DNA of 64,000 nucleotides, from the NCBI GenBank assembly GCA_049322215.1, contig JBMORU010000001.1, forward strand, positions 1,046,143-1,110,142. The letters run 5' to 3'. Below the pieces are notes generated by a model that ran no database searches, was not told where the DNA came from, and worked only from the letters and a program-made list of their open reading frames with translations. This DNA is from Patescibacteria group bacterium (GTDB lineage: Bacteria > Patescibacteriota > WWE3 > UBA101185 > UBA10185). Positions 1 through 64,000 of this stretch are shown here, piece after piece (position 1 is the stretch's first letter; every line of letters begins with the position of its first letter). A program made the position numbers and the translations under genes.

Positions 1-905
1 AAGAAAGGTCTTATAATTCTCCCGTGTTGAGTATAACCCTCTAGTATAGGCTTTAGCACATTTACAGGAATAGCAAACCCTATATTGTCAGCACCAAACG
101 TTGTTGCAACATTTATTCCTATAACTTGTCCAGATGAATTTAACAACGGACCTCCGGAATTGCCTGGGTTTAGAGCTGCATCTGTTTGTACGGCACCTTC
201 ATAAGTTGTCATACTACCTAGACCACCCGACGCTATTAGCTCTCTAGCAATACCTGAAACTACACCAGTTGTAACAGTATTTGAAAATCTACCTAAGGCG
301 TTTCCTATAGCAATTGCTTTTTGCCCAACTTTTATACTATCTGAATCACCTAAATCTACAGCAGGTAAACCACGTGCACTTACTTCTAAAATAGCCAAAT
401 CGGTAGGAGCATCTAAATGTACTGCCTCAACCTCATAAGTTGTACCGTCATTTAAAACTACAGAATATTCCCCTGTCGAATCTACTACGTGAGAATTAGT
501 TATTATAATTCCATTTTCACCAACAATAAAGCCTGTACCAATACCTCCTTCCGAAGAAGTAGGACGCGAAAAAGGATCAAAAAAGTCATATGTAACAGTT
601 TTAATTACAATAGATACAACTGATGGAGAAACTTTATCTACTACGTCAATAACCGACGATTCTTCTTCAACTACTTCCTGCGTCACAAAACTTGTAACAG
701 CGCTTTTATCTTTATTAAATAGACTTGTTAACGAAAACTTTATAGCATTTAACTGAGAAGCAACGTTAGAACCACTATAGTAAGATTTTGCATAAACTAT
801 TAAACCTAAAAAAAGAATAAGCCACAAAATACCACCTAGTGATTTTTTATTGATTTTGCTAAAAAATTTATTTTTTGTTTCTAATTGAGAGTTTATATTA
901 TCCAT
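1..905 (-). CDS. htrA: HtrA/DegP-family trypsin-like serine protease, partial (C-terminus beyond window edge)
   Basis: Minus-strand frame open from ATG at 903-905 to window edge (absent from ORF track, no stop in window). Translation shows an N-terminal TM segment, then '...DAALNPGNSGGPLLNSSGQVIGINVA...', the S1C catalytic-serine motif. Confidence 0.7.
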   Translation of the reverse strand, partial: MDNINSQLETKNKFFSKINKKSLGGILWLILFLGLIVYAKSYYSGSNVASQLNAIKFSLTSLFNKDKSAVTSFVTQEVVEEESSVIDVVDKVSPSVVSIVIKTVTYDFFDPFSRPTSSEGGIGTGFIVGENGIIITNSHVVDSTGEYSVVLNDGTTYEVEAVHLDAPTDLAILEVSARGLPAVDLGDSDSIKVGQKAIAIGNALGRFSNTVTTGVVSGIARELIASGGLGSMTTYEGAVQTDAALNPGNSGGPLLNSSGQVIGINVATTFGADNIGFAIPVNVLKPILEGYTQHGRIIRPF

Positions 906-908
906 AAG

Positions 909-2168
909 CTAAAGACCGGATTTTGCCAATTCTACGGCTTTGTCTAATTGGCTGTCAATATCCTCATTAATTTCTTCAGGTGTACGCTCTACTTCAACGT
1001 CAGGCGTAATACCGGTACCGTGTATCCAAACTTTTTCAGGAGTTAGCCATTTTGCAATAGTCACATGTAAACCAGACCCATCTTCAAAATCTTTGGAATC
1101 TTGAATTGTACCTTTACCAAAACTTTGTTGACCAATTAGAGTAGCGCCTGCATGAGCTTTTAGTGCGGCAGCCACAATTTCTGAGGCAGAGGCACTTCCA
1201 CCGTCGATTAGTACATATACCGGCACATCTTCAAACACCCCTACCCTACCTGCATTAAAGGGTATGTGTTCACCGGTTGCAGTTTCTTCAAACAACACGG
1301 GTTCTCTGCTAAAAAATTCACCGGCAATATGAACTGCTGATTGTAAATACCCACCAGGATTACCACGAACATCTACTATTACTGCATTAAGCTCATCCAT
1401 TTCCACATTAACTGAAGATGCTGCCGCCGACCATTGATCATTGGTATCAGCCCCAAATGTGCTAATTCTAATGTAAGCGATGCCATCACCTAAGTCTTCC
1501 CATGTAACGCTGTCAACTTTTATATCACCACGTGTAATATCAACATCAAACGGTTCCGCAACTCCTTTACGCGCCAAAGTTAGCCTTATACTAGAACCAC
1601 TTTCTCCTCTTATTTTAGCTACTGCTTCTATTATTGTTATGCCTGTAGTGGAATCACCTTCAATAGCAACTATTGCGTCACCTGCTTTAACTCCTGCATC
1701 TTTTGCAGGGGAACCGTCTAGCGGAGCAACAACAATAAGTTGACTATCTCTTATAGCTAATTCAGCACCAATGCCTTGATAAGTTCCATTTAAAGAGTTT
1801 GTGACAGATTCATTAACTGTAGGAGGTAAAAAAGATGTGTAAGGGTCGCCTAGGGAAGAAACCATACCCTGAATGGCACCATAAAGCATTTTTTGAGGAT
1901 CAACAGGGCGCTCTAAATATCTAGAACCTACGGTATCCCAAACTTCCCAAAATAATGCAAAATCTACTGTTTGAGTAGATGGAAGTCTGTTAATTACTTC
2001 AACTTTTGGAGGATTTTTACGCACTTGAAAAACAAAACCACGTTGACCAACATAATAACCGCCATAAAACATGGTTACTGCAATTAAGAAAACTATTAAT
2101 GATCTTTGAAATTTTTCAAAGGCTGTCATACGATTTTTCTTTACTTTGTAAATGAAGAAATTCCTCAA
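909..2168 (-). CDS. ctpA: C-terminal processing (tail-specific) protease, S41 family, with PDZ domain
   Basis: PDZ-like region followed by the 'GGSASASEIVAAAL' S41 serine motif; N-terminal TM anchor. Likely true start at the internal Met (MTAFEKF..., about 2129). Confidence 0.75.
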   Translation of the reverse strand: MRNFFIYKVKKNRMTAFEKFQRSLIVFLIAVTMFYGGYYVGQRGFVFQVRKNPPKVEVINRLPSTQTVDFALFWEVWDTVGSRYLERPVDPQKMLYGAIQGMVSSLGDPYTSFLPPTVNESVTNSLNGTYQGIGAELAIRDSQLIVVAPLDGSPAKDAGVKAGDAIVAIEGDSTTGITIIEAVAKIRGESGSSIRLTLARKGVAEPFDVDITRGDIKVDSVTWEDLGDGIAYIRISTFGADTNDQWSAAASSVNVEMDELNAVIVDVRGNPGGYLQSAVHIAGEFFSREPVLFEETATGEHIPFNAGRVGVFEDVPVYVLIDGGSASASEIVAAALKAHAGATLIGQQSFGKGTIQDSKDFEDGSGLHVTIAKWLTPEKVWIHGTGITPDVEVERTPEEINEDIDSQLDKAVELAKSGL

Positions 2169-3174
2169 GATCGCTTTCGAAATCTAAAGAAATTAAATTT
2201 GGAAACGTAACTTCTATAACCTTCTCTGCGTCGTCAAGCTTAACATATATCTTTTCTTTTTGCACGTCCTCTATGGTTCCAACCCAGCCAAAATAAGGTT
2301 TTTCGAAGACCTGTACAATCATACCCTTTTTAGGCACTTTCAAAAAAGTACGCGGTTTGTTTTTTCGCACAAGGTTTACATCAAACTTTTGAGGAACAGG
2401 CACCCTGATAAGCTCACGTTCTCCCTGAACAAAAATAAATCTATTTGAAATATCTTTTAGGGCGTTAAAAATAAATGGGGGTGTTGGTATATTTCCATGC
2501 CCAGAAAATACTCCTAAAAATAAGTTGCTTTTCTTGGCTAAGTCAAAGCCATATTTATCGGCGCCTCCGGCCAAAACACCGCCAACTCCCATAGAAATAG
2601 CCTTTTTTAGTAAATTTATGCTTGCATAATTACCTGTATAAATTATTTTTCCAAACACATTCTTAGTAAATTTCTCAAGATATTGCATTTCAAGTATGGG
2701 AGAAGGATTTGGAAAAACTATTAATTCCCCCGCAAAACTGTTATCTGTGCAGGCTGCTAAATGTAAATCTAAAGTTTGAGTTTTAAGTAAAATAGATTTT
2801 TTATCTACAATACCCGCAACTTCTCCCCAAACACCAGAGAGTAACCAATAATCTCTTTGATCTTGACGGAAAACAAGTTTATCCTTTTCTGAAACTAGAT
2901 AGCCATCAAACGGGGCTATTAAATTACCTGAACTAGAAGTACCAATAACTTCACCATTATAAAAGTAGCTGCCAATATTTTTATCTTTTTTAAATTGAAG
3001 CCCGTTAGGAACTGGCATAACTCCGTATGAAATTTTAGTCATGCCCAATTTTGTAAAGGGCTCCACTGAAACACCTATTTTGGCTACAATATCTCCGCTG
3101 CTTGGCAAAGTACGCTCAATGTATATGTTGTTCGAATAAGCTGCTTTTCGTGCCACAAGCAAACGCAAACTCAT
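2116..3174 (-). CDS. hypothetical protein (no TM; KOW-like C-terminal segment)
   Basis: 352-aa ORF immediately downstream of the PilM-like gene; no recognisable catalytic motifs. Confidence 0.4.
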   Translation of the reverse strand: MSLRLLVARKAAYSNNIYIERTLPSSGDIVAKIGVSVEPFTKLGMTKISYGVMPVPNGLQFKKDKNIGSYFYNGEVIGTSSSGNLIAPFDGYLVSEKDKLVFRQDQRDYWLLSGVWGEVAGIVDKKSILLKTQTLDLHLAACTDNSFAGELIVFPNPSPILEMQYLEKFTKNVFGKIIYTGNYASINLLKKAISMGVGGVLAGGADKYGFDLAKKSNLFLGVFSGHGNIPTPPFIFNALKDISNRFIFVQGERELIRVPVPQKFDVNLVRKNKPRTFLKVPKKGMIVQVFEKPYFGWVGTIEDVQKEKIYVKLDDAEKVIEVTFPNLISLDFESDLEEFLHLQSKEKSYDSL

Positions 3175-4211
3175 AAGTCCCCCACCCTAGAGCTTATTAC
3201 ATGCTCAAACAAACGCAATTCCTTTTCCGAATAATTTTCAATAAATGAAGCGTAGCTTTGCTTCAAACGTGTATCAATCACAAATCCCAACTCACCGCCT
3301 ATAACAAAACGATCCAATGTTCCCATAACATCGCTTTTTATAAGTACTCGAGCTTGCGCACCAACCTCTAAGGGAAATAAAAACAGATCGTTAGACCCAA
3401 TATCAACAAGTTGTGATGTTCCTAATTCTGTTTCAAATAAACACTCAACCCCACCGGGAACATTCAATAAGGTTCCAAGAGGTTTGTAGTTCACGTCTTT
3501 TATGGAGTCAAATAAAGCACTGTTGTAAGAATTTAAAAGAGCAAGTGGAGCTACTCTGTTAGCTGCATCTAAATAAAGCTCAAAAAAGCCAGCATTAGAT
3601 ATTAAGTCCAACATAAGCAAATAGGCTAAATCCCAGCGTTCGGTTGCAGCATTAAATCTATCACCAGTAAAAACTACTGGAATCTCAGGGTCTAAAACTA
3701 AACCATTAAGCTGTGAGCGAGTAGCATTGTCAAAGTCCAGTTGTTCTGCACTATTAATGGGCTTAACAAATGGATATATTGTTAAGTTGGCTAAAAAATT
3801 CGCCTCCTCAGAACGAGCGATGTCTTCTCTTGAGTCATCAGAAGTATCAGGCAACAAACTTCGTTCAATAGGTACACCCGATTCAATAACTTTATGTCTA
3901 TCAACATAAACATACTTATAACCATTTATAGAATTTAACGCCTTATCTAAGGTAATGCAGTGACTGTTAGAAATGTCACAGTGATCTTCTGGGTAACTGC
4001 ATACAAGAATTTCTAAATCTTTAGATGGAAGCCTATGCGTTTTAACTGCATGCTGAAACACCTTGTCGTAAAAGCTATTTCTATCTAAATAATTTCCGTA
4101 AATATTTGAAGAATAAATATAAGGCATACCAAAAAATTTATAGTTTAATGGGGACGAAAAATACAAAAAAGATATTTCTGATGATCCTATATGAGCAGCT
4201 AATACGGGCAT
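3171..4211 (-). CDS. actin-fold ATPase-like protein (PilM/FtsA family-like), hypothetical
   Basis: N-terminal 'LAAHIGSSEISFLYF' resembles the PilM 'vGiDiGsssikvvel' phosphate-1 motif; later 'VDIGSNDL' and 'VIGGELG' motifs. 4-nt overlap with the downstream ORF. Confidence 0.35.
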   Translation of the reverse strand: MPVLAAHIGSSEISFLYFSSPLNYKFFGMPYIYSSNIYGNYLDRNSFYDKVFQHAVKTHRLPSKDLEILVCSYPEDHCDISNSHCITLDKALNSINGYKYVYVDRHKVIESGVPIERSLLPDTSDDSREDIARSEEANFLANLTIYPFVKPINSAEQLDFDNATRSQLNGLVLDPEIPVVFTGDRFNAATERWDLAYLLMLDLISNAGFFELYLDAANRVAPLALLNSYNSALFDSIKDVNYKPLGTLLNVPGGVECLFETELGTSQLVDIGSNDLFLFPLEVGAQARVLIKSDVMGTLDRFVIGGELGFVIDTRLKQSYASFIENYSEKELRLFEHVISSRVGDL

Positions 4212-4245
4212 AAATAAATGATAACATCCTTAAATTTTATGTGAA

Positions 4246-4276
4246 ACAACAAAAAAACCCGTGGACATGCCACGGG
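4246..4276 (-). terminator. rho-independent terminator of the rpsF-ssb-rpsR operon
   Basis: Perfect 7-bp stem CCCGTGG/CCACGGG (4258-4276) with a 5-nt loop, followed on the minus strand by UUUUUUUGUUGUUU. Confidence 0.6.
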
Positions 4277-4300
4277 TTAGTTTTTCTTATAAACACTATA

Positions 4301-4546
4301 TTATATTGCGTGATGATCTGTATAAGGCAACAAGGCCATAAACCTTGATTTTTTTACTTCCCTTGATAAAGATCTTTGATGTTTACTGCAAACACCAGAA
4401 CGACTTGCAGGAATAAGCTTTCCTCTATCCGAGATAAATCTTCTTAAGACCAACACTTCTTTATAGTTTGGTTCAGTGTCATTGCTTGAAAAATAACAAG
4501 CTGTATCAGTTAGTTGTTTCTTTTTGTTTTTTGTTTTTTTTGCCAT
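4301..4546 (-). CDS. rpsR: 30S ribosomal protein S18
   Basis: 'YKEVLVLRRFISDRGKLIP...CSKHQR.L...K.SRFMALLPY' matches the S18 signature. Confidence 0.85.
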   Translation of the reverse strand: MAKKTKNKKKQLTDTACYFSSNDTEPNYKEVLVLRRFISDRGKLIPASRSGVCSKHQRSLSREVKKSRFMALLPYTDHHAI

Positions 4547-4569
4547 AAATACTTGTTTAACCTTTATTA

Positions 4570-5013
4570 TTAATCTTCAGCGTTTAAGAAATCCTCTATA
4601 TCACCTAAATCATCCTCTTGTGCATCCGAAGGGCTTGCATGTGAATCAGATACTGGGTGAGAATCACCATCTTCATCATCTTTTCTACTGGACAAAACAA
4701 TCATTTCTTCAATTACAACTTCTGTTTTGTATCTTTTTTCACCTGAGTCATTTACCCAATCACGCGTTTGTAATCTTCCTTCAACATAAACTTTAGTACC
4801 CTTGGTTAATAGTTGAGAGCAAAGTTCTGCTAATTTGTTCCAAGCCACAATATTGTGAAATTCTGTAGATTCTTTCTTTTCACCTTCTGATTTCCACTCT
4901 CTGTTAGTTGCAACACCAAAGCCTACAACGGCATGACCTTGAGGTGTGTATCTTAGTTCAGGATCTCTAGTTAGATTTCCAACTAAAATTACTTTGTTTA
5001 CGCTTCTTGCCAT
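4570..5013 (-). CDS. ssb: single-stranded DNA-binding protein
   Basis: OB-fold N-terminus 'KVILVGNLTRDPELRYTPQG', acidic C-terminal tail ending DIEDF; sits between rpsF and rpsR. Confidence 0.85.
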   Translation of the reverse strand: MARSVNKVILVGNLTRDPELRYTPQGHAVVGFGVATNREWKSEGEKKESTEFHNIVAWNKLAELCSQLLTKGTKVYVEGRLQTRDWVNDSGEKRYKTEVVIEEMIVLSSRKDDEDGDSHPVSDSHASPSDAQEDDLGDIEDFLNAED

Positions 5014-5035
5014 AGGACCTCCCTACAACCGTGAT

Positions 5036-5317
5036 TTAAACGGTACTAATTAAATATCTTACTAAACCTTCTAAGAGGTTTAACTTTTGTTTGAATATTG
5101 CCACCGATTCAGGAGCCATTTCAAAAGTTATAACTTCGTAATAGCCCTCTGACTCGTGATCAATTTCATAGGCGAATTTTCTTTTACCCCAAACATCGCT
5201 GTTCAAAACAGTACCTTTATTACTACTGATTAAATCCTTAACAGCATTTGATAGTTTAGTAGTATTTTTTTCACCTAAACTGATATGTGCAATTGTCATT
5301 ATCTCGTACTTCTTCAT
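5036..5317 (-). CDS. rpsF: 30S ribosomal protein S6
   Basis: 'MKKYEIMTI...' aligns with the S6 N-terminus (MRHYEIV...); start taken at the internal Met (track ORF extends to 5335). Classic rpsF-ssb-rpsR operon. Confidence 0.8.
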   Translation of the reverse strand: MKKYEIMTIAHISLGEKNTTKLSNAVKDLISSNKGTVLNSDVWGKRKFAYEIDHESEGYYEVITFEMAPESVAIFKQKLNLLEGLVRYLISTV

Positions 5318-5445
5318 ATACCTTTTATTATACAAATTTAATTAACGTAAGCTACACCGAAAGTTCTAGTAATATTAGAACCATAAGATATTTAATATAG
5401 CGTGCAGAATAATACATGAGTACTATAAGTAATGCAAGGCTATAG

Positions 5446-6606
5446 TTATACGCTAAACCTAAACTCAACAACATCACCCTCTTGCATTACATAGTCTTTA
5501 CCTTCTATTCTAATTAGACCTTTCTCCTTGGCAACTTTAAAACTTCCACATGACTTTAGTGCTTCAAATGAGACTATTTCAGCAGATATAAACCCACGCT
5601 CAAAGTCAGAATGAATAACACCCGCCGCCTTTGGTGCGGTATCTCCCGATTTAACTGTCCAGGCACGCACTTCTTTAGGCCCTGCAGTTAAATATGTTTG
5701 TAAACCCAAAATATTATAACCACGTTTTATTATTTTATCTAAACCGCTAACTTTTAAACCTAACTCATTCATGTATTCTAAACGCTCCCCATCAGACAAT
5801 TGCACTAGCTCTTCTTCTAACTTTGCGCACAAATACACAACATTAGAATCAAAATTGAACAAACTCTTTTTTTCTTCGCTTAAATTTTGAGTAAGTTCAC
5901 TAATCAGTTCTTCTTTATTTGTCATGCTCATAGTTTCCTCATCTATATTAAAAGCATATATAACAGGTTTTTGTGTAAGTAAGTTTAGATCTTTTATAAG
6001 TTTTACTTCGTTTTCAGTTAGCGCCACTGTGCTAGCAAAACAGCCCTTATTTAATGCAACCTCTAGCTTTTCATATATTTCTAACTGCTTATAGGCCTCT
6101 TTAGAATTCATTTTCTTTGCTAGCTGCTGCGCTTTACTTATTCTTCCTTCTAAAGATTGTAAATCTGCAAGTATTAATTCGGTGTTTATTACTTCAATAT
6201 CAGATATAGGATCAGTAGAATCTGCTCTGATAACATTCTCATCTGCAAAAGCCCTAACTACATGAACAAGCGCATTCACATCTCTAATATGACTTAAAAA
6301 CTGATTGCCTAAGCCTTCACCTTTATGCGCACCTTTTACAAGTCCTGCAATGTCATAAAAAGTCACAGTAGCAGGAATTATTTTTTCGGGTATTTCCCTA
6401 TCCCCTACTTTGGCGCCAAAATCGTGCTTAATAATTTCAGCTAAATCTAAAAGTCTGCTATCAGGTACATCTACAATACCCATGTTTGGTTCTATTGTTG
6501 CAAAGGGATAATTAGCTGCTAACGCAGCTTGCCTTTTTAATAAAGCGTTAAATAATGTAGATTTTCCTACGTTGGGTAATCCAACAATTCCTATTGATAG
6601 TGCCAT
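5446..6606 (-). CDS. ychF: ribosome-binding ATPase YchF (Obg-family GTPase)
   Basis: 'GIVGLPNVGKSTLFNALL' P-loop, G-domain, C-terminal TGS domain. Confidence 0.9.
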   Translation of the reverse strand: MALSIGIVGLPNVGKSTLFNALLKRQAALAANYPFATIEPNMGIVDVPDSRLLDLAEIIKHDFGAKVGDREIPEKIIPATVTFYDIAGLVKGAHKGEGLGNQFLSHIRDVNALVHVVRAFADENVIRADSTDPISDIEVINTELILADLQSLEGRISKAQQLAKKMNSKEAYKQLEIYEKLEVALNKGCFASTVALTENEVKLIKDLNLLTQKPVIYAFNIDEETMSMTNKEELISELTQNLSEEKKSLFNFDSNVVYLCAKLEEELVQLSDGERLEYMNELGLKVSGLDKIIKRGYNILGLQTYLTAGPKEVRAWTVKSGDTAPKAAGVIHSDFERGFISAEIVSFEALKSCGSFKVAKEKGLIRIEGKDYVMQEGDVVEFRFSV

Positions 6607-6685
6607 AAACGGGATTATAGCTTAATAAATTACATTAGCAAAACATATACTTTTTCACCTATACTATGTACTGTAATATTTAAGT

Positions 6686-7405
6686 ATGGCAGAAGCAGTT
6701 TTAGAAATTGAACCCTCGTTTTATGAAAAAATGGACCCAGAAAAGGTACCTGAAATACCTAGATATGTAGATGAAGCGGCAGAGGTTTTTGCAGAACTTT
6801 TAGGCAATGGAACACCTGAGTTTAAACAAGCTCTGCAACAAGAAACTGTAAACTCTATTATTGGTATACATAAAAGTGCCCTTGAGCGAGAAGAAAAAGC
6901 AAAGTTAATTAGGGCTACGCTTAGGGTCTCTTTACCTCTTTTCATAGGAGAAAATAACAAAAGAAATGAAGCAGGAATTTTTGGTGAAGTTTCTACACAT
7001 TTAGCTTTAGAACAACTACAATTCGGTGTACAAGATCCATCTGAAGAAGACGATTTATGGGGAATTGACATGTGGGTAGATTCAAAAGGTGGAACACCCC
7101 CCTGGGCTGTACAAGTAAAAACCAACGCCAAACTTGAAGAACCCGTGGTGCATAGATTAATGACCACGCCCGGAGGAAATCTTGCAAATTCAGATTTACC
7201 TTACTCTTATCACACAAGTGCACAAAACATGCTAGACAGAATTACTAACTTAAACATAGATGCACCCGCACTTTTAATTGAAATACCAGGAGGAGACAAT
7301 ACAGAATATGGAACATACAATTCTATAACAGGTGCGCCTTCCGACCGCTATGTGAACGACCTATATGATAAAATAGAAAGCGTAATGTTCACGGAGGAAT
7401 ATTGA
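6686..7405 (+). CDS. hypothetical protein with a PD-(D/E)XK nuclease-like motif arrangement
   Basis: 'GIFGEVSTHLALEQL' helix with conserved E, then 'WGIDMWVD' (D) and 'AVQVKTN' (QxK): order and spacing typical of restriction-endonuclease-fold proteins. Confidence 0.4.
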   Translation: MAEAVLEIEPSFYEKMDPEKVPEIPRYVDEAAEVFAELLGNGTPEFKQALQQETVNSIIGIHKSALEREEKAKLIRATLRVSLPLFIGENNKRNEAGIFGEVSTHLALEQLQFGVQDPSEEDDLWGIDMWVDSKGGTPPWAVQVKTNAKLEEPVVHRLMTTPGGNLANSDLPYSYHTSAQNMLDRITNLNIDAPALLIEIPGGDNTEYGTYNSITGAPSDRYVNDLYDKIESVMFTEEY

Positions 7406-7596
7406 TGAATACAGTGAATTGTGCCCAAACTCAGGCAATACTAAAAAAAATTGTGGAAAATCCCAAAATAGCTACAGAAAGTGAAAAAGCAAAAGCTGTT
7501 GTACACACAGCAACTTGTGAAGAATGTGCAACTTATTTACTTGCAATCACAAAACAAAATGATCCCACTAAGATTTCCACTATTCTGGGATATTAA
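7402..7596 (+). CDS. small Cys-containing hypothetical protein, translationally coupled
   Basis: ATGA start/stop overlap with the upstream 239-aa ORF; 64 aa with C7...C39-E-E-C42. Confidence 0.35.
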   Translation: MMNTVNCAQTQAILKKIVENPKIATESEKAKAVVHTATCEECATYLLAITKQNDPTKISTILGY

Positions 7597-7663
7597 AAAA
7601 TAAAGGAAGGTGTAAACATTTATTCAGAAAAATGCTTACCCTTCCTATTTACATGATTATTTA

Positions 7664-7990
7664 TTACGAGGTTTTGCTATGCTTCTTTTTGAGTAAGTTT
7701 GCAGGCACCTGTAAAAATGTAACCCCATACTGCTTACCCTTTTGACGTGGCCGCATGCAATGAGCGTTGTTACAAATAAACCCACGCCGTGCCATATGAA
7801 CATCGTTATGACCGTTAAAGTTTTGACCGGTCATTTGCTTAAACATAACCGCAACACCCCTCGCTTCATGATTAGCATCCACACGGTGGTGTCTAAAAGC
7901 GGCTCCGCAAGAACACCACTTAAGCGTGTTTCGCGGTGGAACATCGTGATCTTTTGAACAAAACAAACAAGTAACTCGTAAATTAGACAT
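7664..7990 (-). CDS. Cys/His-rich hypothetical protein (possible zinc-ribbon/HNH-like)
   Basis: 108 aa with CxxC, CSC, 'RHHRVDANHE', 'HNDVH', 'CNNAHC'. GC content clearly higher than its neighbours. Confidence 0.4.
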   Translation of the reverse strand: MSNLRVTCLFCSKDHDVPPRNTLKWCSCGAAFRHHRVDANHEARGVAVMFKQMTGQNFNGHNDVHMARRGFICNNAHCMRPRQKGKQYGVTFLQVPANLLKKKHSKTS

Positions 7991-8095
7991 ACGTCTACTC
8001 CTTTTTTATATTTGAAAGTATTGGGGCATGATTATACCCCATAGCTACAGCAACCTCAATTACCTCTCCAGTCTAAATATGCTACCATTATTACA

Positions 8096-10045
8096 ATGCC
8101 TAAGAGAATTCTATTGATGACAATTCTATTTGTTTCTTCACTAACTTTTCACAACAAAATAGCATGGGCCCAAGATATCACTCCCCCAATTACTACAGTA
8201 ACTCAAACACCTAGTACTCCTGATGGAGATAATGGTTGGTATGTAAGTCCAATTTTGTTTGAACTTGAAGCAACCGACATAGAAAGTGGCGTAAGCCAAA
8301 TTTGGTATCGTATAGATTCGGGAACATGGAACACAGTGTCGTTTTCTGACACACTAAATTTAATTCAAAATCCATCTTTTGAAACAGCCGGCGCAACTAC
8401 AAGTGGTTTAGAAAACTGGGAAGCTACTGTAGTAGATCCCGAGGGTACTTACTCGCAAAGCACAACAAACTATGCACCTAATTTTTCTACCGCTTCTGCT
8501 CAAATTATTTCTACAGGCGGGTTATGGCACGGAATTAATAACTACAATGATTTTGCAGTTACATCTGCTTACCAAAATATGTCGGCAACTGCCTGGATCA
8601 AAACTAACAATGCAACCGGGGGTGCTTCATTTAAAATATATGGAATAGCCCCAAATGGGTTAGGTGGTGAAACAATTCAGCAAATTGCACAAAGTAGTAT
8701 TATTACAGGTACTACGGACTGGACGCGAGTTAGCTTAAACTTTACGGTTACACTTGCAGACGCTACTGGAGTTTATATAGATTTAGGAATAGAAGGACCC
8801 GGAACTGTATGGTTTGACGCAATTACATTAGACTCTTCTACAAGTGCAGCAAGCACATCTTTTACAGTAGCATCCGATAGTGAAAATCATAGAGTAGAAT
8901 TTTATTCAGTAGATCAGGCCGGAAATACCGAAACGTACTTGTGCCCTTCAGTTAACTGCATCAATTTCAAGTTGGACTCCACATCTCCTGGAAACTGGAA
9001 CGGATCTGGTGCAACTAGAGGTTTATTTGGCCCTAGCCACGAGTTGTATGTATACACAAACGTAGAAGATGCAACATCAGGATTATCAGTATTCACAGAT
9101 AAATACCAATATAAAACAGACAATAATGTAACCTTTGGCAGATATTCTAATATTTTAAACTGCGGTAGTACTTGGCAACCTGGAAATTGGGTTATATTAA
9201 TTACACCCCCCTTTTCCCCTGGAACGAATTCAGCATTTTTACTTACCCCAAAAACTGATTTTTGTAATAGTAACTGGAAAATTTGTAAAACAGTAAGATT
9301 TTATGCCGAAGACTTAGCAGGAAATACGGCAGCAAAAGATTTTTGTTTAAATGGACCTTGGATAAGATTGCGTGGAGAGGCCGCTGTTAGATCTAACTCT
9401 TACATTGACATGTTGGCAGAAGCAAACGGTGACAATACAGATGGCTTACTAGAAGTGGTGCAAACAAACATAGACTTTTTTACATCGTCTAAAAACTGGG
9501 AAGTTACAAATACTGAAACATTTACAGAGTGGAATTATAGTGATTTTTGGGATGCAGTAACAACAAATAAAACTGAAATAACTGGCAGCTTGGTTGCCAA
9601 TACAGGAGTTTATTATGTTAATGGCGACTATGAAATAAAAAATAGCGCGGTGCCTAATAATTTTGATTCAAATACTTTCGACCAAATATTGTTTGTAGAC
9701 GGTAACTTAACTGTTACAGCAGACATTGATATTGCTGATGAAAGTACGTTTTTAATAATAACAAGCGGAGACGTGCAAATAAATAAAAATGTAAGCCTCA
9801 TAGATGCTGCAATTATGACTGATGGAGACATGTACACCGCATTTGACGTTACCGAAGGAGAAGCATTAGGAGCTTTAGCATTTCAGGGATTATATAAAGC
9901 TGACGAGTTCTTTTTTCAGAGAACATTGCAAGGAACCAATAATCAAGACGATCCATCAGAGGATTTTATATTTGAACCAAAATATTTAGTTCAGCAAAAG
10001 CAATTTTTCGGAGAATTTGGAATTCAATGGGAAAGGGTTGAATAA
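8096..10045 (+). CDS. secreted protein with a CBM4/9-like carbohydrate-binding (galactose-binding-like) domain
   Basis: Signal peptide 'MPKRILLMTILFVSSLTFHNKIAWAQD'; 'NLIQNPSFETAG...ENWEA' resembles the start of CBM_4_9 modules; Asn/Thr/Ser-rich. Confidence 0.5.
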   Translation: MPKRILLMTILFVSSLTFHNKIAWAQDITPPITTVTQTPSTPDGDNGWYVSPILFELEATDIESGVSQIWYRIDSGTWNTVSFSDTLNLIQNPSFETAGATTSGLENWEATVVDPEGTYSQSTTNYAPNFSTASAQIISTGGLWHGINNYNDFAVTSAYQNMSATAWIKTNNATGGASFKIYGIAPNGLGGETIQQIAQSSIITGTTDWTRVSLNFTVTLADATGVYIDLGIEGPGTVWFDAITLDSSTSAASTSFTVASDSENHRVEFYSVDQAGNTETYLCPSVNCINFKLDSTSPGNWNGSGATRGLFGPSHELYVYTNVEDATSGLSVFTDKYQYKTDNNVTFGRYSNILNCGSTWQPGNWVILITPPFSPGTNSAFLLTPKTDFCNSNWKICKTVRFYAEDLAGNTAAKDFCLNGPWIRLRGEAAVRSNSYIDMLAEANGDNTDGLLEVVQTNIDFFTSSKNWEVTNTETFTEWNYSDFWDAVTTNKTEITGSLVANTGVYYVNGDYEIKNSAVPNNFDSNTFDQILFVDGNLTVTADIDIADESTFLIITSGDVQINKNVSLIDAAIMTDGDMYTAFDVTEGEALGALAFQGLYKADEFFFQRTLQGTNNQDDPSEDFIFEPKYLVQQKQFFGEFGIQWERVE

Positions 10046-10049
10046 GTTA

Positions 10050-11438
10050 CTAATCAAGTTTGCGTTTTATTCTGTAATTATCTGTAGTGTCTTCAACATA
10101 AAACCCTAACTCTTCTATTTCACGTCTAACTGTATCAGCTTTGTCCCAAATACCACTTTTTTTATATGTCCAGCGTATTTTAGCTAAATCAATAACCTTT
10201 TGAGGTAAATCAAACCCTACGTATTCGTCTAAGTTAAGTCCAAGAACCTCATCAAATTTTAACAGCGTGACAATTTTTGAAGCTTCCGGAATGTCACTTT
10301 TTATCATATCCCACATAACTGCTAATGCTTTGGGTGTATTTAAATCATCATCTAGTGTGTGTTTAAATTGCTCTAAATAATCTATAGCTTCTACAGCATC
10401 TTCATCTTCTTGAAAGCTACTGACTAAATCGTAAAGCTTTCTTAAAGCATTTTGAGCCCCCTGAAGTGCCTGAAAAGTGAAATTTAGTTTGCTTCTATAA
10501 TGTGCCGATAAATAAAAATATCTAAGAGCTAAAGGCTCAAAAGACTTTGCCTCTAAGTCGGATAAAGTGTAAGCATTACCTAAGCTTTTTCCCATACGGC
10601 CACCGTCAACTTGCAAATGAGATACATGCATAAAGTAATTCACAAATCTTTTTCCGGTAGCACATTCACTTTGCGCCATTTCGTTAGGATGATGAATCAT
10701 TTTGTGATCCTCTCCACCCATATGAATATCAATTGTTTCCCCAAGCTCTTTTAATATCATGGCACTACACTCAGCATGCCAACCAGGAAATCCTCTACCC
10801 CAAGGAGAGTCCCATTCTTGCCAGCGCATTTGATCTAAAGGGGAAAACTTCCAAAGCGCAAAATCTGTAGGGTTTTTCTTTTCTGCGTTAGGCTCTACAC
10901 GGGCACCTTCTAAAACGTTTTCAGAAGTCAAACCTGACATTAAACCATAACTTTTGTATTTAGAGGTGTCAAAGTATATTCCGTCAGAAATTTTATAAGT
11001 AAAGCCACGTTTCTCTAGGGTTTTTACTAAGTCAATTTGTTCTTGAATATACTCGGAAGCTTTTGTAAATTTTTCAGGTTTTTGTAAATTTAATTTTTCA
11101 AAATCTTCTAAAAATACTCTTGTGTAGTAGTTAGAAATATCTTTAACGCTCTTACCTTCTCTTTCGGCAGCCATCTCCATGCGATCTACACCGGTATCAG
11201 CGTCTCCCTGATTATCTCCAGTTAAATGTCCAACATCCGTTAAGTTCATTATGAATCGCACGTTGTAGTCATTAAACTTTAGAGTACGTAAAACTAAATC
11301 GCTTACAGCAAATGTCCTAAAGTTACCTATATGTTGAAAATCGTAAACTGTAGGTCCACACGTATACATAGTAACCAACTCGGGGCTTATAGGTTTAAAA
11401 TCTTCAACTTTTTTTGATAGTGAGTTAAATACTTTCAT
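10050..11438 (-). CDS. cysS: cysteinyl-tRNA synthetase
   Basis: 'CGPTVYDFQHIGN' (HIGH motif) and 'RMGKSLGN' (KMSKS motif). Confidence 0.9.
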   Translation of the reverse strand: MKVFNSLSKKVEDFKPISPELVTMYTCGPTVYDFQHIGNFRTFAVSDLVLRTLKFNDYNVRFIMNLTDVGHLTGDNQGDADTGVDRMEMAAEREGKSVKDISNYYTRVFLEDFEKLNLQKPEKFTKASEYIQEQIDLVKTLEKRGFTYKISDGIYFDTSKYKSYGLMSGLTSENVLEGARVEPNAEKKNPTDFALWKFSPLDQMRWQEWDSPWGRGFPGWHAECSAMILKELGETIDIHMGGEDHKMIHHPNEMAQSECATGKRFVNYFMHVSHLQVDGGRMGKSLGNAYTLSDLEAKSFEPLALRYFYLSAHYRSKLNFTFQALQGAQNALRKLYDLVSSFQEDEDAVEAIDYLEQFKHTLDDDLNTPKALAVMWDMIKSDIPEASKIVTLLKFDEVLGLNLDEYVGFDLPQKVIDLAKIRWTYKKSGIWDKADTVRREIEELGFYVEDTTDNYRIKRKLD

Positions 11439-11549
11439 AACAGAATATGCAGAGGTATTGTAGCACGTTTTACTGTAAGAAAATGTACAATTTAATTTTT
11501 ACATATGTTGAGTCAATTGGATGTACGTAACACTATGGGATATAAGAAT

Positions 11550-12203
11550 CTAAAAGTTAGAACGGCCTTCTAAAGCTCTACTTAAAGTAATATCATCAGC
11601 ATACTCAATATCGCCACCAACAGGTAACCCACGTGCTATACGAGTAATTTTAACCTTATCTGCATAGCCACTATCATTTATGAGTTTTGAAATATACATG
11701 GCTGTAGATTCGCCTTCCATGCTGGTATTTGTTGCTAAAATAACTTCAACCTGGATATCTGAGTTTAAAGCTACATCTAAAAAGTCATTATGTGCATCTC
11801 CAAAAAAGTCTTTTAAACGATCAAGTAAATCCTGTATAAAAATTTCATCCGGACCTATGTTATTTAGTGGGTTAATTACCCCATGCAATACGTGATACAT
11901 ACCTTTATAACCTGTTTTTTCAAAGGCTAAAACATCTAGAGGGCTTGAAACAACAACTATTTGTCGAGAATTACGTCTTGAATCTGAGCAAATGCTGCAG
12001 GGGTCTTTGTCATCAACTGTCTTACATATAGAACAAAAAACTGTTCCCTTTTTTAAGTTTATAAGAGCTTCAGCAAAATTCTCTAACTCTTCTTGTGGAA
12101 AATTCAATAAGTGAAAAACTAAACGTTGTGCTGTTTTTGGACCAATGCCGGGTAAACGTTCAAAGGCGTCTATTAATTTAGAAATAGGTTTCGGAAGTCG
12201 CAT
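11550..12203 (-). CDS. recR: recombination protein RecR
   Basis: 'LPGIGPKTAQRL' HhH, C4 zinc finger 'CSICKTV...CSIC', Toprim region. Confidence 0.9.
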   Translation of the reverse strand: MRLPKPISKLIDAFERLPGIGPKTAQRLVFHLLNFPQEELENFAEALINLKKGTVFCSICKTVDDKDPCSICSDSRRNSRQIVVVSSPLDVLAFEKTGYKGMYHVLHGVINPLNNIGPDEIFIQDLLDRLKDFFGDAHNDFLDVALNSDIQVEVILATNTSMEGESTAMYISKLINDSGYADKVKITRIARGLPVGGDIEYADDITLSRALEGRSNF

Positions 12204-12306
12204 TTGTTGATTGTAGGATGTGACCCATATAGGGTCAAGCCACTGTTGATGTATCTATGCTATAGGGTTATAATAGACCTCAATACAAATAGTAAGGAGA
12301 TGCATC

Positions 12307-12609
12307 ATGAACAACATAATGAGAGACAGAATCGCTGCAGAAGTGAAAAGGTTGCAAAAAGAAAAGCTAGATTTTCCACTAGAATGGCTTGATGAAATTT
12401 TTCGCCGGCTTAAACCCAACGAACAACAAGTTTTAAAGTTAGCGTACGGCACTGAAGTGATTTTAAGCAACGCTGAGGTAGCTAAAATTTCAACGCTAAA
12501 CGTCACGGCAACTCGTATAGGGCAGATAAAAAAGAACGCTTTAAAAAAATTTGCTCCGGCAATTGCAGTTCGCCTACACGATGAAAAAAAGAAAAAAGGC
12601 AAAAGCTAA
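12307..12609 (+). CDS. small sigma-70 region-4-like HTH protein
   Basis: 'NEQQVLKLAYG...LSNAEVAKISTLNVTATRIGQIKKNALKKF' resembles sigma-70 region 4; AAGGAG RBS 8 nt upstream of ATG; lysine-rich tail. Confidence 0.5.
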   Translation: MNNIMRDRIAAEVKRLQKEKLDFPLEWLDEIFRRLKPNEQQVLKLAYGTEVILSNAEVAKISTLNVTATRIGQIKKNALKKFAPAIAVRLHDEKKKKGKS

Positions 12610-12686
12610 AGAAATAATCAAAACGTAAATTCAAATAACGCCAGTGCTTAGTTAAAAAACAAACTAGGTTCTGGCTTTTTTTATAC

Positions 12687-14261
12687 CTAAAGAGGCAATC
12701 CCCCATCAAACATTTCTAAAATATTCCCATCTGAAGGTACATCATTAGCCCCCGCAGGAACAGAAATATTTAAGTCTGTTAACTCTCCAGTTTCTTTAGG
12801 ATTTTTTGGCTTAGATTTAATTTCACCCAAAGTACAGCTAATACTCAAACTTGGATCTTCCATAACTTCTCGTAAAACAGATTCAACTACATCTCTATTT
12901 TTAGGAGATTCAATTCTCTCTTTATGAAACGAATAAGCCACTTCTAACACTAGCGTGTTGTCTTCAAGTAACTCAAGAGGTGTGGCTGCTTTAAGCAAAG
13001 CTTGAATTGAGTGATTGTAATCTTTGGTTCCTTTTACAACTATAGCCCATTTCTGAGTAATTCTATCTAAAGTAGAATTTCCCGACGCACTTACTTTTGA
13101 GTTAGACGATTGACTGCTTTTTTTATTATGTGAAGAAGTTGAAGGCTTACCGCCTGATGTAGGTCCTACCCCATTCTTCTTACCACCCACAAGGCTCTGA
13201 GGCCCGCTAGAATCACACAAAGATATAACAGCTAACTCCAAGGGTAGCTGCGGAATAACAGCACCTTTAATAGCGTTTTGAGCATGCATAAAGTCTTCTA
13301 TTATTTTCACCAGCTCTAAGGGCTCAAATTTGCATGCTTGCTCTTCCATTTGGGCAAATTGATCTTCAGTAACGTCTAGTAAACCCTCGTGAGCTTCCGA
13401 AGCGATGAAAAGTAAATCTCGCAAATATTTAATGAATTCCATAGTCCAAACGTACAAATCAATACCATCTTCGTATAAATTATTTATTTTATGAAGTGCA
13501 CTATGAGAATCATAAATTTGAATATAGTCTAAAAACTCTATAAAACTGTTTTTATCTGTAGTGCCAAGCAAAGATTCAACATCTAAACTACCTTCAATAA
13601 CCTGTTGCAATAGTGTTTCTGCATCTCTATAACCTCCTAAAGAAGCTCGAGCTATTTGGGTCAAAGCTTCGTCTGAAACCTTTGCTTTTTCCTGCTTACA
13701 TATATCTTTCAACTTTGTAACTAGCTGTTGAATAGAAGCACGTTTAAAACTAAAAACCTGACAACGTGACTTTATAGTATCCGGAACTTTATGCGCTTCA
13801 GTTGTGCATAATATAAAATTACTGTGTGCAGGAGGTTCTTCCAAGGTTTTTAACAAGGCGTTAAAAGCTTCTGTAGTAAGCATATGAACCTCATCTACTA
13901 TGTACACTTTTTGTTTACCAGATGAAGGAGAAAGCTTTATTTTCTCCCTTAAATCCCTTATATCATCAATTCCTCTATTGCTCGCAGCATCAATTTCAAT
14001 TAAATCTAAGAAAGAACCTGTAGAAATAGACTTACAAATATCACAAGTCCCGCAAGGATCACCTTTTTCATCAACATTTAAACAATTTAAAGCCTTAGCA
14101 AGAATACGTGCCGTAGTTGTTTTGCCGGTTCCTCGAGGGCCAATAAATAAATAAGCGTGTGCCACTTTATTTGACTTAACTTGTTGCATCAAAGCTTCAG
14201 CCACCGTATTGGGTTTAGAAATTTCACTAAATTTTTGAGGTCTATACTTTGTATAAAACAT
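12687..14261 (-). CDS. dnaX: DNA polymerase III subunit gamma/tau
   Basis: 'GPRGTGKTTTARILAKALNC' Walker A, zinc module 'C..C..C..C', clamp-loader domains. Confidence 0.9.
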   Translation of the reverse strand: MFYTKYRPQKFSEISKPNTVAEALMQQVKSNKVAHAYLFIGPRGTGKTTTARILAKALNCLNVDEKGDPCGTCDICKSISTGSFLDLIEIDAASNRGIDDIRDLREKIKLSPSSGKQKVYIVDEVHMLTTEAFNALLKTLEEPPAHSNFILCTTEAHKVPDTIKSRCQVFSFKRASIQQLVTKLKDICKQEKAKVSDEALTQIARASLGGYRDAETLLQQVIEGSLDVESLLGTTDKNSFIEFLDYIQIYDSHSALHKINNLYEDGIDLYVWTMEFIKYLRDLLFIASEAHEGLLDVTEDQFAQMEEQACKFEPLELVKIIEDFMHAQNAIKGAVIPQLPLELAVISLCDSSGPQSLVGGKKNGVGPTSGGKPSTSSHNKKSSQSSNSKVSASGNSTLDRITQKWAIVVKGTKDYNHSIQALLKAATPLELLEDNTLVLEVAYSFHKERIESPKNRDVVESVLREVMEDPSLSISCTLGEIKSKPKNPKETGELTDLNISVPAGANDVPSDGNILEMFDGGLPL

Positions 14262-14280
14262 ATTTATTCAAGATATTTTC

Positions 14281-14332
14281 AAAAAAAACTAGACACAAAA
14301 AAGTGCTGTTCTTTTTTTAAAGTCCCAGCACA
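14281..14332 (-). terminator. intrinsic-terminator-like hairpin about 20 nt upstream of dnaX
   Basis: Stem GUGCUG/CAGCAC (14303-14332) with a U-rich tract following on the minus strand. May end a pth-operon transcript or a small RNA. Confidence 0.45.
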
Positions 14333-14584
14333 AGTTACTGGATAAAATCAGATTGAGGCAGTGTTAAAAGTATACGGGCACCAAACTGCTTATCAAGCAA
14401 TATATGTTTGAAAAAACAAAGTGTGCAAGATGCAACTTTCAGCTGCAAACACAGTACAATTTTACTTATGAGTGATTTGTTTAGTTGAAGATTGAATACA
14501 AACTGTTACTTATAGGTTAGAAAACGAATATGAATAATACTCATGCCTTTTGGAAACCTAGACTCCACGTGAAATACTAGAATT

Positions 14585-15103
14585 TTAACTTTGAAGAATT
14601 TGATTACCTAAATGCTTAAATATGTCATTAAGAACCAAAAGTTCGCTATTATTAAACTTACTCAAAACATAGTCGTGTACCTCGAATGCTTGTTCATTTG
14701 GTCTACCAACACCAATACGAATTCTCCAAAAGCTTTTCTCACTTAGCATCTGAATTATATCCTCTACCCCATGGTGCCCCGCAGCTCCCATATTTTTTTT
14801 ATAACGAATTTTTCCAAATTCTAAATCCACATCATCGTGAACTACTATCAAGTCGTTGAAATCAACTTTGTAAAAGTTAACTACTTTAGCTACACTTTCA
14901 CCTGATAAATTCATGTATGTCTGAGGTTTAACTAGTAAAACACTATTAGTTGAACTTTTTGCCACATATGCATTAAACTTTGAATCAAAACTCCAGGAAA
15001 CTTCCAAACTAGTGGCAAGGGTATCAACAAACATAAAACCCACATTGTGCCTTGTATTGTTATATTTTTCTCCGGGATTTCCTAATCCAACAATAATTTT
15101 CAC
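14585..15103 (-). CDS. pth: peptidyl-tRNA hydrolase
   Basis: 'MKIIVGLGNPG.KY..TRHNVGF' signature. Confidence 0.85.
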   Translation of the reverse strand: MKIIVGLGNPGEKYNNTRHNVGFMFVDTLATSLEVSWSFDSKFNAYVAKSSTNSVLLVKPQTYMNLSGESVAKVVNFYKVDFNDLIVVHDDVDLEFGKIRYKKNMGAAGHHGVEDIIQMLSEKSFWRIRIGVGRPNEQAFEVHDYVLSKFNNSELLVLNDIFKHLGNQILQS

Positions 15104-15114
15104 AAATATCCTAA

Positions 15115-15426
15115 TTAATGATCATCACCATCGTGATGAACACCTAATAAATGAAGCATGCCATGTTCCACAAGCTCAGCTATCTCTTGTTCTAAATTAT
15201 TAGAATAAGTAGCCGCTTGCTCTTCTGCTTTGTCTATGTTCACAACAATGTCACCTAAATAATACTCTTCGGAAGATATTTCTTCATCAATATTAAAAGA
15301 TAAAACATCAGTAGGATAGTCACGATTTAAGTGCTGCTTATTTAAATCTTGAATAGCTTCGTTTTTAACCAAAGACACCGAAACTTGGATGTTTTTATAC
15401 TTTTTAAGTTTAAAAGTATTACTCAT
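15115..15426 (-). CDS. ybeY: rRNA maturation endoribonuclease YbeY
   Basis: C-terminal 'HGMLHLLGVHHDGDDH' metal-binding motif. Confidence 0.8.
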   Translation of the reverse strand: MSNTFKLKKYKNIQVSVSLVKNEAIQDLNKQHLNRDYPTDVLSFNIDEEISSEEYYLGDIVVNIDKAEEQAATYSNNLEQEIAELVEHGMLHLLGVHHDGDDH

Positions 15427-15718
15427 TTTCTGGTAATAAACCTTGAAGTTCTTCTAGTATTTTAAGCTCGGAAGAAGCTTTTTCAGCTTGCTCTTCTCTA
15501 CCAGCAGTTGTATACATATCAACTTCGTAATTTCGTTGTTTTATTTGTTTTTTAATTACTTTTGCAATATCATCGTTTGTTAATTCACGATGCTCAGAGC
15601 GAAGTTCAATCTCTTTATTTTTAATTGCAGAAATTAAAAAACGCAAAACTGATACCCTAAGAGTATCTTTATCTTTTAACGCTTGAATTTGCTGCTTATT
15701 TAAATTGTCTAAAATCAT
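15419..15718 (-). CDS. yqeY: GatB/YqeY domain protein
   Basis: 'LRVSVLRFLISAIKNKEIE' and 'KQRNYEVDMYTTAGREEQAEKA...ILEE' match the YqeY family; 8-nt overlap with ybeY. Confidence 0.7.
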   Translation of the reverse strand: MILDNLNKQQIQALKDKDTLRVSVLRFLISAIKNKEIELRSEHRELTNDDIAKVIKKQIKQRNYEVDMYTTAGREEQAEKASSELKILEELQGLLPENE

Positions 15719-15903
15719 CTGCGTCTTTCTAGAGCAATTTTTCTAGCTTTTTCTTCTAACTTGCGTTTTTTGATTTCACTAGGTTTCTCGTATCTTTCTC
15801 TACGCTTAAGTTCTTTTAAGATACCAGCACGATGCACTTCTCTATTAAAGCGTCTTAGTGCTTGTTCTAGTGATTCACCATGTCTAACTTTAATTTTCGT
15901 CAT
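15715..15903 (-). CDS. rpsU: 30S ribosomal protein S21
   Basis: 'MTKIKVRHGESLEQALRRFNREV...LKELKRRERYEKPSE' matches S21; start taken at the internal Met (track ORF extends to 15957). Confidence 0.8.
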   Translation of the reverse strand: MTKIKVRHGESLEQALRRFNREVHRAGILKELKRRERYEKPSEIKKRKLEEKARKIALERRR

Positions 15904-16003
15904 AGTGTCATACAAAGTCATTAATTTTAAATGACTTTTGTAGCTAAACACCTCCAAACCTATTAAGGCAGTTTATAACTGCAAAATGTAAATAATTAAT
16001 CCT

Positions 16004-16414
16004 TTACGTACTGCCACCGGGTTCTTCTTTAGTACCACCCAAAATGTGAAAATGCTCATGCTCAAAGTGATTGTAACCCGCACCATTATTAACTAATTTG
16101 TATCCCGTTTTATCTAAACCCAAATGTACTATTGTTTTATAAATAGCAGCAAACATTGTATCCCAATATTGCTCATTTTTAAAGGTGCCTGATATTGTAT
16201 CAGATTTTTCTTTGTGATGCTTTGAAAGTACTAATACATGTACAGGAGCCGTGGGAAATTTATTTTCAATAGCAATAAAATCTTCAAACTCCAAAACCAT
16301 TTTAGACGGCTCTTTACCCTGAGATATTGAACAAAACAAACAATAAGGATCATACATAGTAAAAGTATATAAACCTGCTGTACAAAAGGCAACTAGAGTT
16401 AAACAAGAAAACAC
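16004..16414 (-). CDS. HIT-family (histidine triad) nucleotide hydrolase
   Basis: 'CLFCSI' N-terminus and 'HEHFHILGG' histidine-triad motif. Probable true start at 'MYDPYCLFC' (about 16357). Confidence 0.75.
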   Translation of the reverse strand: MFSCLTLVAFCTAGLYTFTMYDPYCLFCSISQGKEPSKMVLEFEDFIAIENKFPTAPVHVLVLSKHHKEKSDTISGTFKNEQYWDTMFAAIYKTIVHLGLDKTGYKLVNNGAGYNHFEHEHFHILGGTKEEPGGST

Positions 16415-16465
16415 TACGCTAGTAAGAAAAAATCAATACCCCATATTTATTGCAAGTACAAGGTA

Positions 16466-17590
16466 TTATCCAAGCAAGTTTTTTACATCTCTAAATGTCA
16501 CCAATACCATTAAAGCCAACAATATAAGTATTCCCCACTTGTGCATTGCTGTTTCGACTTTTGCGCTAACACGTTTACCACCTCTTAGCATTTCAATTAG
16601 TACAAACAGCACTCTTCCACCATCAAGCGCAGGAAAAGGCATAAGATTTATAATTGCCAAACTTAGCGAAAGTAACGCAGTTAAGTCAATTAAACCCAAT
16701 ATTGCTTCTTTACCACTAAATCGCAAAATACTATCAACCACAGAAAATATACCTACTGGACCAGAAACACTTCCCGAAACAGGTTCTATACTTTTCTCTT
16801 CATACGAAACACCAACTAAACTTTTTAATGTAGAAAAAGTGTAAGACATAACATTGTATGAATGCGAAAATCCTGCAGTGAGTTTATTATCTGAGTAATC
16901 TAATACTATGGCACTGTTCAAAACAGTACCTAAAAATCCGGCACCATCTTCATTTGCCTGAGGCGTAATTTCTACTACACGCGTGGGACGGGATAAACGA
17001 CGGATATCCATTACTAAAAGCTTTACAGGAACATTAGCCTTATCTTCTAAGGCACCGCGCATATCAGCCACCGAATACACCGGAGTATTATCTATTTCTA
17101 TTATTGCTTCTCCAGAACTTAAACCAGAAGATTCTGCAGCAGACCCTTCTAAAAAGTCGGTAACAACGGTATTTATTTGCTCTGTTCTTCCATATTTAAA
17201 GCTATGATCAAAGAAAACAGGAAGAGCCAAAGATTTAAAACCAGTAACAAAAAAGAAAACATAGTATAAAAATATTGCTAAAGCGACATTCATAAATATT
17301 CCAGCTAGCAGTATTGATAAGCGTCTAACCGGAGATTTTGACATGAAATTATTTGGATCACTTGATTCCTCTAAATCCTCTTCGCCTGTTATACGAACAA
17401 ACCCACCAAAAGGAAGTAAATTTATTGTGTATTCTGTATCACCAAACTTTTTACCCCAAATTTTTGGCGGTAAACCGTAACCAAACTCTTCTACCTGAAC
17501 ATTATTTTTACGTGCAGCATAAAAATGGCCAAACTCGTGAACCAAAACTAGTACGGATAATATTATGATGAAAATTAATAAAGCAATCAT
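16466..17590 (-). CDS. rseP: RIP zinc metalloprotease RseP (site-2 protease, M50 family, with PDZ)
   Basis: 'HEFGHFYAARK' HExxH in TM1, PDZ region, 'LNLLPFGG', C-terminal LDG-type motif. Confidence 0.85.
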   Translation of the reverse strand: MIALLIFIIILSVLVLVHEFGHFYAARKNNVQVEEFGYGLPPKIWGKKFGDTEYTINLLPFGGFVRITGEEDLEESSDPNNFMSKSPVRRLSILLAGIFMNVALAIFLYYVFFFVTGFKSLALPVFFDHSFKYGRTEQINTVVTDFLEGSAAESSGLSSGEAIIEIDNTPVYSVADMRGALEDKANVPVKLLVMDIRRLSRPTRVVEITPQANEDGAGFLGTVLNSAIVLDYSDNKLTAGFSHSYNVMSYTFSTLKSLVGVSYEEKSIEPVSGSVSGPVGIFSVVDSILRFSGKEAILGLIDLTALLSLSLAIINLMPFPALDGGRVLFVLIEMLRGGKRVSAKVETAMHKWGILILLALMVLVTFRDVKNLLG

Positions 17591-17596
17591 TAGTGT

Positions 17597-18145
17597 TTAA
17601 ACCGTTAAAATATCTTTTTTCTTGGCTTCGCCTAAACTTTCAGCTTTTGATACATATTCTTTTACAACATCCTCTACTTCTTCACGCTGTGTAAACTTTT
17701 CATCCTCACCAATTAGTTTATCTGCATACTTTTTATCAATTGCCTTCATTGCATCCTGACGCACGTTTCTAATAGCCTGTTTACATTCTTCAACTTTAGA
17801 AGAAGCAATTTTCGCAAACTCTTTTCTACGTTCTTCGGTAAGTGACGGTATTGAAACTCGTACGATATCGCCATCTACAACAGGGTTTAAATTTAAGTCA
17901 GATTCCCGTATAGATTTTTCAATATTTTTAAGTAAAGATTTATCCCAAGGTGAAATTACCAACAGCTGTGAATCAGGTACCGTAACAGAACCTACTTCTT
18001 TAATAGTCATGTTAGCTCCATAAGCATTAACAGTTATGTTTTCTATTAACCCCGGCGTAGCACGACCTGTTCTAAGCTTTGTAAGCTCTTCAGATAAAAA
18101 CTCTATACTCGTATTTAATTTCTTTTTTAATTCCAAAGTTTGCAT
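17597..18145 (-). CDS. frr: ribosome recycling factor
   Basis: Length and the 'ERRKEF.K......E' C-terminal helix pattern of RRF. Confidence 0.85.
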   Translation of the reverse strand: MQTLELKKKLNTSIEFLSEELTKLRTGRATPGLIENITVNAYGANMTIKEVGSVTVPDSQLLVISPWDKSLLKNIEKSIRESDLNLNPVVDGDIVRVSIPSLTEERRKEFAKIASSKVEECKQAIRNVRQDAMKAIDKKYADKLIGEDEKFTQREEVEDVVKEYVSKAESLGEAKKKDILTV

Positions 18146-18165
18146 CTATGTGATTCTACCTTAAG

Positions 18166-19485
18166 TTATTTATTTCCTCCAGCGGGGATTCCATTAGGGA
18201 AAACATCTATTCCCTGCCCCGGATTATACCCACCTTTAGCAGCATTAAAGTAAGTACTTTCAGGAAGCATATAGCCAACCCCATCAGGAATAGCACCCAC
18301 AGGAATAGTTTTCATTCCTACCGCAGGTTCTACAACATTTGCATTTCTATAAGGATCTCTAACGCGCACATAACGTGACCCGTCAATTTCGGCAACTCCA
18401 TCAACAATTACATAATGATTAGGAACAGGACTACCTTCTGCGTTTGGGTAGTCATTATCTATTAGCACTACCAAAGGCCCGGCACCTTCCTGCGAAAAAT
18501 GATAATTAAGGTTATCGTACAAATGATAATTGTACCCGGTTGTTGCTTCAGAAAAACCACTCGCAGTTAAAACGTTATACAAATCACCCAATCTTACCTG
18601 AGAAGTCTCCCCATCAACTAAATAGCTGTAACTAGTTTCAACTAAATTTAATGCAAACTCAGGACTACTATAAGCATTAGAATTAAATTCTGCCAGCAAC
18701 ATAGCGGCAACGGCTAAACCACACTGACCAACATATTCCTGCTCTACGTAAGGCTTTTCATTTGGTCGAAGTGCTTCTGCATATACTTGCGCTTCATAGG
18801 TTTTTAAAGCTTCATCAAATTCAGGTTCGTCTACACTTGTTTCGGCAATTGAAGCAGTTTCTTGTGAGGAGGGCTCTTCTGCAAAACTTATTGTAGACAG
18901 TTCTTCTCCAGCTTCTTCTTCAACAGCTGCAGGTGGCGTTATTTCAGGTGCAAGTTGGGGAGATTTGACAGCACTTGTGGCGTAAATTTCATTGCTATTG
19001 GCAATGGCAGAAGGCTCTTCTTCAACTAAACTGGTTGTAGTAGGATTAGTAAACTCTTCTAAAGCAGCTTGCTCGGGAGAAACCGCATTACCCCCACAAG
19101 CAGATGTGAAAAGTGCAACTCCAGCCATTAAGCTTAAAGTCACTTTTTGTTTAAAGTTTCCAATTGTTGTAGAACGCGAGGATAAAGTAGTTGCTGTTGC
19201 CAATGCGGAATATTTTGCCTCTTCCACCGTTTCTTTTGAAACTAAGCCTGTTTGAATATCTTCGTTCATTTGTGACGAAATGGCGTCTTCTAACTGAGGT
19301 ATGCCCCTATTTATTTCGTCTACTATAATATCGGCATTTTTACCTGCTTCACTTGGGTGTATTTTGGCAATAGCCTCAGAGTCTACTTGTGCAAAAAAGG
19401 CTTGAGCCATTTCTTCAGTAGACACAGGGTCTAAAGCATAAATTAAAGTTTCTTGTGTATCATATGGAGGCATTTTTTCACTCAT
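18166..19485 (-). CDS. membrane-anchored papain-like (C39/transglutaminase-like) cysteine peptidase domain protein
   Basis: 110-aa cytoplasmic N-terminus, TM/lipobox-like 'LMAGVALFTSACGG', C-terminal 'YVGQCGLAVAAMLLAEF' (Q..CG.A..M.L catalytic-Cys motif) and downstream 'HYVIVDG' His. Confidence 0.45.
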   Translation of the reverse strand: MSEKMPPYDTQETLIYALDPVSTEEMAQAFFAQVDSEAIAKIHPSEAGKNADIIVDEINRGIPQLEDAISSQMNEDIQTGLVSKETVEEAKYSALATATTLSSRSTTIGNFKQKVTLSLMAGVALFTSACGGNAVSPEQAALEEFTNPTTTSLVEEEPSAIANSNEIYATSAVKSPQLAPEITPPAAVEEEAGEELSTISFAEEPSSQETASIAETSVDEPEFDEALKTYEAQVYAEALRPNEKPYVEQEYVGQCGLAVAAMLLAEFNSNAYSSPEFALNLVETSYSYLVDGETSQVRLGDLYNVLTASGFSEATTGYNYHLYDNLNYHFSQEGAGPLVVLIDNDYPNAEGSPVPNHYVIVDGVAEIDGSRYVRVRDPYRNANVVEPAVGMKTIPVGAIPDGVGYMLPESTYFNAAKGGYNPGQGIDVFPNGIPAGGNK

Positions 19486-19750
19486 GAGTCACCTTTAAAC
19501 TATTTAATAACTCATTTTTTAACAACGTATCAAAATTGGGTATTCTAAGATAAATAAGATCCTCAAGAGATTTATAATCCTTTTTTGCGGCTAATTCGTA
19601 AAAGATTTTTCTAGCGTCATCTTCAAAGTGACTTAAAGCAAAGTTAAATGCAAAAAGATTAATATAACGATCTATAGAAGCATCTGCAACTTTAAAATGC
19701 TTTGCTAATTCTTCCTTTACTAATTCTGAGTTAGGTTTGGAGGCAGACAT
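19478..19750 (-). CDS. hypothetical protein, translationally coupled to the downstream peptidase gene
   Basis: 90-aa ORF; ATGAGTGA overlap with the 18166..19485 start. Confidence 0.4.
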   Translation of the reverse strand: MSASKPNSELVKEELAKHFKVADASIDRYINLFAFNFALSHFEDDARKIFYELAAKKDYKSLEDLIYLRIPNFDTLLKNELLNSLKVTHE

Positions 19751-19770
19751 TTAATTAAAATAATACCAAA

Positions 19771-20229
19771 TTAGTCTCTAATAGAGAATCTAACGGCGTT
19801 TCTTAATTCAATGTTTTCACCAAGCTTTGCAATTGTTTCGGCAATTAAATCAGAAATAGTTTTACTTGAATCACGCATGTACTCTGCTTTTAACAAATCT
19901 TCAACGTCTTGAGATTCTTCAGTACATACCTGCATTGCAATTTCTTTACATAAATTCTGAAAATCATCTGTTTTTGCAACAAAATCGGTTTCACATGCTA
20001 AGTGAATCATACTACCTACTTTCCCACCGGCATGTATATAAGAGAAAATTAGCCCGTCTGAAGCTTCACGCTCTGATTTTTTTGCAGCTTTAGCCAAACC
20101 CTTTTTCATTAATTCTGCTTTGGCCTTTTCAACATCTCCGTTGAATTCTTCTAGCACTTGCTTTACATCCATTACACCCGCACCGGTTTCTTCTCTAATC
20201 TGTTTAATTTTTTCGACATCAATTGACAT
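19771..20229 (-). CDS. tsf: elongation factor Ts (short form)
   Basis: UBA-like N-terminus 'IREETGAGVMDVKQVLEEFNGDVEKAKAELMKKG' plus one dimerisation subdomain; only 152 aa. Confidence 0.8.
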   Translation of the reverse strand: MSIDVEKIKQIREETGAGVMDVKQVLEEFNGDVEKAKAELMKKGLAKAAKKSEREASDGLIFSYIHAGGKVGSMIHLACETDFVAKTDDFQNLCKEIAMQVCTEESQDVEDLLKAEYMRDSSKTISDLIAETIAKLGENIELRNAVRFSIRD

Positions 20230-20255
20230 AGTTTCTCCTCAAAATTAACTAATTA

Positions 20256-21197
20256 TTACTTCTTTTTACTTGTTTTCTTTGCAGTTTTAGTTTTTTTTGA
20301 ATCGTCTTCTTTAGCTTCTTTTACTTCTAATACTTCATCCACCACAACTTTTACTTGCTCTTCTTCAACGTCTTCTTTAACGTCAACCTCTACGGCATCC
20401 GCGGGTATTTCTACCTCTTCAACCTCTTCAACTTTATCTACAGTTTTCTTAAGAGTGTCTTTTTTATCAACTTTAGATACTGCTTTTTCTGCGTTTTTTG
20501 CAAAGTCTTTATAGCCTGCTTCTATCGCATCAGATATAGCTTTCACAAGTACTGCTATAGATTTTATAGCATCATCATTGCCAGGAATCACATACTTAAC
20601 TCCCGTTGGGTTAGAATTTGTATCTACTAAAGCCACAACAGGTACTTTATACATATTTGACTCCCTTACAGCAGTTTTTTCGCGTCTTACATCAATAACT
20701 ACGACTACATCGGGTTGGCCTTTTAAAGCTACTAAACCTCCTACAGACTTTTCAAGCTTTTCTATTTCTCTATCTATTAATAAGCGTTCTTTTTTTGTAT
20801 AGCGTTTAAGTTCACCTGCTTCTCGTTTACGTTTTAAGTCAACTAAACGATCGATACTTTGTTTAATCATTCTATAGTTAGTTATTGTTCCACCTAACCA
20901 GCGCTCTGTTATATGCAAAGCACCACAGCGAGCTGCTTCCAGAGCTACTATATCCCGGGCTTGACGCTTAGTTCCAACTAAAACAATTTGGCCGCCTTTT
21001 GCAGCAGTTTCATACAAAAACTCACATGCATTTTTTAGGCCTTTATGAGTTTCTTCTAAATCAATAACGTGAATATTCTTCTTTACAGAATATATATAGG
21101 GCTCCATCTTTGGATTCCAACGTCGTACTTGATGCCCAAAGTGAACACCTGCATCTAACAATTCTTCAATTTTTGGTACATTATAATTTTTAGCCAT
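20256..21197 (-). CDS. rpsB: 30S ribosomal protein S2 with a long Lys/Glu-rich C-terminal extension
   Basis: 'GVHFGHQVRRWNPKM' S2 signature; roughly 80-aa low-complexity acidic/lysine tail. Confidence 0.9.
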   Translation of the reverse strand: MAKNYNVPKIEELLDAGVHFGHQVRRWNPKMEPYIYSVKKNIHVIDLEETHKGLKNACEFLYETAAKGGQIVLVGTKRQARDIVALEAARCGALHITERWLGGTITNYRMIKQSIDRLVDLKRKREAGELKRYTKKERLLIDREIEKLEKSVGGLVALKGQPDVVVVIDVRREKTAVRESNMYKVPVVALVDTNSNPTGVKYVIPGNDDAIKSIAVLVKAISDAIEAGYKDFAKNAEKAVSKVDKKDTLKKTVDKVEEVEEVEIPADAVEVDVKEDVEEEQVKVVVDEVLEVKEAKEDDSKKTKTAKKTSKKK

Positions 21198-21417
21198 AAA
21201 AAAATCCTCTCGTGGAGGACTGTTTATTTACAAATATACAGCCTCCTTTATTACTTTAGCGTTTACTTTCTAGAAGTTTACGCGCACTTGCAGGTTTCAA
21301 CTTTGAAACCAAGAAGATGCAAGATTTACCAGGGCAGACTAACATATTTAACTTAAAAAGAAAAGAGCAGAAGAATATTGTAAAAAACTTATTACAACAT
21401 TCTTCTACTAATTTGGA

Positions 21418-21798
21418 TCAATAGCTAAACGAAACAGCATGAATCAAGTAACGCGCATGTTCATACTTTTTTTTCTTGTTTAACGCAGTAGCTATATCCA
21501 AAAACAAATTGTCAGGATGCTCTTTATGCACATTGGGGTCAAAACTTTCTGCACTCAACGGTATACGAAGATATAAACCGTTTATTTCCAAAATTGTTTC
21601 TCCATTTTCAGATTCAAATGCATTCAGCGCTTCATTCCCTGAGCGAGCACAAACCCAAGCTAACTTTGATTTTCTTGGCTTGACTTCTGTTTGAACAATT
21701 CTAAATCTCTCTTTTGAATCACCGTAGCTAAAAATTCCCAAAGTGTGTTTTCGCACTAAGATTAAATTTAGCAGGCTATATCCATTTAAAGAAAACAT
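21418..21798 (-). CDS. hypothetical protein
   Basis: 126-aa ORF; an imperfect 15-bp hairpin (about 21365-21405) lies just downstream on the minus strand as a likely terminator. Confidence 0.4.
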   Translation of the reverse strand: MFSLNGYSLLNLILVRKHTLGIFSYGDSKERFRIVQTEVKPRKSKLAWVCARSGNEALNAFESENGETILEINGLYLRIPLSAESFDPNVHKEHPDNLFLDIATALNKKKKYEHARYLIHAVSFSY

Positions 21799-21884
21799 AC
21801 TATCCTCCGTGGGGTTTAGTATTTGAGTCTCTAGTTAAAATATAACAATAATTTGTAAGCACAACCAGGTGTATAATTGCCAAA

Positions 21885-23192
21885 ATGAAACAGCAAGACA
21901 AAATTTTTAACTTAATTAAAAGTGAAGAAAAGCGACAAACAGAACAACTTCAAATGATTCCTTCAGAAAACTATGTTTCTGAAAACGTGAAAAAAGCAGT
22001 AGGCTCTGTACTAATGAACAAGTACTCCGAAGGACAGCCAACTAAAAGATATTACCAGGGCAACAAATATATTGACGAAATAGAATTAGAGGCAAAAAAA
22101 AGAGCTCTAAAGTTGTTTAAACTAAATGCCGATGCATGGGATGTAAATGTACAAGCACCTACAGGAAGTTCTGCTAATTTAGCCGTTTATTTTGCTTTAC
22201 TTGAACCAGGCAACAAAATGCTTTCAATGTACTTATATGATGGCGGGCATTTGTCACATGGGTGGAAATTGCCTGATGGAAAAAAAGTTAGTATGACATC
22301 TAAAATATTTTCCCCGGTTTATTACCAGGTAGACCCTAGCACTATGCAATTTGATTATGAAAATGTTGAACAAATTGCACAAAAAACAAAACCAGAGTTA
22401 ATTATATCCGGCGGAACAGCATATCCAAGACAAATAAATCATAAAAAAATGGGTAAAATAGCTAAAAAGATGGGGGCATACTACATGGCAGATATTGCAC
22501 ACGAAGCGGGTTTAGTTGCAGCAGGTGTTAATGACTCCCCCTTTGAATACGCAGATATTGTAACAATGACAACTAGAAAAACACTTAGGGGTCCAATTGG
22601 TGCTCTAATTTTTTCTAAAAAGGAATTAAGCGAGAGAATCGACAAAACAGTGTTTCCAGGGTTACAAGGAGGCCCTATGAATCACAGCATTGCAGGAATA
22701 GCTGTAGCACTAAAAGAGGCGCAATCGGCTAAATTCAAAAAATACGCAACACAAGTAATAAAAAATGCACAAATACTTTCGGAAGAACTTATGAAACATG
22801 AATTAAACGTTATTACAGGAGGAACAGACAAACATTTGCTTTTAATAAACTTACAAAACAAAAATACAGATGGATGGTATGCGGCCTGGGCGTTAGAATA
22901 TGCAGGAATTATTTGCAATAGAAACACAGTTGCATATGATACCGGTTCTCCATTTTATCCATCAGGGCTACGTTTAGGGACTCCCGCTATTACTACAAGA
23001 GGCATGAAGGAAAGAGAAATGAGACAAATAGCGCATTGGATAAATGAAGTTGTAAATATAGCAATTAATATAACTCCAACTGAAACAGACAAACCAAGAA
23101 AAGTGTTTAAACAAAAAATAAAAGATAATAAAGATTTAAAAACGATTGAAAATGAAGTGAAACAGTTGTGTAAAAATTTTCCATTGCCTTAG
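21885..23192 (+). CDS. glyA: serine hydroxymethyltransferase
   Basis: 'SENYVSENV', 'TTRKTLRGPIG' with the PLP lysine region; full-length SHMT. Confidence 0.9.
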   Translation: MKQQDKIFNLIKSEEKRQTEQLQMIPSENYVSENVKKAVGSVLMNKYSEGQPTKRYYQGNKYIDEIELEAKKRALKLFKLNADAWDVNVQAPTGSSANLAVYFALLEPGNKMLSMYLYDGGHLSHGWKLPDGKKVSMTSKIFSPVYYQVDPSTMQFDYENVEQIAQKTKPELIISGGTAYPRQINHKKMGKIAKKMGAYYMADIAHEAGLVAAGVNDSPFEYADIVTMTTRKTLRGPIGALIFSKKELSERIDKTVFPGLQGGPMNHSIAGIAVALKEAQSAKFKKYATQVIKNAQILSEELMKHELNVITGGTDKHLLLINLQNKNTDGWYAAWALEYAGIICNRNTVAYDTGSPFYPSGLRLGTPAITTRGMKEREMRQIAHWINEVVNIAINITPTETDKPRKVFKQKIKDNKDLKTIENEVKQLCKNFPLP

Positions 23193-23193
23193 G

Positions 23194-25350
23194 TTAATCT
23201 AAATCAGAGGCATCTTCATCATCTTTGCCTTGCAAGGGGTTTTTCCAGCTTGCGTATTTGCATTTAGGGTAATTGCTGCATCCATAAAAAACACGCCCTT
23301 TAGCTTTTTTAACAATAACTTCCCCATCTTCGCACTGGGGACAATCCATACCTATTTTATCCAAATACGGTTTAGTGGTTTTGCATTTAGGATAATTACT
23401 GCAAGCTAAAAACTTACCAAATCTTCCTTGCTTTAAAATCATTGTACCATCCTCACAGTTTTCACATTTGCCAAAATCTTCCACCGGATTCCCGTTTTCA
23501 TCTTTTGGTTGCTCTTCATCAATTGGTTTTGCGTATTCGCAATCAGGAAATCCTGAGCAGCTCAAAAACTTACCATATTTCCCTAGCTTTATGTATAACA
23601 CTTTTCCACATTCTGGACATTTTTCTTCACTTTCACCCAGTTTTGTTACATCTGCCTTTTGTAGTTCTTTGTCTTTTTCTTCCAAAATCTTATCAAATGG
23701 GGTGTAAAAGTCTTTAATCATAGGTATCCAATCTTGTTGACCCTCAGCTATTTTATCGAACTTTTCTTCCATTTGTGCAGTAAATTCATAATCCACAATG
23801 TTGTCGAAATGCTCTATTAATAAGTCATTAACAACGTAAGCCACGTCTTCAGGGTAAAAATAGCGCTGCTCTCTATGAACATAGCCACGCGCAATAATTG
23901 TAGAAATTGTAGGAGCATAAGTTGAAGGTCTACCAATACCTAATTCTTCTAAGGCTTTTATTAAAGTAGCATCAGAGTAACGAGCAGGAGGTTGAGTAAA
24001 ATGCTGCTCAGATATAATATTTTTTAAAGCCATTTGTTCACCTTCGGAAAAATCAGGCAACTCGTTAAGAGTTTCTTTATCTGCATCTAAACCGTATTTT
24101 TTACCAATTGCTAGCCAACCATCAAATTTAATCACAGACCCTGAAGCTTTAAAATTGTACCCATTATTTGATCCTATAACTATTGATGTCTGATCATACA
24201 CTGCCGGCACCATTTGACTCTCTATGGAGCGTCTCCAAATCAGTGAGTACACTTTTTTCTCATCTAGAGATAAGCCTGTAATTTTTTTGTCCTTTGGAGA
24301 GCATTTTACGTCAGTTGGACGGATAGCCTCATGTGCTTCTTGAGCATTTTTGGTTGTGGTCTTATACTCTACTGCGTTTTCGGGTACAAAATTTGCACCA
24401 ATGTCTTTTTTAACGAAATTTCTAGCTGCTTCTACAAACTGAGGAGCTAAAGAAAGCGAATCTGTTCTATGATATGTAATATGCCCCGCTTCAAATAACT
24501 TTTGAGCGGCACTCATTGTTCGCTTGGCAGAAAATCCTAAAGTATTTGCGGCTGTTTGCTGCAAAGTCGATGTTTTAAAAGGGGTTCCTGGTTTTCTTTT
24601 TCTTTCAGACTTTTTAACTTGTGCTATTAAAAATGTAGCATCCTTCAAATCTTTTTCTATTTCTTTAGCAGTTTTTTCGGTTTTTATTTCAAGTTTTTTA
24701 GAATCTTTTTCAAACAAACTTGCTTTTAGTTCAACTTTAGCGTTATTTTCAAAAAGACCGTCTAGGGTCCAGTACTCTTCAGGTTTAAATGCATTACGCT
24801 CACGTTCTTTCTCTACTATTAAACGTACAGCAACACTTTGAACTCTTCCTGCCGATAAGCCATAGCGCACTTTCTTCCATAATAAAGGCGACAGTTTATA
24901 GCCAACTAGTCTATCTAACACTCTTCTTGCTTGTTGTGCATCTACTAAATCAATATTAAGTTTTCCAGGATGTGAAAACGCAGCTTCTACTGCTTCTTTG
25001 GTTAACTCATGAAAAACCACGCGCTCAAAGTTTAAGCTTTTCTTATTTTTAGAGGTAGTTAAAGCTTGCATTAAATGCCAAGCAATCGCCTCCCCTTCTC
25101 TATCTGGGTCTGTGGCTAACACAACAGTATCTACATCTGTTAGATCTTTTTTTAAAGCTGTTATTACTTTTTTTGATTTTGAAGGAATTTCATATTCAGG
25201 CAAAAAAGAACCATCTTCTACAGAAACCCCCAATTTCTTTTTTGGTAGATCCCTAATATGGCCCATTGATGCTTTTATTATATAATCCTCTCCAAGTATT
25301 TTAGAGAGTGTTTTAGCTTTTGTGGGAGATTCCACAATTACCAACTTCAT
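23194..25350 (-). CDS. topA: DNA topoisomerase I with C-terminal zinc-ribbon repeats
   Basis: Toprim N-terminus 'MKLVIVESPTKAKT', active-site region 'ITYHRTDS', four C4 zinc ribbons 'CPECG...C..C'. Confidence 0.9.
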   Translation of the reverse strand: MKLVIVESPTKAKTLSKILGEDYIIKASMGHIRDLPKKKLGVSVEDGSFLPEYEIPSKSKKVITALKKDLTDVDTVVLATDPDREGEAIAWHLMQALTTSKNKKSLNFERVVFHELTKEAVEAAFSHPGKLNIDLVDAQQARRVLDRLVGYKLSPLLWKKVRYGLSAGRVQSVAVRLIVEKERERNAFKPEEYWTLDGLFENNAKVELKASLFEKDSKKLEIKTEKTAKEIEKDLKDATFLIAQVKKSERKRKPGTPFKTSTLQQTAANTLGFSAKRTMSAAQKLFEAGHITYHRTDSLSLAPQFVEAARNFVKKDIGANFVPENAVEYKTTTKNAQEAHEAIRPTDVKCSPKDKKITGLSLDEKKVYSLIWRRSIESQMVPAVYDQTSIVIGSNNGYNFKASGSVIKFDGWLAIGKKYGLDADKETLNELPDFSEGEQMALKNIISEQHFTQPPARYSDATLIKALEELGIGRPSTYAPTISTIIARGYVHREQRYFYPEDVAYVVNDLLIEHFDNIVDYEFTAQMEEKFDKIAEGQQDWIPMIKDFYTPFDKILEEKDKELQKADVTKLGESEEKCPECGKVLYIKLGKYGKFLSCSGFPDCEYAKPIDEEQPKDENGNPVEDFGKCENCEDGTMILKQGRFGKFLACSNYPKCKTTKPYLDKIGMDCPQCEDGEVIVKKAKGRVFYGCSNYPKCKYASWKNPLQGKDDEDASDLD

Positions 25351-25456
25351 CTAAAAAAGAATACCGCAAGAACTAAAATTGTCAAAATATAAAAAAAAGG
25401 GATTACAGTATGCGTATTTGTTTATACATACTATAACCCCCAAATTCACTTAGTTA

Positions 25457-25765
25457 TCAGCTACGGTGTCGTCCAGGATTTTTATCGAAAAACCCAAGGT
25501 ATGCAGCAAGACCTCCTACCGCAACAAAAAACACGATAACAAGCGCCAATACGAAAATTATGTTCCCAATATTATCTGAAGTGATCAGACCTGAGTTGCC
25601 AATTACAAAGTTCGAAAACTCACTACTCTGAGCCTTGTCACCTTCGGTTGCTACTGCTTCCGCGATTTCAGTTGGGTTTCCTTGTTCTACTGCTTGCGTT
25701 ACCTGACAGCCTGTCAAAACTACAACCAGCAAAAGTAAACCAAAAAACAATTTGTTTCGTAACAT
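25457..25765 (-). CDS. small bitopic lipoprotein-like hypothetical protein
   Basis: Signal peptide with lipobox 'VLTGC', acidic middle, C-terminal TM helix. Confidence 0.4.
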   Translation of the reverse strand: MLRNKLFFGLLLLVVVLTGCQVTQAVEQGNPTEIAEAVATEGDKAQSSEFSNFVIGNSGLITSDNIGNIIFVLALVIVFFVAVGGLAAYLGFFDKNPGRHRS

Positions 25766-25804
25766 AGCTACTTCTCCTTGTTAGAATGTTTACGCATTCT
25801 ACCA

Positions 25805-26437
25805 CTATAGGTCGTTTATGTCACTAAGTAAATGGGCACCATTTCTTATTAACAAATGAGTACCCTTACTATTGTGCGAAAAAATACTACCAGGAACTGC
25901 ATAAATATCTATACCTAGCTCTAAAGCAGCATTAACCGTGTAATTTGTTCCGCTGTGTACCGTTGCCTCTATAACTACCAATAAGTCGCTTAGGCCGGCA
26001 ATTATAGAATTTCTATTTATAAAGGTCCACTTTTTTGGGTATTCATAAGGTCTGAAGCAAGAAATAACCCCACTGCTATGCGTCTTAGTCAACTCAACTC
26101 CTAGTTTTGCAGTTGTATCTTTTTGCATGAATTTATACCCATAACCGAGCACGCCAATACTTGATCCTCCCGCCTGTAAGGCTGTTTGTTGGGCTAGTGA
26201 ATCAATTCCAGAAGCTAACCCGGAAACAACTAAAAAACCTTTCTCAACAAATTTGGGAACCAAATAACGTACAACATTCACTCCATACTCTGTTGGCCTT
26301 CGGCTACCAATTATCCCAACAGTTTTCATACTAAAACAGCGCAAGTCACCTGCAAAGTAAAATTCTTTAGGAGGCTTTTGTAACCGAAACAACTTGGCTG
26401 GATACGAAGAAGAGTTTGTACTAATAAGCTTAAACAC
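25805..26437 (-). CDS. dprA: DNA processing protein DprA/Smf (Rossmann-fold core only)
   Basis: 'YPAKLFRLQKPPKEFYFAGDL', 'VSGLASGIDSLAQQTALQAGGSSIGVLGYG' DprA motifs. Confidence 0.75.
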   Translation of the reverse strand: MFKLISTNSSSYPAKLFRLQKPPKEFYFAGDLRCFSMKTVGIIGSRRPTEYGVNVVRYLVPKFVEKGFLVVSGLASGIDSLAQQTALQAGGSSIGVLGYGYKFMQKDTTAKLGVELTKTHSSGVISCFRPYEYPKKWTFINRNSIIAGLSDLLVVIEATVHSGTNYTVNAALELGIDIYAVPGSIFSHNSKGTHLLIRNGAHLLSDINDL

Positions 26438-26492
26438 ACATTAAAACTTACAGCTTACCTATCAAAATAAAACATTTTAATTTCTAGGAATA

Positions 26493-28400
26493 TTAGAACT
26501 GTTTATTCTCAAACCAATAATCAAATAACTCCCTTGCTAAAGGTGCGGCGTCATCTGAACCCGAGCCACCTTTTTCTAAAAACACAGTCAAAACAATACT
26601 GGCATCAGAGTTATCATAAGGTCCAAAAACAGTAAACCAAGCGTGTGTATCTTCATTATCTCTTGCACCAAACTCAGCAGTACCCGTTTTACCTGCTACA
26701 CGAATGCCATTATGTTTTTGAGGAAAATCAAAAAAAGGGTAACCCGTGCCACCGGGCTCCACTGCTTTTAACATTCCTTGCCGTACTAATTCATAGTTTT
26801 CGTGCGAAACCACATCTTTAGAAATAATCTCAATACGAGCAGTTGATATGCCATCAATTTCTTTTACTATAGTTGGCTTATATATCTTTCCACCATTAGA
26901 GAAGTACATAGATAAAGCGTTTACCTGCAATGGGGTGGCTAAAACATCACCTTGCCCTATTGAAGAAATGTAAGTATCCCCCAAATACCACTCTCGAGAC
27001 TCTCCGTCAGGCATATAACCAGTTACTTCTCCGTTTAAATCAATACCTAGTTTGCGACTAAACCCAAATTTGTTTGCCCAGCTAGAAATAGCCTCTATAC
27101 CTAATCCTTTAACGCCATTATAGCCCCCACCAACAGTATAAAAAAACGTATCATTACTTACTTGAAGTGCTCTTATAATATCAACATCTCCATGACCACC
27201 TAAGTTCCAATTATTAAAACGATATGAACCTACTTGAATATAACCGGGATCAAATATAGAAGTATATTTTGATATCGTACCTTCTTCTAACGCAGCAGCT
27301 GCTAAAACCATTTTAAAGGTTGAAGCTGGTGGATAAGTAGCTGCAATAGCCCTATTAAAAAAAGGCGCATTTGGATCACTAAACAATTCATTAAAACGTG
27401 CAACAGATATTCCGCCAGATAGCTCATTAGGATCGAAGGATGGATAACTAGCTAAAGCAAGTACACCTCCTGTTTTAGGATCTTGTGCCACAATTGCACC
27501 TGCAATAGCGGTACCCTCTTCATTGTTTACTGCGTTTTGTAGCACTTCATGCGCCTTTTGCTGTAATCCCGCATGTATGTTTAGCTTTAATGTGTGACCA
27601 GGAACTGCTTTTCTTTCTGAAATAACTGTAAGTGCTTGCCCCGAGGAATCAGCTTGAACTATTCGGCTACCGGGAAAACCAGACAAAAGTTGATTATAAC
27701 TCTGCTCTAAGCCCAGTTTTCCTTCTATTGTTGGAAAAGGCGTGTCAGCAAAACCCACGTACCCTAAAATGTGTGCCATAGAAGTGCCAAAAACATAGTC
27801 ACGTTGAGGAAGTGCAGTAATACTTACACTTGGAAACCTACTCAAGTTAGCCTCCAAGGGTAACAAATCCTGCTTATCAACATCTGTGGCTAAAACAACT
27901 GATAAACGACCACTTTCTAACTCTTTTATTTTTTCATTTACTTCTATATCTATAAAAGCAGAAACGTCCTCAATTACTTTGGCGCAGCTTGGAAAACTAG
28001 AATCTTCTGAATCTAAACGGTCGCATAATGAAGTATTTAAATCAACTATAAAAGAAGGCTTGTTTCTCACTAAAACTTTGCCTTCAGTATCATAAATTAA
28101 GCCACGCTCTGCTTGAACATTAACTAGCCTAATTCTGTTTCCATCTGACATTGCAGCATGCTCTGCTCCTTGAATAATTTGTAAAGAAAATGCCTTGCCT
28201 ACAAAAATAACTAGTGAAATTAAAACCACAAAAGCTAATAGCAAAGTTCTACGCAACTTTAAAGAATCCTTTATTGCATGTGCGGTTTCTTTAGAAGATA
28301 GGGGAGTTTCTTCTCCAATAAACGAAAAAGATTCGCCAAAACGGTTGGTTCTTTTTTTTGGAGTGAAGTTATTTATTTCTTCAAAAAATTCTAAATACAT
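26493..28400 (-). CDS. mrdA: penicillin-binding protein 2 (elongasome transpeptidase)
   Basis: N-terminal TM, 'ASTFK' (SxxK), 'SNDTFF' (SxN), 'KTGTAE' (KTG) motifs; sits in the mreBCD cluster. Confidence 0.85.
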   Translation of the reverse strand: MYLEFFEEINNFTPKKRTNRFGESFSFIGEETPLSSKETAHAIKDSLKLRRTLLLAFVVLISLVIFVGKAFSLQIIQGAEHAAMSDGNRIRLVNVQAERGLIYDTEGKVLVRNKPSFIVDLNTSLCDRLDSEDSSFPSCAKVIEDVSAFIDIEVNEKIKELESGRLSVVLATDVDKQDLLPLEANLSRFPSVSITALPQRDYVFGTSMAHILGYVGFADTPFPTIEGKLGLEQSYNQLLSGFPGSRIVQADSSGQALTVISERKAVPGHTLKLNIHAGLQQKAHEVLQNAVNNEEGTAIAGAIVAQDPKTGGVLALASYPSFDPNELSGGISVARFNELFSDPNAPFFNRAIAATYPPASTFKMVLAAAALEEGTISKYTSIFDPGYIQVGSYRFNNWNLGGHGDVDIIRALQVSNDTFFYTVGGGYNGVKGLGIEAISSWANKFGFSRKLGIDLNGEVTGYMPDGESREWYLGDTYISSIGQGDVLATPLQVNALSMYFSNGGKIYKPTIVKEIDGISTARIEIISKDVVSHENYELVRQGMLKAVEPGGTGYPFFDFPQKHNGIRVAGKTGTAEFGARDNEDTHAWFTVFGPYDNSDASIVLTVFLEKGGSGSDDAAPLARELFDYWFENKQF

Positions 28401-28889
28401 TTATAAATTCTTGAATTTAAGTTGTATGTACGATGAATCAATTATTCTAAATAAAGTTTTTTTATTAATAAAGGAAAAAATAAAACTTAAACCTAACGTA
28501 AATAAGCCACCAAATAAAAGACTTAAAGACCAACTTACTGAAAACCCATTGACTACATACAAATACAGTATGTGTGCGCCAACACATGATATTAAATGAA
28601 GAGAAAACCCCTGTAATAAATATTTATTTAATAGGTGTGAAAAAGTTAATAATATAATAAAAACGGCAGAAGAAGTTCCTAAAACAGGCAATCCTAGCAA
28701 GTCCAGTAAAACTCCACCAATAAAAAGACTCAAATAAGAAGTATCTTTTAAGCCTAAAAGGGTAAATGAGTATGCATATGCAAAAATTAGGTTAGGAGCG
28801 AAAGAAGCACCCAATAACACAGGAAGAAATGAATCCTGAAACAAAGCTAGTATTAAATTCAACACTACTAAAAAAATTACTTTATTCAT
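28401..28889 (-). CDS. mreD: rod shape-determining protein MreD (polytopic membrane)
   Basis: 162-aa protein with 5 TM helices immediately downstream of mreC; 8-nt overlap. Confidence 0.55.
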   Translation of the reverse strand: MNKVIFLVVLNLILALFQDSFLPVLLGASFAPNLIFAYAYSFTLLGLKDTSYLSLFIGGVLLDLLGLPVLGTSSAVFIILLTFSHLLNKYLLQGFSLHLISCVGAHILYLYVVNGFSVSWSLSLLFGGLFTLGLSFIFSFINKKTLFRIIDSSYIQLKFKNL

Positions 28890-29661
28890 TTAAAATCACA
28901 AAAACTCTATTTAAATTAGAAATGTCTACCAATATATCTAAATAAGCGTTTTTAAGGGGCTCAGCAGATATTTCGCTTACACTCGCAACCTTTCCTACAA
29001 TAAGACCTGGCTCAAATAAGCCATCCTTTCCTGATGTAACAATAATATCATTTACATTTATTTCTTCATTTGGAAGAATTCTCGTCATTGCAATTGATGT
29101 GCCAAATTGACCTCTTGCTAGTCCCTCTGTTTTATTGCTTATATCTATGTCTATTACCGTAATTGAAACAGATGGCGATGTAATAAGTTTAACCACACTT
29201 CGTTCCGAACTTACTTCATCTACTACTCCCACTAAATAACTTCCAACCACAACGTTGCTCCCAATTGAAACACCTTGTCTAAAACCCTTATCTAAAATTA
29301 TTGTTTCACCAGAGGTATCATTGGGGTTACCTAAAACATTACTTAAAAGCAGCTCTCTAGAAAATAAACCCTCTTCAACCAAACCCAGTTGCTCTTTTAA
29401 TACTTTATTTTCATCACGTGCCCATTTTAATTCATTTACTTCAGATTGAAGCTGCTGAATTTGAGAACGCAGTTCAAAATTTTCATCTTTTATATTTTTC
29501 AAGTTTACAAAAAAGCTAACACCTCCGCGCGTATCTAAAGCTATAGTTTTTAAACCGTACTGCAGGGGGGAAGAAAAACGCTGAAAAACGTTCTCAATAG
29601 GATTTAATATGCCAATTGTTGCAAGCAATAAAACAATTATACTTACTAATAGCCATCTCAT
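28882..29661 (-). CDS. mreC: rod shape-determining protein MreC
   Basis: N-terminal TM, coiled coil 'LRSQIQQLQSEVNELK', beta-rich C-terminal domain; follows mreB. Confidence 0.7.
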   Translation of the reverse strand: MRWLLVSIIVLLLATIGILNPIENVFQRFSSPLQYGLKTIALDTRGGVSFFVNLKNIKDENFELRSQIQQLQSEVNELKWARDENKVLKEQLGLVEEGLFSRELLLSNVLGNPNDTSGETIILDKGFRQGVSIGSNVVVGSYLVGVVDEVSSERSVVKLITSPSVSITVIDIDISNKTEGLARGQFGTSIAMTRILPNEEINVNDIIVTSGKDGLFEPGLIVGKVASVSEISAEPLKNAYLDILVDISNLNRVFVILNE

Positions 29662-29684
29662 TGTCGTATTTTAACACCAATTTA

Positions 29685-30749
29685 TTACCCTTTTGCTATT
29701 TGTAAACGCTCAAGTAATAAGTTGTTCTCTAGCACTAAACCGCAACCTCTAACAACACAAGTCATAGGATCTTTTATTATATGTACTGGAACCTTTAACT
29801 CGGTAGACATAAGTTTATCTAATCCAGGAAGTTGAGACGTACCTCCCGCCAAATAAACACCGTGACGCAAAATATCAGGAACGAGTTCTGCAGGAGAATC
29901 TTCTATTACATCTTTAATAGCGCCAATAATTGTATTTACCGGAATCTTTAATGCCTCACGTAGTTCAGAACCGGTAATTTCTACCGATTTAGGCAAACCA
30001 CTTTTTAAATTTCTTCCGCTCATCATTGCTTTTAAGTCAGGATCGTTGCGTTGCTCTATTGCAGTTCCAATACGAAGTTTTAGTTCTTCAGCAGTACGAT
30101 CTCCTAAAAGCATGTTGTACTTTTGCTTAGCGTAATCAACTATAGCTTGGTCTAACTCATCTCCTGCTACAGGCAAAGACCTATTTAAAACTAACCCACC
30201 TAAAGAAATTACTGCAATTTCTGTAGTCCCGGCACCCATATCAACAATTAAAGTACCTTTTGGTTCATGAATAGGTAATCCGGCACCAATAGCTGCCGCC
30301 ATGGGTTCTTCAAGCAAAAAAGCTTGGCGAGCCCCCGCATTGCGTGCTGCGTCGATAACGGCTTTTCTTTCTACAGAAGTAACTCCCGACGGAACCCCTA
30401 AAACTATTTTAGGACGAGGAACCTTAGGAAACCTTGAGGGGGTGTCATGAACAGCTCTAATAAAGTAAGCAAGCATTTTTTCAGTAACATAAAAGTCAGA
30501 AATAACACCATCTCTTAGGGGTCTAATAGCCGTAATGGTAGAAGGAGTTTTTCCAAGCATTCGTTTTGCTTCTGCTCCTACCGCCAAAACTTCTTTGGTT
30601 TTTTTATGAATGGTAACTACAGTGGGCTCGCGAATTAAAATACCCTTACCTTTAACATATACAAGAGTATTAGCGGTGCCTAAATCTATGCCAATGTCGT
30701 GGGAGAATAACCCAAAAAACCTGTCCAACATACAAGGTGAGTGTACCAA
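29685..30749 (-). CDS. mreB: rod shape-determining actin homologue MreB
   Basis: 'DIGIDLGTANTLVYV', 'LVLNRSLPVAGDELD' and ATPase motifs. Probable start at the internal Met (MLDRFFG). Confidence 0.9.
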   Translation of the reverse strand: MVHSPCMLDRFFGLFSHDIGIDLGTANTLVYVKGKGILIREPTVVTIHKKTKEVLAVGAEAKRMLGKTPSTITAIRPLRDGVISDFYVTEKMLAYFIRAVHDTPSRFPKVPRPKIVLGVPSGVTSVERKAVIDAARNAGARQAFLLEEPMAAAIGAGLPIHEPKGTLIVDMGAGTTEIAVISLGGLVLNRSLPVAGDELDQAIVDYAKQKYNMLLGDRTAEELKLRIGTAIEQRNDPDLKAMMSGRNLKSGLPKSVEITGSELREALKIPVNTIIGAIKDVIEDSPAELVPDILRHGVYLAGGTSQLPGLDKLMSTELKVPVHIIKDPMTCVVRGCGLVLENNLLLERLQIAKG

Positions 30750-30981
30750 CTAAGTTAAAAAAATCATAGCTTTTAACCCTTTAAATAAAGCAAAAACCTA
30801 ATTTAGTACTCAACTTTATGCTGTTATTACTAAATTTGGAGTTTTTGTTATAGGTAGAACTAAATAGTGCTTAATATAAAGGTACATGTTTGTTGCCAAT
30901 ACCCTATAGTAGGGGTATAATTAGGATATCACGTGATAGATAGTAAGACACAATTCATAGTACATAAGGAGATAAATAGTC

Positions 30982-31938
30982 ATGGCTTTCGATTTTAGTT
31001 CACAACCGTACAAAGAGTACCATTACTTGATGGCGCTTTGTTCACACTTTGGACTTAGCCAAAATGGTGGTACCGCAGCGTTGAAAAAAAGGCTTTTGGA
31101 TGAGGGCATAGACATTACGCCAATTACAGGTACAGCGTTGTATAACCACTACCAGAAGGTATGTAAAGACAATGGACTGCCTGCAACGGGAACAATGAAG
31201 CAGCTCGTGGAAAGAATTCAAAAGAAACGAGGCGCTTCCCTGGTTCCCCCAGCGGCCAATATGTCTCAAGTACCTAAGTCGCACCGCACGCCTGCACCTG
31301 CACCTACGCCAGTACCCGCAGCAAATCCAGCAACGGCTACGCCACGACCTGCGACACCTGTGACACCTGCGCGTACGCCTGTAACAGCCAGATCCATCAT
31401 TTCCGCCGGCACAAAAAAAGCGTTGAAATGGGGCTTTTTGCTGATTTGGCTTTTGATCTGCGGTGTAGGTGCCCTGTTCGCACTCGCCTTGCCCATTAGC
31501 CTGCCTCAGCTCGACATCGCCATTGTGGAAAATCCTATCCTTTTCTGGGGCGGATTGACACCAAGCATCGTGACCTTGCTGTATGCCTTCTTTGTGAAAA
31601 CAAGAATTGGCGTGGCCTTGGTAAGAATGTTTGGCAACATGTTGGTAGGTATCGGCATGTGGTGGTGGATCGGCTATGCGCTGTTTGCATTCTCGCAATA
31701 TGGCGCCAGCTTCAATATCGCCATCATCACCGGATCAACTAACGCCATCATTTTAGGCGGCGGATTAGTAGCAGGTTCAATTATGGCAGTGCTCGTATCC
31801 ATATTGTTGGCAGCTCAAAAGCGCTACATCCTAATGAGCCTCAACATGTTCTTCTTGGTAATGGCCTTTGGCACCTCAGTCGTACTCGGATGGTGGGCTA
31901 CTCCGGCAGTTGAAACATTTATCAACTTCCTCAAATAG
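30982..31938 (+). CDS. GC-rich membrane protein with two SAP-like N-terminal motifs and a Pro/Thr/Ala-rich linker
   Basis: SAP-like 'LKKRLLDEGIDIT' and 'MKQLVERIQKK'; 'PAPAPTPVPAANPATATPRPATPVTPARTPVT' linker; 5-6 TM C-terminal domain. About 50% GC versus about 33% in flanks. Confidence 0.5.
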   Translation: MAFDFSSQPYKEYHYLMALCSHFGLSQNGGTAALKKRLLDEGIDITPITGTALYNHYQKVCKDNGLPATGTMKQLVERIQKKRGASLVPPAANMSQVPKSHRTPAPAPTPVPAANPATATPRPATPVTPARTPVTARSIISAGTKKALKWGFLLIWLLICGVGALFALALPISLPQLDIAIVENPILFWGGLTPSIVTLLYAFFVKTRIGVALVRMFGNMLVGIGMWWWIGYALFAFSQYGASFNIAIITGSTNAIILGGGLVAGSIMAVLVSILLAAQKRYILMSLNMFFLVMAFGTSVVLGWWATPAVETFINFLK

Positions 31939-31948
31939 CTTACCCTAA

Positions 31949-32019
31949 CTGGAGCGTAGAGATATTAGTTTGCAACGGTAAAACGTTAAAAATTAATTCT
32001 CTACCTCCAGATTTTTTTT
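31949..32019 (+). terminator. terminator-like structured hairpin after the SAP/membrane gene
   Basis: Stem CTGGAGCGTAGAGA / TCTCTACCTCCAG flanking a structured loop, followed by TTTTTTTT (32012-32019). Confidence 0.5.
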
Positions 32020-32120
32020 GCTTATAAACATAAAAATCCTTACTAAATTAACTCCCCCATCTCAAGCCTGCTTTTTAGCCCCATAGTGTCAAAACACCTT
32101 GTAAATGTTAAAATACATCA

Positions 32121-32642
32121 ATGGCAAAAGTACCTGTAATACAGGCTCCAAACGAAATATTAAACGCAAAGTGCACCCCAGTAGGTGCAAATGAAAACGT
32201 ACAAGAATTAGTTGCAAATCTTTTAGATACATTACGCTCACAGCGAAACCCCGAAGGTGCTGGGCTAGCCGCACCACAAATTGGAATTAACAAAAGAGTT
32301 TGTATCGTAAGAAAATACGCTACATCTAAAGACAGCGAAATAGAGTCATTTAAAGAATATGTACTAATAAACCCTGAAATCACTAGCATGTCAGACGCAA
32401 CAGATATTAAGTGGGAAGGCTGCTTAAGTATTCCAGATACATATGGAAAAGTTCAAAGAGCCAAAAGAGTTAAAGTAATTGCACTTAATGAAAAGGGTGA
32501 AAAAATTAAAATTAAAGCAGAAGGATTTTTTGCACGAGTAATTCAACACGAAGTAGATCACCTAAACGGAATATTATTTACCTCAAAAACAATTGGAGAA
32601 ACATTAACTGAAAAAGAGTTGGACTCACTAATGAAAGGTTAA
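32121..32642 (+). CDS. def: peptide deformylase
   Basis: 'GLAAPQIG', 'EGCLSIP', 'QHEVDHLNG' three-motif signature. Confidence 0.9.
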   Translation: MAKVPVIQAPNEILNAKCTPVGANENVQELVANLLDTLRSQRNPEGAGLAAPQIGINKRVCIVRKYATSKDSEIESFKEYVLINPEITSMSDATDIKWEGCLSIPDTYGKVQRAKRVKVIALNEKGEKIKIKAEGFFARVIQHEVDHLNGILFTSKTIGETLTEKELDSLMKG

Positions 32643-32652
32643 ATTTTTTAAA

Positions 32653-33600
32653 ATGAATGTTGCTTTTTTCGGTACATCAGACAGATCAATACCCATACTA
32701 GAGGCTTTAAATAATAGCTTTAGTTTGGTGTTATGTGTCACTAAAGAGGATGTAAAAGTGGGAAGAAAACAAACTGTAAAAGAAACTGCAGTAAAAAAAT
32801 GGGCTATGGATAATAGAGTACAAATTGTAACCGGCAATCCTAAAATACCAAACACAGCGTTAAATATACAAAACGCACTTTTAGGTAATAATGTGGAAGT
32901 AGGAGTAGTTGCAGACTACAGTTACATACTTCCTGAAAAAATTATTAATACACCTCAATTAAAATTAGTAAATATTCACTTTTCTTTGCTTCCTTACTAT
33001 AGGGGTGCAAGCCCAGTACAAGCTGCCATCAAAAATGGAGATAAAATAACAGGTGTCACCTACTATGTAATGGATAAAGAAATGGATACTGGGGATACTT
33101 TATTTCAATTTGAATACAAGTTAAAAGGAACCGAAACTACGCAAGACCTCTACTCTACTCTATTTAATAAAGCAGCAGAAAAATTACCCGAAGTTTTAAA
33201 CCAGTATGAAAAAAATATACTAACACCTAAACCTCAAAATAATATTGAAGCAACATATACGTACTCACTAACTCATCCAAAACATACTTTTATATATAAA
33301 GAAGACGCAAAAATAAACTGGGAAAAACCTGTTCAGCAAATAGAACAAGAAATTAGAGCTTATTATCCCTGGCCAATAAGTTGGACTACTTTAGAGGAAA
33401 TTAATAAAAACAGCAAAATCGCTACACTAGAAAATAATCCACCAAAACTAAAAAAAGACAAAAATACAAATTTAACAGTAAAAATATATTCTGCAGAAAT
33501 CACAAGCGTAAACAAACTTAAAATAAACGAACTACAAGTTGAGGGGAAAAATAAAATGAATTGGAAAGATTTTTCTAACGGATACTTAACAAACGCTTAA
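32653..33600 (+). CDS. fmt: methionyl-tRNA formyltransferase
   Basis: Formyl-transferase N-domain 'NIHFSLLPYYRGASPVQAAI'; C-terminal domain; immediately follows def. Confidence 0.85.
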   Translation: MNVAFFGTSDRSIPILEALNNSFSLVLCVTKEDVKVGRKQTVKETAVKKWAMDNRVQIVTGNPKIPNTALNIQNALLGNNVEVGVVADYSYILPEKIINTPQLKLVNIHFSLLPYYRGASPVQAAIKNGDKITGVTYYVMDKEMDTGDTLFQFEYKLKGTETTQDLYSTLFNKAAEKLPEVLNQYEKNILTPKPQNNIEATYTYSLTHPKHTFIYKEDAKINWEKPVQQIEQEIRAYYPWPISWTTLEEINKNSKIATLENNPPKLKKDKNTNLTVKIYSAEITSVNKLKINELQVEGKNKMNWKDFSNGYLTNA

Positions 33601-33604
33601 AAAA

Positions 33605-33883
33605 TTAGTTTTCAGAAGTTTCTACAGAATCATCCGAGTCAGTATAAGATACTAACTTTGCATTTTTCTCATTTATTACAGCTTTTTCTTCTACTTTAAT
33701 TCTTTTTAAACACGAAGAACAAATACGCATATGTACAGAAGTACCACCAATATTAAACTTCTTGTTTCTTAAGTTCACCTGTTGGCGTTTTATGGCTCTA
33801 TTTGTTACACGTCGACCTATACCACGTGGAACTGAATTGCCTTTTAAATAACTTTTTTCGCATAGTGCGCATACTTTTGACAT
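33605..33883 (-). CDS. rpmB: 50S ribosomal protein L28 (zinc-ribbon type, with C-terminal extension)
   Basis: 'MSKVCALCEK..LKGNSV...T.R....NL...' and the second Cys pair 'ICSSC' fit L28. Confidence 0.6.
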   Translation of the reverse strand: MSKVCALCEKSYLKGNSVPRGIGRRVTNRAIKRQQVNLRNKKFNIGGTSVHMRICSSCLKRIKVEEKAVINEKNAKLVSYTDSDDSVETSEN

Positions 33884-34037
33884 AGCTTTATGACCTTATC
33901 ATTTTATTAAATTATTTGCAATTGCTTTGTTGAAAGTGTTTGCAGAAAAAAAAGGCAGAAATCTTTGAAGAAACTAAACAAAGAATCTGCCTTGAGCTTT
34001 AAAAAATTAAGCAATCATTTTGTCCCCTCTTGGTGGC

Positions 34038-34385
34038 TTATTCAATATGTGGAACTTTATCGGTATAGGGACCTAAATCTATAGGAATAATACGCCCGAT
34101 TTTTCGTAAAAGGCTGCTTTGAGAAATTCTCCCCCGCACAGCAATACGAAATGATCCGGAACCATTCCAACCGTTGACTTTAACGGTGGTTCTATTTACT
34201 CCAATTTTTTGGTCTTGCCCTTTCTTTTTAACCAGACCACGATGCTTCTTTACATGCATGTCCATTTGTAGCCTCCAAGTATGTTGATTTGTAATAAAAA
34301 AATTATAAAGGAAAATTGCAGCAAAATAAATTAGAACAAAAAGCACACAAGCATTCAAAAGCAATATGGTAGAATCCTTTAGCAT
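34038..34385 (-). CDS. small basic hypothetical protein (start uncertain; possibly about 73 aa from 'MDMHVKKHRG')
   Basis: The track ORF's N-terminal 40 aa is a hydrophobic read-through. The basic C-terminal part resembles small OB-fold or ribosomal-type proteins but could not be assigned. Confidence 0.3.
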   Translation of the reverse strand: MLKDSTILLLNACVLFVLIYFAAIFLYNFFITNQHTWRLQMDMHVKKHRGLVKKKGQDQKIGVNRTTVKVNGWNGSGSFRIAVRGRISQSSLLRKIGRIIPIDLGPYTDKVPHIE

Positions 34386-34476
34386 TTGATAAACTTTACA
34401 AGTCTATGCGCAGTGTGAACTTAAAGGAATAGGATGTGTAAGCTGCATCAGAAACACTATGCATAAAGCACTAACT

Positions 34477-34552
34477 GCCTGGATAGCTCAGCTGGTAGAG
34501 CAGCCCCCTTGTAAGGGGCAGGTCAGGAGTTCGAGTCTCCTTCCAGGCTCCA
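34477..34552 (+). tRNA. tRNA-Thr (anticodon UGU)
   Basis: Cloverleaf folded by hand: acceptor GCCTGGA/TCCAGGC, D-stem GCTC/GAGC, anticodon stem GCCCC/GGGGC with loop CTTGTAA, T-arm AGGAG-TTCGAGT-CTCCT, encoded CCA. Confidence 0.9.
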
Positions 34553-34556
34553 TTAC

Positions 34557-34642
34557 GCCGGGATACCGAAGCGGTCAAACGGAGCAGTCTGTAAAACTGT
34601 TGGCGCATGCCTTCGCAGGTTCGAATCCTGCTCCCGGCACCA
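34557..34642 (+). tRNA. tRNA-Tyr (anticodon GUA), class II with long variable arm
   Basis: Acceptor GCCGGGA/TCCCGGC, anticodon loop CTGTAAA, long variable arm, T-arm GCAGG-TTCGAAT-CCTGC, encoded CCA. Confidence 0.9.
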
Positions 34643-34689
34643 GGGAAATAGTTATATAAAAGTATGTAGCTATTTCCCTGGTTTGCTAG

Positions 34690-34764
34690 GCCTGGGTAGT
34701 TCAGAGGTAGAACGCTTCCATGGTAAGGAAGAAGTCGAGGGTTCAATTCCCTCCCCAGGCTCCA
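34690..34764 (+). tRNA. tRNA-Thr (anticodon GGU)
   Basis: Acceptor GCCTGGG/CCCAGGC, anticodon stem CTTCC/GGAAG with loop ATGGTAA, T-arm GAGGG-TTCAATT-CCCTC, encoded CCA. Confidence 0.9.
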
Positions 34765-34831
34765 CTAAAATTTGCACAAATAAAATACCTTATAAAGACT
34801 TTCCCACATAAAATGTATATAATTTAAATTA

Positions 34832-35485
34832 ATGATTACAAAAGAACTTGTTGAGTATATAAACGAAAATAGAAAAAAAGATATTTCTGACCAACAAATT
34901 AAAGAAAATCTAAAGCAAATAGGTTGGAAAATTACTGATATTAACTTTGCTCTAGAGCATGCAGATAAAAATTTACCAGTTCCCCCATATGAGCCCGAAG
35001 TTATAAAGCAAAAAGGTTATCAAAGCATGTGGGACGCTTTTTTACATATAATGATGTTTATATCTATGTACGTAAGTTTTATAGCGTCACAAGTTGTCAT
35101 ATTCAGCTATATAAATTATTTTGTACCAGAAAGATACAGAGCGTATACCTATAATAATGACCCCTTTTCAGAAAGCACTTGGGCAGTAGCCGCTTTAATA
35201 GTTACGTTTCCATTTTTTGCTTACTTGTTTTTAAAAATTGCTAAAAAAACCAAAGAAGATCCTATGGTGAGGTCATTAAAATCAAGAAAAATACTAATAT
35301 ATGGAACACTAATAGCAACTTTTGTAACTATGATTGTAATTACTATTATAGAAGTAGCTGGATTACTAACAGGAGACGTAACAACAAATATAAATTTAAA
35401 ACTTTTATCCGTATTTGTCGTATCAGCACTTGTATTTAGTTACTACTTAAATCAAGTAAAGGAAGATAGACAAGTAAATGCTTAA
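34832..35485 (+). CDS. hypothetical membrane protein (soluble N-terminal domain plus about 4 TM helices)
   Basis: 217-aa ORF; hydrophobic helices after residue 60. Confidence 0.45.
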   Translation: MITKELVEYINENRKKDISDQQIKENLKQIGWKITDINFALEHADKNLPVPPYEPEVIKQKGYQSMWDAFLHIMMFISMYVSFIASQVVIFSYINYFVPERYRAYTYNNDPFSESTWAVAALIVTFPFFAYLFLKIAKKTKEDPMVRSLKSRKILIYGTLIATFVTMIVITIIEVAGLLTGDVTTNINLKLLSVFVVSALVFSYYLNQVKEDRQVNA

Positions 35486-35954
35486 GCACTATGCGGCAGT
35501 TGTTGTATTAATGGTAATTACAGCTCTGTTGGTTGGAGGTACCTATATATTTGGAGACAGTCCAAACGTTAAGCGAGGTAAAGAACTTGATAATATTAGA
35601 GAAAACGATTTAAACTCTTTAAAATTTTTTATTGAAAATTATACTGCCGAACATAAAGCCCTACCAAAAACTCTAGAAGAAATTAAGGTAACAAATTCTA
35701 CAAAAAGTGACCCGGAAACTAATGTTTTATATGAATACAAAGTATTAGATGCGACAAATTACGAACTTTGTGCAAATTTTACTTTTTCAACGCAAGACTC
35801 AGAAAATCAAAACAATTATCGAGGAGCCTACACAGTACCATACCTGCATGATCAAGGTTACCAATGCTTTCAATTCAGGGTAACAACTCATTTAGAAGAA
35901 GCTCCAATAAGAGAAAAACCTATTCCGTTGCCCGAACCTATTATTTTGCAATAA
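35478..35954 (+). CDS. hypothetical N-terminally anchored protein, translationally coupled (8-nt overlap)
   Basis: N-terminal TM 'AAVVVLMVITALLVGG'; ATGCTTAA overlap with the upstream stop. Confidence 0.4.
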   Translation: MLKHYAAVVVLMVITALLVGGTYIFGDSPNVKRGKELDNIRENDLNSLKFFIENYTAEHKALPKTLEEIKVTNSTKSDPETNVLYEYKVLDATNYELCANFTFSTQDSENQNNYRGAYTVPYLHDQGYQCFQFRVTTHLEEAPIREKPIPLPEPIILQ

Positions 35955-36009
35955 ACCTATTAAGGCATTGACACAAACTGCTGTAAAATAAATAATGCCT
36001 AGTACGTAT

Positions 36010-36085
36010 AGGGGTGTAGCTCAGCTGGTAGAGCACTGGTCTCCAAAACCAGGTGTCGGGGGTTCAAGTCCCTCCACCCCTGCCA
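36010..36085 (+). tRNA. tRNA-Trp (anticodon CCA)
   Basis: Acceptor AGGGGTG/CACCCCT, anticodon stem CTGGT/ACCAG with loop CTCCAAA, T-arm GGGGG-TTCAAGT-CCCTC, encoded CCA. Confidence 0.9.
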
Positions 36086-36142
36086 ACAACAATCAATGCT
36101 ACCCAATTTGTCTCTCCAAAAGTAACTCTCCTAAACTATTAC

Positions 36143-36159
36143 ACTATAGGTTTACAAAA
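36143..36159 (+). repeat. copy 1 of repeated motif ACTATAGGTTTACAAAA (T7-promoter-core-like)
   Basis: Identical 17-mer at 36736-36752; 10-nt core ACTATAGGTT also at 38742 and 40097(-). Lies 2 nt before the ATG of a 26-aa ORF. Confidence 0.6.
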
Positions 36160-36160
36160 G

Positions 36161-36241
36161 ATGGCTTTGGAATGTCCATGTTCTTACGAAAGCAAGAAGT
36201 CGAAAAAATCATCCGTGTAATCACAAATTACTGGAACTAAT
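36161..36241 (+). CDS. 26-aa peptide ORF (MAFGMSMFLRKQEVEKIIRVITNYWN), speculative
   Basis: Bracketed precisely by motif copy 1 and terminator hairpin A, directly after tRNA-Trp; no RBS. Confidence 0.2.
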
Positions 36242-36246
36242 TTAGC

Positions 36247-36309
36247 AAGGAGTTGGAACTTTAAGTTGTATATAAAAAACAACTCGAGTTTTAACTCCTT
36301 ATTTTTTTC
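36247..36309 (+). terminator. terminator hairpin A (first of three homologous elements)
   Basis: AAGGAGTTGGAACTTTAAGTTG-loop-CAACTCGAGTTTTAACTCCTT then ATTTTTTTC; homologous to elements at 37638 and 39078. Confidence 0.5.
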
Positions 36310-36432
36310 AAAAAAAACAGTTTAAATAAGATGAAGCCCTAAAATCATTCATTCTACTTGCTAAACTCTAAACTTAAGTAACATTAGCTAGCTTTAAATT
36401 TACACTACAGAATTTCTATATATAATAAGGAT

Positions 36433-36675
36433 ATGTGCTTAAATAGTGGCTCTACATATGGAGTTCCCCAAGATATAGAAACTATTTCAGACTTAATACA
36501 ACTGGTTATTTTTGTTGCCAGCTTAATAGGACTTTTTGCCCCTATAACCATTCAATATCTAATGAAAAAAAAGCTGACGTTTAAGTCTATATTGCTACTA
36601 CTGACAAAAGGGTTACTAATTTGGATTATATTTGTTGTTTTAAGTAAGTTACTACTAAATACTTTGTGTATATAA
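36433..36675 (+). CDS. small hydrophobic membrane protein (2 TM), hypothetical
   Basis: 80-aa ORF, mostly hydrophobic. Confidence 0.3.
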   Translation: MCLNSGSTYGVPQDIETISDLIQLVIFVASLIGLFAPITIQYLMKKKLTFKSILLLLTKGLLIWIIFVVLSKLLLNTLCI

Positions 36676-36743
36676 CATAGGTAGTGCTTTAACCACCCAA
36701 ATGCATACAACTTAATTCAAAAAGCAATTATGAATACTATAGG

Positions 36744-36772
36744 TTTACAAAATGCCTACCAAACAGTATAAT
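36744..36772 (+). promoter_or_regulatory. sigma-70-like promoter TTTACA-N17-TATAAT embedded in motif copy 2
   Basis: TTTACA (36744-49), exact 17-nt spacer, TATAAT (36767-72); AGAGG RBS and ATG of the CPBP gene lie about 40 nt downstream. Confidence 0.45.
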
Positions 36773-36812
36773 TACAACTACAAATAAACCTACATCAAAA
36801 GAGGTAAACGAA

Positions 36813-37628
36813 ATGCGTAAACAAAAAACGTGGAAACCAACCAAATGGGATTGGCCTACGTTCCAGGAACAATGGATAAGGTTTCTATTAGCTTTCGGAG
36901 TAGTAGCTCTGATTATTCCTATAGGTAATAAGGAATTTATCTTGAAATCACTTAGTACTCCTACTGTTACAAAGCTTCTTCTAGCTATAGTTGCTGGAGT
37001 ATTAATATATCTGTTACGAAGCCCATTATATACAAAGGACTTTATTACTGGGGTTATTCAAAAGTGGGATAAAAACCCAGATTATACTCCAAAGAAAAAA
37101 CCTTTTGCTAGGTATGTACTTAAGTGCCCTGAAGAGGAACTCACACATAGATACCTGATCTTTTTTCTGATCATGACAATATGCCAAACAAATCCTGCGG
37201 AACACTGGCAACGTCTGGCAATAATGTATTTAGCAGTAGTAGTAGGAATGTACTTGCAACGCACCAATGTAAAGGTAAAACTATTTGCAGAACTTGCAGT
37301 AGAAGTCCCGGTAATAATAGGGATTAATGCTGTTCTTGCAAATACAGGTGTTCTAACTAATTCCTTTTACGTTTGGGGAATGGCTACGACAGTAACTTCG
37401 GTAAATTGTGCCCTTGATCACATAATAGCTGTAGAAAGTTCGTGGCAAAAGTACAGCAGAAACGAGCGCATTAAAACAGTATTAGGTCATTTTGCAGGAG
37501 GCATGCGCTATTCAATTATAATGTGGTTGTTTGGCTACCAAGTAATATACCCAATAGTCACTCACCTAGCGCACAATTTCACCTCAGAAGGCATAAAAAG
37601 AACCGTTTTCAACACAGAAGATTGGTAA
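36813..37628 (+). CDS. CPBP-family (CAAX protease / Abi, bacteriocin-immunity-like) intramembrane metalloprotease
   Basis: Polytopic; 'EEELTHRY' (EExxxR motif 1), 'HFAGG' region, and 'HLAHN' (HxxxN motif 3). Confidence 0.5.
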   Translation: MRKQKTWKPTKWDWPTFQEQWIRFLLAFGVVALIIPIGNKEFILKSLSTPTVTKLLLAIVAGVLIYLLRSPLYTKDFITGVIQKWDKNPDYTPKKKPFARYVLKCPEEELTHRYLIFFLIMTICQTNPAEHWQRLAIMYLAVVVGMYLQRTNVKVKLFAELAVEVPVIIGINAVLANTGVLTNSFYVWGMATTVTSVNCALDHIIAVESSWQKYSRNERIKTVLGHFAGGMRYSIIMWLFGYQVIYPIVTHLAHNFTSEGIKRTVFNTEDW

Positions 37629-37637
37629 GCAGCTAAT

Positions 37638-37690
37638 AAGGAGTTAAAATTTTGGTTATAAAAAATAGCTTAAGTTTTAACTCCTTTTTC
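37638..37690 (+). terminator. terminator hairpin B (perfect 12-bp stem AAGGAGTTAAAA/TTTTAACTCCTT plus T-run)
   Basis: Homologous to hairpins A and C; directly follows the CPBP gene stop. Confidence 0.55.
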
Positions 37691-37768
37691 TTTTAAAAAC
37701 CTAAACTAAAAAAAAAGTTGGTAGTTTGGAGTTTAGTTCCAAAATACCAACTCATGCTTAAGCTTATA

Positions 37769-37888
37769 TCACCAAACGAGAATTAAGATCCCACCAACCA
37801 TGACAAAAGGAAAAACAACAGCAACAGCTTTTGCAAGCCGAGGATGCTTCTCCAAACCAAAGGTGTGATTAATAAAGCGCATATACAT
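37769..37888 (-). CDS. 39-aa hydrophobic peptide with perfect SD (MYMRFINHTFGLEKHPRLAKAVAVVFPFVMVGGILILVW), speculative
   Basis: AAAGGAGAC 7 nt upstream of ATG; C-terminal TM helix; 42 nt downstream of the 84-aa gene on the same strand. Confidence 0.3.
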   Translation of the reverse strand: MYMRFINHTFGLEKHPRLAKAVAVVFPFVMVGGILILVW

Positions 37889-37930
37889 GTTTCGTCTCCT
37901 TTACTTGATTTTTTTAATTGTAGAACATTT

Positions 37931-38185
37931 TTACTTATACGTGTACAAAGTCTGCTTTATTGACTTAACTCGCGGGTTTTTCTTCATTATAGCTTTGAGA
38001 GCTTGCTGCACGTCGTTAATTGATGTGGGATTACTCAACTTTTTCCTAATTTCAGTTATGCTCCACGCGTGAAAAGGAGGACCCTCTGACAAAACACGTA
38101 AAACGTCGTCATATACTGCCTGTTTACGGGCTCTTCCCTTTCTTACGTCCTCCTGTACTTCTTTTATTAAGTTTAAAATCCACAT
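37931..38185 (-). CDS. small hypothetical protein, possible winged-helix DNA-binding
   Basis: 84 aa; 'AVYDDVLRVLSEGPPFHAWSITEIRKKL' resembles a wHTH recognition segment. Confidence 0.35.
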   Translation of the reverse strand: MWILNLIKEVQEDVRKGRARKQAVYDDVLRVLSEGPPFHAWSITEIRKKLSNPTSINDVQQALKAIMKKNPRVKSIKQTLYTYK

Positions 38186-38331
38186 TTAGTTATCTCCTTT
38201 TTTATTTAAAGTCTTAATAACAGTATAAACTTTTAAATGCAAATACAAAAATGCACAAAAAAAGGCTACCTAACGTTTGTAAGTTGTGTACAAACTATTA
38301 AGTAGCCTACTGTGAAAGGGATGCCTTAGTG

Positions 38332-38685
38332 TTAATTACTTGCATTCAGCTGCAAAGGATTTTGCGAATGCAGAATAATGTTAACTAACGCATCTTCTTC
38401 CTCCGGGGTCAGGTAACCTTCACATAAATTGTTGAAGGATCCGATACCCTGTTGAATGCAGAACAAATTGAGTTGGACGATAAGCTGGCTACGCTCGTCT
38501 CTTCGTGCAGGAACATCCCCATAAAGACGAGTTAAATCCAGGTTTTTCTGCAGGACTTTAAAAACCCGGACGAGTTCTTGAAAATGGGTCTTAACTGCTT
38601 CATTCAGCATTAAGCGTGCCATTCCCGTTTCATATCTGCCGTATAAATCGCCACTAGGCCAATACTTTGTTCCTAACTTTATCAT
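38332..38685 (-). CDS. hypothetical protein in GC-elevated patch
   Basis: 117-aa ORF; local GC about 44% versus about 30% in neighbours. Confidence 0.4.
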   Translation of the reverse strand: MIKLGTKYWPSGDLYGRYETGMARLMLNEAVKTHFQELVRVFKVLQKNLDLTRLYGDVPARRDERSQLIVQLNLFCIQQGIGSFNNLCEGYLTPEEEDALVNIILHSQNPLQLNASN

Positions 38686-38741
38686 GACTATCTCCTTATT
38701 TAACTGATCTGGTTATTATTTCTCAATACCACAATTATACT

Positions 38742-38751
38742 ACTATAGGTT
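38742..38751 (+). repeat. copy 3 of motif (TACTACTATAGGTTTAG variant)
   Basis: Shares TACTACTATAGGTT with copy 4 (40097-40110, minus). Confidence 0.55.
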
Positions 38752-38755
38752 TAGT

Positions 38756-39069
38756 ATGAAAAGGCCTTTCAGGAAAAACAACAAAAATCCGAAAACAACC
38801 GTGAAAAGGCAATTGCCTTAATCAGATTCATTACTGACACTATCACCGCAATTGCTCCCCAAAAGATCGACGCTCGCTGGTACGGCTCTTACAAAACACC
38901 AGGTGTTGCCGGTTATCCAAGCGTTACAGTAACTGCATATCATATACAAACGCAGCGGTTATTGGGACAGTGGACTATTAATGCCGGCGGTGACTACCCT
39001 GCACCTGAAATCTCTAAAGAGCACATTGTGCAGACTATCAATGATGCTCTGCAACAAATGAAAGTTTAA
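38756..39069 (+). pseudogene. frameshifted ORF (A5 homopolymer): MKRPFRK | (K)QQKSENNREKAIALIRF...QQMKV
   Basis: ATG at 38756 sits directly after motif copy 3 and hits a stop after 21 codons. The -1 frame is open for 104 codons to 39069 but has no start. Inserting one A in the AAAAA run at 38771-75 fuses them. GC about 48%. Confidence 0.4.
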
Positions 39070-39077
39070 CTGACCCT

Positions 39078-39136
39078 AAGGAGTTGAAGCTTAAGTTGTA
39101 AAAAAAACAACATAAGTTTTAGCTCCTTTTTTTTCT
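39078..39136 (+). terminator. terminator hairpin C
   Basis: AAGGAGTTGAAGCTTAAGTTG-loop-CAACATAAGTTTTAGCTCCTT then TTTTTTTTC; also positioned to terminate the convergent minus-strand gene ending at 39240. Confidence 0.5.
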
Positions 39137-39239
39137 TTAAAAACAACAGAACTATGAATTATTATAAATTTTCACAAAAAAAACTCTTATGTACTTACGG
39201 TTAATTCTGTAAATACATAAGAGCTATATTAGACACTAA

Positions 39240-40043
39240 CTAGACGTTAACCTCAGGACCAAAAAACACAGGCGGGTCAGCAGGTGGAAGTTCAATAAAT
39301 TCAAGAGGCATCACAAAGCCAGCTTGAATGAGTGCATATATAACCCTACCGTCCTGGCTAAGACCCTTGGCTAAAACTGTACCGTCCAAAAATGTCTTTT
39401 GCCTCAAAGTAGCTAAGGGTGCAGTTCGCCAGTCACCTCCGTATTGTGCATCCATAGAAACCCATGGCATTGAGGTAACTTCAATAATCTCAAAGATAGC
39501 TTCAATAGTCTCAGGAGTATCTTTACAAGAAACTACATTGGCAATTTCGATATTGGGAAGGTATAACACACCATCGTTGTACACAACATCGATAAAAAGC
39601 CAGTTTGGAAGTCTACCGCTTGCCCACCAGCCTAAACCAGACTGCAAATAGCGATCCACAAGATAGTCTACGTTTATGCGATTCCACTCATTGCCAAACT
39701 GATCCAAAAGATCCCAAACATCCCCCTCTACGTAATAAAATGACCCCTCATATTGACATACTTGTGATGTGTCAGACAAGGTCATTATATAGGTCTGCTG
39801 CAAGTCAAAGGATCCGTCAGGCAATTCAGGAATGTTGGAATCTTGTTCTGGCTTGACCTCAGAATTGGAATTTTCTTGCGGAGCCTCCTCAACCTCTACT
39901 TCTGGAATAGCTGTGGGATTCGCTTCTACTGCCTCAGTAACTTCTGCTAACGTACCTTGCATACTTGATTCAAGCAAAAGCACAAACCCAATAACTAAAC
40001 CCAGTGTCCCTAACAAGAGCACACGAAAAAAATTTTTATTCAC
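39240..40043 (-). CDS. secreted/N-terminally anchored hypothetical protein (GTG start)
   Basis: AAGGAGACAGAC-GTG start; N-terminal TM/signal 'VLLLGTLGLVIGFVLLL'; acidic linker; Trp-rich globular part. Confidence 0.45.
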   Translation of the reverse strand: MNKNFFRVLLLGTLGLVIGFVLLLESSMQGTLAEVTEAVEANPTAIPEVEVEEAPQENSNSEVKPEQDSNIPELPDGSFDLQQTYIMTLSDTSQVCQYEGSFYYVEGDVWDLLDQFGNEWNRINVDYLVDRYLQSGLGWWASGRLPNWLFIDVVYNDGVLYLPNIEIANVVSCKDTPETIEAIFEIIEVTSMPWVSMDAQYGGDWRTAPLATLRQKTFLDGTVLAKGLSQDGRVIYALIQAGFVMPLEFIELPPADPPVFFGPEVNV

Positions 40044-40096
40044 GTCTGTCTCCTTATTTCAGATTTGTTTGTTTTCATATTATAGCTTAAAAAATC

Positions 40097-40110
40097 TGTA
40101 TCTACAACCT
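40097..40110 (-). repeat. copy 4 of motif (TACTACTATAGGTT on minus strand), about 55 nt upstream of the 39240..40043 gene
   Basis: Reverse complement of AACCTATAGTAGTA. Confidence 0.55.
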
Positions 40111-40186
40111 ATAGTAGTAGCGTTTTGGCGCAAAATAGTTTATAATTATACAAGTGTAAAACACCAAATCTGATAAGGAGACGCAC

Positions 40187-40432
40187 ATGAGCGACGTAAA
40201 AAAACCAAACTACACAAAAGTAACGCAAGGTGAAGATATTCAAATTGACGGCATCACATATAAATTTACAGCATCCTCTGTAGAACATATGAATGCTTCA
40301 CTTGATATTCACGCAGTGACAGGTCGTTTTGCACCGCGTTTGACAGTACAAATGTATAACCCACTGACAAAACAAAATGACAATATACCTATGTCTAAAG
40401 TTGGCGAAGTACTGCTGCAGCGGCCACATTAA
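40187..40432 (+). CDS. small hypothetical protein
   Basis: 81 aa; AAGGAGA RBS upstream. Confidence 0.35.
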   Translation: MSDVKKPNYTKVTQGEDIQIDGITYKFTASSVEHMNASLDIHAVTGRFAPRLTVQMYNPLTKQNDNIPMSKVGEVLLQRPH

Positions 40433-40538
40433 GTAGTTTGTATGACCTTAGTAAAAATTGTTAAAACCGATTTTTGCTAAGGTCTTTTTTTTGTAAAAAT
40501 GATAAAATACGACAACTAAACCCTAAAGGAGACAAACA

Positions 40539-40730
40539 ATGAGTGAAGTTACACGAATAGAATTTAATTTTTTAGGCAAGCGTTGGTACTACAACGGAAA
40601 CTACAACACGTGGGTTCCCCTGTTTCACACCAAATGGTTTGTTAAGGTAAATGAAAAAGGAGAGGTATACCAATCACAACAAACCGATCCTGAAAACGGA
40701 GAAAGGCCAACCGCCTTTGAAGTTAAATAA
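40539..40730 (+). CDS. small hypothetical protein (Trp/Tyr-rich)
   Basis: 63 aa; AAGGAGA RBS; hairpin GGGTATG...CATACCC follows. Confidence 0.35.
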   Translation: MSEVTRIEFNFLGKRWYYNGNYNTWVPLFHTKWFVKVNEKGEVYQSQQTDPENGERPTAFEVK

Positions 40731-40817
40731 AAAAAGGGGTATGTCTGTTGCCTGTTATAGATAACATGCATACCCTTTAATATTCAATTAATTAAAATAA
40801 ACAGCTATACTTTTATT

Positions 40818-42950
40818 ATGGATCAGAACTTTTTGATGAAACTACAAAGGATAAGCTACCTAAAAACAGCAATTGAAGAGCTTCAAAAGGCATCTACACA
40901 CCATTTAACTTTAGATGATACTATTTCCTCTTATAAAAAGGAGTTAATCAACTTAGAAAATAAAGAAGCTTTAGCAAAAAGCATTCCAGTTCCACAACCC
41001 CCTGTTAACAAAGAACTACCCGGAACGCAGCAACTATCTAACTGGTACAAAGAAAACAATATTTTATTTTTACTTTATCTAGGAGCTGTAATGATGGTTT
41101 TATCAGCCATTATATTTGTAGGTTTTAACTGGGAAATTATTTCAGGCTTAAGTAAAACTTTAATAATGTTACTGTCCTCTTCTGTATTTTTAGTGGCAGG
41201 ACTTTATTTGAGCATTAAAAGCAAAAAACTTAAAGTTGCAGGTGAAACATTTTCGCTAATTGGGGCTTTAAGCTTCCCCTTAGTAGGAGTCGCTTACTAT
41301 AACTTTATAGATAACAGTAGCCTTTCTATGGTTTCTTTAGTTACTTCTGCAATCTCGCTAATTTTATATTTAACACTAGGTAGATTTATTGATAAGAAAA
41401 TATATGCCTATTTAGGAAGTCTCTCTCTAATAGTGCTCTTAGCAACATTGGATACGTTTATAAAATTAACAAGTGTTACTCAATTAAAAACCTATCTACT
41501 TCTTACAGGCGGCTTTATTCTACTTTTAGCTGGAAAATATTACACCCAAACACTTCAAAAAGAAGGCTTTAAAGAAGTTTCAACTGCATATTTACCAATA
41601 CTAACTGTTATCACAGCACTACACATTTTTTCTGAGTACAATAAATTTGGCACTACTAGCATAGTAGTTTTGTCTGCTTTGGTATCATTTTACTACTTTT
41701 TGTCATTTTATTTCCATAAAAACCATGAGTACGTTTTTTTATCAATATCGTTTTTTCATATTTCGGCATTCATGCTTATCAAAGACTTGACCACAGTGAC
41801 AACTGCGGTATATGTGTCATCATTAGTCAGTTTGAGCTTTATTCTAGTAGAAGAAGTGTTATCAGAAAAATCAAGAATACAAAGCATTGCCGCAAACACA
41901 TTTTTAACCGCACCAATTTTATTAGGTTCTATAGCATTACTTCAAAGTAAAACCTTTTCCTTTACAGACGTGGCTTTAATATCTTTATTAATATCGTTTA
42001 GAAATATTTATACTTATTTAAATTACAATATTGAAGAATCACTAGTGTACGGAAACCTAGTACTACTTGTTTCGGTATTTCATACATTAAAGCTATTACC
42101 CATTAGTAATCATATAGAAGTATTTGGACTAGCCACACTATTGTTAGCGCTAATCAATTTTTGGATTTTTAGACAAAAAAGAAACAAGGAAATATTTATG
42201 TATGTAGCCATGATTTTAAGTGGAATAGCTTTTTTTGTAACATTTAACTCCGAAATATACAGCGTGATAGTATCTTTAATTGTGTCAGTTATGTTTTATC
42301 TTGCCAGTATAGATAAAAATGAGGAAGGACTTGCCTATTTAGCACTTGGCTTTTTAACTATTGCTGCTTGGAGGTTGGGAAATATCCTTAATATTTCTTT
42401 TGATGGAAAAAAATTGCTTACAAGTTTATTAATAGCAAGCATAGTAACAGAAAAATCAATCAAGAATCTTACCCAAAAGCCTTATAGATACATTGTACCT
42501 GCATTATGGACTTTAGCTTACTCCTCACTACTTACTGTTTTAAATGTATCAAACAATTTAGTTTTTTATACACCCTTAGGCATAGTTTTATTAGGTTTAA
42601 GCAGCATAGAAAAAAAAGAAAACGATTCAAATGAGTTAGGATTTAAAATTGCAGGATTAACAATACTATTTTTAAGTGTTGTTTTTAAAGCGTTTGAAAA
42701 CACTACTCCATTGTATTCATTAATTTTTGCTATAGAAGGTTTGATACTGGTAGGTTTTGGAATAAACAGCAACGATGATTTAATAAAAAAGACAGGAGCA
42801 GCTTTTGTAATTTTGGCAGTGTTAAGTCAAATATATGAATACCTACTGTCACTACCCAGATGGCTATTAACTAGTGCTATGGGAATATCGCTTTTAACGA
42901 TAGGAATATACTTACTGCTTAAAAAGTACCAAAACGAGCAAAAAAATTAA
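40818..42950 (+). CDS. large polytopic membrane protein (about 20 TM helices) with N-terminal coiled coil
   Basis: 710 aa, almost entirely hydrophobic helices after residue 80. Confidence 0.5.
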   Translation: MDQNFLMKLQRISYLKTAIEELQKASTHHLTLDDTISSYKKELINLENKEALAKSIPVPQPPVNKELPGTQQLSNWYKENNILFLLYLGAVMMVLSAIIFVGFNWEIISGLSKTLIMLLSSSVFLVAGLYLSIKSKKLKVAGETFSLIGALSFPLVGVAYYNFIDNSSLSMVSLVTSAISLILYLTLGRFIDKKIYAYLGSLSLIVLLATLDTFIKLTSVTQLKTYLLLTGGFILLLAGKYYTQTLQKEGFKEVSTAYLPILTVITALHIFSEYNKFGTTSIVVLSALVSFYYFLSFYFHKNHEYVFLSISFFHISAFMLIKDLTTVTTAVYVSSLVSLSFILVEEVLSEKSRIQSIAANTFLTAPILLGSIALLQSKTFSFTDVALISLLISFRNIYTYLNYNIEESLVYGNLVLLVSVFHTLKLLPISNHIEVFGLATLLLALINFWIFRQKRNKEIFMYVAMILSGIAFFVTFNSEIYSVIVSLIVSVMFYLASIDKNEEGLAYLALGFLTIAAWRLGNILNISFDGKKLLTSLLIASIVTEKSIKNLTQKPYRYIVPALWTLAYSSLLTVLNVSNNLVFYTPLGIVLLGLSSIEKKENDSNELGFKIAGLTILFLSVVFKAFENTTPLYSLIFAIEGLILVGFGINSNDDLIKKTGAAFVILAVLSQIYEYLLSLPRWLLTSAMGISLLTIGIYLLLKKYQNEQKN

Positions 42951-43780
42951 GAGACACCAGTACTATGATGATCCTCTATTTCATCAATTATTTGCATTAA
43001 TTGATCTTCTATTTTTGTAAGTCTTTTGTCTAAATGCTCGGTGTTTTTTTTACGCGCCTTCTTTTCCCTATCTTCCACCATGAATGAAGCAATATTAGCT
43101 GTTAATAAAGAAAACAGTATGACACCTAATGTCATAAGAATAACGCCAACTATACGACCTTGCAGTGTGACCGGAAACCTATCTCCATAACCAACAGTTG
43201 TTATACTAACAATTCCCCACCATATACCTTCATAAATGTTTGTTATATTAGCTCCAGGAGCATCCTGTTCGAAAACTGCACCTAATGAACCTAAAAATAC
43301 AACCACCGCAACAATGACACTAATTAAATAGTTTAGACGATGTTTCAACACCAAAGAACGTGTATTTGATATAAATTTTGCTACCAATGGAAATACTCTA
43401 AAAAGCTGTGCATCTCCAAACAAGACAGCAAGCAAATTATAAAGACTTAAAAATGTGCGTTCTAATGTTACTAAAACTGAAATTTGGAAAAGACGTAAAA
43501 TTCTTAGAAAAGGTAAAAAAACAATTAAACCATCGTACCAATGTGCTTTTAAATAATGAATTCTAGACGGAGCCAGATATGTTAATAAAACTAATTCAAG
43601 TACAAATATTAACCATATTGCTACATCTATTACACCTAACACATATAAAACTGTGTTATTTAAAATAAAACTCTCTTCAATAATTATTACACCTAAAAGC
43701 AACATTGTAAGAAACACCATAGGAACTTCAAAAAGGGTTTGATAATTGTTAAAAAGCTCAACACGAGTTTTCTTAGTCAT
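42947..43780 (-). CDS. voltage-gated-type potassium channel
   Basis: Selectivity filter 'TTVGYGD'; S4-like 'LRILRLFQI'; 6-TM architecture; charged C-terminal helix. Confidence 0.75.
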   Translation of the reverse strand: MTKKTRVELFNNYQTLFEVPMVFLTMLLLGVIIIEESFILNNTVLYVLGVIDVAIWLIFVLELVLLTYLAPSRIHYLKAHWYDGLIVFLPFLRILRLFQISVLVTLERTFLSLYNLLAVLFGDAQLFRVFPLVAKFISNTRSLVLKHRLNYLISVIVAVVVFLGSLGAVFEQDAPGANITNIYEGIWWGIVSITTVGYGDRFPVTLQGRIVGVILMTLGVILFSLLTANIASFMVEDREKKARKKNTEHLDKRLTKIEDQLMQIIDEIEDHHSTGVS

Positions 43781-43851
43781 GCTTTAAATTATAAAAGCTA
43801 TTCAAAACTATTTCCATCTACACTTTAAACAAAATCTGCTAACATAATGTT

Positions 43852-44139
43852 ATGCAAAAATTTCTGGTAGCTATATTTTTAGTAAACATCGCAATGATAA
43901 CCTGGGCTTGGGATTTTTTAGGCCTAGTTGCAACTATTGTTTTGTCTGCAGGTGCTTACGCAGTGCTAAAAGCTAAAATTGGAGACAAAAAAGATTTGCC
44001 ACAAAAACTTTCGTTTGGGGTTGTTTTTGTTATTGCAGTATTTGCAGTACAAAGTGCACTACAAATACCAATGTTAACTGTAGCAGCAGCCTTTATAGAA
44101 TTTTTAGTGTTCATAATGTTTATTGGGGATAAAAACTAA
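43852..44139 (+). CDS. small membrane protein, hypothetical
   Basis: 95 aa, 3 TM helices. Confidence 0.35.
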   Translation: MQKFLVAIFLVNIAMITWAWDFLGLVATIVLSAGAYAVLKAKIGDKKDLPQKLSFGVVFVIAVFAVQSALQIPMLTVAAAFIEFLVFIMFIGDKN

Positions 44140-44948
44140 ATTTGCAAATGGTTGAGTAATAAATATCGTACCACCAAAGGCCCCATACCCCCAGGCGAGG
44201 GTGAAACATAACCTAAATGCTTGTGGACAGTACTTATTTGCAAATCCCCTACTATTTTTTCATTTATTACACTAGAACCAAAGTCAATTACGTTACAATT
44301 TTTTGCTATGTTAGAACTTTTTACCAAGCCAGGAACTCCTGCACTTAAAATAAGTAAATCAGCACTTATAAATGTGTCTTTTTCATAAGCATCCGTAGTT
44401 ACTACATTACATTTATACATATGCTTAAAATAATGGGCTAAAGGGCGTCCTACCAAAAACCCCATTCCCACAACGTATACGGTTGAACTAGAAGACAAGT
44501 CTACTTTGGCATAATCTATAAAATGTTGAACCGCTCTAATAACTGGCGGAAAAAAAGAAAAATCACAATCTATGTAAAAACGCTTTTGTGCAGCACTAGA
44601 TAAACAATCAATATCTTTTTTTATGGGTATCAAGTTTAAAAGGGTGTTTAAGTTTTTATCAGGCAGAGGAAGTTGAATTATGCATCCTGTAGTGGTTTGC
44701 TGGTTTGCTATTTCAGTAATTTTAGTTTGCAAATCTTTTAAAGATAAAATGGCGGAAAATTTATAAACACGTAACTTTATTCCTACTTTGTCTGCTATTT
44801 TATTTTTTATTGATATATATTTAGCAGAAGATGGGTTATCCCCTATTTGTATAACGGCTAATTCTCCAACACTACCTTTGTTTTGTACTAAATATGTAAT
44901 ACGAGAATCTAAAGTTTTGGCTTCTAAAGTTCCGTTGAAAATTTTCAT
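44136..44948 (-). CDS. folD: bifunctional methylenetetrahydrofolate dehydrogenase/cyclohydrolase
   Basis: 'IFNGTLEAK...' N-terminus, Rossmann region, C-terminal 'SPSPGGMGPLVV' (FolD 'TPVPGGVGPMT' motif). Start taken at 'MKIFNG'; the track ORF extends to 45023 through an upstream terminator hairpin. Confidence 0.8.
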   Translation of the reverse strand: MKIFNGTLEAKTLDSRITYLVQNKGSVGELAVIQIGDNPSSAKYISIKNKIADKVGIKLRVYKFSAILSLKDLQTKITEIANQQTTTGCIIQLPLPDKNLNTLLNLIPIKKDIDCLSSAAQKRFYIDCDFSFFPPVIRAVQHFIDYAKVDLSSSSTVYVVGMGFLVGRPLAHYFKHMYKCNVVTTDAYEKDTFISADLLILSAGVPGLVKSSNIAKNCNVIDFGSSVINEKIVGDLQISTVHKHLGYVSPSPGGMGPLVVRYLLLNHLQI

Positions 44949-45258
44949 AAAGTTATTATATACATAAAACGCCAAAAACCCCGCCAAAAAGCGGGGTTTG
45001 TATGTAAGACTAAATAAAAGCATCCCGATGTGTCGAGCTTCTCGTTGATATAGGCTCCCCTTTTTAATAGGTGGGTACCCCCGTTATAGTCCACGGACTA
45101 TAACTTCAAGTTCCCTGAGGGAAAATACTGAGATAACACTATATTTTTTCAACGATGTCGGGCACATCAGGAAACGATTTCTATCGAAATCGGCGTTGCT
45201 TCTCAAATGAGAAACGACGTTTCCGTCAAAATTATACTAACCGAAAAGGGCTAAAATG
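44949..45258 (-). promoter_or_regulatory. structured folD leader with intrinsic terminator (candidate riboswitch/attenuator)
   Basis: 235-nt non-coding, locally GC-rich, multiple hairpins (e.g. UUAUAGUCC-GUG-GGACUAUAA; GAUGU-GCCCG-ACAUC). Terminator CCCCGC-UUUUUG-GCGGGG + UUUUUGGCGUUUU about 30 nt before the folD ATG. Confidence 0.35.
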
Positions 45259-45900
45259 TCAATAATCTACGCCCAAAATTTTAAGAGAAAAACTTAGTAA
45301 AGGATCAATGATTAAGCTTGTGGTTCTAGTAAAAATTAAAAGTAAAAGAATAAAAATTCCATAAGGCGCCATTTGCATCCACTGTATAGAAAGTTCGTTT
45401 GGTAAAAGGCCATTAACAATTTTAAATCCATCTAGTGGATGTACAGGAATTAAATTAAAAATACCTAAAACTAAGTTATAAAAAATTGTTAAAAATAAAA
45501 AAGACTCAGCTAAAAAGAAAAAAGGCACATTTGGTAAAAGTTTTAAAACAATTGCAAGTAATGTAGCCAAAATAAAGTTAGAAGCAGGCCCTGCAAATGA
45601 AATTAAGGCTGCATCTCTTTTAGGATTTTTTAAATGTATTGGATTAAAAGGAACAGGCTTTCCCCAGCCGAAACCTGCCAAAAGCAATAATACAGTTCCC
45701 ATTGGGTCTAAATGAGCTTTAGGGTTTAATGTTACTCTACCCATGTAACGTGCCGTAGGATCGCCTAATTTATCTGCAATATAGGCATGGGCAAATTCAT
45801 GTATAGAAATAGAAACAACTAAAGCAAGGGCAACTAATAAAAATACTACTAAATTAAAAACAAAATTTTCGGAACCATTTAAAAGAATATTTAATAACAT
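45259..45900 (-). CDS. M50-family (site-2 protease-like) zinc metallopeptidase
   Basis: 'HEFAHAYIA' HExxH in a TM helix; 'NLIPVHPLDG' LDG motif; polytopic. Confidence 0.7.
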   Translation of the reverse strand: MLLNILLNGSENFVFNLVVFLLVALALVVSISIHEFAHAYIADKLGDPTARYMGRVTLNPKAHLDPMGTVLLLLAGFGWGKPVPFNPIHLKNPKRDAALISFAGPASNFILATLLAIVLKLLPNVPFFFLAESFLFLTIFYNLVLGIFNLIPVHPLDGFKIVNGLLPNELSIQWMQMAPYGIFILLLLIFTRTTSLIIDPLLSFSLKILGVDY

Positions 45901-46286
45901 ATTGCAAACACAGTATACAGGCTTGTGAAAAAAACTGCAGGGTGGATATGGGACATTGAAAGTTTAAGATGCAGAGCAAACTTAAAACCTTAAGGTTTTC
46001 TTTAATATTTGTAAAGAAAACATACTACTGAGTTCCAATGTTCTCAGATCTCGCATAAGGGGATCCAATGTTGTATTCCATAACCACCCTGTCTACTTCT
46101 CTACTGCAGACTCACTACCAAACAGATGCATAAGGAGATTCAATTCATCCAGGCAGTAAGTCTTAACCAGATATCACAGCTAATTATTTTACTATATATA
46201 AGAACCATTGTCAAAGTTGTGCGACTGCAAAATTTTACTAAAAGCAATTTGTTCAAACTACCTCTAAAAGATGCTAAAATCGCTTC

Positions 46287-46460
46287 GTGTTAAAATTTAT
46301 TAAAGATTCGTATAGAGAATTTAAAAAGGTGCAATGGCCTTCTAGAAAGCAAAGTATTCTCTTGACTGGCTACGTTATTGGTGTTAGTTTAGTCATCGGT
46401 CTCTTTGTGACAGGAGCAGATTATTCATTTCGAGAAGCGCTTTCAGCATTTTTAAGATAA
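46287..46460 (+). CDS. secE: preprotein translocase subunit SecE (GTG start, 57 aa)
   Basis: '...FKKVQWPSRKQSILLTGYVIGVSLVIGLF...' = SecE 'KVTWP' motif plus single TM; stop abuts the nusG ATG. No ATG in frame; GTG at 46287 assumed. Confidence 0.55.
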   Translation: MLKFIKDSYREFKKVQWPSRKQSILLTGYVIGVSLVIGLFVTGADYSFREALSAFLR

Positions 46461-47078
46461 ATGACAGAAAATAATAACGAAACAACTGAACAAAATAGTA
46501 ATAATGTCATGGGCCTAGAAGAAGGCATGATAGTTATTTCTGAAGATGCTCCTAAAAGAGCAAAATGGTTTGTGGTACATACGTACTCAGGACATGAGAA
46601 AAAAGTAGCCGTTACTCTAAAACAAAGAGCAGAATCATCAGGATTTGTTGATAAGATATTTAAAATACTTATACCTACTCAACAAAAAATTGTTATAAGT
46701 GAAGGAAAAAAGAGAAAAGTTGATGAAAGACTATTTCCAGGTTATATTATCGTTCAAATGATAATGGGCGATGATGCATGGCATTTAGTTAGGTCAACAA
46801 GAGGAGTAACAGGATTTGTAGGTACAGGAACAACACCTACCCCACTTCCTGAATCAGAAGTTAAAACACTGATGAAATTCATGAAAATGGAAGCTCCTAA
46901 ATTTGAAGCTAAGTTTTCGATTGGAGATGCTGTTAGAATAACAGAAGGCCCATTTGCCGATTTCTTAGGCAAAGTAGATGAAGTAAATGATGAACAAGGA
47001 AAAGTGAAAGTATTAGTTTCAGTATTTGGCAGAGAAACTCCAGTTGAGTTAGATTTTGTACAAGTTAAAAGTATATAA
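46461..47078 (+). CDS. nusG: transcription termination/antitermination factor NusG
   Basis: NGN domain '[14 protein letters not shown]'; KOW '[18 protein letters not shown]'. Confidence 0.9.
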
Positions 47079-47080
47079 AA

Positions 47081-47515
47081 ATGGCAAAAAAAGTTAAAAA
47101 AGTAAAAGGAATAATTAAATTAAACATTCAAGCAGGGAAAGCCACGCCAGCACCTCCTGTAGGACCTTCATTAGGTCAGTACGGAGTTCCATTGATGGAT
47201 TTTTGTAAAGAGTTTAATGCTAGAACAGCTGATATGGGGGATGACATTATTCCTGTTGTTTTAACAGTATATGAAGACAGATCTTTTAAATTTATTACTA
47301 AAACGCCAGTAACGTCAAGATTAATATTAAAAGCACTAGGTATAAAAAAAGGTTCTGCCGTGCCAAATAAAGATAAAGTAGGTAAACTTTCAAGAGTACA
47401 GGCAGAAGAAATAGCAAATATAAAAATGAAAGATTTAAACGCTAGATCCATGGATGAAGCTGTGAGAATTATTGCAGGTACAGCAAGAGCTATGGGTATA
47501 GATACGGAGGAATAA
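47081..47515 (+). CDS. rplK: 50S ribosomal protein L11
   Basis: '[25 protein letters not shown]' L11 signature. Confidence 0.9.
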
Positions 47516-47522
47516 ACCACAA

Positions 47523-48173
47523 ATGAGTAAAGAAAAAACACCATTAAACGTAATAGAAGCAATTGAAAAAGTAAAGAAAACATGTAAATGTAACTTTGAC
47601 TCCACTATAGAAGTACATTTAAATGTGGCTTTAGACCCTAAAAAACAAGATCAGCAAATAAGAGTTACTACTTCCCTACCTTATGGTACAGGTAAAACAA
47701 AAAAAGTAGCTGTTATGGCGGCTAAACCTGTAAAAAATGCAGATATAGAACTTTCTGAAGATGATTTAAAAAAGATTGAATCCGGAACATTAAAGCCTGG
47801 AACTGATTTTGATGCAGTTGTTGTTGAACCAAGTTACATGCCTAAAATAGCAAGAGTAGCTAAAATTTTAGGACCAAAGGGAATGATGCCTAATCCAAAG
47901 AGTGGTACAGTAACTGAAAATGTAGAACAAACTGTTAATGAAATAAAAAAAGGTAAAGTTGAAATAAAGATGGAACAAACAACACCGATAATACACACAA
48001 TAATTGGTAAAAAAAGCTTTGATACTAATTCTTTAGCTGAAAACTTAAAGGAAGTTATTACCACTTTAAGACAAAACAAGCCACAAAAAGCTAAACCTGA
48101 CTGGTTGAAAGAATGTTATATCTCATCTTCAATGAGCCCTTCAGTATTGGTAGATTTATCCACAGTAAAGTAG
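47523..48173 (+). CDS. rplA: 50S ribosomal protein L1
   Basis: L1 fold motifs 'FDSTIEVHLNV', 'KILGPKGMMPNPK'. Confidence 0.9.
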   Translation: MSKEKTPLNVIEAIEKVKKTCKCNFDSTIEVHLNVALDPKKQDQQIRVTTSLPYGTGKTKKVAVMAAKPVKNADIELSEDDLKKIESGTLKPGTDFDAVVVEPSYMPKIARVAKILGPKGMMPNPKSGTVTENVEQTVNEIKKGKVEIKMEQTTPIIHTIIGKKSFDTNSLAENLKEVITTLRQNKPQKAKPDWLKECYISSSMSPSVLVDLSTVK

Positions 48174-50759
<2,586 letters not shown>

Positions 50760-50760
50760 T

Positions 50761-52251
50761 TTACGAACTCCTCCCTAAAAGAAAGTCCATTTTTGGCGCA
50801 CATTTCCCTAAAAAGTCATTAAAATCCTTTGCGGAAGTAATTAACGCATCTACTTCTTGTTTGTAAGACGAATTTTCCTCGTAAGCCTTTATTACTCTTT
50901 CCAAATCGCTCCTCATTTTGCTTTTACCATCAGCAGACCAAATTCCTAACCAAATTAGTGTATATAAAGTAATTTGTAAGTTTAAAGGTAAAACTCTATT
51001 CATATGCTGGCCAAAAAAAGCTAATAACTTATCTCCCATATTTAAAGTTGTAGTTATACCCTGATTAAGTTCAGCACCAAAGTGCACGAAACTCTGAGTT
51101 TTTTCATATAATGTCAGGAAGCTACTGAGCTCCCTATTTATTCCCCAACGTAAAGGTGTTTGAGTTTGTCTACCTACACGAGTAACAGATAAAAAGTAAT
51201 TTATTGCGGGACGACGACCTTGAGTAAACAGATCTTTATCAAAAAACACATGTCCATCGGTTATAGACATTAGGTTGGTTTGAATAAATCCCGATATATC
51301 ACCCTCAACCGTTTCGGCAACAGGAAGGCATGTAATAGAAACAGACCCATTTTCATGTTTGAAATTACCTGCTCGTTCTAATAAGCGGGCATGCGCGTAA
51401 AAGATATCGCCAGGATATGAATTTCGTCCTGGAAATCTTTTAGCAATCAAACTAACTTCTCGATAAAACTTTGCATGTGTTGATAAATCGTCTAAAATTA
51501 GTAACACATCTTGCCCTTTATCTCTAAAATATTCAGCTAATGTCATAGCTGCATAGGGAGTAATATGAATCAAACCCAAAGAATCAGATGCCCTTGAAGC
51601 AATAATAATGGTTTTATCTTTAATGTTTTGTTTTTCCAAAAAATTTTCGACTTTTTTTATGTCAATTTGCTTTTTTCCTATACCCGCATATATACAAAGA
51701 CTTCCCTGATTTACCTGACTTAAAATTGTTTGCAGTATGAAAGCTGTTTTTCCAATTTTCCTATCACCTATTATTAACTCACGTTGCCCTTTTCCTAAAG
51801 GTATCATTAAATCTACAAGGCTAACGCCGGTTTCCAAAGGCTGCGCAATTTTTACTCTCGTATCTATACCTGTAGGACTAGTGTTTATATTTCTATAATT
51901 CTCACTTTTTGCCAAAGGCTTATTTGGATAAATAGAATGACCCAATGGGTTAATAGAAGCACCCAGTAAATGATCTCCAACAGGTATTTGAAGTACTTTG
52001 TCTGTACGCGAAGCTTTAGTACCTACAAGTAAAGGTATTTCGGAAAAAACCAATACTTCAACATGGTTGTTATTTACGGATTGAACTTCACCAAACTCAC
52101 CACTTTCAAATAATATAAGCTCACTTGGCTTGGCTTTAGGTAAACCTTCAAGATAAACAATTGGATGACTAACAATTTCTACATAGCCCACCTCATTAAA
52201 TGTATCTAAATTAGTATTAAATTGATTCTTTAAGTCTTTTGATGTATTCAT
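50761..52251 (-). CDS. atpA: ATP synthase F1 alpha subunit
   Basis: 'GDRKIGKTAF' P-loop and alpha-family C-terminal domain. Confidence 0.9.
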   Translation of the reverse strand: MNTSKDLKNQFNTNLDTFNEVGYVEIVSHPIVYLEGLPKAKPSELILFESGEFGEVQSVNNNHVEVLVFSEIPLLVGTKASRTDKVLQIPVGDHLLGASINPLGHSIYPNKPLAKSENYRNINTSPTGIDTRVKIAQPLETGVSLVDLMIPLGKGQRELIIGDRKIGKTAFILQTILSQVNQGSLCIYAGIGKKQIDIKKVENFLEKQNIKDKTIIIASRASDSLGLIHITPYAAMTLAEYFRDKGQDVLLILDDLSTHAKFYREVSLIAKRFPGRNSYPGDIFYAHARLLERAGNFKHENGSVSITCLPVAETVEGDISGFIQTNLMSITDGHVFFDKDLFTQGRRPAINYFLSVTRVGRQTQTPLRWGINRELSSFLTLYEKTQSFVHFGAELNQGITTTLNMGDKLLAFFGQHMNRVLPLNLQITLYTLIWLGIWSADGKSKMRSDLERVIKAYEENSSYKQEVDALITSAKDFNDFLGKCAPKMDFLLGRSS

Positions 52252-52711
52252 TATCAGTTGTAAATAAATTATCTAATTTCTTTTTAACAGACATATCCAG
52301 GTACATGCCGTTATACGACATAATCAACCCGCCTAGTATTTCAGGATCTTCTGTAAAAGAAACGTAATACAAAGATCCTATGTTGCTCTTTATCCAATTC
52401 GACACACTGTTACATATAGGTTCAGCTTTTATAGCCACTGTGACTTTGACATCAGTCATTTCAGACAGCAATGAAGTTATCCCCTGCAAAAATGTACGCT
52501 TTTCGCGTATTGTAGCTAATTTTAAACCGTTCTCTTGCATATAACTTGTTATGGCCTCTTTAGCGAATAAATACTGTTTATTTGACATTAATTGACTAAC
52601 GTATTCATAGGATAAATTAGGCATATTTAGGTTTAGAGTATCCACCAAGTCTTTTATTTCCTTAAAATCCTTGTTTGTCTTAATAATAGAAGTTAAAGGG
52701 GTTTTATTCAT
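52217..52711 (-). CDS. atpH: ATP synthase delta (OSCP) subunit
   Basis: Position; C-terminal 'GGLIMSYNGMYLDMSVKKKLDNL' OSCP pattern. Confidence 0.65.
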   Translation of the reverse strand: MNKTPLTSIIKTNKDFKEIKDLVDTLNLNMPNLSYEYVSQLMSNKQYLFAKEAITSYMQENGLKLATIREKRTFLQGITSLLSEMTDVKVTVAIKAEPICNSVSNWIKSNIGSLYYVSFTEDPEILGGLIMSYNGMYLDMSVKKKLDNLFTTDNEYIKRLKESI

Positions 52712-53520
52712 GCCAAACCTTTAAACTTATTGTCTTTTTTCGCTTCTTCGAGCGCACGAATTATTAAATCTTGATGCTCCTCCACATTTAGAGCAGCACC
52801 TAATGTTTTTACTGAAACGTCATATATTATTGACAAAATAGAATCATCAATTTTAGACAGCTTTTCTTTTTCATAATCTTCTATGATTTTTCTGGTTTCG
52901 TCATAGTCGGCAGCCAGCATAGTTGACACCGCATTTTCTCTCTCTACTGTGGTATCACGCAAGTGTTCTTTAAATTCTTTGGTATCTTTTTCTAGCTCTT
53001 TCTCTATTTGTAAAGTATCTTCATGCAAAATATTCTTAATTGAAGCTAGTTCATCTTTTATATCTCCTTCGACTTTTAAGGATAGGTTTTTAATAGAAGC
53101 CACACCAAGTTCTTTTTCACTTTTAAATACGTCCTTGTAGCTTTCAAGTAACTTTGACATGTATATAGATAAAACATCCTCCTGTTTCTTTGAAAGTTCG
53201 GCCAGGTGGTTTTCTAAGGAGATTTTGGTGGCATTGTCTATAGTAACTGAGGAATCTAAAATTTCTCCTGCTTCTTTTGTTGCGCTTTTTATGATATTTA
53301 AGGCAGAACGGTTTGCGGTCGCCAAAATATCCCTAGCATCGTTATACGCTTCTTGTCTCACATTTTCCGTCTTTTTGGCGTCTTCAATTTCTACAAAATT
53401 TAGCCACTTACCAAAGAACGCGTAAAACGAGTTGAATATTAATACAATAGTAACAAGAACTACAAAAATAAATGTTATACTTAATATTATTAAAAATGGA
53501 TCTAAGGGCAGTTGATACAT
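52708..53520 (-). CDS. atpF: ATP synthase Fo b subunit (long form, 270 aa)
   Basis: Single N-terminal TM then long charged coiled coil; operon position. Confidence 0.65.
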   Translation of the reverse strand: MYQLPLDPFLIILSITFIFVVLVTIVLIFNSFYAFFGKWLNFVEIEDAKKTENVRQEAYNDARDILATANRSALNIIKSATKEAGEILDSSVTIDNATKISLENHLAELSKKQEDVLSIYMSKLLESYKDVFKSEKELGVASIKNLSLKVEGDIKDELASIKNILHEDTLQIEKELEKDTKEFKEHLRDTTVERENAVSTMLAADYDETRKIIEDYEKEKLSKIDDSILSIIYDVSVKTLGAALNVEEHQDLIIRALEEAKKDNKFKGLA

Positions 53521-53555
53521 ACTAAATAAATTTTCTCACATGTAAGAATAAGTTT

Positions 53556-54341
<786 letters not shown>

Positions 54342-55071
54342 TTACATTAAATATGGGTACTAGGCTATATATGCTCCAGATTTTTCAGCGACGTACACAA
54401 ATAGTGTATTAATATGGGTTGTGTAGTTAAACTTTACTAAACACTGTGTTTATAACAGTTGGTAAGGTTTAATTATTAAAATAGGGATGCTAAATTTAGA
54501 AGCCTTTTGTAAATAACTCAGTTTGAAATAATATAGTAAGTTGAAAAAAATTTAAATAAGGCTACAACTTTGTTTTGCATAAATTTTATTCACAAAAACC
54601 AGGAACATTTTGTATAAATTTCGTAAACTAAAATTTAGGCCATTAAAAGTGGCAAATATTACCAAGAGAATTTTACAAAAAACTTTTTAAACATTTTTCT
54701 TTTTTGAATGCAGCTTTCAAGTTTAAATGGGTGCGACTTGCCTTTTAGTGTAAAAATAACCCTACTTTCTAGAAAATTAAATAGAAACCAACTTGTACTC
54801 TCTGCAAAAACTATAGGACTCAAACTTTACTCAAAAATCAAGCGTCAATTTGACAGCCCTGTCAAGGCAAAAAAGACATAAAATTGCTGGCTATTACAGA
54901 TGGTCTTATTTTCATATGAAATATTATGACAACAACGGGTTGTTAAAACTTTGTTTTTTCTTTAAATAAAAACAAAAAATAACGAGTAAAGTATTGACAC
55001 GCACATACCAAGAACGTACCATTAATGTAACCTTACCAATAGTGATGGTACAAGGTTTTGCGAAGGTTTAT

Positions 55072-58000
55072 ATGAGTCATGACCCTGCCCAGAGAAATAA
55101 AGAAATAATTAACAACTCTATCTCCCCCAGAGCTTCTGAGGGATTATCTGTTTCTAAGGCAGCAAAAATCTTAAAAATCTCCCCTTCTACACTTCGCAGA
55201 TTAGAACAAAACGGAAAAATTAAATCTACTAGAGCTGCAAATGGTTATAGGTCTTTCAGCATTGACGAAATTAGAAAACTAAAAGTACAACTAGATAAGC
55301 AGGATTTACTAGAAAAACCAGAATTAAGAGTTTTAGAGAAACAATTAAAAACTAATAATAATATAAAACCTTCGCAAAAAAATATACCAGTTACTGAAGA
55401 AATAAAAACAGGCCAATCGTATAAACAAGTAATAAAACCCAAATACCAACTAAAAAATTTTAATAAGCTAAGTAACGCACTACAAACAGCAACAATAACC
55501 TTAATACTAGTAGTAATATTAGGGGCATTTGGACTAAAGGGAACAGACACAATCAAGTATAAAACTGTTACAAATAGCGTAAAAGGCTTACTAACTACGA
55601 CAAATACGTCGGAAAGCCTTTTGGATTCTGACAATACAGAAGACTCAGCAGTATTAGCCGAAAGAAGTCAAAATCCATTGTGGACTTTTAACATAAATGT
55701 TCCTAGTACGTTTAGACAAGATGTTCAAATAACCCAGAATTTACAAATTGATCAAAATGCAAATATAGACGGAATTGTAACGACACCTAATGTAACTTTT
55801 ACAGGTACAGGAACTATCAACCAATTAGATGCTATTGACGACATAACCGAAACCACATTGGAAAATGCTTTAGACATAAACGGTGATGTTATAGGAATAG
55901 GATTAAATAATGTGACAATAGTTGACGGTGCTATTACTGTTAACAAATTGGCTGACGTTTTGGAATACGAGGGTACGCTTAGTATTGAAGGGGAATTTTT
56001 ATTAGGAGGAGATTCTGGCAGCGAAGGTGATATATTGACATCGGGTGGCAGCGGGATTCCTCAATGGGTAGCCCCATCAGAAATTAATGCTGGCCAAGTA
56101 GATGGATTAAGTGGGGATCAATTTTTAAGATCAGACACATCCGATGAATTTACATCAGGAACTTTGTCATTATCTAACGGCACATTTCTTGATTTAGGCA
56201 CTATTGATCACACTTCCACCTCCCCACAAGGTATAAGATTGCCACAATCAACAGCTTTTACTGCACCAAGCAGTGGTGAGGGATATATAGCATGGGATAC
56301 AGCCTCCAACACGCTTGTTGTATATGATGGATCTTCATGGAGCTCAATTCAAGGCCTATTTACAAATTCAGGAGATCTGACATATCTATCAGAAACTACC
56401 GACAACTTAACTATAGGAGGAACGACATCTTTAGCTAAATTGGGAATAAGTGGAGATGCAGATGAAATTCAATTATTAGTACGAGGAAATTCAACCCAAA
56501 CAACCGACTTAGTTGTATTTGAACAAAGTGATGGAACAAATGTATTTTCAGTAAATAATAATGGAACCATAACAATACCCTCTGGACAGGATTTAGTAAT
56601 AGGTTCAATTGGATTGGGAGACACGGCTGCCTCTACTACTTCGGGAGCTAACTTAATAGGTGTTTATACAGATATATTTACAAATATATCCCCTGTAGGG
56701 TCTGATTTGCAGTCAGTATTAGAAACAATTGACTCCTCTATTGGTTCAGGATCGTCAAGATGGTCTACTACATCAGGAACACTACACCCAAACACATTAG
56801 CTGAAAACTTGGCAGTCGGTGGCACTAGTCCTACTGCTGCTCCATTTGGAATTAACGTAAGTAGCAATACTGTATATATTGGTGATGCAGTAACTGCCGG
56901 AAATACAACATTAACATTTAAATCTAACTCAGGAGCATCTACAGGAAACCTAATTTATAACACAAGTGATCAGTTTCAATTTTCGGGTGGAAATGTAGTG
57001 GTAGATGGTCAACTAATAACAGGTTCTTCAGTTATAAATCTTACAACAGCCACAGGCTACTTAGACGCCGATGCTATTCAATTACTAAACCTAGGTACAG
57101 GCTCTACGGCATCCTCATCGGGTTTAGAAGTAAGTTCGGATAGAATAGGTTTGCTGCAAGGATGTGCAAATGGCGAGGTATTAAAATGGAATGAAGCTTC
57201 GGGTCTATGGCAGTGTGCTACAGATTCTGGTGCATCAAGTGCTGTTGTTCTAGTAGAGGAAAACGATGTTTCAGTAGGCACAAATGTAGGAACTTTAGAT
57301 TTCATTAACGTGTTTTCTTTAAACGAAAGTCCTTCTGGTGAAGTAAATATAGATATAGCTGATAATGCATTAAACTTTACAGAACTTGAAAGTGCCTTAA
57401 CTTTAGATACTGATACATCTATAAACTTTTATACAGGGGCAGCCGATGCTAACTTAAGATACTATAATTCAAACGATGCTACAGAATTATTATTTATAGA
57501 CGGCAATAATGGAAGAATAGGTATAGGTAATACTTCCCCATCTGCTTTACTAGGTATAGGAAGTACAAATCAATTTACAGTAAATTCATCTGGAGCAATT
57601 ACCGCAGCAACCGGAATTACTTCAAGTGGAAATATAACTTTCAGCGGATTATCAACTGATGGCGTAGTTACTGTTTCTTCTGGATTACTAGATAGTGAAG
57701 CCCAATTAGCAATCGCTCGTGGCGGAACAAATTCTACCGCTACACCAACTGCGGGGGCTATCTCCTACGGTACAGGAACTGCTTATGGGTTTAGTACAGC
57801 AGGTACCTCAGGACAATTACTACAAAGCAACGGTACAGGTGCACCTACTTGGGTTGATTCTGATACCGTAGGTATTAACTATTGGGATCGAACAGGTACT
57901 TTAGTTACTCCTTTGACAATTACTGATAATATAGCCACATTAGGTAGCATAGGAGTTGGAACAACCAACCCTGCTGCTGCTTTATCCGTAGGCGCAACAA

Positions 58001-61000
58001 GTGAATTTAGAGTTGACTCAAACGGCAACATCACAAGAATAAACGATGTGGCATACTCATTCCCCGCTTCTCAGGCTGCTGCACCTAATTATGTGCTAAC
58101 AAATGACGGAAGCGGAAATTTAACATGGCAGTCTGTTAGCGGTGTTGGAGGTATTACAGGTTCAGGAAGTACCGGACAATTAACTTACTGGAACGCTTCA
58201 AATTCTTTAACAGGTAACTTTAATCTATTTTGGAATAACAGCAACAGTCGTTTAGGAATAGGTACTAGCGCACCAGCCACAGCCTTAGATATAAATAATG
58301 GAAACATTACGTTATCTGACAATTACTGGCTTGGTTTAGGCACAGCTGCAGGAAGAATTGAATTCGACAATCAAGCTACCGACGAAATTAACTTTTTAGG
58401 TGCTAATGTTGGTATAGGAACTTCTTCCCCATCGTCATTGCTAAGTGTGGGTGCTACAAACCAATTTACAGTAAATGGAAGTGGAGCTATTACTGCCGCA
58501 ACCGGTATAACCTCAAGTGGTAACATAACTTTCAGCGGTTTATCAACCGACGGTGTAGTTACGGTTTCATCAGGTTTGTTAGGCAGTGAAGCACAACTAG
58601 CAATCGCTCGTGGTGGAACAAACTCTACAGCTACACCAACTGCTGGTGCTATTGCTTATGGAACAGGAACTGCCTATGGATTTAGTTCGGCAGGGACTTC
58701 TGGCCAGTTACTGCAAAGTAATGGTACGGGGGCTCCAACTTGGATAAACGCAGCAAGCGTAGGCACTAACTACTGGGATAGAACGGGAACACTTGTTACT
58801 CCTCTGACAATCACTGACAACGTAGCTACACTTGGCAGCATAGGTATAGGCACCACCAATCCTGCAGCAGCACTAAGCGTAGGAGGTAGCAGCGAATTCA
58901 GAGTAGACACAAACGGCAACATTACAAGAATAAACGATGTAGCATATTCATTCCCTGCCTCACAAGCAGCCTCTGACAATTACGTTTTAACAAATGATGG
59001 AAGCGGTAACTTAACTTGGGAATCTGTTAGCGGCGTTGGGGGTTTAACAGGCTCTGGGAATACGGGACAATTAACATACTGGAATGCAGCTAACTCAATT
59101 GCTGGTAATTTTAACTTCTTTTTAGATACAACAAATAATAGATTGGGTATTGGTACTTCTGCTCCTACATCAGCACTTGACATAAATAATGGAAATATAA
59201 CACTATCTGACAATTACTGGCTTGGTTTAGGCACAGCTGCAGGAAGAATCGAATTCGATAACCAAGCCACTGATGAAATTAACTTTTTAGGAGCCAACGT
59301 TGGTATAGGAACTTCTTCTCCTTCAGCTTTGCTAAGCGTGGGTGCAGGTAGTCAATTTACAGTAAATGGTAGCGGTGCCGTTACCGCAGCAACCGGGATT
59401 ACCTCAAGCGGTAACATAACTTTCAGTGGTTTATCAACCGATGGTGTAGTAACTGTTTCGTCTGGGTTACTTGGAAGTGAAGCCCAACTTGCAACTGCTC
59501 GTGGCGGAACAAATTCTATCGCTACACCAACTGCGGGGGCTATCTCGTACGGTACAGGAACTGCCTACAACTTCAGCTCAGCAGGCACTTCAGGACAATT
59601 ACTACAAAGTAACGGTACTGGGGCACCAACTTGGATAAATTCGGCAAGTGTAGGAACAAATTACTGGGATCGTACAGGTACGCTTGTTACCCCTCTGACA
59701 ATTAGCGATGACTTAGCCTCCTTAGGCAACGTGGGCATAGGCTTAACCAACCCAATAGGAGCATTGCATGTAACCGGCGATGAAGTAAGAATTGGTGACG
59801 CAGGTACTATTAACTTTGCTACAGCTGATGGCGACTTGTACGTAGAAGATGCTTTAGAAGTAGACGGAAGCACATACTTAAGCACACTATATTTAGCAGG
59901 TACACAAGTAACATCAACTGCTGCAGAACTTAACCTACTCGACGGCAGTACCGCAGTTTTAGGCGGATTAGTATTTGGAAACGGCACATATTTAACTCAA
60001 GATGCTGCAAATATATTCTGGGATGATTCAACTAACAGACTTGGTATTGGTACAACAGGGCCTCAAGCTGCTTTATCGGTTGGCGCCACAAGTGAGTTTA
60101 GAGTTGATTCAACCGGTAATGTTACTAGAATAAACGATATTGCTTACTCGTTCCCTGCCTCACAAGCAGGCGCTTCAAATTACGTACTTACCAATGACGG
60201 AAGTGGTAACTTAACCTGGGAGTCTGTAAGTGGTGTAGGGGGCTTAACCGGCTCCGGTAGTACTGGACAAGCTACATTCTGGAACGGAACAAATGCTTTA
60301 ACAGGGAATTTCAATTATTTCTGGGATAACAATACTAATAGATTAGGCATTGGAACAAGCGCCCCACAAGCATCTTTAAGTGTTGGCAGCAGTAGTGAAT
60401 TCAGGGTCGATGCAAGTGGCAATGTAACTAGAATAAATGATGTTGTTTATTCCTTCCCCGCATCACAAGCAACTTCAGGTAACTACGTTTTAACAAATGA
60501 TGGTAGCGGCAACTTAACTTGGGAATCTGTTAGCGGTGTTGGAGGTTTAACTGGTTCTGGTAACACAGGTCAACTAACATATTGGAATGGCACTAACGCT
60601 TTAACAGGTAACTTTAATTTGTTCTGGGATACCAGTACAAACAGATTAGGTATAGGCACCTCGGCACCTCAAGCTTCTTTAAGTATAGGAAGTGCTAGTG
60701 AATTTAGAGTTGATTCAAACGGTAATGTTACAAGAATCAACGATGTAGCCTACTCTTTCCCCGCTTCGCAAGCAGCTTCTGACAATTACGTTTTAACAAA
60801 CGACGGCAGCGGTAACTTAACATGGGAATCTGTTAGCGGCGTTGGTGGAATAACCGGAGCAGGCAGCAATGGGCAGCTTACTTACTGGAACGGAGCCAAT
60901 TCACTAACAGGAAACTTTGACTTATTTTTAGATTCTAATAATAGCCGCCTAGGAATAGGCACTTCAGCACCTACTACAGCTTTAGATATAAATAATGGAA

Positions 61001-64000
61001 ACATAACATTATCTGACAATTATTGGCTAGGTTTAGGTACTTCCGCAGGAAGAATCGAATTTGATAACCAAGCTACCGATGAAATTAACTTTTTAGACGC
61101 TAATGTGGGCATTGGCACTTCTTCTCCTTCAGCTCTGTTAAGTGTTGGTGCAACTAATCAGTTTACAATAAATGGAAGTGGAGCAATAACTGCAGCTGCA
61201 GGAATTACTTCAAGTGGAAATATAACTTTCAGCGGTTTATCAACCGACGGTGTAGTTACGGTTTCATCAGGTTTGTTAGGCAGTGAAGCACAACTAGCAA
61301 TCGCTCGTGGTGGAACAAACTCTACCGCTACTCCTACTGCTGGTGCTATTGCTTACGGTACTGGTACTGCTTATGGATTTTCTAGCGCCGGTACTTCAGG
61401 TCAGTTATTACAAAGTAACGGTACTGGGGCACCAACTTGGGTAAACGCAGCAAGCGTAGGCACTAACTACTGGGATAGAACTGGTACTTTAGTTACTCCT
61501 TTGACAATTGCTGACAATATTGCCACATTAGGTAGCATAGGAGTTGGAACAACCAACCCAGCTGCTGCTTTATCCGTAGGCGCAGCAAGTGAATTTAGAG
61601 TTGACTCAAACGGTAACATTACAAGAATAAACGATGTAGCCTACTCTTTCCCTGCTTCGCAAGCAGCTGCTGATAATTATGTTTTAACAAATGATGGAAG
61701 TGGTAACCTAACTTGGGAATCTGTTAGTGGCGTTGGGGGTTTAACAGGCTCTGGAAGCAATGGGCAGTTGACATATTGGAATGGAGCCAATTCTTTAACC
61801 GGTAACTTCAATTTATTTTTAGATACTTCAAATACTCGGTTAGGTATTGGAACAAGCGCGCCAACAACTGCCTTAGATATAAATAATGGAAACATTACGT
61901 TATCTGACAATTATTGGCTAGGTTTAGGCACAGCTGCAGGAAGAATTGAATTTGACAACCAAGCTACCGATGAAATTAACTTTTTAGGTGCTAATGTTGG
62001 TATAGGAACTTCTTCCCCATCCGCTTTGTTAAGTGTGGGTGCAAGCAGTCAATTTACAGTAAACGGTAGTGGTGCAATTACCGCTGCTACAGGGATTACC
62101 TCAAGCGGTAACATAACTTTCAGCGGTTTATCAACCGATGGTGTGGTTACAGTTTCATCAGGCTTACTTGGAAGCGAAGCGCAACTAGCAATCGCTCGTG
62201 GTGGAACAAATTCTACCGCTACACCAACTGCTGGTGCTATTTCTTACGGTACTGGTACTGCTTATGGATTTTCTAGCGCCGGTACTTCAGGTCAGTTATT
62301 ACAAAGTAACGGTACTGGGGCACCAACTTGGGTAAACGCTTCAAGTGTAGGTACCAACTACTGGGATCGAACAGGTACTCTAGTTACTCCTTTAACAATT
62401 ACTGATAATATTGCAACTCTTGGAAATATAGGTATTGGTACAACAAATCCAGCCGCTGTTTTAAGTGTAGGTTCAACAAGTGAATTTAGAGTTGACTCAA
62501 ATGGCAACATCACAAGAATAAACGATGTAGCATACTCTTTCCCTGCTTCTCAGGCTGCCGCTGATAATTACGTTTTAACAAACGACGGAAGCGGTAATTT
62601 AACTTGGGAATCTGTAAGCGGTGTGGGCGGAATAACTGGATCTGGAAACAACGGGCAACTTACTTTTTGGAATGGTACTAACTCACTAAGTGGCTCTTAC
62701 GGACTATTTTTAGATACTTCAAATAACTATTTAGGAATTGGAACAAGTGCACCAAATACAGCGCTTGATATAAACAACGGAAATATAACGCTATCTGACA
62801 ATTACTGGTTAGGTTTAGGCACAGCTGCAGGAAGAGTTGAATTCGACAATCAAGCTACCGACGAAATTAACTTTTTAGGTGCTAATGTTGGTATAGGAAC
62901 TTCTTCTCCTTCAGCTTTGCTAAGCGTGGGCGCAGGTAACCAATTTACAGTAAATGGTAGCGGTGCAATTACTGCTGCAACAGGTATTACATCAAGTGGA
63001 AATATTACATTTAGTGGACTATCAACCGATGGTGTAGTTACAGTTTCATCAGGCTTACTAGGAAGTGAAGCACAACTTGCAATTGCTCGTGGCGGAACAA
63101 ATTCTACCGCTACTCCTACTGCTGGCGCTATTGCTTACGGTACTGGTACTGCCTACAACTTTAGCTCTGCAGGAACCTCAGGCCAACTATTACAAAGCAA
63201 CGGTACTGGAGCACCTACTTGGGTAAACTCCGACACTGTTGGTATAAACTACTGGGATAGAACTGGTACTTTAGTTACTCCTTTGACAATTACTGATAAT
63301 ATTGCAACTCTTGGAAATATAGGTATTGGTACAACAAATCCAGCTGCTGCGTTATCGGTTGGTTCAACAAGTGAATTTAGAGTTGACTCAAACGGCAACA
63401 TTACAAGAATAAACGATGTAGCCTACTCTTTCCCTGCTTCGCAAGCAGCTTCTGACAATTATGTTTTAACAAATGATGGTAGTGGTAACTTAACCTGGGA
63501 ATCTGTTAGTGGCGTTGGGGGTTTAACAGGCTCTGGTAGTACAGGACAATTAACATACTGGAACGGTGCGAATTCTTTAACAGGTGACTTCAACTTTTTC
63601 CTAGACTCAAACAATGCCAGACTCGGTATTGGTACTTCAGCACCTACTACCGCTTTAGATATAAATAATGGAAATATAACACTATCTGACAATTACTGGT
63701 TAGGTTTAGGAAGTGCTGCTGGAAGAATTGAATTTGATAACCAGGCTACCGACGAAATTAACTTTTTAGGCGCTAATGTGGGTATTGGCACTTCTTCTCC
63801 TTCAGCTCTATTAAGTGTTGGTGCGGGTAATCAATTTACTGTCAACGGTAGCGGAGCCATTACTGCCGCCACAGGTATAAACTCGAGCGGAAATATTACA
63901 TTTAGTGGACTTTCAACCGACGGCGTAGTTACAGTTTCTTCTGGCCTACTCGGTAGTGAGGCACAACTTGCAATTGCTCGTGGTGGAACAAACTCTACCG
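55072..64000 (+). CDS. giant membrane-anchored surface repeat protein with N-terminal MerR/excisionase-type HTH; 3' end beyond window (more than 2970 aa)
   Basis: GAAGG RBS then ATG at 55072; frame stays open to the window edge (verified at repeat anchors, codon phase 1). 'LSVSKAAKILKISPSTLRRLEQNGKI' HTH; one TM 'LQTATITLILVVILGAFGL'; then Gly/Thr/Ser/Asn-rich repeats. Minus-strand 77-aa ORFs here are antisense artefacts. Confidence 0.7.
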   Translation, partial: MSHDPAQRNKEIINNSISPRASEGLSVSKAAKILKISPSTLRRLEQNGKIKSTRAANGYRSFSIDEIRKLKVQLDKQDLLEKPELRVLEKQLKTNNNIKPSQKNIPVTEEIKTGQSYKQVIKPKYQLKNFNKLSNALQTATITLILVVILGAFGLKGTDTIKYKTVTNSVKGLLTTTNTSESLLDSDNTEDSAVLAERSQNPLWTFNINVPSTFRQDVQITQNLQIDQNANIDGIVTTPNVTFTGTGTINQLDAIDDITETTLENALDINGDVIGIGLNNVTIVDGAITVNKLADVLEYEGTLSIEGEFLLGGDSGSEGDILTSGGSGIPQWVAPSEINAGQVDGLSGDQFLRSDTSDEFTSGTLSLSNGTFLDLGTIDHTSTSPQGIRLPQSTAFTAPSSGEGYIAWDTASNTLVVYDGSSWSSIQGLFTNSGDLTYLSETTDNLTIGGTTSLAKLGISGDADEIQLLVRGNSTQTTDLVVFEQSDGTNVFSVNNNGTITIPSGQDLVIGSIGLGDTAASTTSGANLIGVYTDIFTNISPVGSDLQSVLETIDSSIGSGSSRWSTTSGTLHPNTLAENLAVGGTSPTAAPFGINVSSNTVYIGDAVTAGNTTLTFKSNSGASTGNLIYNTSDQFQFSGGNVVVDGQLITGSSVINLTTATGYLDADAIQLLNLGTGSTASSSGLEVSSDRIGLLQGCANGEVLKWNEASGLWQCATDSGASSAVVLVEENDVSVGTNVGTLDFINVFSLNESPSGEVNIDIADNALNFTELESALTLDTDTSINFYTGAADANLRYYNSNDATELLFIDGNNGRIGIGNTSPSALLGIGSTNQFTVNSSGAITAATGITSSGNITFSGLSTDGVVTVSSGLLDSEAQLAIARGGTNSTATPTAGAISYGTGTAYGFSTAGTSGQLLQSNGTGAPTWVDSDTVGINYWDRTGTLVTPLTITDNIATLGSIGVGTTNPAAALSVGATSEFRVDSNGNITRINDVAYSFPASQAAAPNYVLTNDGSGNLTWQSVSGVGGITGSGSTGQLTYWNASNSLTGNFNLFWNNSNSRLGIGTSAPATALDINNGNITLSDNYWLGLGTAAGRIEFDNQATDEINFLGANVGIGTSSPSSLLSVGATNQFTVNGSGAITAATGITSSGNITFSGLSTDGVVTVSSGLLGSEAQLAIARGGTNSTATPTAGAIAYGTGTAYGFSSAGTSGQLLQSNGTGAPTWINAASVGTNYWDRTGTLVTPLTITDNVATLGSIGIGTTNPAAALSVGGSSEFRVDTNGNITRINDVAYSFPASQAASDNYVLTNDGSGNLTWESVSGVGGLTGSGNTGQLTYWNAANSIAGNFNFFLDTTNNRLGIGTSAPTSALDINNGNITLSDNYWLGLGTAAGRIEFDNQATDEINFLGANVGIGTSSPSALLSVGAGSQFTVNGSGAVTAATGITSSGNITFSGLSTDGVVTVSSGLLGSEAQLATARGGTNSIATPTAGAISYGTGTAYNFSSAGTSGQLLQSNGTGAPTWINSASVGTNYWDRTGTLVTPLTISDDLASLGNVGIGLTNPIGALHVTGDEVRIGDAGTINFATADGDLYVEDALEVDGSTYLSTLYLAGTQVTSTAAELNLLDGSTAVLGGLVFGNGTYLTQDAANIFWDDSTNRLGIGTTGPQAALSVGATSEFRVDSTGNVTRINDIAYSFPASQAGASNYVLTNDGSGNLTWESVSGVGGLTGSGSTGQATFWNGTNALTGNFNYFWDNNTNRLGIGTSAPQASLSVGSSSEFRVDASGNVTRINDVVYSFPASQATSGNYVLTNDGSGNLTWESVSGVGGLTGSGNTGQLTYWNGTNALTGNFNLFWDTSTNRLGIGTSAPQASLSIGSASEFRVDSNGNVTRINDVAYSFPASQAASDNYVLTNDGSGNLTWESVSGVGGITGAGSNGQLTYWNGANSLTGNFDLFLDSNNSRLGIGTSAPTTALDINNGNITLSDNYWLGLGTSAGRIEFDNQATDEINFLDANVGIGTSSPSALLSVGATNQFTINGSGAITAAAGITSSGNITFSGLSTDGVVTVSSGLLGSEAQLAIARGGTNSTATPTAGAIAYGTGTAYGFSSAGTSGQLLQSNGTGAPTWVNAASVGTNYWDRTGTLVTPLTIADNIATLGSIGVGTTNPAAALSVGAASEFRVDSNGNITRINDVAYSFPASQAAADNYVLTNDGSGNLTWESVSGVGGLTGSGSNGQLTYWNGANSLTGNFNLFLDTSNTRLGIGTSAPTTALDINNGNITLSDNYWLGLGTAAGRIEFDNQATDEINFLGANVGIGTSSPSALLSVGASSQFTVNGSGAITAATGITSSGNITFSGLSTDGVVTVSSGLLGSEAQLAIARGGTNSTATPTAGAISYGTGTAYGFSSAGTSGQLLQSNGTGAPTWVNASSVGTNYWDRTGTLVTPLTITDNIATLGNIGIGTTNPAAVLSVGSTSEFRVDSNGNITRINDVAYSFPASQAAADNYVLTNDGSGNLTWESVSGVGGITGSGNNGQLTFWNGTNSLSGSYGLFLDTSNNYLGIGTSAPNTALDINNGNITLSDNYWLGLGTAAGRVEFDNQATDEINFLGANVGIGTSSPSALLSVGAGNQFTVNGSGAITAATGITSSGNITFSGLSTDGVVTVSSGLLGSEAQLAIARGGTNSTATPTAGAIAYGTGTAYNFSSAGTSGQLLQSNGTGAPTWVNSDTVGINYWDRTGTLVTPLTITDNIATLGNIGIGTTNPAAALSVGSTSEFRVDSNGNITRINDVAYSFPASQAASDNYVLTNDGSGNLTWESVSGVGGLTGSGSTGQLTYWNGANSLTGDFNFFLDSNNARLGIGTSAPTTALDINNGNITLSDNYWLGLGSAAGRIEFDNQATDEINFLGANVGIGTSSPSALLSVGAGNQFTVNGSGAITAATGINSSGNITFSGLSTDGVVTVSSGLLGSEAQLAIARGGTNST
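57520..64000 (+). repeat. coding tandem repeat array, unit about 891 bp (297 aa), at least 7 copies, about 90% nt identity, continuing past window end
   Basis: Anchor 'GACAATTACTGG' recurs at 58318, 59209, 61015, 61905, 62796, 63688 (spacings 891, 1806, 890, 891, 892). An irregular unit with unique 59700-60030 insert lies between copies 2 and 3. Confidence 0.85.

Follow-up and report, generated by a model that had tools for sequence, protein, structure and literature searches.

The window analysed here comprises 64,000 nt of a WWE3 (candidate phyla radiation, CPR) genome, and all positions given below refer to it. Downstream of the tRNA-Trp (CCA) gene (36010..36085, + strand; identified with ARAGORN and Rfam), which is the left landmark of the variable region and is preceded by a predicted promoter, TTGACA-N17-AATAAT (35968-35996, +; promoter scan), there is an islet of about 4.7 kb of variable DNA (36.09-40.8 kb). 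It contains approximately eight autonomous, mostly single-gene transcription units that use both strands and carry unrelated cargo genes. The islet genes have a GC content of 38-44%, and their neighbours one of 30-34%.

The first reading frame after the tRNA gene is a putative one of 22 codons, MSMFLRKQEVEKIIRVITNYWN (36172..36240, +), or alternatively of 19 aa, in place of the 26-aa ORF proposed by the sequence-only reading. It is followed on the + strand by h80 (36399..36675), in which a promoter TTTACA-N16-TATAAT (36399-36426) precedes the gene (36433-36675) for an 80-aa protein with two hydrophobic segments and 30% GC, and by m271 (36813..37628), which encodes a 271-aa multi-pass membrane protein without detectable relatives. 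The identification of m271 as a CPBP gene is unconfirmed: it has no Pfam, NCBIfam or PADLOC match, only EExxxR/HxxxN-like strings. The minus strand carries h39 (37769-37888; 39 aa, hydrophobic), wh84 (37931-38185; 84 aa, with weak winged-helix hints at E ~0.007) and h117 (38332..38685), a helical-bundle domain protein whose domain is elsewhere fused to nSTAND1, CHAT, TPR, GAF, Cas_NE0113 and TCAD9/EAD7 proteins. Downstream of h39 and wh84, their predicted terminator is a hairpin with a T9 run (37708..37752, -; -20.9 kcal/mol, z -4.6), and that of h117, read from the sequence, is a hairpin with a T-run between h117 and wh84 (38257..38310, -). On the + strand there follows a frameshifted gene (38756..39069, 44% GC), in which the ATG at 38756 and the open frame of 104 codons ending at 39069 lie in different frames; the frameshift noticed earlier is thus genuine, and the ORF is probably a pseudogene. 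The minus-strand gene s267 (39240..40043; 43% GC) encodes 267 aa with an N-terminal hydrophobic signal or anchor and no detectable relatives, and would end at a hairpin with a T8 run (39184..39223, -), found as a self-complementary hit. Two more single-gene units on the + strand, h81 (gene 40187-40432, terminator 40444-40484) and h63 (gene 40539-40730, terminator 40735-40778), close the GC-richer islet on its right side (40187..40778). When m271, s267 and wh84 were compared with 5.8 billion proteins, the matches were limited to themselves or a strain variant; the cargo has no Pfam, PHROG, PADLOC or NCBIfam hits, and one domain of h117 is the only part of it with detectable relatives in other genomes. 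The cargo would be foreign or young.

Three hairpins on the + strand, HpA, HpB and HpC, are related to one another and unrelated to those of h39/wh84 and s267. Each begins 6-9 nt past a stop codon on the + strand, and a run of 7-9 T comes after it: HpA (36247..36309) is a 15+6 bp hairpin (36247-36300) with a T7 run, HpB (37638..37696; hairpin 37638-37686) lies after m271, and HpC (39078..39140; hairpin 39078-39128) lies after the frameshifted ORF. They are 73-84% identical over 43-75 nt, the T-run and the following A-run included, with folding energies of -21 to -25 kcal/mol and z-scores of -5.1 to -6.2. None of the three copies has lost any of the 15 consensus pairs, and at six pairs one side alone varies, through G-U; by eye, a G-C to A-U double change in the inner stem distinguishes HpA/HpC from HpB. 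Because of the T-runs and the G-U-tolerant variation, we read these hairpins as transcript terminators, and they would constitute a three-member local family of paralogous intrinsic (Rho-independent) terminators. HpA is the only terminator-like structure after tRNA-Trp and therefore probably ends the tRNA transcript, while HpB would terminate m271 and HpC the frameshifted gene. With a covariance model, the three copies scored 77-91 bits, and the next forward-strand hit in 452 kb reached at most 25.5 bits. No further copy was found in 8 kb more of this genome (the own-genome search covered ~72 kb of 1.11 Mb), no related hairpin in ~460 kb of WWE3 DNA, IMG/VR or JGI metagenomes, and no target-site duplication at the copies.

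The second repeated element is a motif whose exact 12-mer, ACTATAGGTTTA, occurs three times on the + strand (36143, 36736 and 38742) against 0.02 expected, a count reached in none of 100 shuffled sequences; a fourth copy on the minus strand (40104-40115) matches it at 10 of 12 positions, and a weak fifth, TTACACTACAGAATTTC at 36402, overlaps the h80 promoter. We refer to the first four as M1 to M4. Only M2 and M4 appear to be full promoters. M2 (36736..36772, +) consists of the box ACTATAGG (36736-36743), a -35 TTTACA (36744-36749), N17 and a -10 TATAAT (36767-36772); M4 (40079..40115, -) has ACTATAGG (40115-40108), a -35 TTGTAG (40107-40102), N17 and TATAAT (40084-40079). Each is followed by a leader of 28-33 nt, a Shine-Dalgarno sequence and a start codon, and they would drive m271 and s267, respectively. 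M1 (36143..36159, +), in the 3' trailer of tRNA-Trp, is a half promoter with the ACTATAGG box and TTTACA, and M3 (38738..38753, +) has ACTATAGGTTTA; both lack a downstream -10 and are immediately followed by an ATG. M1 and, in its forward reading, M3, whose gene is frameshifted, look like incomplete or decayed promoters. That they keep the box and the -35-like TTTA exactly is left unexplained by a reading purely as functional promoters. Read in reverse, M3 falls in the spacer of the predicted h117 promoter (38734..38762, -; promoter scan: -35 TTTTCA 38762-38757, N17, -10 TATAAT 38739-38734), giving CCTATAGT-AG-TATAAT. The identity between copies extends to 17 nt for M1 and M2 (36143-36159 and 36736-36752), which are direct repeats bracketing 576 bp, and M3 and M4 share the 14-mer TACTACTATAGGTT in inverted orientation (38738-38751, and 40106-40119 reversed), with ~1.35 kb between them. 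Both stretches slightly exceed the box consensus, which leaves room for a possible role as recombination sites.

The main point of interest of the islet is this promoter box. The core of the motif is an asymmetric 8-mer, ACTATAGG/CCTATAGT, that abuts the -35 hexamer, at about -43 to -36, followed by N17 and TATAAT. An identical layout occurs outside the islet at the rpsF-ssb-rpsR promoter of this genome (ACTATAGC, then TTGCAT-N17-TATTAT; 5408..5445, -) and at six unrelated promoters of other WWE3-like genomes, and one more site with it was found in another CPR genome. When all hexamers were ranked in the window and 16 WWE3 loci, CTATAG came first directly upstream of promoter-like sites, and 24 nt is the commonest distance between it and an exact TATAAT. 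After masking of the islet, 7 such CTATAG sites remain, whereas 180 hexamers of the same composition average 0.47 (next best 3), and the WWE3 loci hold 6 sites against 0.47 expected; the 8-mer, in both orientations, ranks first among 1,680 of the same composition, and eight of nine sites are exactly ACTATAGG or CCTATAGT. These figures derive from 7-9 sites in ~0.3 Mb, and every locus taken from a relative has nusG at its centre. Some of the sites lie at single-gene GC-rich units in L007, L008, L009, L014 and L028. The spacing to -35 and -10 is fixed, and the promoters, a ribosomal-protein operon among them, look strong. In a second position class the box lies 2-5 nt upstream of the -10, ~21 nt from the first; CCTATAGT is enriched there (5 sites against ~0.7 expected), although at the hexamer level this class is indistinguishable from controls. 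A stand-alone Sigma70_r4 protein (12307-12609) carries CTATAG-GGT-TATAAT in its own promoter. We found no published description of this box, and it would represent a recurrent promoter element of WWE3 genomes, the housekeeping rpsF operon being among those that carry it.

Synteny places the islet in a variable position. The arrangement FolD(-)-M50(-)-secE-nusG is conserved in nearly all WWE3-like relatives examined, the exception being L009, in which M50 is present and FolD is unmatched; that tRNA-Trp and secE stand apart is therefore a trait of the lineage, and the gap between tRNA-Trp and these genes is hypervariable in WWE3 (Katanobacteria-like CPR) genomes. In the same gap, L009, a second WWE3 genome, has its own pair of terminators (83% identical) and a pair of promoter stretches (73% identical), and L008 contains 2 kb of genes with no Pfam match, flanked by a 73-nt partial duplicate of tRNA-Thr. 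A strain contig (L308) keeps the gene order across 36245-38649; its divergence amounts to 0.3% up to 37996 and to 8.6% past that position, the core value being 0.17%, and h117 differs by 7-10% between these two strains. The divergence is mosaic, and a recombination breakpoint falls within the islet. The Pfam-annotated genes of ~70 kb of the genome include no tyrosine or serine recombinase or transposase, no repeat of the tRNA-Trp 3' end (att repeat) was found, and attC-type core sites with the R''/R' consensus RYYYAAC...GTTRRRY are absent.

We consider it probable (roughly 60%) that the islet consists of strain- or species-specific, moron-like autonomous units in a recombination-prone hotspot, with the box as a lineage promoter element, the hairpins as local paralogous terminators, and no need for a capture mechanism. 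The motif would then form the upstream half of promoters of a kind that is common in WWE3, with the 8-mer set against a -35 and an otherwise canonical sigma-70-type architecture. The likeness of the signals would be due in part to functional constraint (box and -35) and in part, we infer, to regulatory DNA having been copied or recombined locally in the recombination-prone islet (terminators). These roles in transcription are predicted from sequence. The sequence-only reading was right about the repeated motif, the homologous hairpins and the TTTACA-N17-TATAAT at M2. Its modules stand as self-contained promoter-gene-terminator units with unrelated cargo, except that M1 and M3 lack a -10; the segment beside tRNA-Trp that it took for a candidate insertion deviates in GC and, in the synteny comparison that it had called for, lies in a variable spot, though over ~4.7 kb instead of 10 kb. 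The modular acquisition system that it suggested gained no support from the searches for recombinases (Pfam-annotated genes of ~70 kb), att repeats and attC-type cores. The core of the motif, which it had placed among shared boundary elements, recurs as a promoter element across WWE3, an outcome that by its own terms counts against its reading, and the box layout at rpsF-ssb-rpsR and other WWE3 promoters argues against a cassette boundary.

It is possible, though rather unlikely, that a single transcription factor co-regulates the islet with the ACTATAGG sites as its operators, a small regulon instead of constitutive promoters, the factor being encoded in the islet (e.g. wh84, given its winged-helix hints) or conserved in WWE3 (e.g. 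the Sigma70_r4 protein, given the box in its own promoter). A fixed asymmetric 8-mer in both orientations would fit a bound protein, each of the four motif copies overlaps an element of a core promoter (the -35 of m271 or s267, the h117 spacer), and the two box positions are ~21 nt apart, the one near -10 being enriched for CCTATAGT. However, an islet-encoded regulator cannot be the general reader, because the box occurs upstream of rpsF and in species without wh84, and the near--10 class does not differ from controls at the hexamer level. This alternative overlaps the main explanation, since it concerns the box-reading factor, which we infer, and not the nature of the array.

The remaining alternatives are less probable. 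It is improbable that the motif copies, the hairpins or both are recombination sites of a cassette system at which genes are gained, lost or flipped, whether by integron-like capture, through the 17-nt duplicated core of M1/M2, or by inversion of the segment between the 14-mers of M3/M4. The homology ends sharply at the ends of the short elements while the cargo is unrelated, the direct M1/M2 repeats bracket 576 bp, the inverted M3/M4 repeats bracket ~1.35 kb and span promoter parts, the hairpins have attC-like conserved ends and variable centres, and the hotspot lies beside tRNA genes, as with the L008 duplicate, and contains a breakpoint. Against it, besides the lack of recombinases among the Pfam-annotated genes of ~70 kb and of the R''/R' consensus, every hairpin has a T-run, the modules have their own promoters in both directions, the lineage-wide box accounts for the motif core, IMG/VR and JGI metagenomes hold no related hairpin, and the second strain keeps the gene order over 36245-38649. 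A gene-capture machine is unsupported because the motif appears to be a WWE3-wide promoter element and the hairpins local copies of one terminator. Similarly doubtful is the view of the hairpins as members of a family of small repeated palindromes (REP/BIME- or MITE-like) spread over the genome and working as terminators, three of which fall in the window. Their homology covers the whole 55-75 nt unit, T-run and A-run included, far beyond what a terminator needs; but all copies lie within 2.9 kb, co-oriented and directly past stop codons without target-site duplication, and none was found in the other ~69 kb of this genome or ~390 kb from relatives. Hardly credible, finally, is a promoter of a phage-type single-subunit RNA polymerase, the islet being a phage remnant with its own transcription signals. 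M1 has nine bases identical to CACTATAGG, an ATG directly follows M1 and M3, and the cargo is GC-richer and without relatives. Yet the defining positions -17 to -8 vary among the copies, the motif in M2 and M4 sits exactly at the -35 flank with a perfect TATAAT 17 nt on, and the same box precedes rpsF and genes of other species; the annotated genes include no such polymerase, neither PHROG nor phage records gave a match, and IMG/VR gives scattered single chance matches only.

In comparison with known systems, the T7-group likeness extends to the promoter core CACTATAGG (nine identical bases in M1, eight in M2-M4), (C/T)ACTATAGG corresponding to the stretch from -7 to +2 in T7/K11/SP6-type promoters. 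Conservation is lacking in the upstream specificity region, the context is canonical sigma-70 and a phage-type polymerase was not found among the annotated genes; we treat the likeness as a coincidence. Like the islet, integron cassettes with attC line up small ORFs that are unrelated to one another, and behind each ORF lies an imperfect palindrome whose ends are conserved and whose centre varies, but the islet has no IntI, attI, Pc or R''/R' core sequences, its hairpins all carry T-runs, and its units have their own promoters in both directions. REP/BIME, Correia elements and RUP are repeated extragenic palindromes and MITE-like terminators; like them, the islet hairpins are related in sequence, lie downstream of genes and may terminate transcription, whereas they number just three, are local and co-oriented, lack target-site duplications and have no dispersed copies in the DNA searched (~72 kb of this genome and relatives). 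Promoter elements just upstream of the -35 include the proximal subsite of the UP element and class II activator sites centred near -41.5. The box shares their position and fixed spacing, but it is a G/C-containing asymmetric 8-mer instead of an A-tract or a 16-22 bp dyad, and, besides being used in either orientation, it is also seen 2-5 nt upstream of the -10. Another parallel is with phage morons, which are reportedly autonomous promoter-gene-terminator units: the islet likewise consists of single genes with their own sigma-70-type promoter and intrinsic terminator, deviating in base composition, unrelated in cargo and inserted between conserved genes. Unlike morons, these units lack a prophage context and phage genes and occupy a hotspot in the chromosome of a CPR bacterium, and three of their terminators are paralogues of one another.

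The sequence ACTATAGGTTTA is found in three exact copies in the 64 kb, all of them on the + strand and within 2.6 kb (M1 at 36143, M2 at 36736 and M3 at 38742), against 0.02 in shuffled sequences, and a fourth copy that matches 10 of the 12 bases lies on the minus strand (M4, 40104-40115). The repeated motif noticed in the sequence-only reading is therefore real. M1 and M2 are identical over 17 nt, and M3 and M4, in inverted orientation, over 14 nt. The promoter-like character that had been given to the motif at every module stands for M2 and M4, which are complete, and fails for M1 and M3, where a -10 is missing at 16-18 nt. In M2 (ACTATAGG-TTTACA-N17-TATAAT) and M4 (ACTATAGG-TTGTAG-N17-TATAAT), the final bases of the motif open the -35 hexamer, a perfect TATAAT follows 17 nt on, and a leader of ~30 nt, a Shine-Dalgarno sequence and the start of a gene come next (m271, for a 271-aa protein, after M2; s267, for a 267-aa protein, after M4). 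Both have the form of a sigma-70-type promoter, with -35/-10-like hexamers 16-18 nt apart, a leader and a Shine-Dalgarno sequence. M1 and the forward-read M3 are followed within a few bases by an ATG and lack a -10; we infer that they are decayed or incomplete promoters, which is the weakest point of our interpretation. The gene behind M3 is indeed frameshifted, as had been proposed. The identity of M1 to M3 over 12 nt amounts to an 8-mer plus the TTTA of a near-consensus -35, and it requires little beyond functional constraint.

The core of the motif appears to be a lineage-wide promoter box, ACTATAGG or its complement CCTATAGT, abutting the -35, because the same layout recurs at independent promoters and the association has statistical support. 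CTATAG ranks top of all 4,096 hexamers directly upstream of promoter-like sites, and 24 nt is the most frequent distance from it to an exact TATAAT. With the islet (the GC-richer segment of orphan genes at 36.09-40.8 kb, downstream of tRNA-Trp) masked, CTATAG has seven sites, where the 180 hexamers of equal composition average 0.47 and the runner-up has three; the WWE3 loci alone give six sites where 0.47 are expected. Eight of nine sites read exactly ACTATAGG or CCTATAGT, and each of these ranks first among 1,680 8-mers of the same composition. The box thus recurs beyond chance at a fixed distance to the -35/-10 of independent promoters. Such promoters are found in this genome immediately after the ychF stop, upstream of rpsF-ssb-rpsR; in RAAC2_WWE3_1 (L007), before a lone gene inserted between M50 and secE; in the relative L014, 8 nt past tRNA-Trp; in the relative L009, immediately past a terminator within its own tRNA-Trp islet; and at one site apiece in three further loci (L008, L018 and L028). 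A weaker signal comes from CCTATAGT at 2-5 nt upstream of the -10 (five against about 0.7 expected at the 8-mer level), and CTATAG at 3-6 nt before the -10 does not differ from control hexamers of the same composition. Examples of this second placement are the promoter of h117, the gene of a 117-aa islet protein (which is M3 read backwards), that of a GC-rich 318-aa gene at 30904, and a promoter at 25810. The possibility that the box is itself an independent -10 (TATAGT or TACTAT) was rejected, since a usable -35 is absent 17 nt upstream at every site.

Neither CTATAG nor ACTATAGG was found described as a box of CPR bacteria in the literature, where the matches were T7 primer sequences. To our knowledge, nothing is known experimentally about WWE3/Katanobacteria promoters, and very little about those of CPR bacteria in general. 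We tentatively propose that ACTATAGG/CCTATAGT could be an undescribed core-promoter element of Katanobacteria/WWE3, perhaps also of neighbouring CPR groups, read by RNA polymerase itself or a small, conserved factor, for instance a stand-alone sigma region-4 protein. A protein of this kind is encoded in the window (12255-12609): it has 100 aa and a Sigma70 region-4 match in Pfam of 26 bits (cut-off 24.1), its gene is flanked by recR and dnaX and runs on the opposite strand, and its own promoter reads CTATAG-GGT-TATAAT. The protein (12307-12609) is a candidate box reader.

Single-gene units were also observed away from the islet. The 318-aa gene (30982-31938, within 30895-32010) has 49% GC in a genome of 36% GC, and is preceded by the promoter TTGCCA-N17-TATAAT, with CCTATAGT within the spacer (30903-30910), and followed by a long-stem terminator; in its product, a faintly SAP-like N-terminus is joined through a Pro/Ala-rich linker to a hydrophobic C-half. 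It looks like a further unit of the islet type. The lone gene of RAAC2_WWE3_1 (CP006914, 9015-9730), in the interval from M50 to secE, has a box-type promoter and a GC-rich terminator and encodes a 196-aa protein with a signal-like N-terminus. The sequence GGGTT..AG.CT-TATAATGCACAG is common to its promoter and to the L009 promoter at 4083, and the genes behind them are different.

The three hairpins HpA (36247-36300), HpB (37638-37686) and HpC (39078-39128) are 73-84% identical over 43-75 nt, including a T-run and the subsequent A-run, and their fold energies (-21.3 to -25.2 kcal/mol; z -5.1 to -6.2) are far below those of shuffled sequences, so that their description as homologous hairpins is borne out. 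Their stems begin 6, 9 and 8 nt past the + strand stops at 36240, 37628 and 39069, and a T-run of 7-9 directly follows each of them. None of the 15 consensus pairs is lost in any copy; at six, one side alone varies, through G-U, and these changes favour a + strand RNA; the inner stem has, by eye, one double change (G-C in HpA and HpC, A-U in HpB). As expected of intrinsic terminators, each has a G/C-anchored stem and a U-tract, and lies downstream of a transcription unit and co-oriented with it. Given their position 6-9 nt past + strand stops, the 7-9 T and the pairs kept through G-U, HpA to HpC may be read as intrinsic (Rho-independent) terminators of the + strand transcript. HpA most likely ends the tRNA-Trp transcript, since the interval between the two holds no other terminator-like structure.

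The other terminators of the islet (37708-37752, 38257-38310 and 39184-39223 on the minus strand; 40444-40484; 40735-40778) are unrelated in sequence, and for this reason the likeness of HpA to HpC is paralogy rather than the resemblance of terminators in general. In a covariance model derived from HpA, HpB and HpC, the three themselves score 77-91 bits; across the 452 kb searched (the remaining window sequence together with 16 loci from WWE3 and 11 from other CPR genomes), nothing exceeded 25.5 bits on the forward strand, and a covariance search of 8 kb more of this genome gave no further copy. The strict pattern AAGGAGTT-N25-45-AGTTTTARCTCCTT had no match in IMG/VR and 19 single matches in JGI metagenomes, mostly without an extended stem or T-run and none of the HpA-HpC family. 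Rfam returned only tRNAs at gathering score and, at a relaxed E-value over the islet, two sub-threshold terminator-like chance matches. The 5' arms open with a perfect Shine-Dalgarno-like AAGGAG (36247-36254, 37638-37645, 39078-39085) and the 3' arms close with the anti-SD-like CTCCTT; no start codon follows any of these AAGGAG at a usable distance, and the sequence is probably no more than the stem's G/C anchor.

The source organism is a candidate-phyla-radiation bacterium of the WWE3/Katanobacteria type, and its NusG is 63-77% identical to those of WWE3-like MAGs in the GTDB set. After tRNA-Thr, -Tyr and -Thr (34477-34764) comes tRNA-Trp (36010-36085), and secE lies at 46287, followed by nusG, rplK and rplA. 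FolD and M50 genes, both on the minus strand, are directly upstream of secE-nusG in nearly all WWE3-like relatives examined (in L009, M50 is present and a FolD match absent), and tRNA-Trp is only 200-230 nt upstream of secE in the more distant CPR genomes L020 and L023; tRNA-Trp and secE were thus already apart in the ancestor of the group. A K+ channel gene is also carried by two of the WWE3-like relatives. The part that varies is the stretch from tRNA-Trp to FolD, which holds 2.8-7.9 kb of other genes in L008, L009 and L014; by sequence comparison, none of these is related to the islet genes or to one another. Of the proposed insertion between tRNA-Trp and secE, the variable gap with other genes in relatives was upheld, and the separation as such was not peculiar to this genome.

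The islet genes, from m271 to h63 (a 63-aa product), have 38-44% GC, and the flanking genes 30-34%. Against 5.8 billion proteins, m271, s267 and wh84 (84 aa) matched only themselves or strain variants; the islet proteins had no meaningful match in Pfam, PHROGs, PADLOC or NCBIfam, the cargo no homologues in the WWE3 relatives (tblastn, blastp), and among other samples the proteins were found only in the source sample and on one 2.4-kb strain contig. A string, LDREFM, seemingly common to genes of L009 and L014 was below significance. CPBP proteases are recognized by EExxxR, FxxxH and HxxxN motifs. The CPBP label given to m271 finds no profile support: there is no Pfam match to CPBP/CAAX protease (PF02517) at E <= 0.01, the motif-like strings EELTHR and HLAHN are 140 residues apart, and an AF2 model without alignment is unusable (pLDDT 44). 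The exception with relatives is h117, whose helical domain of ~80 residues, a generic helical bundle in fold, occurs fused to nSTAND1, CHAT, TPR, GAF, Cas_NE0113 and TCAD9/EAD7 proteins. Such fusion architectures are typical of conflict systems.

The strain contig (L308), from another sample, matches 36245-38649 and differs by 0.3% up to 37996 and by 8.6% over 37997-38649, a stretch that takes in h117, the spacer and the N-terminal region of wh84; the difference is 0.17% for a 5.4-kb core contig of that sample. From these divergences, the islet is therefore mosaic between strains. Nonsynonymous and synonymous codon changes number 9:6 in wh84 and 11:10 in h117. The two strains agree fully in HpA, HpB and the M2 motif, and the sole difference nearby is at 36758, in the promoter spacer. 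In L009, an islet of its own past tRNA-Trp (1126-4500) has GC-rich small ORFs, an AbrB/PIN-like pair as read from the sequence, a pair of terminators (3274-3310 and 4041-4076; 83% identity), a pair of promoter/leader stretches (1238-1278 and 3678-3718; 73% identity) and the box-type promoter at 4083. Since repeated regulatory elements thus surround unrelated small genes in the same gap of a second species, local re-use of regulatory DNA seems to be a habit of the tRNA-Trp hotspot. Other repeats were observed as well. In L008 (771-2996), a 73-nt partial copy of tRNA-Thr(UGU) at 2924-2996, 99% identical to the intact gene (875-949), brackets with it ~2 kb of genes without Pfam matches, an att-like duplication with no recognisable integrase, and just 5' of tRNA-Thr are three tandem repeats of 33 nt. 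In the last part of the window (57500-64000), units of 891 nt are repeated in tandem, with sub-units of 303 nt at 60.09-61.0 kb (60-89% identity); they are part of a giant repetitive ORF that extends past the window end, and a Logan contig from the source sample appears to be interrupted here.

Our main reading, at a probability of roughly 0.6, is that the islet genes would sit as autonomous, moron-like transcription units in a recombination-prone hotspot, would draw on a WWE3-typical promoter module, and would be served by one terminator copied to three. The array itself would be ordinary biology in an unusual organism, and the box, whose basis is statistical, the part of possible specialist interest. 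A fixed 8-mer against the -35 of a ribosomal-protein operon and of many lineage-specific genes would offer a testable handle on transcription in an uncultivated group, and knowledge of it would improve promoter and operon prediction in WWE3 genomes. If the box is the core-promoter element tentatively proposed above, which we hold to be less likely than not, genes without relatives elsewhere would gain expression through the box-plus-(-35) module and a copied terminator, and the tRNA-Trp gap would be a visible workshop for domesticating newly arrived or newly arisen genes. The islet shows that even very small genomes retain a hotspot where proteins turn over fast, mostly membrane or secreted ones without relatives elsewhere; their genes form insulated single-gene units, and recombination of alleles between strains is directly evidenced. 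When unrelated genes are flanked by recurring "boundary" motifs, these can be ordinary transcription signals of a lineage and not mobile-element apparatus.

The box might also be the operator of one factor, with the islet as its regulon; we consider this rather improbable, yet it is compatible with the main reading, and the occurrence of the box in other species and at rpsF excludes an islet-encoded factor as its general reader. We give little credence to the motif copies and hairpins as recombination sites, whether integron-like, att-like or of an inverton, since an enzyme is absent among the annotated genes of about 70 kb, core sites are lacking, every hairpin has a T-run, each unit is equipped with its own promoter, and the motif is explained by the box. 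The modular acquisition system once suggested for the array found no footing either: there were no recombinase domains among the Pfam-annotated genes of about 70 kb (the window from ~1 to 57 kb and 8 kb beyond), the 3' 25-mer of tRNA-Trp has no second copy at up to three mismatches and no BLAST repeat, and blastn of the whole islet gave no match in phage and plasmid records. The matches of motif 14- and 15-mers in IMG/VR were scattered and single, about as many as chance would give, apart from an unrelated 15-nt tandem array, and no phage there carries multiple copies. It is similarly hard to credit that the hairpins belong to a genome-wide REP/MITE family. REP/MITE-type families have many dispersed copies, terminal inverted repeats and target-site duplication; here, the only copies in the roughly 72 kb searched of this genome are the three local ones, the relatives' loci have none, and the ends lack duplication. 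A T7-type polymerase promoter is scarcely conceivable. T7-type promoters conserve about 23 nt (-17 to +6) and come with a cognate polymerase gene; the motif matches only from -7 to +2, a nine-base coincidence, with upstream columns unconserved, and the annotated neighbourhood has no single-subunit RNAP gene.

Among known systems, an integron cassette array is defined by an IntI tyrosine recombinase with attI and Pc beside the array, where no recombinase domain occurs among the annotated genes of about 70 kb, and by attC sites with R'' RYYYAAC and R' GTTRRRY, from which the hairpin ends AAGGAGTT...AACTCCTT differ; integron cassettes are promoterless and co-oriented, whereas the islet units have their own promoters and run in both directions. 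A tRNA-targeting integrative island does not fit, as the far-boundary tRNA 3' repeat is absent and so, among the annotated genes of about 70 kb, is an integrase. Ten proteins, eight of them islet-encoded, had no PHROG match. Unlike phage morons, which sit within a (pro)phage between conserved phage genes, the islet units stand outside such a setting, and they share with morons the promoter-gene-terminator organisation and the deviating composition.

What the first reader, a model, noticed from the sequence alone, without database searches (positions are those of the whole stretch)
55072..64000. Giant ORF (more than 2970 aa, still open at window end): cytoplasmic MerR/excisionase-type HTH, single TM helix, then kilobases of extracellular repeats
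The N-terminal 75 aa carry a clean HTH_17/MerR-like motif (LSVSKAAKILKISPSTLRRLEQNGKI...YRSFSIDEIRKLK). A Lys-rich linker and one predicted TM helix (about aa 150-172) follow. The rest is Gly/Thr/Ser/Asn-rich beta-type repeats with phage-tail-fibre-like composition. A DNA-binding domain tethered to a multi-thousand-residue surface protein is an unusual architecture. It could be a membrane-tethered one-component regulator that couples surface contact to transcription, or a domain captured from a mobile element. It is the largest gene in the window and shares a 740-bp AT-rich control region divergently with the ATP synthase operon.
Basis: partly seen in the sequence, partly recalled or inferred. 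Interest (0 to 1): 0.8.

Follow-up and report, generated by a model that had tools for sequence, protein, structure and literature searches.

The report
Membrane-anchored giant fibre with cytoplasmic HTH
This is the first two-thirds of a roughly 4,500-residue surface fibre of an ultrasmall (CPR/WWE3-like) bacterium, built like the prey-recognition fibres of predatory Bdellovibrio but, unusually, tied through one membrane helix to a DNA-binding domain inside the cell; the same design recurs in many related proteins from public genomes and metagenomes and I found no description of it.

Summary
Window 55072-64000 is one uninterrupted ORF of 2,976 codons. Residues 25-72 score above Pfam's MerR threshold. 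One TM helix lies at residues 137-157 (not 150-172). The body is a 297-aa super-repeat.

The fusion is not an accident. An exhaustive profile search found many proteins of 526-6,147 aa with the same order: one or two MerR-type HTHs, a variable basic linker, one TM helix, a conserved juxtamembrane block, then a long Gly/Thr/Ser/Asn-rich body. Complete members carry a phage-type intramolecular-chaperone domain (Peptidase_S74 or G2) and a conserved C-terminal module.

The stalk repeat matches solved Bdellovibrio MAT (mosaic adhesive trimer) fibres through their capping-loop motif, which occurs 22 times in the window.

The gene is positionally conserved, divergent from the ATP-synthase cluster, in WWE3-like genomes. 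Its codon usage is native, so capture from a mobile element is not supported.

BldC DNA-contact positions are retained across the family, so DNA binding at the membrane is likely. Its purpose (regulation, nucleoid tethering or other) is unresolved, and no operator was found.

Verdict: new variant of a known kind; interest 0.7.

The parts
54994..55022 (+). Sigma-70-like promoter of the fibre gene: TTGACA (54994-54999), 17-nt spacer, TACCAT (55017-55022)
   Evidence: Consensus scan gives 10 of 12 matches. The TATTGACA-17-CTATCATT block is conserved in orthologous intergenic regions. The number of promoter-like hits in this region is not above chance, so the support comes from conservation.
55027..55061 (+). 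Predicted 5'-UTR stem-loop (AACCTTACC ... GGTA-CAAGGTT), ending just before the Shine-Dalgarno GAAGG (55062-55066)
   Evidence: MFE is -8.2 kcal/mol in the window and -8 to -12 in orthologues. In the RNAalifold consensus, 7 of 11 pairs show compensatory changes, but the consensus energy is weak at -1.1. Tentative.
55072..64000 (+). Coding sequence of the giant protein, residues 1-2976, cut by the window end
   Evidence: No stop codon in 2,976 codons. Identical to the public protein P0121, which continues to 3,894 aa and is probably also truncated.
55144..55287 (+). Cytoplasmic MerR/BldC/excisionase-type winged helix-turn-helix (aa 25-72)
   Evidence: Pfam MerR 37.7 bits against a cut-off of 28.2. 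AlphaFold gives pLDDT 70-81 with helix-helix-beta-hairpin-helix topology. Foldseek top hits are GlnR, BldC (rmsd 1.5 A over 48 aa), RacA and Xis. BldC DNA-contact positions are conserved.
55288..55479 (+). Lys-rich cytoplasmic linker (aa 73-136); not conserved in the family
   Evidence: aa 76-136 are 20% Lys with K+R 13 and D+E 6. The HTH-to-TM distance across the family is 49-232 aa with no conserved columns. Low pLDDT.
55480..55542 (+). Single transmembrane helix (aa 137-157), inferred N-in / C-out
   Evidence: It is the only Kyte-Doolittle peak above 1.6 in 2,976 residues. AlphaFold predicts a helix at 128-152. Net charge is +15 on the N-terminal side and -154 on the C-terminal side.
55648..55713 (+). 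Conserved juxtamembrane block AVLAERSQNPLWTFNINVPSTF (aa 193-214), a family signature at the fibre base
   Evidence: L195, P211 and F214 are at least 90% conserved in alignment A2. The pattern VL[AG]-x(9-13)-h-x-h-N-h-P-x-x-F occurs in 76 of 86 members, a median of 28 aa after the TM helix.
55543..57516 (+). Non-repeated proximal ectodomain (aa 158-815), containing the only two Cys (698, 715)
   Evidence: No Pfam, PHROG or NCBIfam family matched. The first ~200 residues align with family members.
57517..59298 (+). Super-repeats R1 and R2 (each A144-B101-C52, 297 aa)
   Evidence: Each module begins with the capping-loop motif [LIV]G[IV]GTxxPxxxL.
59299..61104 (+). Irregular middle of the array: A module, a unique 103-aa D module, three B modules, one C module
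61105..63777 (+). Super-repeats R3, R4 and R5 (297 aa each)
   Evidence: The profile of these units matches Bdellovibrio MAT fibres 8OND (E 1.1e-7) and 8OJN (E 4e-5).
63778..64000 (+). Start of the next A module, cut by the window end
   Evidence: P0121 shows the array continuing.
48174..54332 (-). Divergently transcribed ATP-synthase gene cluster (epsilon, beta, gamma, alpha, delta, then 270-aa and 258-aa ORFs). It is the conserved neighbour, not part of the protein.
   Evidence: Pfam families on record. Synteny is conserved in 13 of 15 reference loci plus L007/L008.

Best explanation
The ORF encodes the N-terminal two-thirds of a bitopic membrane protein of about 4,500 residues from a WWE3-like CPR bacterium.

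Shown:
- An N-terminal MerR/BldC-type winged HTH, a basic unconserved linker and one TM helix.
- An acidic, nearly lysine-free body. Its 22 modules in the window are delimited by the capping-loop motif of Bdellovibrio MAT trimeric beta-helix fibres.
- This order of parts is conserved in a large family. Complete members end in a phage-type intramolecular chaperone (Peptidase_S74 or G2), a coiled-coil-like stretch and a conserved C-terminal module.

Inferred mechanism:
1. The HTH stays in the cytoplasm and the TM helix acts as a signal anchor. The rest of the protein is exported.
2. The C-terminal chaperone nucleates a homotrimer, as in phage tailspikes and MAT fibres.
3. This produces a fibre about 150-250 nm long, roughly one cell width, which binds surface structures of the host cell on which the episymbiont lives.
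4. Trimerisation also holds three HTH domains together just under the membrane. This HTH type lacks a dimerisation helix and, in BldC, binds DNA only as cooperative multimers on direct repeats. The clustered HTHs therefore most likely bind DNA at the fibre base.

My preferred reading is that this links the number or assembly state of fibres to gene expression or to local nucleoid attachment. Which of the two applies is not resolved.
For: Architecture and topology:
-.

Family-wide conservation:
- The HTH - TM - juxtamembrane block - fibre order was found by an exhaustive HMMER search (2,800 hits at E<=1e-3, 358 at E<=1e-10).
- It was surveyed.
- 86 of the 150 listed hits show both HTH and TM. 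Sizes range from 526 to 6,147 aa.

CPR origin and positional orthology:
- 15 loci, all from WWE3 or from MAGs labelled Saccharibacteria.
- 13 of them share the order M50-nusG-rplKA-atp <-> fibre.

Fibre nature:
- The repeat profile hits MAT fibres 8OND and 8OJN through the motif that PMC10769870 calls the capping loop of the trimeric beta-helix.
- Peptidase_S74 scores 44.8 bits (cut-off 22) in the complete orthologue L022.
- Peptidase_S74 is also on record for P0180.
- Peptidase_G2 scores 30.9 bits (cut-off 25) in P0146.
- The G2-like region is homologous in the closest relatives P0164 and P0123.
- NCBI names P0180 'tail fiber domain-containing protein'.

DNA-binding competence:
- The fold matches DNA-bound GlnR, BldC, RacA and Xis.
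- BldC contact positions are kept in the family: Arg30 as R in 44 of 51, Thr27 as T in 45 of 51, Arg47 as R in 50 of 51.
- Some members carry 2 to 8 tandem HTHs before the TM helix.

The gene is native: codon usage matches the neighbours.
Against: - No DNA target was identified. The shared intergenic region has no convincing direct-repeat or palindromic operator.
- Trimerisation is inferred by homology only.
- The C-terminus of this particular protein, where the chaperone domain should be, lies outside the window and outside P0121.
- Residues of the BldC head-to-tail interface are only partly conserved.
- The HTH could serve protein binding, as in RodZ, or simply fix topology.
- The local positive-inside contrast around the TM helix holds in only 32 of 51 members. 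The overall charge asymmetry is strong in all.
- Host binding is an analogy with MAT fibres, not a result.
Confidence: 0.6

Rival explanations
1. Contact-sensing membrane-tethered transcription factor. Binding of the fibre to a host surface, or fibre assembly, changes the activity of the HTH. The change would come either directly or after juxtamembrane cleavage and intramembrane proteolysis that frees the HTH to regulate genes.
For: - The HTH keeps DNA-contact residues.
- It is tethered by a single TM helix.
- A nearly invariant block lies 23-37 aa outside the membrane and could be a processing site.
- A Peptidase_M50 (site-2 protease family) gene lies in the conserved neighbourhood.
- Precedents exist. 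MYRF uses an S74 tailspike domain to trimerise and release a DNA-binding domain (PMC3742443, PMC8094900). From general knowledge, ToxR/CadC-type regulators bind DNA while membrane-bound.
Against: - No operator was found.
- There is no sensor domain.
- Ectodomains vary from ~380 to ~6,000 aa and look structural.
- The linker is unconserved and 49-232 aa long, a poor conduit for allostery.
- Three paralogues in tandem each carry their own HTH.
- The M50 gene sits within a housekeeping gene block (nusG, rplK/rplA, atp), so its proximity may simply reflect conserved housekeeping synteny.
- In MYRF the S74 domain and the DNA-binding domain are on the same side of the membrane. Here they are on opposite sides.
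Confidence: 0.2
2. Architectural tether. The HTH binds chromosomal DNA with little or no regulatory role and physically couples the nucleoid to the fibre base. The nearest precedent is RacA, a MerR-like winged HTH that anchors the B. subtilis chromosome to the cell pole.
For: - RacA and Xis, both architectural MerR-like winged-HTH proteins, are among the best structural matches, and BldC-family literature groups them.
- Tandem arrays of 2 to 13 copies of this HTH exist.
- Cells of this phylum are 100-300 nm wide (PMC11665869), so the nucleoid is always within reach of a 60-230-aa linker.
Against: - No repeated binding motif was identified.
- There is no obvious benefit of tethering DNA to an adhesin.
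- The window holds only one copy of the gene. How many copies the whole genome carries is unknown.
Confidence: 0.15
3. The HTH does not bind DNA. It is a cytoplasmic protein-interaction or topology-fixing module. RodZ is a precedent: its N-terminal HTH binds MreB, followed by a TM helix and an external domain. Alternatively it may be simply a fast-folding basic plug that forces N-in insertion of a very long exported chain.
For: - The HTH-TM-external order is the same as in RodZ (general knowledge).
- There is a weak HTH_25 match (E 0.0017).
- The cytoplasmic part is strongly basic in all members.
Against: - The HTH_25 score of 18.5 is below its cut-off of 24.6, while MerR is above its cut-off.
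- The positions conserved are exactly those that contact DNA in BldC, including the base-reading Arg.
- A topology plug would not need them.
Confidence: 0.12
4. Artefact or foreign DNA. The fusion results from misassembly or a missed frameshift, or the gene is a prophage tail-fibre gene that captured an excisionase HTH.
For: - Short-read contigs break inside these genes.
- The HTH resembles phage excisionases (PHROG 66, E 9e-6).
- S74 and G2 domains are phage hallmarks.
Against: - The junction is identical in a second assembly.
- The same fusion is seen in many independent genomes and metagenomes.
- The chromosomal position is conserved.
- Codon usage is native.
- Among the neighbouring genes with Pfam families on record there are none typical of phages.
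- IMG/VR and annotated phages hold no match to the module or the stalk.
- Only the order and number of repeat units remains open to assembly error.
Confidence: 0.02

Closest known systems
Bdellovibrio bacteriovorus MAT (mosaic adhesive trimer) fibres, e.g. Bd2133 (8OND) and Bd3182 (8OJN/8ONB/8ONC); PMC10769870
   Same: - The stalk is built of modules bounded by the same capping-loop motif (xGxGTxxPxxxL). The profile match is E 1.1e-7 and 4e-5.
- Relatives fall into S74-terminated and non-S74 subtypes.
- Both are displayed on the surface of a bacterium that lives at the expense of other bacteria.
- Both are mosaic and fast-evolving.
   Different: - MAT proteins are ~600-1,100 aa. They have a cleavable signal peptide followed by a conserved ~130-aa beta-rich N-terminal domain that is presumed to bind an unknown surface element.
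- This protein is ~4,500 aa and has no signal peptide.
- It is anchored by a TM helix and carries a cytoplasmic DNA-binding domain.
- The MAT paper does not mention HTH, transmembrane or CPR proteins.
BldC (Streptomyces), a minimal MerR-like winged HTH; PDB 6AMA/6AMK; PMC5859096
   Same: - It is the best solved sequence match to the HTH (E 0.0035, ungapped over 59 residues), and the fold matches at rmsd 1.5 A.
- It lacks the MerR coiled-coil dimerisation helix and effector domain.
- DNA-contact residues are conserved.
   Different: - BldC is a free 68-residue protein.
- NCBIfam HTH_BldC scores only 19.5 against a cut-off of 77.
- Head-to-tail interface residues are only partly kept.
- Here oligomerisation would be imposed by the fibre, not by DNA.
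MYRF (myelin regulatory factor), a eukaryotic membrane-bound transcription factor with a phage tailspike S74/ICA domain; PMC3742443, PMC8094900
   Same: - One polypeptide combines a DNA-binding domain, a transmembrane helix and a tailspike-type trimerising chaperone module.
- Trimerisation is what confers DNA binding in MYRF.
   Different: - MYRF order is DBD - S74 - TM, with both on the cytosolic side, and self-cleavage releases the DBD.
- Here the order is DBD - TM - fibre - S74/G2, so chaperone cleavage would act outside the cell and could not free the HTH.
- The DBD type differs: Ndt80-like (from general knowledge) in MYRF, MerR-like here.
ToxR/CadC/TcpP-type membrane-bound one-component regulators (general knowledge)
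   Same: N-terminal cytoplasmic winged-HTH DNA-binding domain, one TM helix and an external C-terminal part.
   Different: - Those use an OmpR-type winged HTH and a small periplasmic sensor domain of ~100-250 aa.
- Here the HTH is MerR-type and the external part is a multi-thousand-residue structural fibre.
RacA (B. subtilis), a MerR-like winged HTH that anchors the chromosome to the pole; PDB 5I44
   Same: MerR-like winged HTH used for tethering DNA to the envelope. It is a structural match.
   Different: RacA is soluble, dimerises through a coiled coil and reaches the membrane through DivIVA (general knowledge). It has no TM helix or external domain.

Membership tests
MerR superfamily winged-HTH domain (Pfam PF00376 / PF13411) | Profile score at or above Pfam's gathering cut-off | tested here: met
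   PF00376 37.7 bits against 28.2; PF13411 26.0 against 21.6.
MerR superfamily winged-HTH domain (Pfam PF00376 / PF13411) | Topology alpha1-alpha2 (HTH) - beta-hairpin wing - alpha3 | tested here: met
   AlphaFold model: H27-33, H38-46, E52-54, E60-62, H64-, with pLDDT 70-81. Foldseek hits are exclusively MerR-like winged-HTH domains.
Classical MerR-family transcriptional regulator | Long coiled-coil dimerisation helix followed by a C-terminal effector-binding domain | tested here: not met
   MerR_1 matches only profile positions 2-48 of 69. The sequence after aa 78 is unconserved and of low confidence, and it leads into a TM helix.
Classical MerR-family transcriptional regulator | Palindromic operator inside a promoter with an over-long 19-20-bp spacer | tested here: not met
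   The gene's own conserved promoter has a 17-nt spacer, and no palindrome lies between its hexamers. Other promoters of the genome could not be examined.
BldC family | NCBIfam HTH_BldC (NF033787) score at or above cut-off; small stand-alone protein | tested here: not met
   19.5 bits against a cut-off of 77. The domain is the N-terminus of a giant protein.
BldC family | DNA-contact residues (Thr27, Arg30, Trp31, Arg47, Arg48) present | tested here: met
   Window T40, R43, L44, R60, S61. Family majority T, R, W, R, R (contacts taken from PMC5859096).
BldC family | Cooperative head-to-tail binding to DNA direct repeats | not testable with these tools
   Needs EMSA or structures. No convincing direct repeats were found in the 739-bp intergenic region.
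MAT (mosaic adhesive trimer) fibre superfamily | Stalk of beta-helix modules bounded by the capping-loop motif | tested here: met
   22 motif copies in the window. The repeat profile aligns this motif to Bd2133 and to Bd3182 residues RVGVGTTAPTSALH and FFGINTAAPAYNIH. These fit the capping loops R656-H669 and F752-H765 of PMC10769870.
MAT (mosaic adhesive trimer) fibre superfamily | Homotrimeric intertwined fibre | not testable with these tools
   Only monomer prediction was available, and it was poor (pLDDT 54).
MAT (mosaic adhesive trimer) fibre superfamily | Signal peptide followed by the conserved ~130-aa beta-rich N-terminal domain | tested here: not met
   The N-terminus is HTH + linker + TM at aa 137-157 with no N-terminal signal peptide. 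Homology of aa 190-330 to the MAT N-domain was not tested because no sequence was available.
MAT (mosaic adhesive trimer) fibre superfamily | C-terminal S74 chaperone/protease or an alternative tip domain | tested here: inconclusive
   The C-terminus lies beyond the window and beyond P0121. It is met in relatives: S74 in L022 (44.8 bits) and P0180; G2 in P0146; a G2-like region in P0164 and P0123.
ToxR-like membrane-bound one-component regulators | OmpR-type winged HTH, single TM helix, small periplasmic sensor domain | tested here: not met
   The HTH is MerR-type. A single TM helix is present. The external part is a repetitive fibre with no sensor family detected.
RodZ | Xre-type HTH (Pfam HTH_25) at or above cut-off, then a TM helix | tested here: not met
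   HTH_25 scores 18.5 bits against a cut-off of 24.6.
MYRF-type self-cleaving membrane transcription factor | DBD and S74/ICA domain on the same side of the membrane, so that self-cleavage frees the DBD | tested here: not met
   The domain order in complete relatives is HTH - TM - fibre - S74/G2.

The most novel reading that the evidence does not exclude
The family is a bacterial counterpart of MYRF/Notch-type signalling. Assembly or host engagement of a giant trimeric surface fibre would be reported to the genome by its own cytoplasmic MerR-type HTH. One route is trimer-imposed cooperative DNA binding at the membrane. Another is cleavage at the conserved juxtamembrane VLA block followed by site-2-protease release of the HTH. 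Either would give regulator-poor CPR episymbionts a direct 'I am attached to a host' switch.
Probability: 0.15. Interest if true: 0.9.

Novelty: new variant of a known kind. Interest (0 to 1): 0.7.

Why it matters
How ultrasmall CPR/Patescibacteria recognise and hold on to their host cells is largely unknown beyond type IV pili and unnamed adhesins (PMC10633639, PMC11665869).

This family supplies a concrete, widespread candidate. It is a cell-length fibre of the same construction as the prey-recognition fibres of Bdellovibrio. It is encoded at a conserved chromosomal position and takes more than 1% of a ~1-Mb genome.

Its permanent link to a DNA-binding domain across the membrane is something I found described nowhere for bacterial adhesins. 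The link gives a testable handle on whether attachment and gene expression, or nucleoid organisation, are coupled in these organisms.

Practically, these genes break short-read assemblies. They are annotated inconsistently as 'hypothetical', 'excisionase family DNA binding protein' or 'tail fiber domain-containing protein', so the family is easy to miss.

Tried and rejected
- A word-indexed homology search with the N-terminal 230 aa found nothing. Repeating it with a 21-sequence alignment was swamped by generic MerR words and gave only 2 hits. The exhaustive profile search was what revealed the family.
- Tandem Repeats Finder saw nothing because the 891-nt period exceeds its limit. Autocorrelation was used instead.
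A 6-sequence subgroup worked.
- AlphaFold monomer of the 297-aa super-repeat gave pLDDT 54 and no fold search was warranted. The N-terminal 360-aa model was confident only for the HTH.
- No Pfam, PHROG or NCBIfam family matches the body. The only hit is a weak PHROG tail-fibre match at E 3.8e-4.
- phmmer of 2,106 aa of the body against PDB gave only noise, namely von Willebrand factor. The profile of the repeat was needed.
- tblastn of the repeat against 50,697 annotated phages found no match.
- The IMG/VR scan found only bare HTH matches.
- The operator search covered repeats, word enrichment and positions of TATGACAA/TGTCATA. No element has a consistent position or orientation.
- Rfam on the intergenic region gave only sub-threshold noise.
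- A look-up of the contig encoding P0121 found nothing on record, so the true 3' end was not recovered.
- Ten literature searches found no description of an HTH-TM-anchored fibre. Neither of the two Patescibacteria papers queried by term mentions MerR, helix-turn-helix or tail fibres.
Full report
**1. The observation**

Window 55072-64000 (+) translates without a stop for 2,976 codons.

Start codon. ATG 55072 is the best-supported start.
- A GAAGG Shine-Dalgarno sits 5 nt upstream.
- A TTGACA-17-TACCAT promoter-like site lies at 54994-55022.
- All 13 positional orthologues begin M-x(1-4)-[PA]AQ-x-N, as does MSHDPAQRN.
- The public gene call (P0121) starts 9 codons earlier, at 55045.

HTH, linker and TM helix.
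- Pfam places a MerR HTH at residues 27-62 (37.7 bits, cut-off 28.2) and MerR_1 at 26-72 (26.0 bits, cut-off 21.6). HTH_17 is just below its threshold.
- Residues 76-136 are 20% lysine.
- The only strong hydrophobic segment in the protein is residues ~137-157. AlphaFold predicts a helix at 128-152.
- The N-terminal side carries net charge +15 and the C-terminal 2,819 residues carry -154. This fits an N-in, C-out orientation.

The body.
- It is rich in Gly, Thr, Ser, Ala and Asn and is almost lysine-free.
- From residue 816 it is a 297-aa super-repeat made of modules of 144, 101 and 52 residues. The middle section is irregular: A, a unique 103-aa module, three B modules, one C module.
- Copies are 77-84% identical in DNA and 87-93% in protein, and most differing codons are synonymous. 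The repeats are therefore old and under purifying selection. They are not collapsed duplicates.

Independent assembly.
- A Logan assembly contig is identical over 19,153 nt, including the HTH-TM-ectodomain junction.
- It stops at window position 57642, about 40 residues into the first repeat.
- The junction is reproducible. The repeat count and order in any short-read assembly remain a caveat.

**2. The gene continues beyond the window**

P0121 is identical to the window protein and runs to 3,894 aa. It ends without the C-terminal module typical of the family. Its last 60 residues align to residues 5442-5501 of the 6,147-aa relative P0164, which is 646 residues before that protein's end. I infer a full length of about 4,500 aa.

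**3. It is a family, not a one-off**

The search.
- A profile of the first ~350 residues of the window protein and a WWE3 relative (P0014) was searched against 1.84 billion representatives.
- It found 2,800 proteins at E<=1e-3 and 358 at E<=1e-10.

Architecture among the 150 best hits.
- 86 show both the HTH motif and a TM helix.
- They have one or two MerR-type HTH motifs at residues ~17-90, then a single TM helix at ~80-220.
- The linker is unconserved, 49-232 aa.
- Most have the block VL[AG]-x(9-13)-h-x-h-N-h-P-x-x-F, a median of 28 residues beyond the membrane (76 of 86 members).
- Total sizes range from 526 to 6,147 aa.
- Many complete members end in a conserved 'F[DN]WW[IV][IV]' module.

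Variation and context.
- Cytoplasmic parts have 10-25% Lys+Arg. Ectodomains have about 2-7%.
- Some members have two HTHs. One (P0122) has eight before its TM helix.
- One complete 1.6-Mb genome has three such genes in tandem.
- Sources name these proteins 'hypothetical', 'excisionase family DNA binding protein' or 'tail fiber domain-containing protein [candidate division WWE3]'.

**4. Organism and genomic position**

- A scan of one genome per species (GTDB) with the closer subgroup gave 15 loci. All are from candidate division WWE3 or from MAGs labelled Saccharibacteria. None is more than 36% identical in its best segment.
- In 13 of the 15, the order Peptidase_M50 - nusG - rplK/rplA - ATP-synthase cluster (minus strand) <-> fibre gene (plus strand) is preserved, at least in part. 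The same holds for the window and L007/L008. AtpA is only 48-62% identical across these loci.
- Most of those contigs end 0.6-4 kb into the gene.
- The gene's GC3 (0.21-0.26) and synonymous codon choice equal those of the housekeeping neighbours. Its higher overall GC comes from codon position 2, meaning amino-acid composition.
- IMG/VR holds only two matches, both to the bare HTH. Annotated phages hold no match to the stalk.
- The gene is therefore ancestral and chromosomal in this lineage. It was not recently captured.

**5. What the ectodomain is**

- No Pfam family matches the body.
- A profile of the super-repeat matches two solved structures: Bd2133 (8OND, E 1.1e-7) and Bd3182 (8OJN/8ONB/8ONC, E 4e-5).
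- These are Bdellovibrio MAT ('mosaic adhesive trimer') fibres. They are phage-tail-fibre-like homotrimers displayed on the predator surface, with S74-terminated and non-S74 subfamilies. One of them binds Proteus glycans (PMC10769870).
- The aligned segments RVGVGTTAPTSALH and FFGINTAAPAYNIH fit, in first and last residue and in length, the loops R656-H669 and F752-H765. That paper describes these as capping loops on the edges of the trimeric beta-helix.
- The same motif ([LIV]G[IV]GTxxPxxxL) starts each of the 22 modules in the window.

Chaperone domains in relatives.
- The complete positional orthologue in a curated WWE3 genome (L022, 1,799 aa) has Peptidase_S74 at 44.8 bits (cut-off 22). 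It also has a near-threshold K1-lyase_C-like end.
- P0180 also has S74.
- P0146 has Peptidase_G2 at 30.9 bits (cut-off 25).
- That G2 region is homologous to the C-terminal parts of the closest relatives, P0164 and P0123 (E 8e-12 and 2e-7).

Fibre length (inference).
- I scaled from Bd3182, where 135 aa span 60 A and 922 aa span about 550 A.
- The window part alone would then be about 110-170 nm, and the whole ectodomain about 175-260 nm.
- That is about the width of a Patescibacteria cell, 100-300 nm (PMC11665869).
- The monomer AlphaFold model of the repeat was poor (pLDDT 54). That fits an obligate trimer but proves nothing.

**6. What the HTH is**

- The closest solved sequence is BldC (6AMA/6AMK), aligned without gaps over 59 residues.
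- The AlphaFold model is confident for residues 23-78. It shows helix, helix, beta-hairpin wing, helix.
- Foldseek returns only MerR-like winged HTHs. The best superpositions are on minimal or architectural forms: BldC (rmsd 1.5 A over 48 residues), Xis, RacA and GlnR.
- There is no MerR dimerisation coiled coil or effector domain.

Residue mapping uses window residue = BldC residue + 13. DNA contacts are those listed in PMC5859096. The family keeps them as follows:

| BldC residue | Role | Family (of 51) | Window |
|---|---|---|---|
| Thr27 | phosphate contact | T in 45 | T40 |
| Arg30 | base-reading; R30A abolishes binding | R in 44 | R43 |
| Arg47 | wing / minor groove | R in 50 | R60 |
| Arg48 | wing / minor groove | R in 32 | S61 |
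| Trp31 | phosphate / kink | W in 35 | L44 |
| Arg41 | role not specified in the passages read | R in 51 | R54 |

The head-to-tail interface residues are less conserved. DNA binding is therefore likely but inferred.

**7. The control region**

- I found no operator. Within-region repeats are short and unconvincing.
- The word TATGACAA occurs in 10 of 14 orthologous intergenic regions, against a shuffle maximum of 8. Its distance and orientation vary.
- What is conserved is the promoter (TATTGACA - 17 - CTATCATT) and, immediately downstream, an inverted repeat running up to the Shine-Dalgarno.
- The arms of this repeat co-vary between loci: 7 of 11 pairs show compensatory changes. The consensus energy is weak.
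- It looks like a 5'-UTR hairpin of the mRNA, not a protein-binding site.

**8. Mechanism**

Shown:
- the order of parts;
- its conservation across the family;
- the MAT-type stalk motif;
- chaperone domains in relatives;
- retained DNA-contact residues;
- native chromosomal status.

Inferred:
1. The HTH stays in the cytoplasm and the TM helix anchors the chain.
2. The C-terminal chaperone nucleates a homotrimer.
3. The fibre binds host-cell surface structures.
4. Trimerisation clusters three HTHs beneath the membrane. This would favour cooperative DNA binding of a BldC-like domain that has no dimerisation element of its own.

MYRF offers a precedent for tailspike-domain-driven trimerisation conferring DNA binding (PMC3742443, PMC8094900). 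In MYRF, however, both domains lie on the same side of the membrane.

Whether binding serves regulation, nucleoid attachment or neither is open. I give the signalling reading about 0.15-0.2.

**9. Novelty**

- Ten full-text searches found no description of this architecture.
- The MAT paper and two Patescibacteria papers, queried by term, do not mention it.
- Each half belongs to a known kind: a MAT/tail-fibre-like trimeric adhesin and a MerR-like winged HTH.
- Their union across a membrane, conserved in a large CPR family, is a new variant.

Noticed in passing
window 55027-55061 (+); orthologous positions in L007, L010, L012, L014, L016, L018, L020, L022: A conserved inverted repeat lies immediately downstream of the fibre promoter and ends at the Shine-Dalgarno. 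Its arms co-vary between genomes, e.g. ACATTT/AAATGT and ATCAAA/TTTGAT. It is probably a 5'-UTR hairpin, either stabilising a ~14-kb mRNA or controlling translation.
   Followed up: partly
window 45259-54332 and loci L009-L022: The gene order Peptidase_M50 - nusG - rplK - rplA - ATP-synthase cluster <-> fibre gene is kept in 13 of 15 WWE3-like reference genomes, even though AtpA is only 48-62% identical.
   Followed up: yes
window 53556-54332 (-) and 52708-53520 (-): The first two ORFs of the ATP-synthase cluster (258 and 270 aa) match no Pfam family. NCBIfam gives only weak matches: subunit-c-like at aa 190-256 (E 7e-4) and subunit-b-like (E 3e-3). No recognisable subunit a was seen in the cluster.
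   Followed up: partly
window 54925-54932 and orthologous intergenic regions: The word TATGACAA/TTGTCATA is present in 10 of 14 orthologous intergenic regions, against a shuffle maximum of 8. Its distance and orientation vary. L018 has it as the palindrome TGTCATATGACA. Its meaning is unknown.
   Followed up: partly
window 54459-54469 (-) and 55031-55041 (+): The 11-mer AACCTTACCAA occurs in sense orientation upstream of both divergent genes. The copy near the fibre gene is the 5' arm of the UTR hairpin.
   Followed up: no
window 55543-64000 (ectodomain): The ectodomain is almost free of lysine (0.1-0.2%), as is that of relative P0164 (0.3%). Other family members have 1-6% Lys. No explanation.
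   Followed up: no
proteins P0122, P0124 and many 110-250-aa hits: The same HTH type occurs in tandem arrays. P0122 has eight copies followed by a TM helix (623 aa). P0124 has thirteen copies without a TM helix (1,015 aa). There are numerous small two-HTH proteins.
   Followed up: no
L004 (GCA_965230895.1, OZ246394.1, 1.61 Mb): Three HTH-TM-fibre genes lie in tandem (4,679 aa, 2,855 aa and at least 3,874 aa). The middle one contains Kelch-type beta-propeller repeats. A Peptidase_M23/DUF2341/Laminin_G_3 protein lies between them.
   Followed up: no
L007/L008 24294-30080; L006 18192-19433; L002 5397-10661; L022 after 15391: In relatives a large DUF2341 and/or Laminin_G_3 protein lies downstream: directly after the fibre gene in L007/L008, and after one intervening ORF in L006 and L002. 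In L022 no ORF of at least 150 aa is listed after 15391, which may mean a large ORF runs off the locus end. This may be a conserved partner. The corresponding region lies beyond the window end.
   Followed up: no
window 57642: The Logan short-read contig for this genome ends here, about 40 residues into the first super-repeat. Most reference-genome contigs likewise end inside the orthologous gene. This family systematically fragments assemblies and is under-represented as full-length proteins.
   Followed up: yes
window 34477-36085 (+): tRNA genes: Thr(TGT), Tyr(GTA) and Thr(GGT) lie together at 34477-34764. A separate Trp(CCA) lies at 36010-36085.
   Followed up: no
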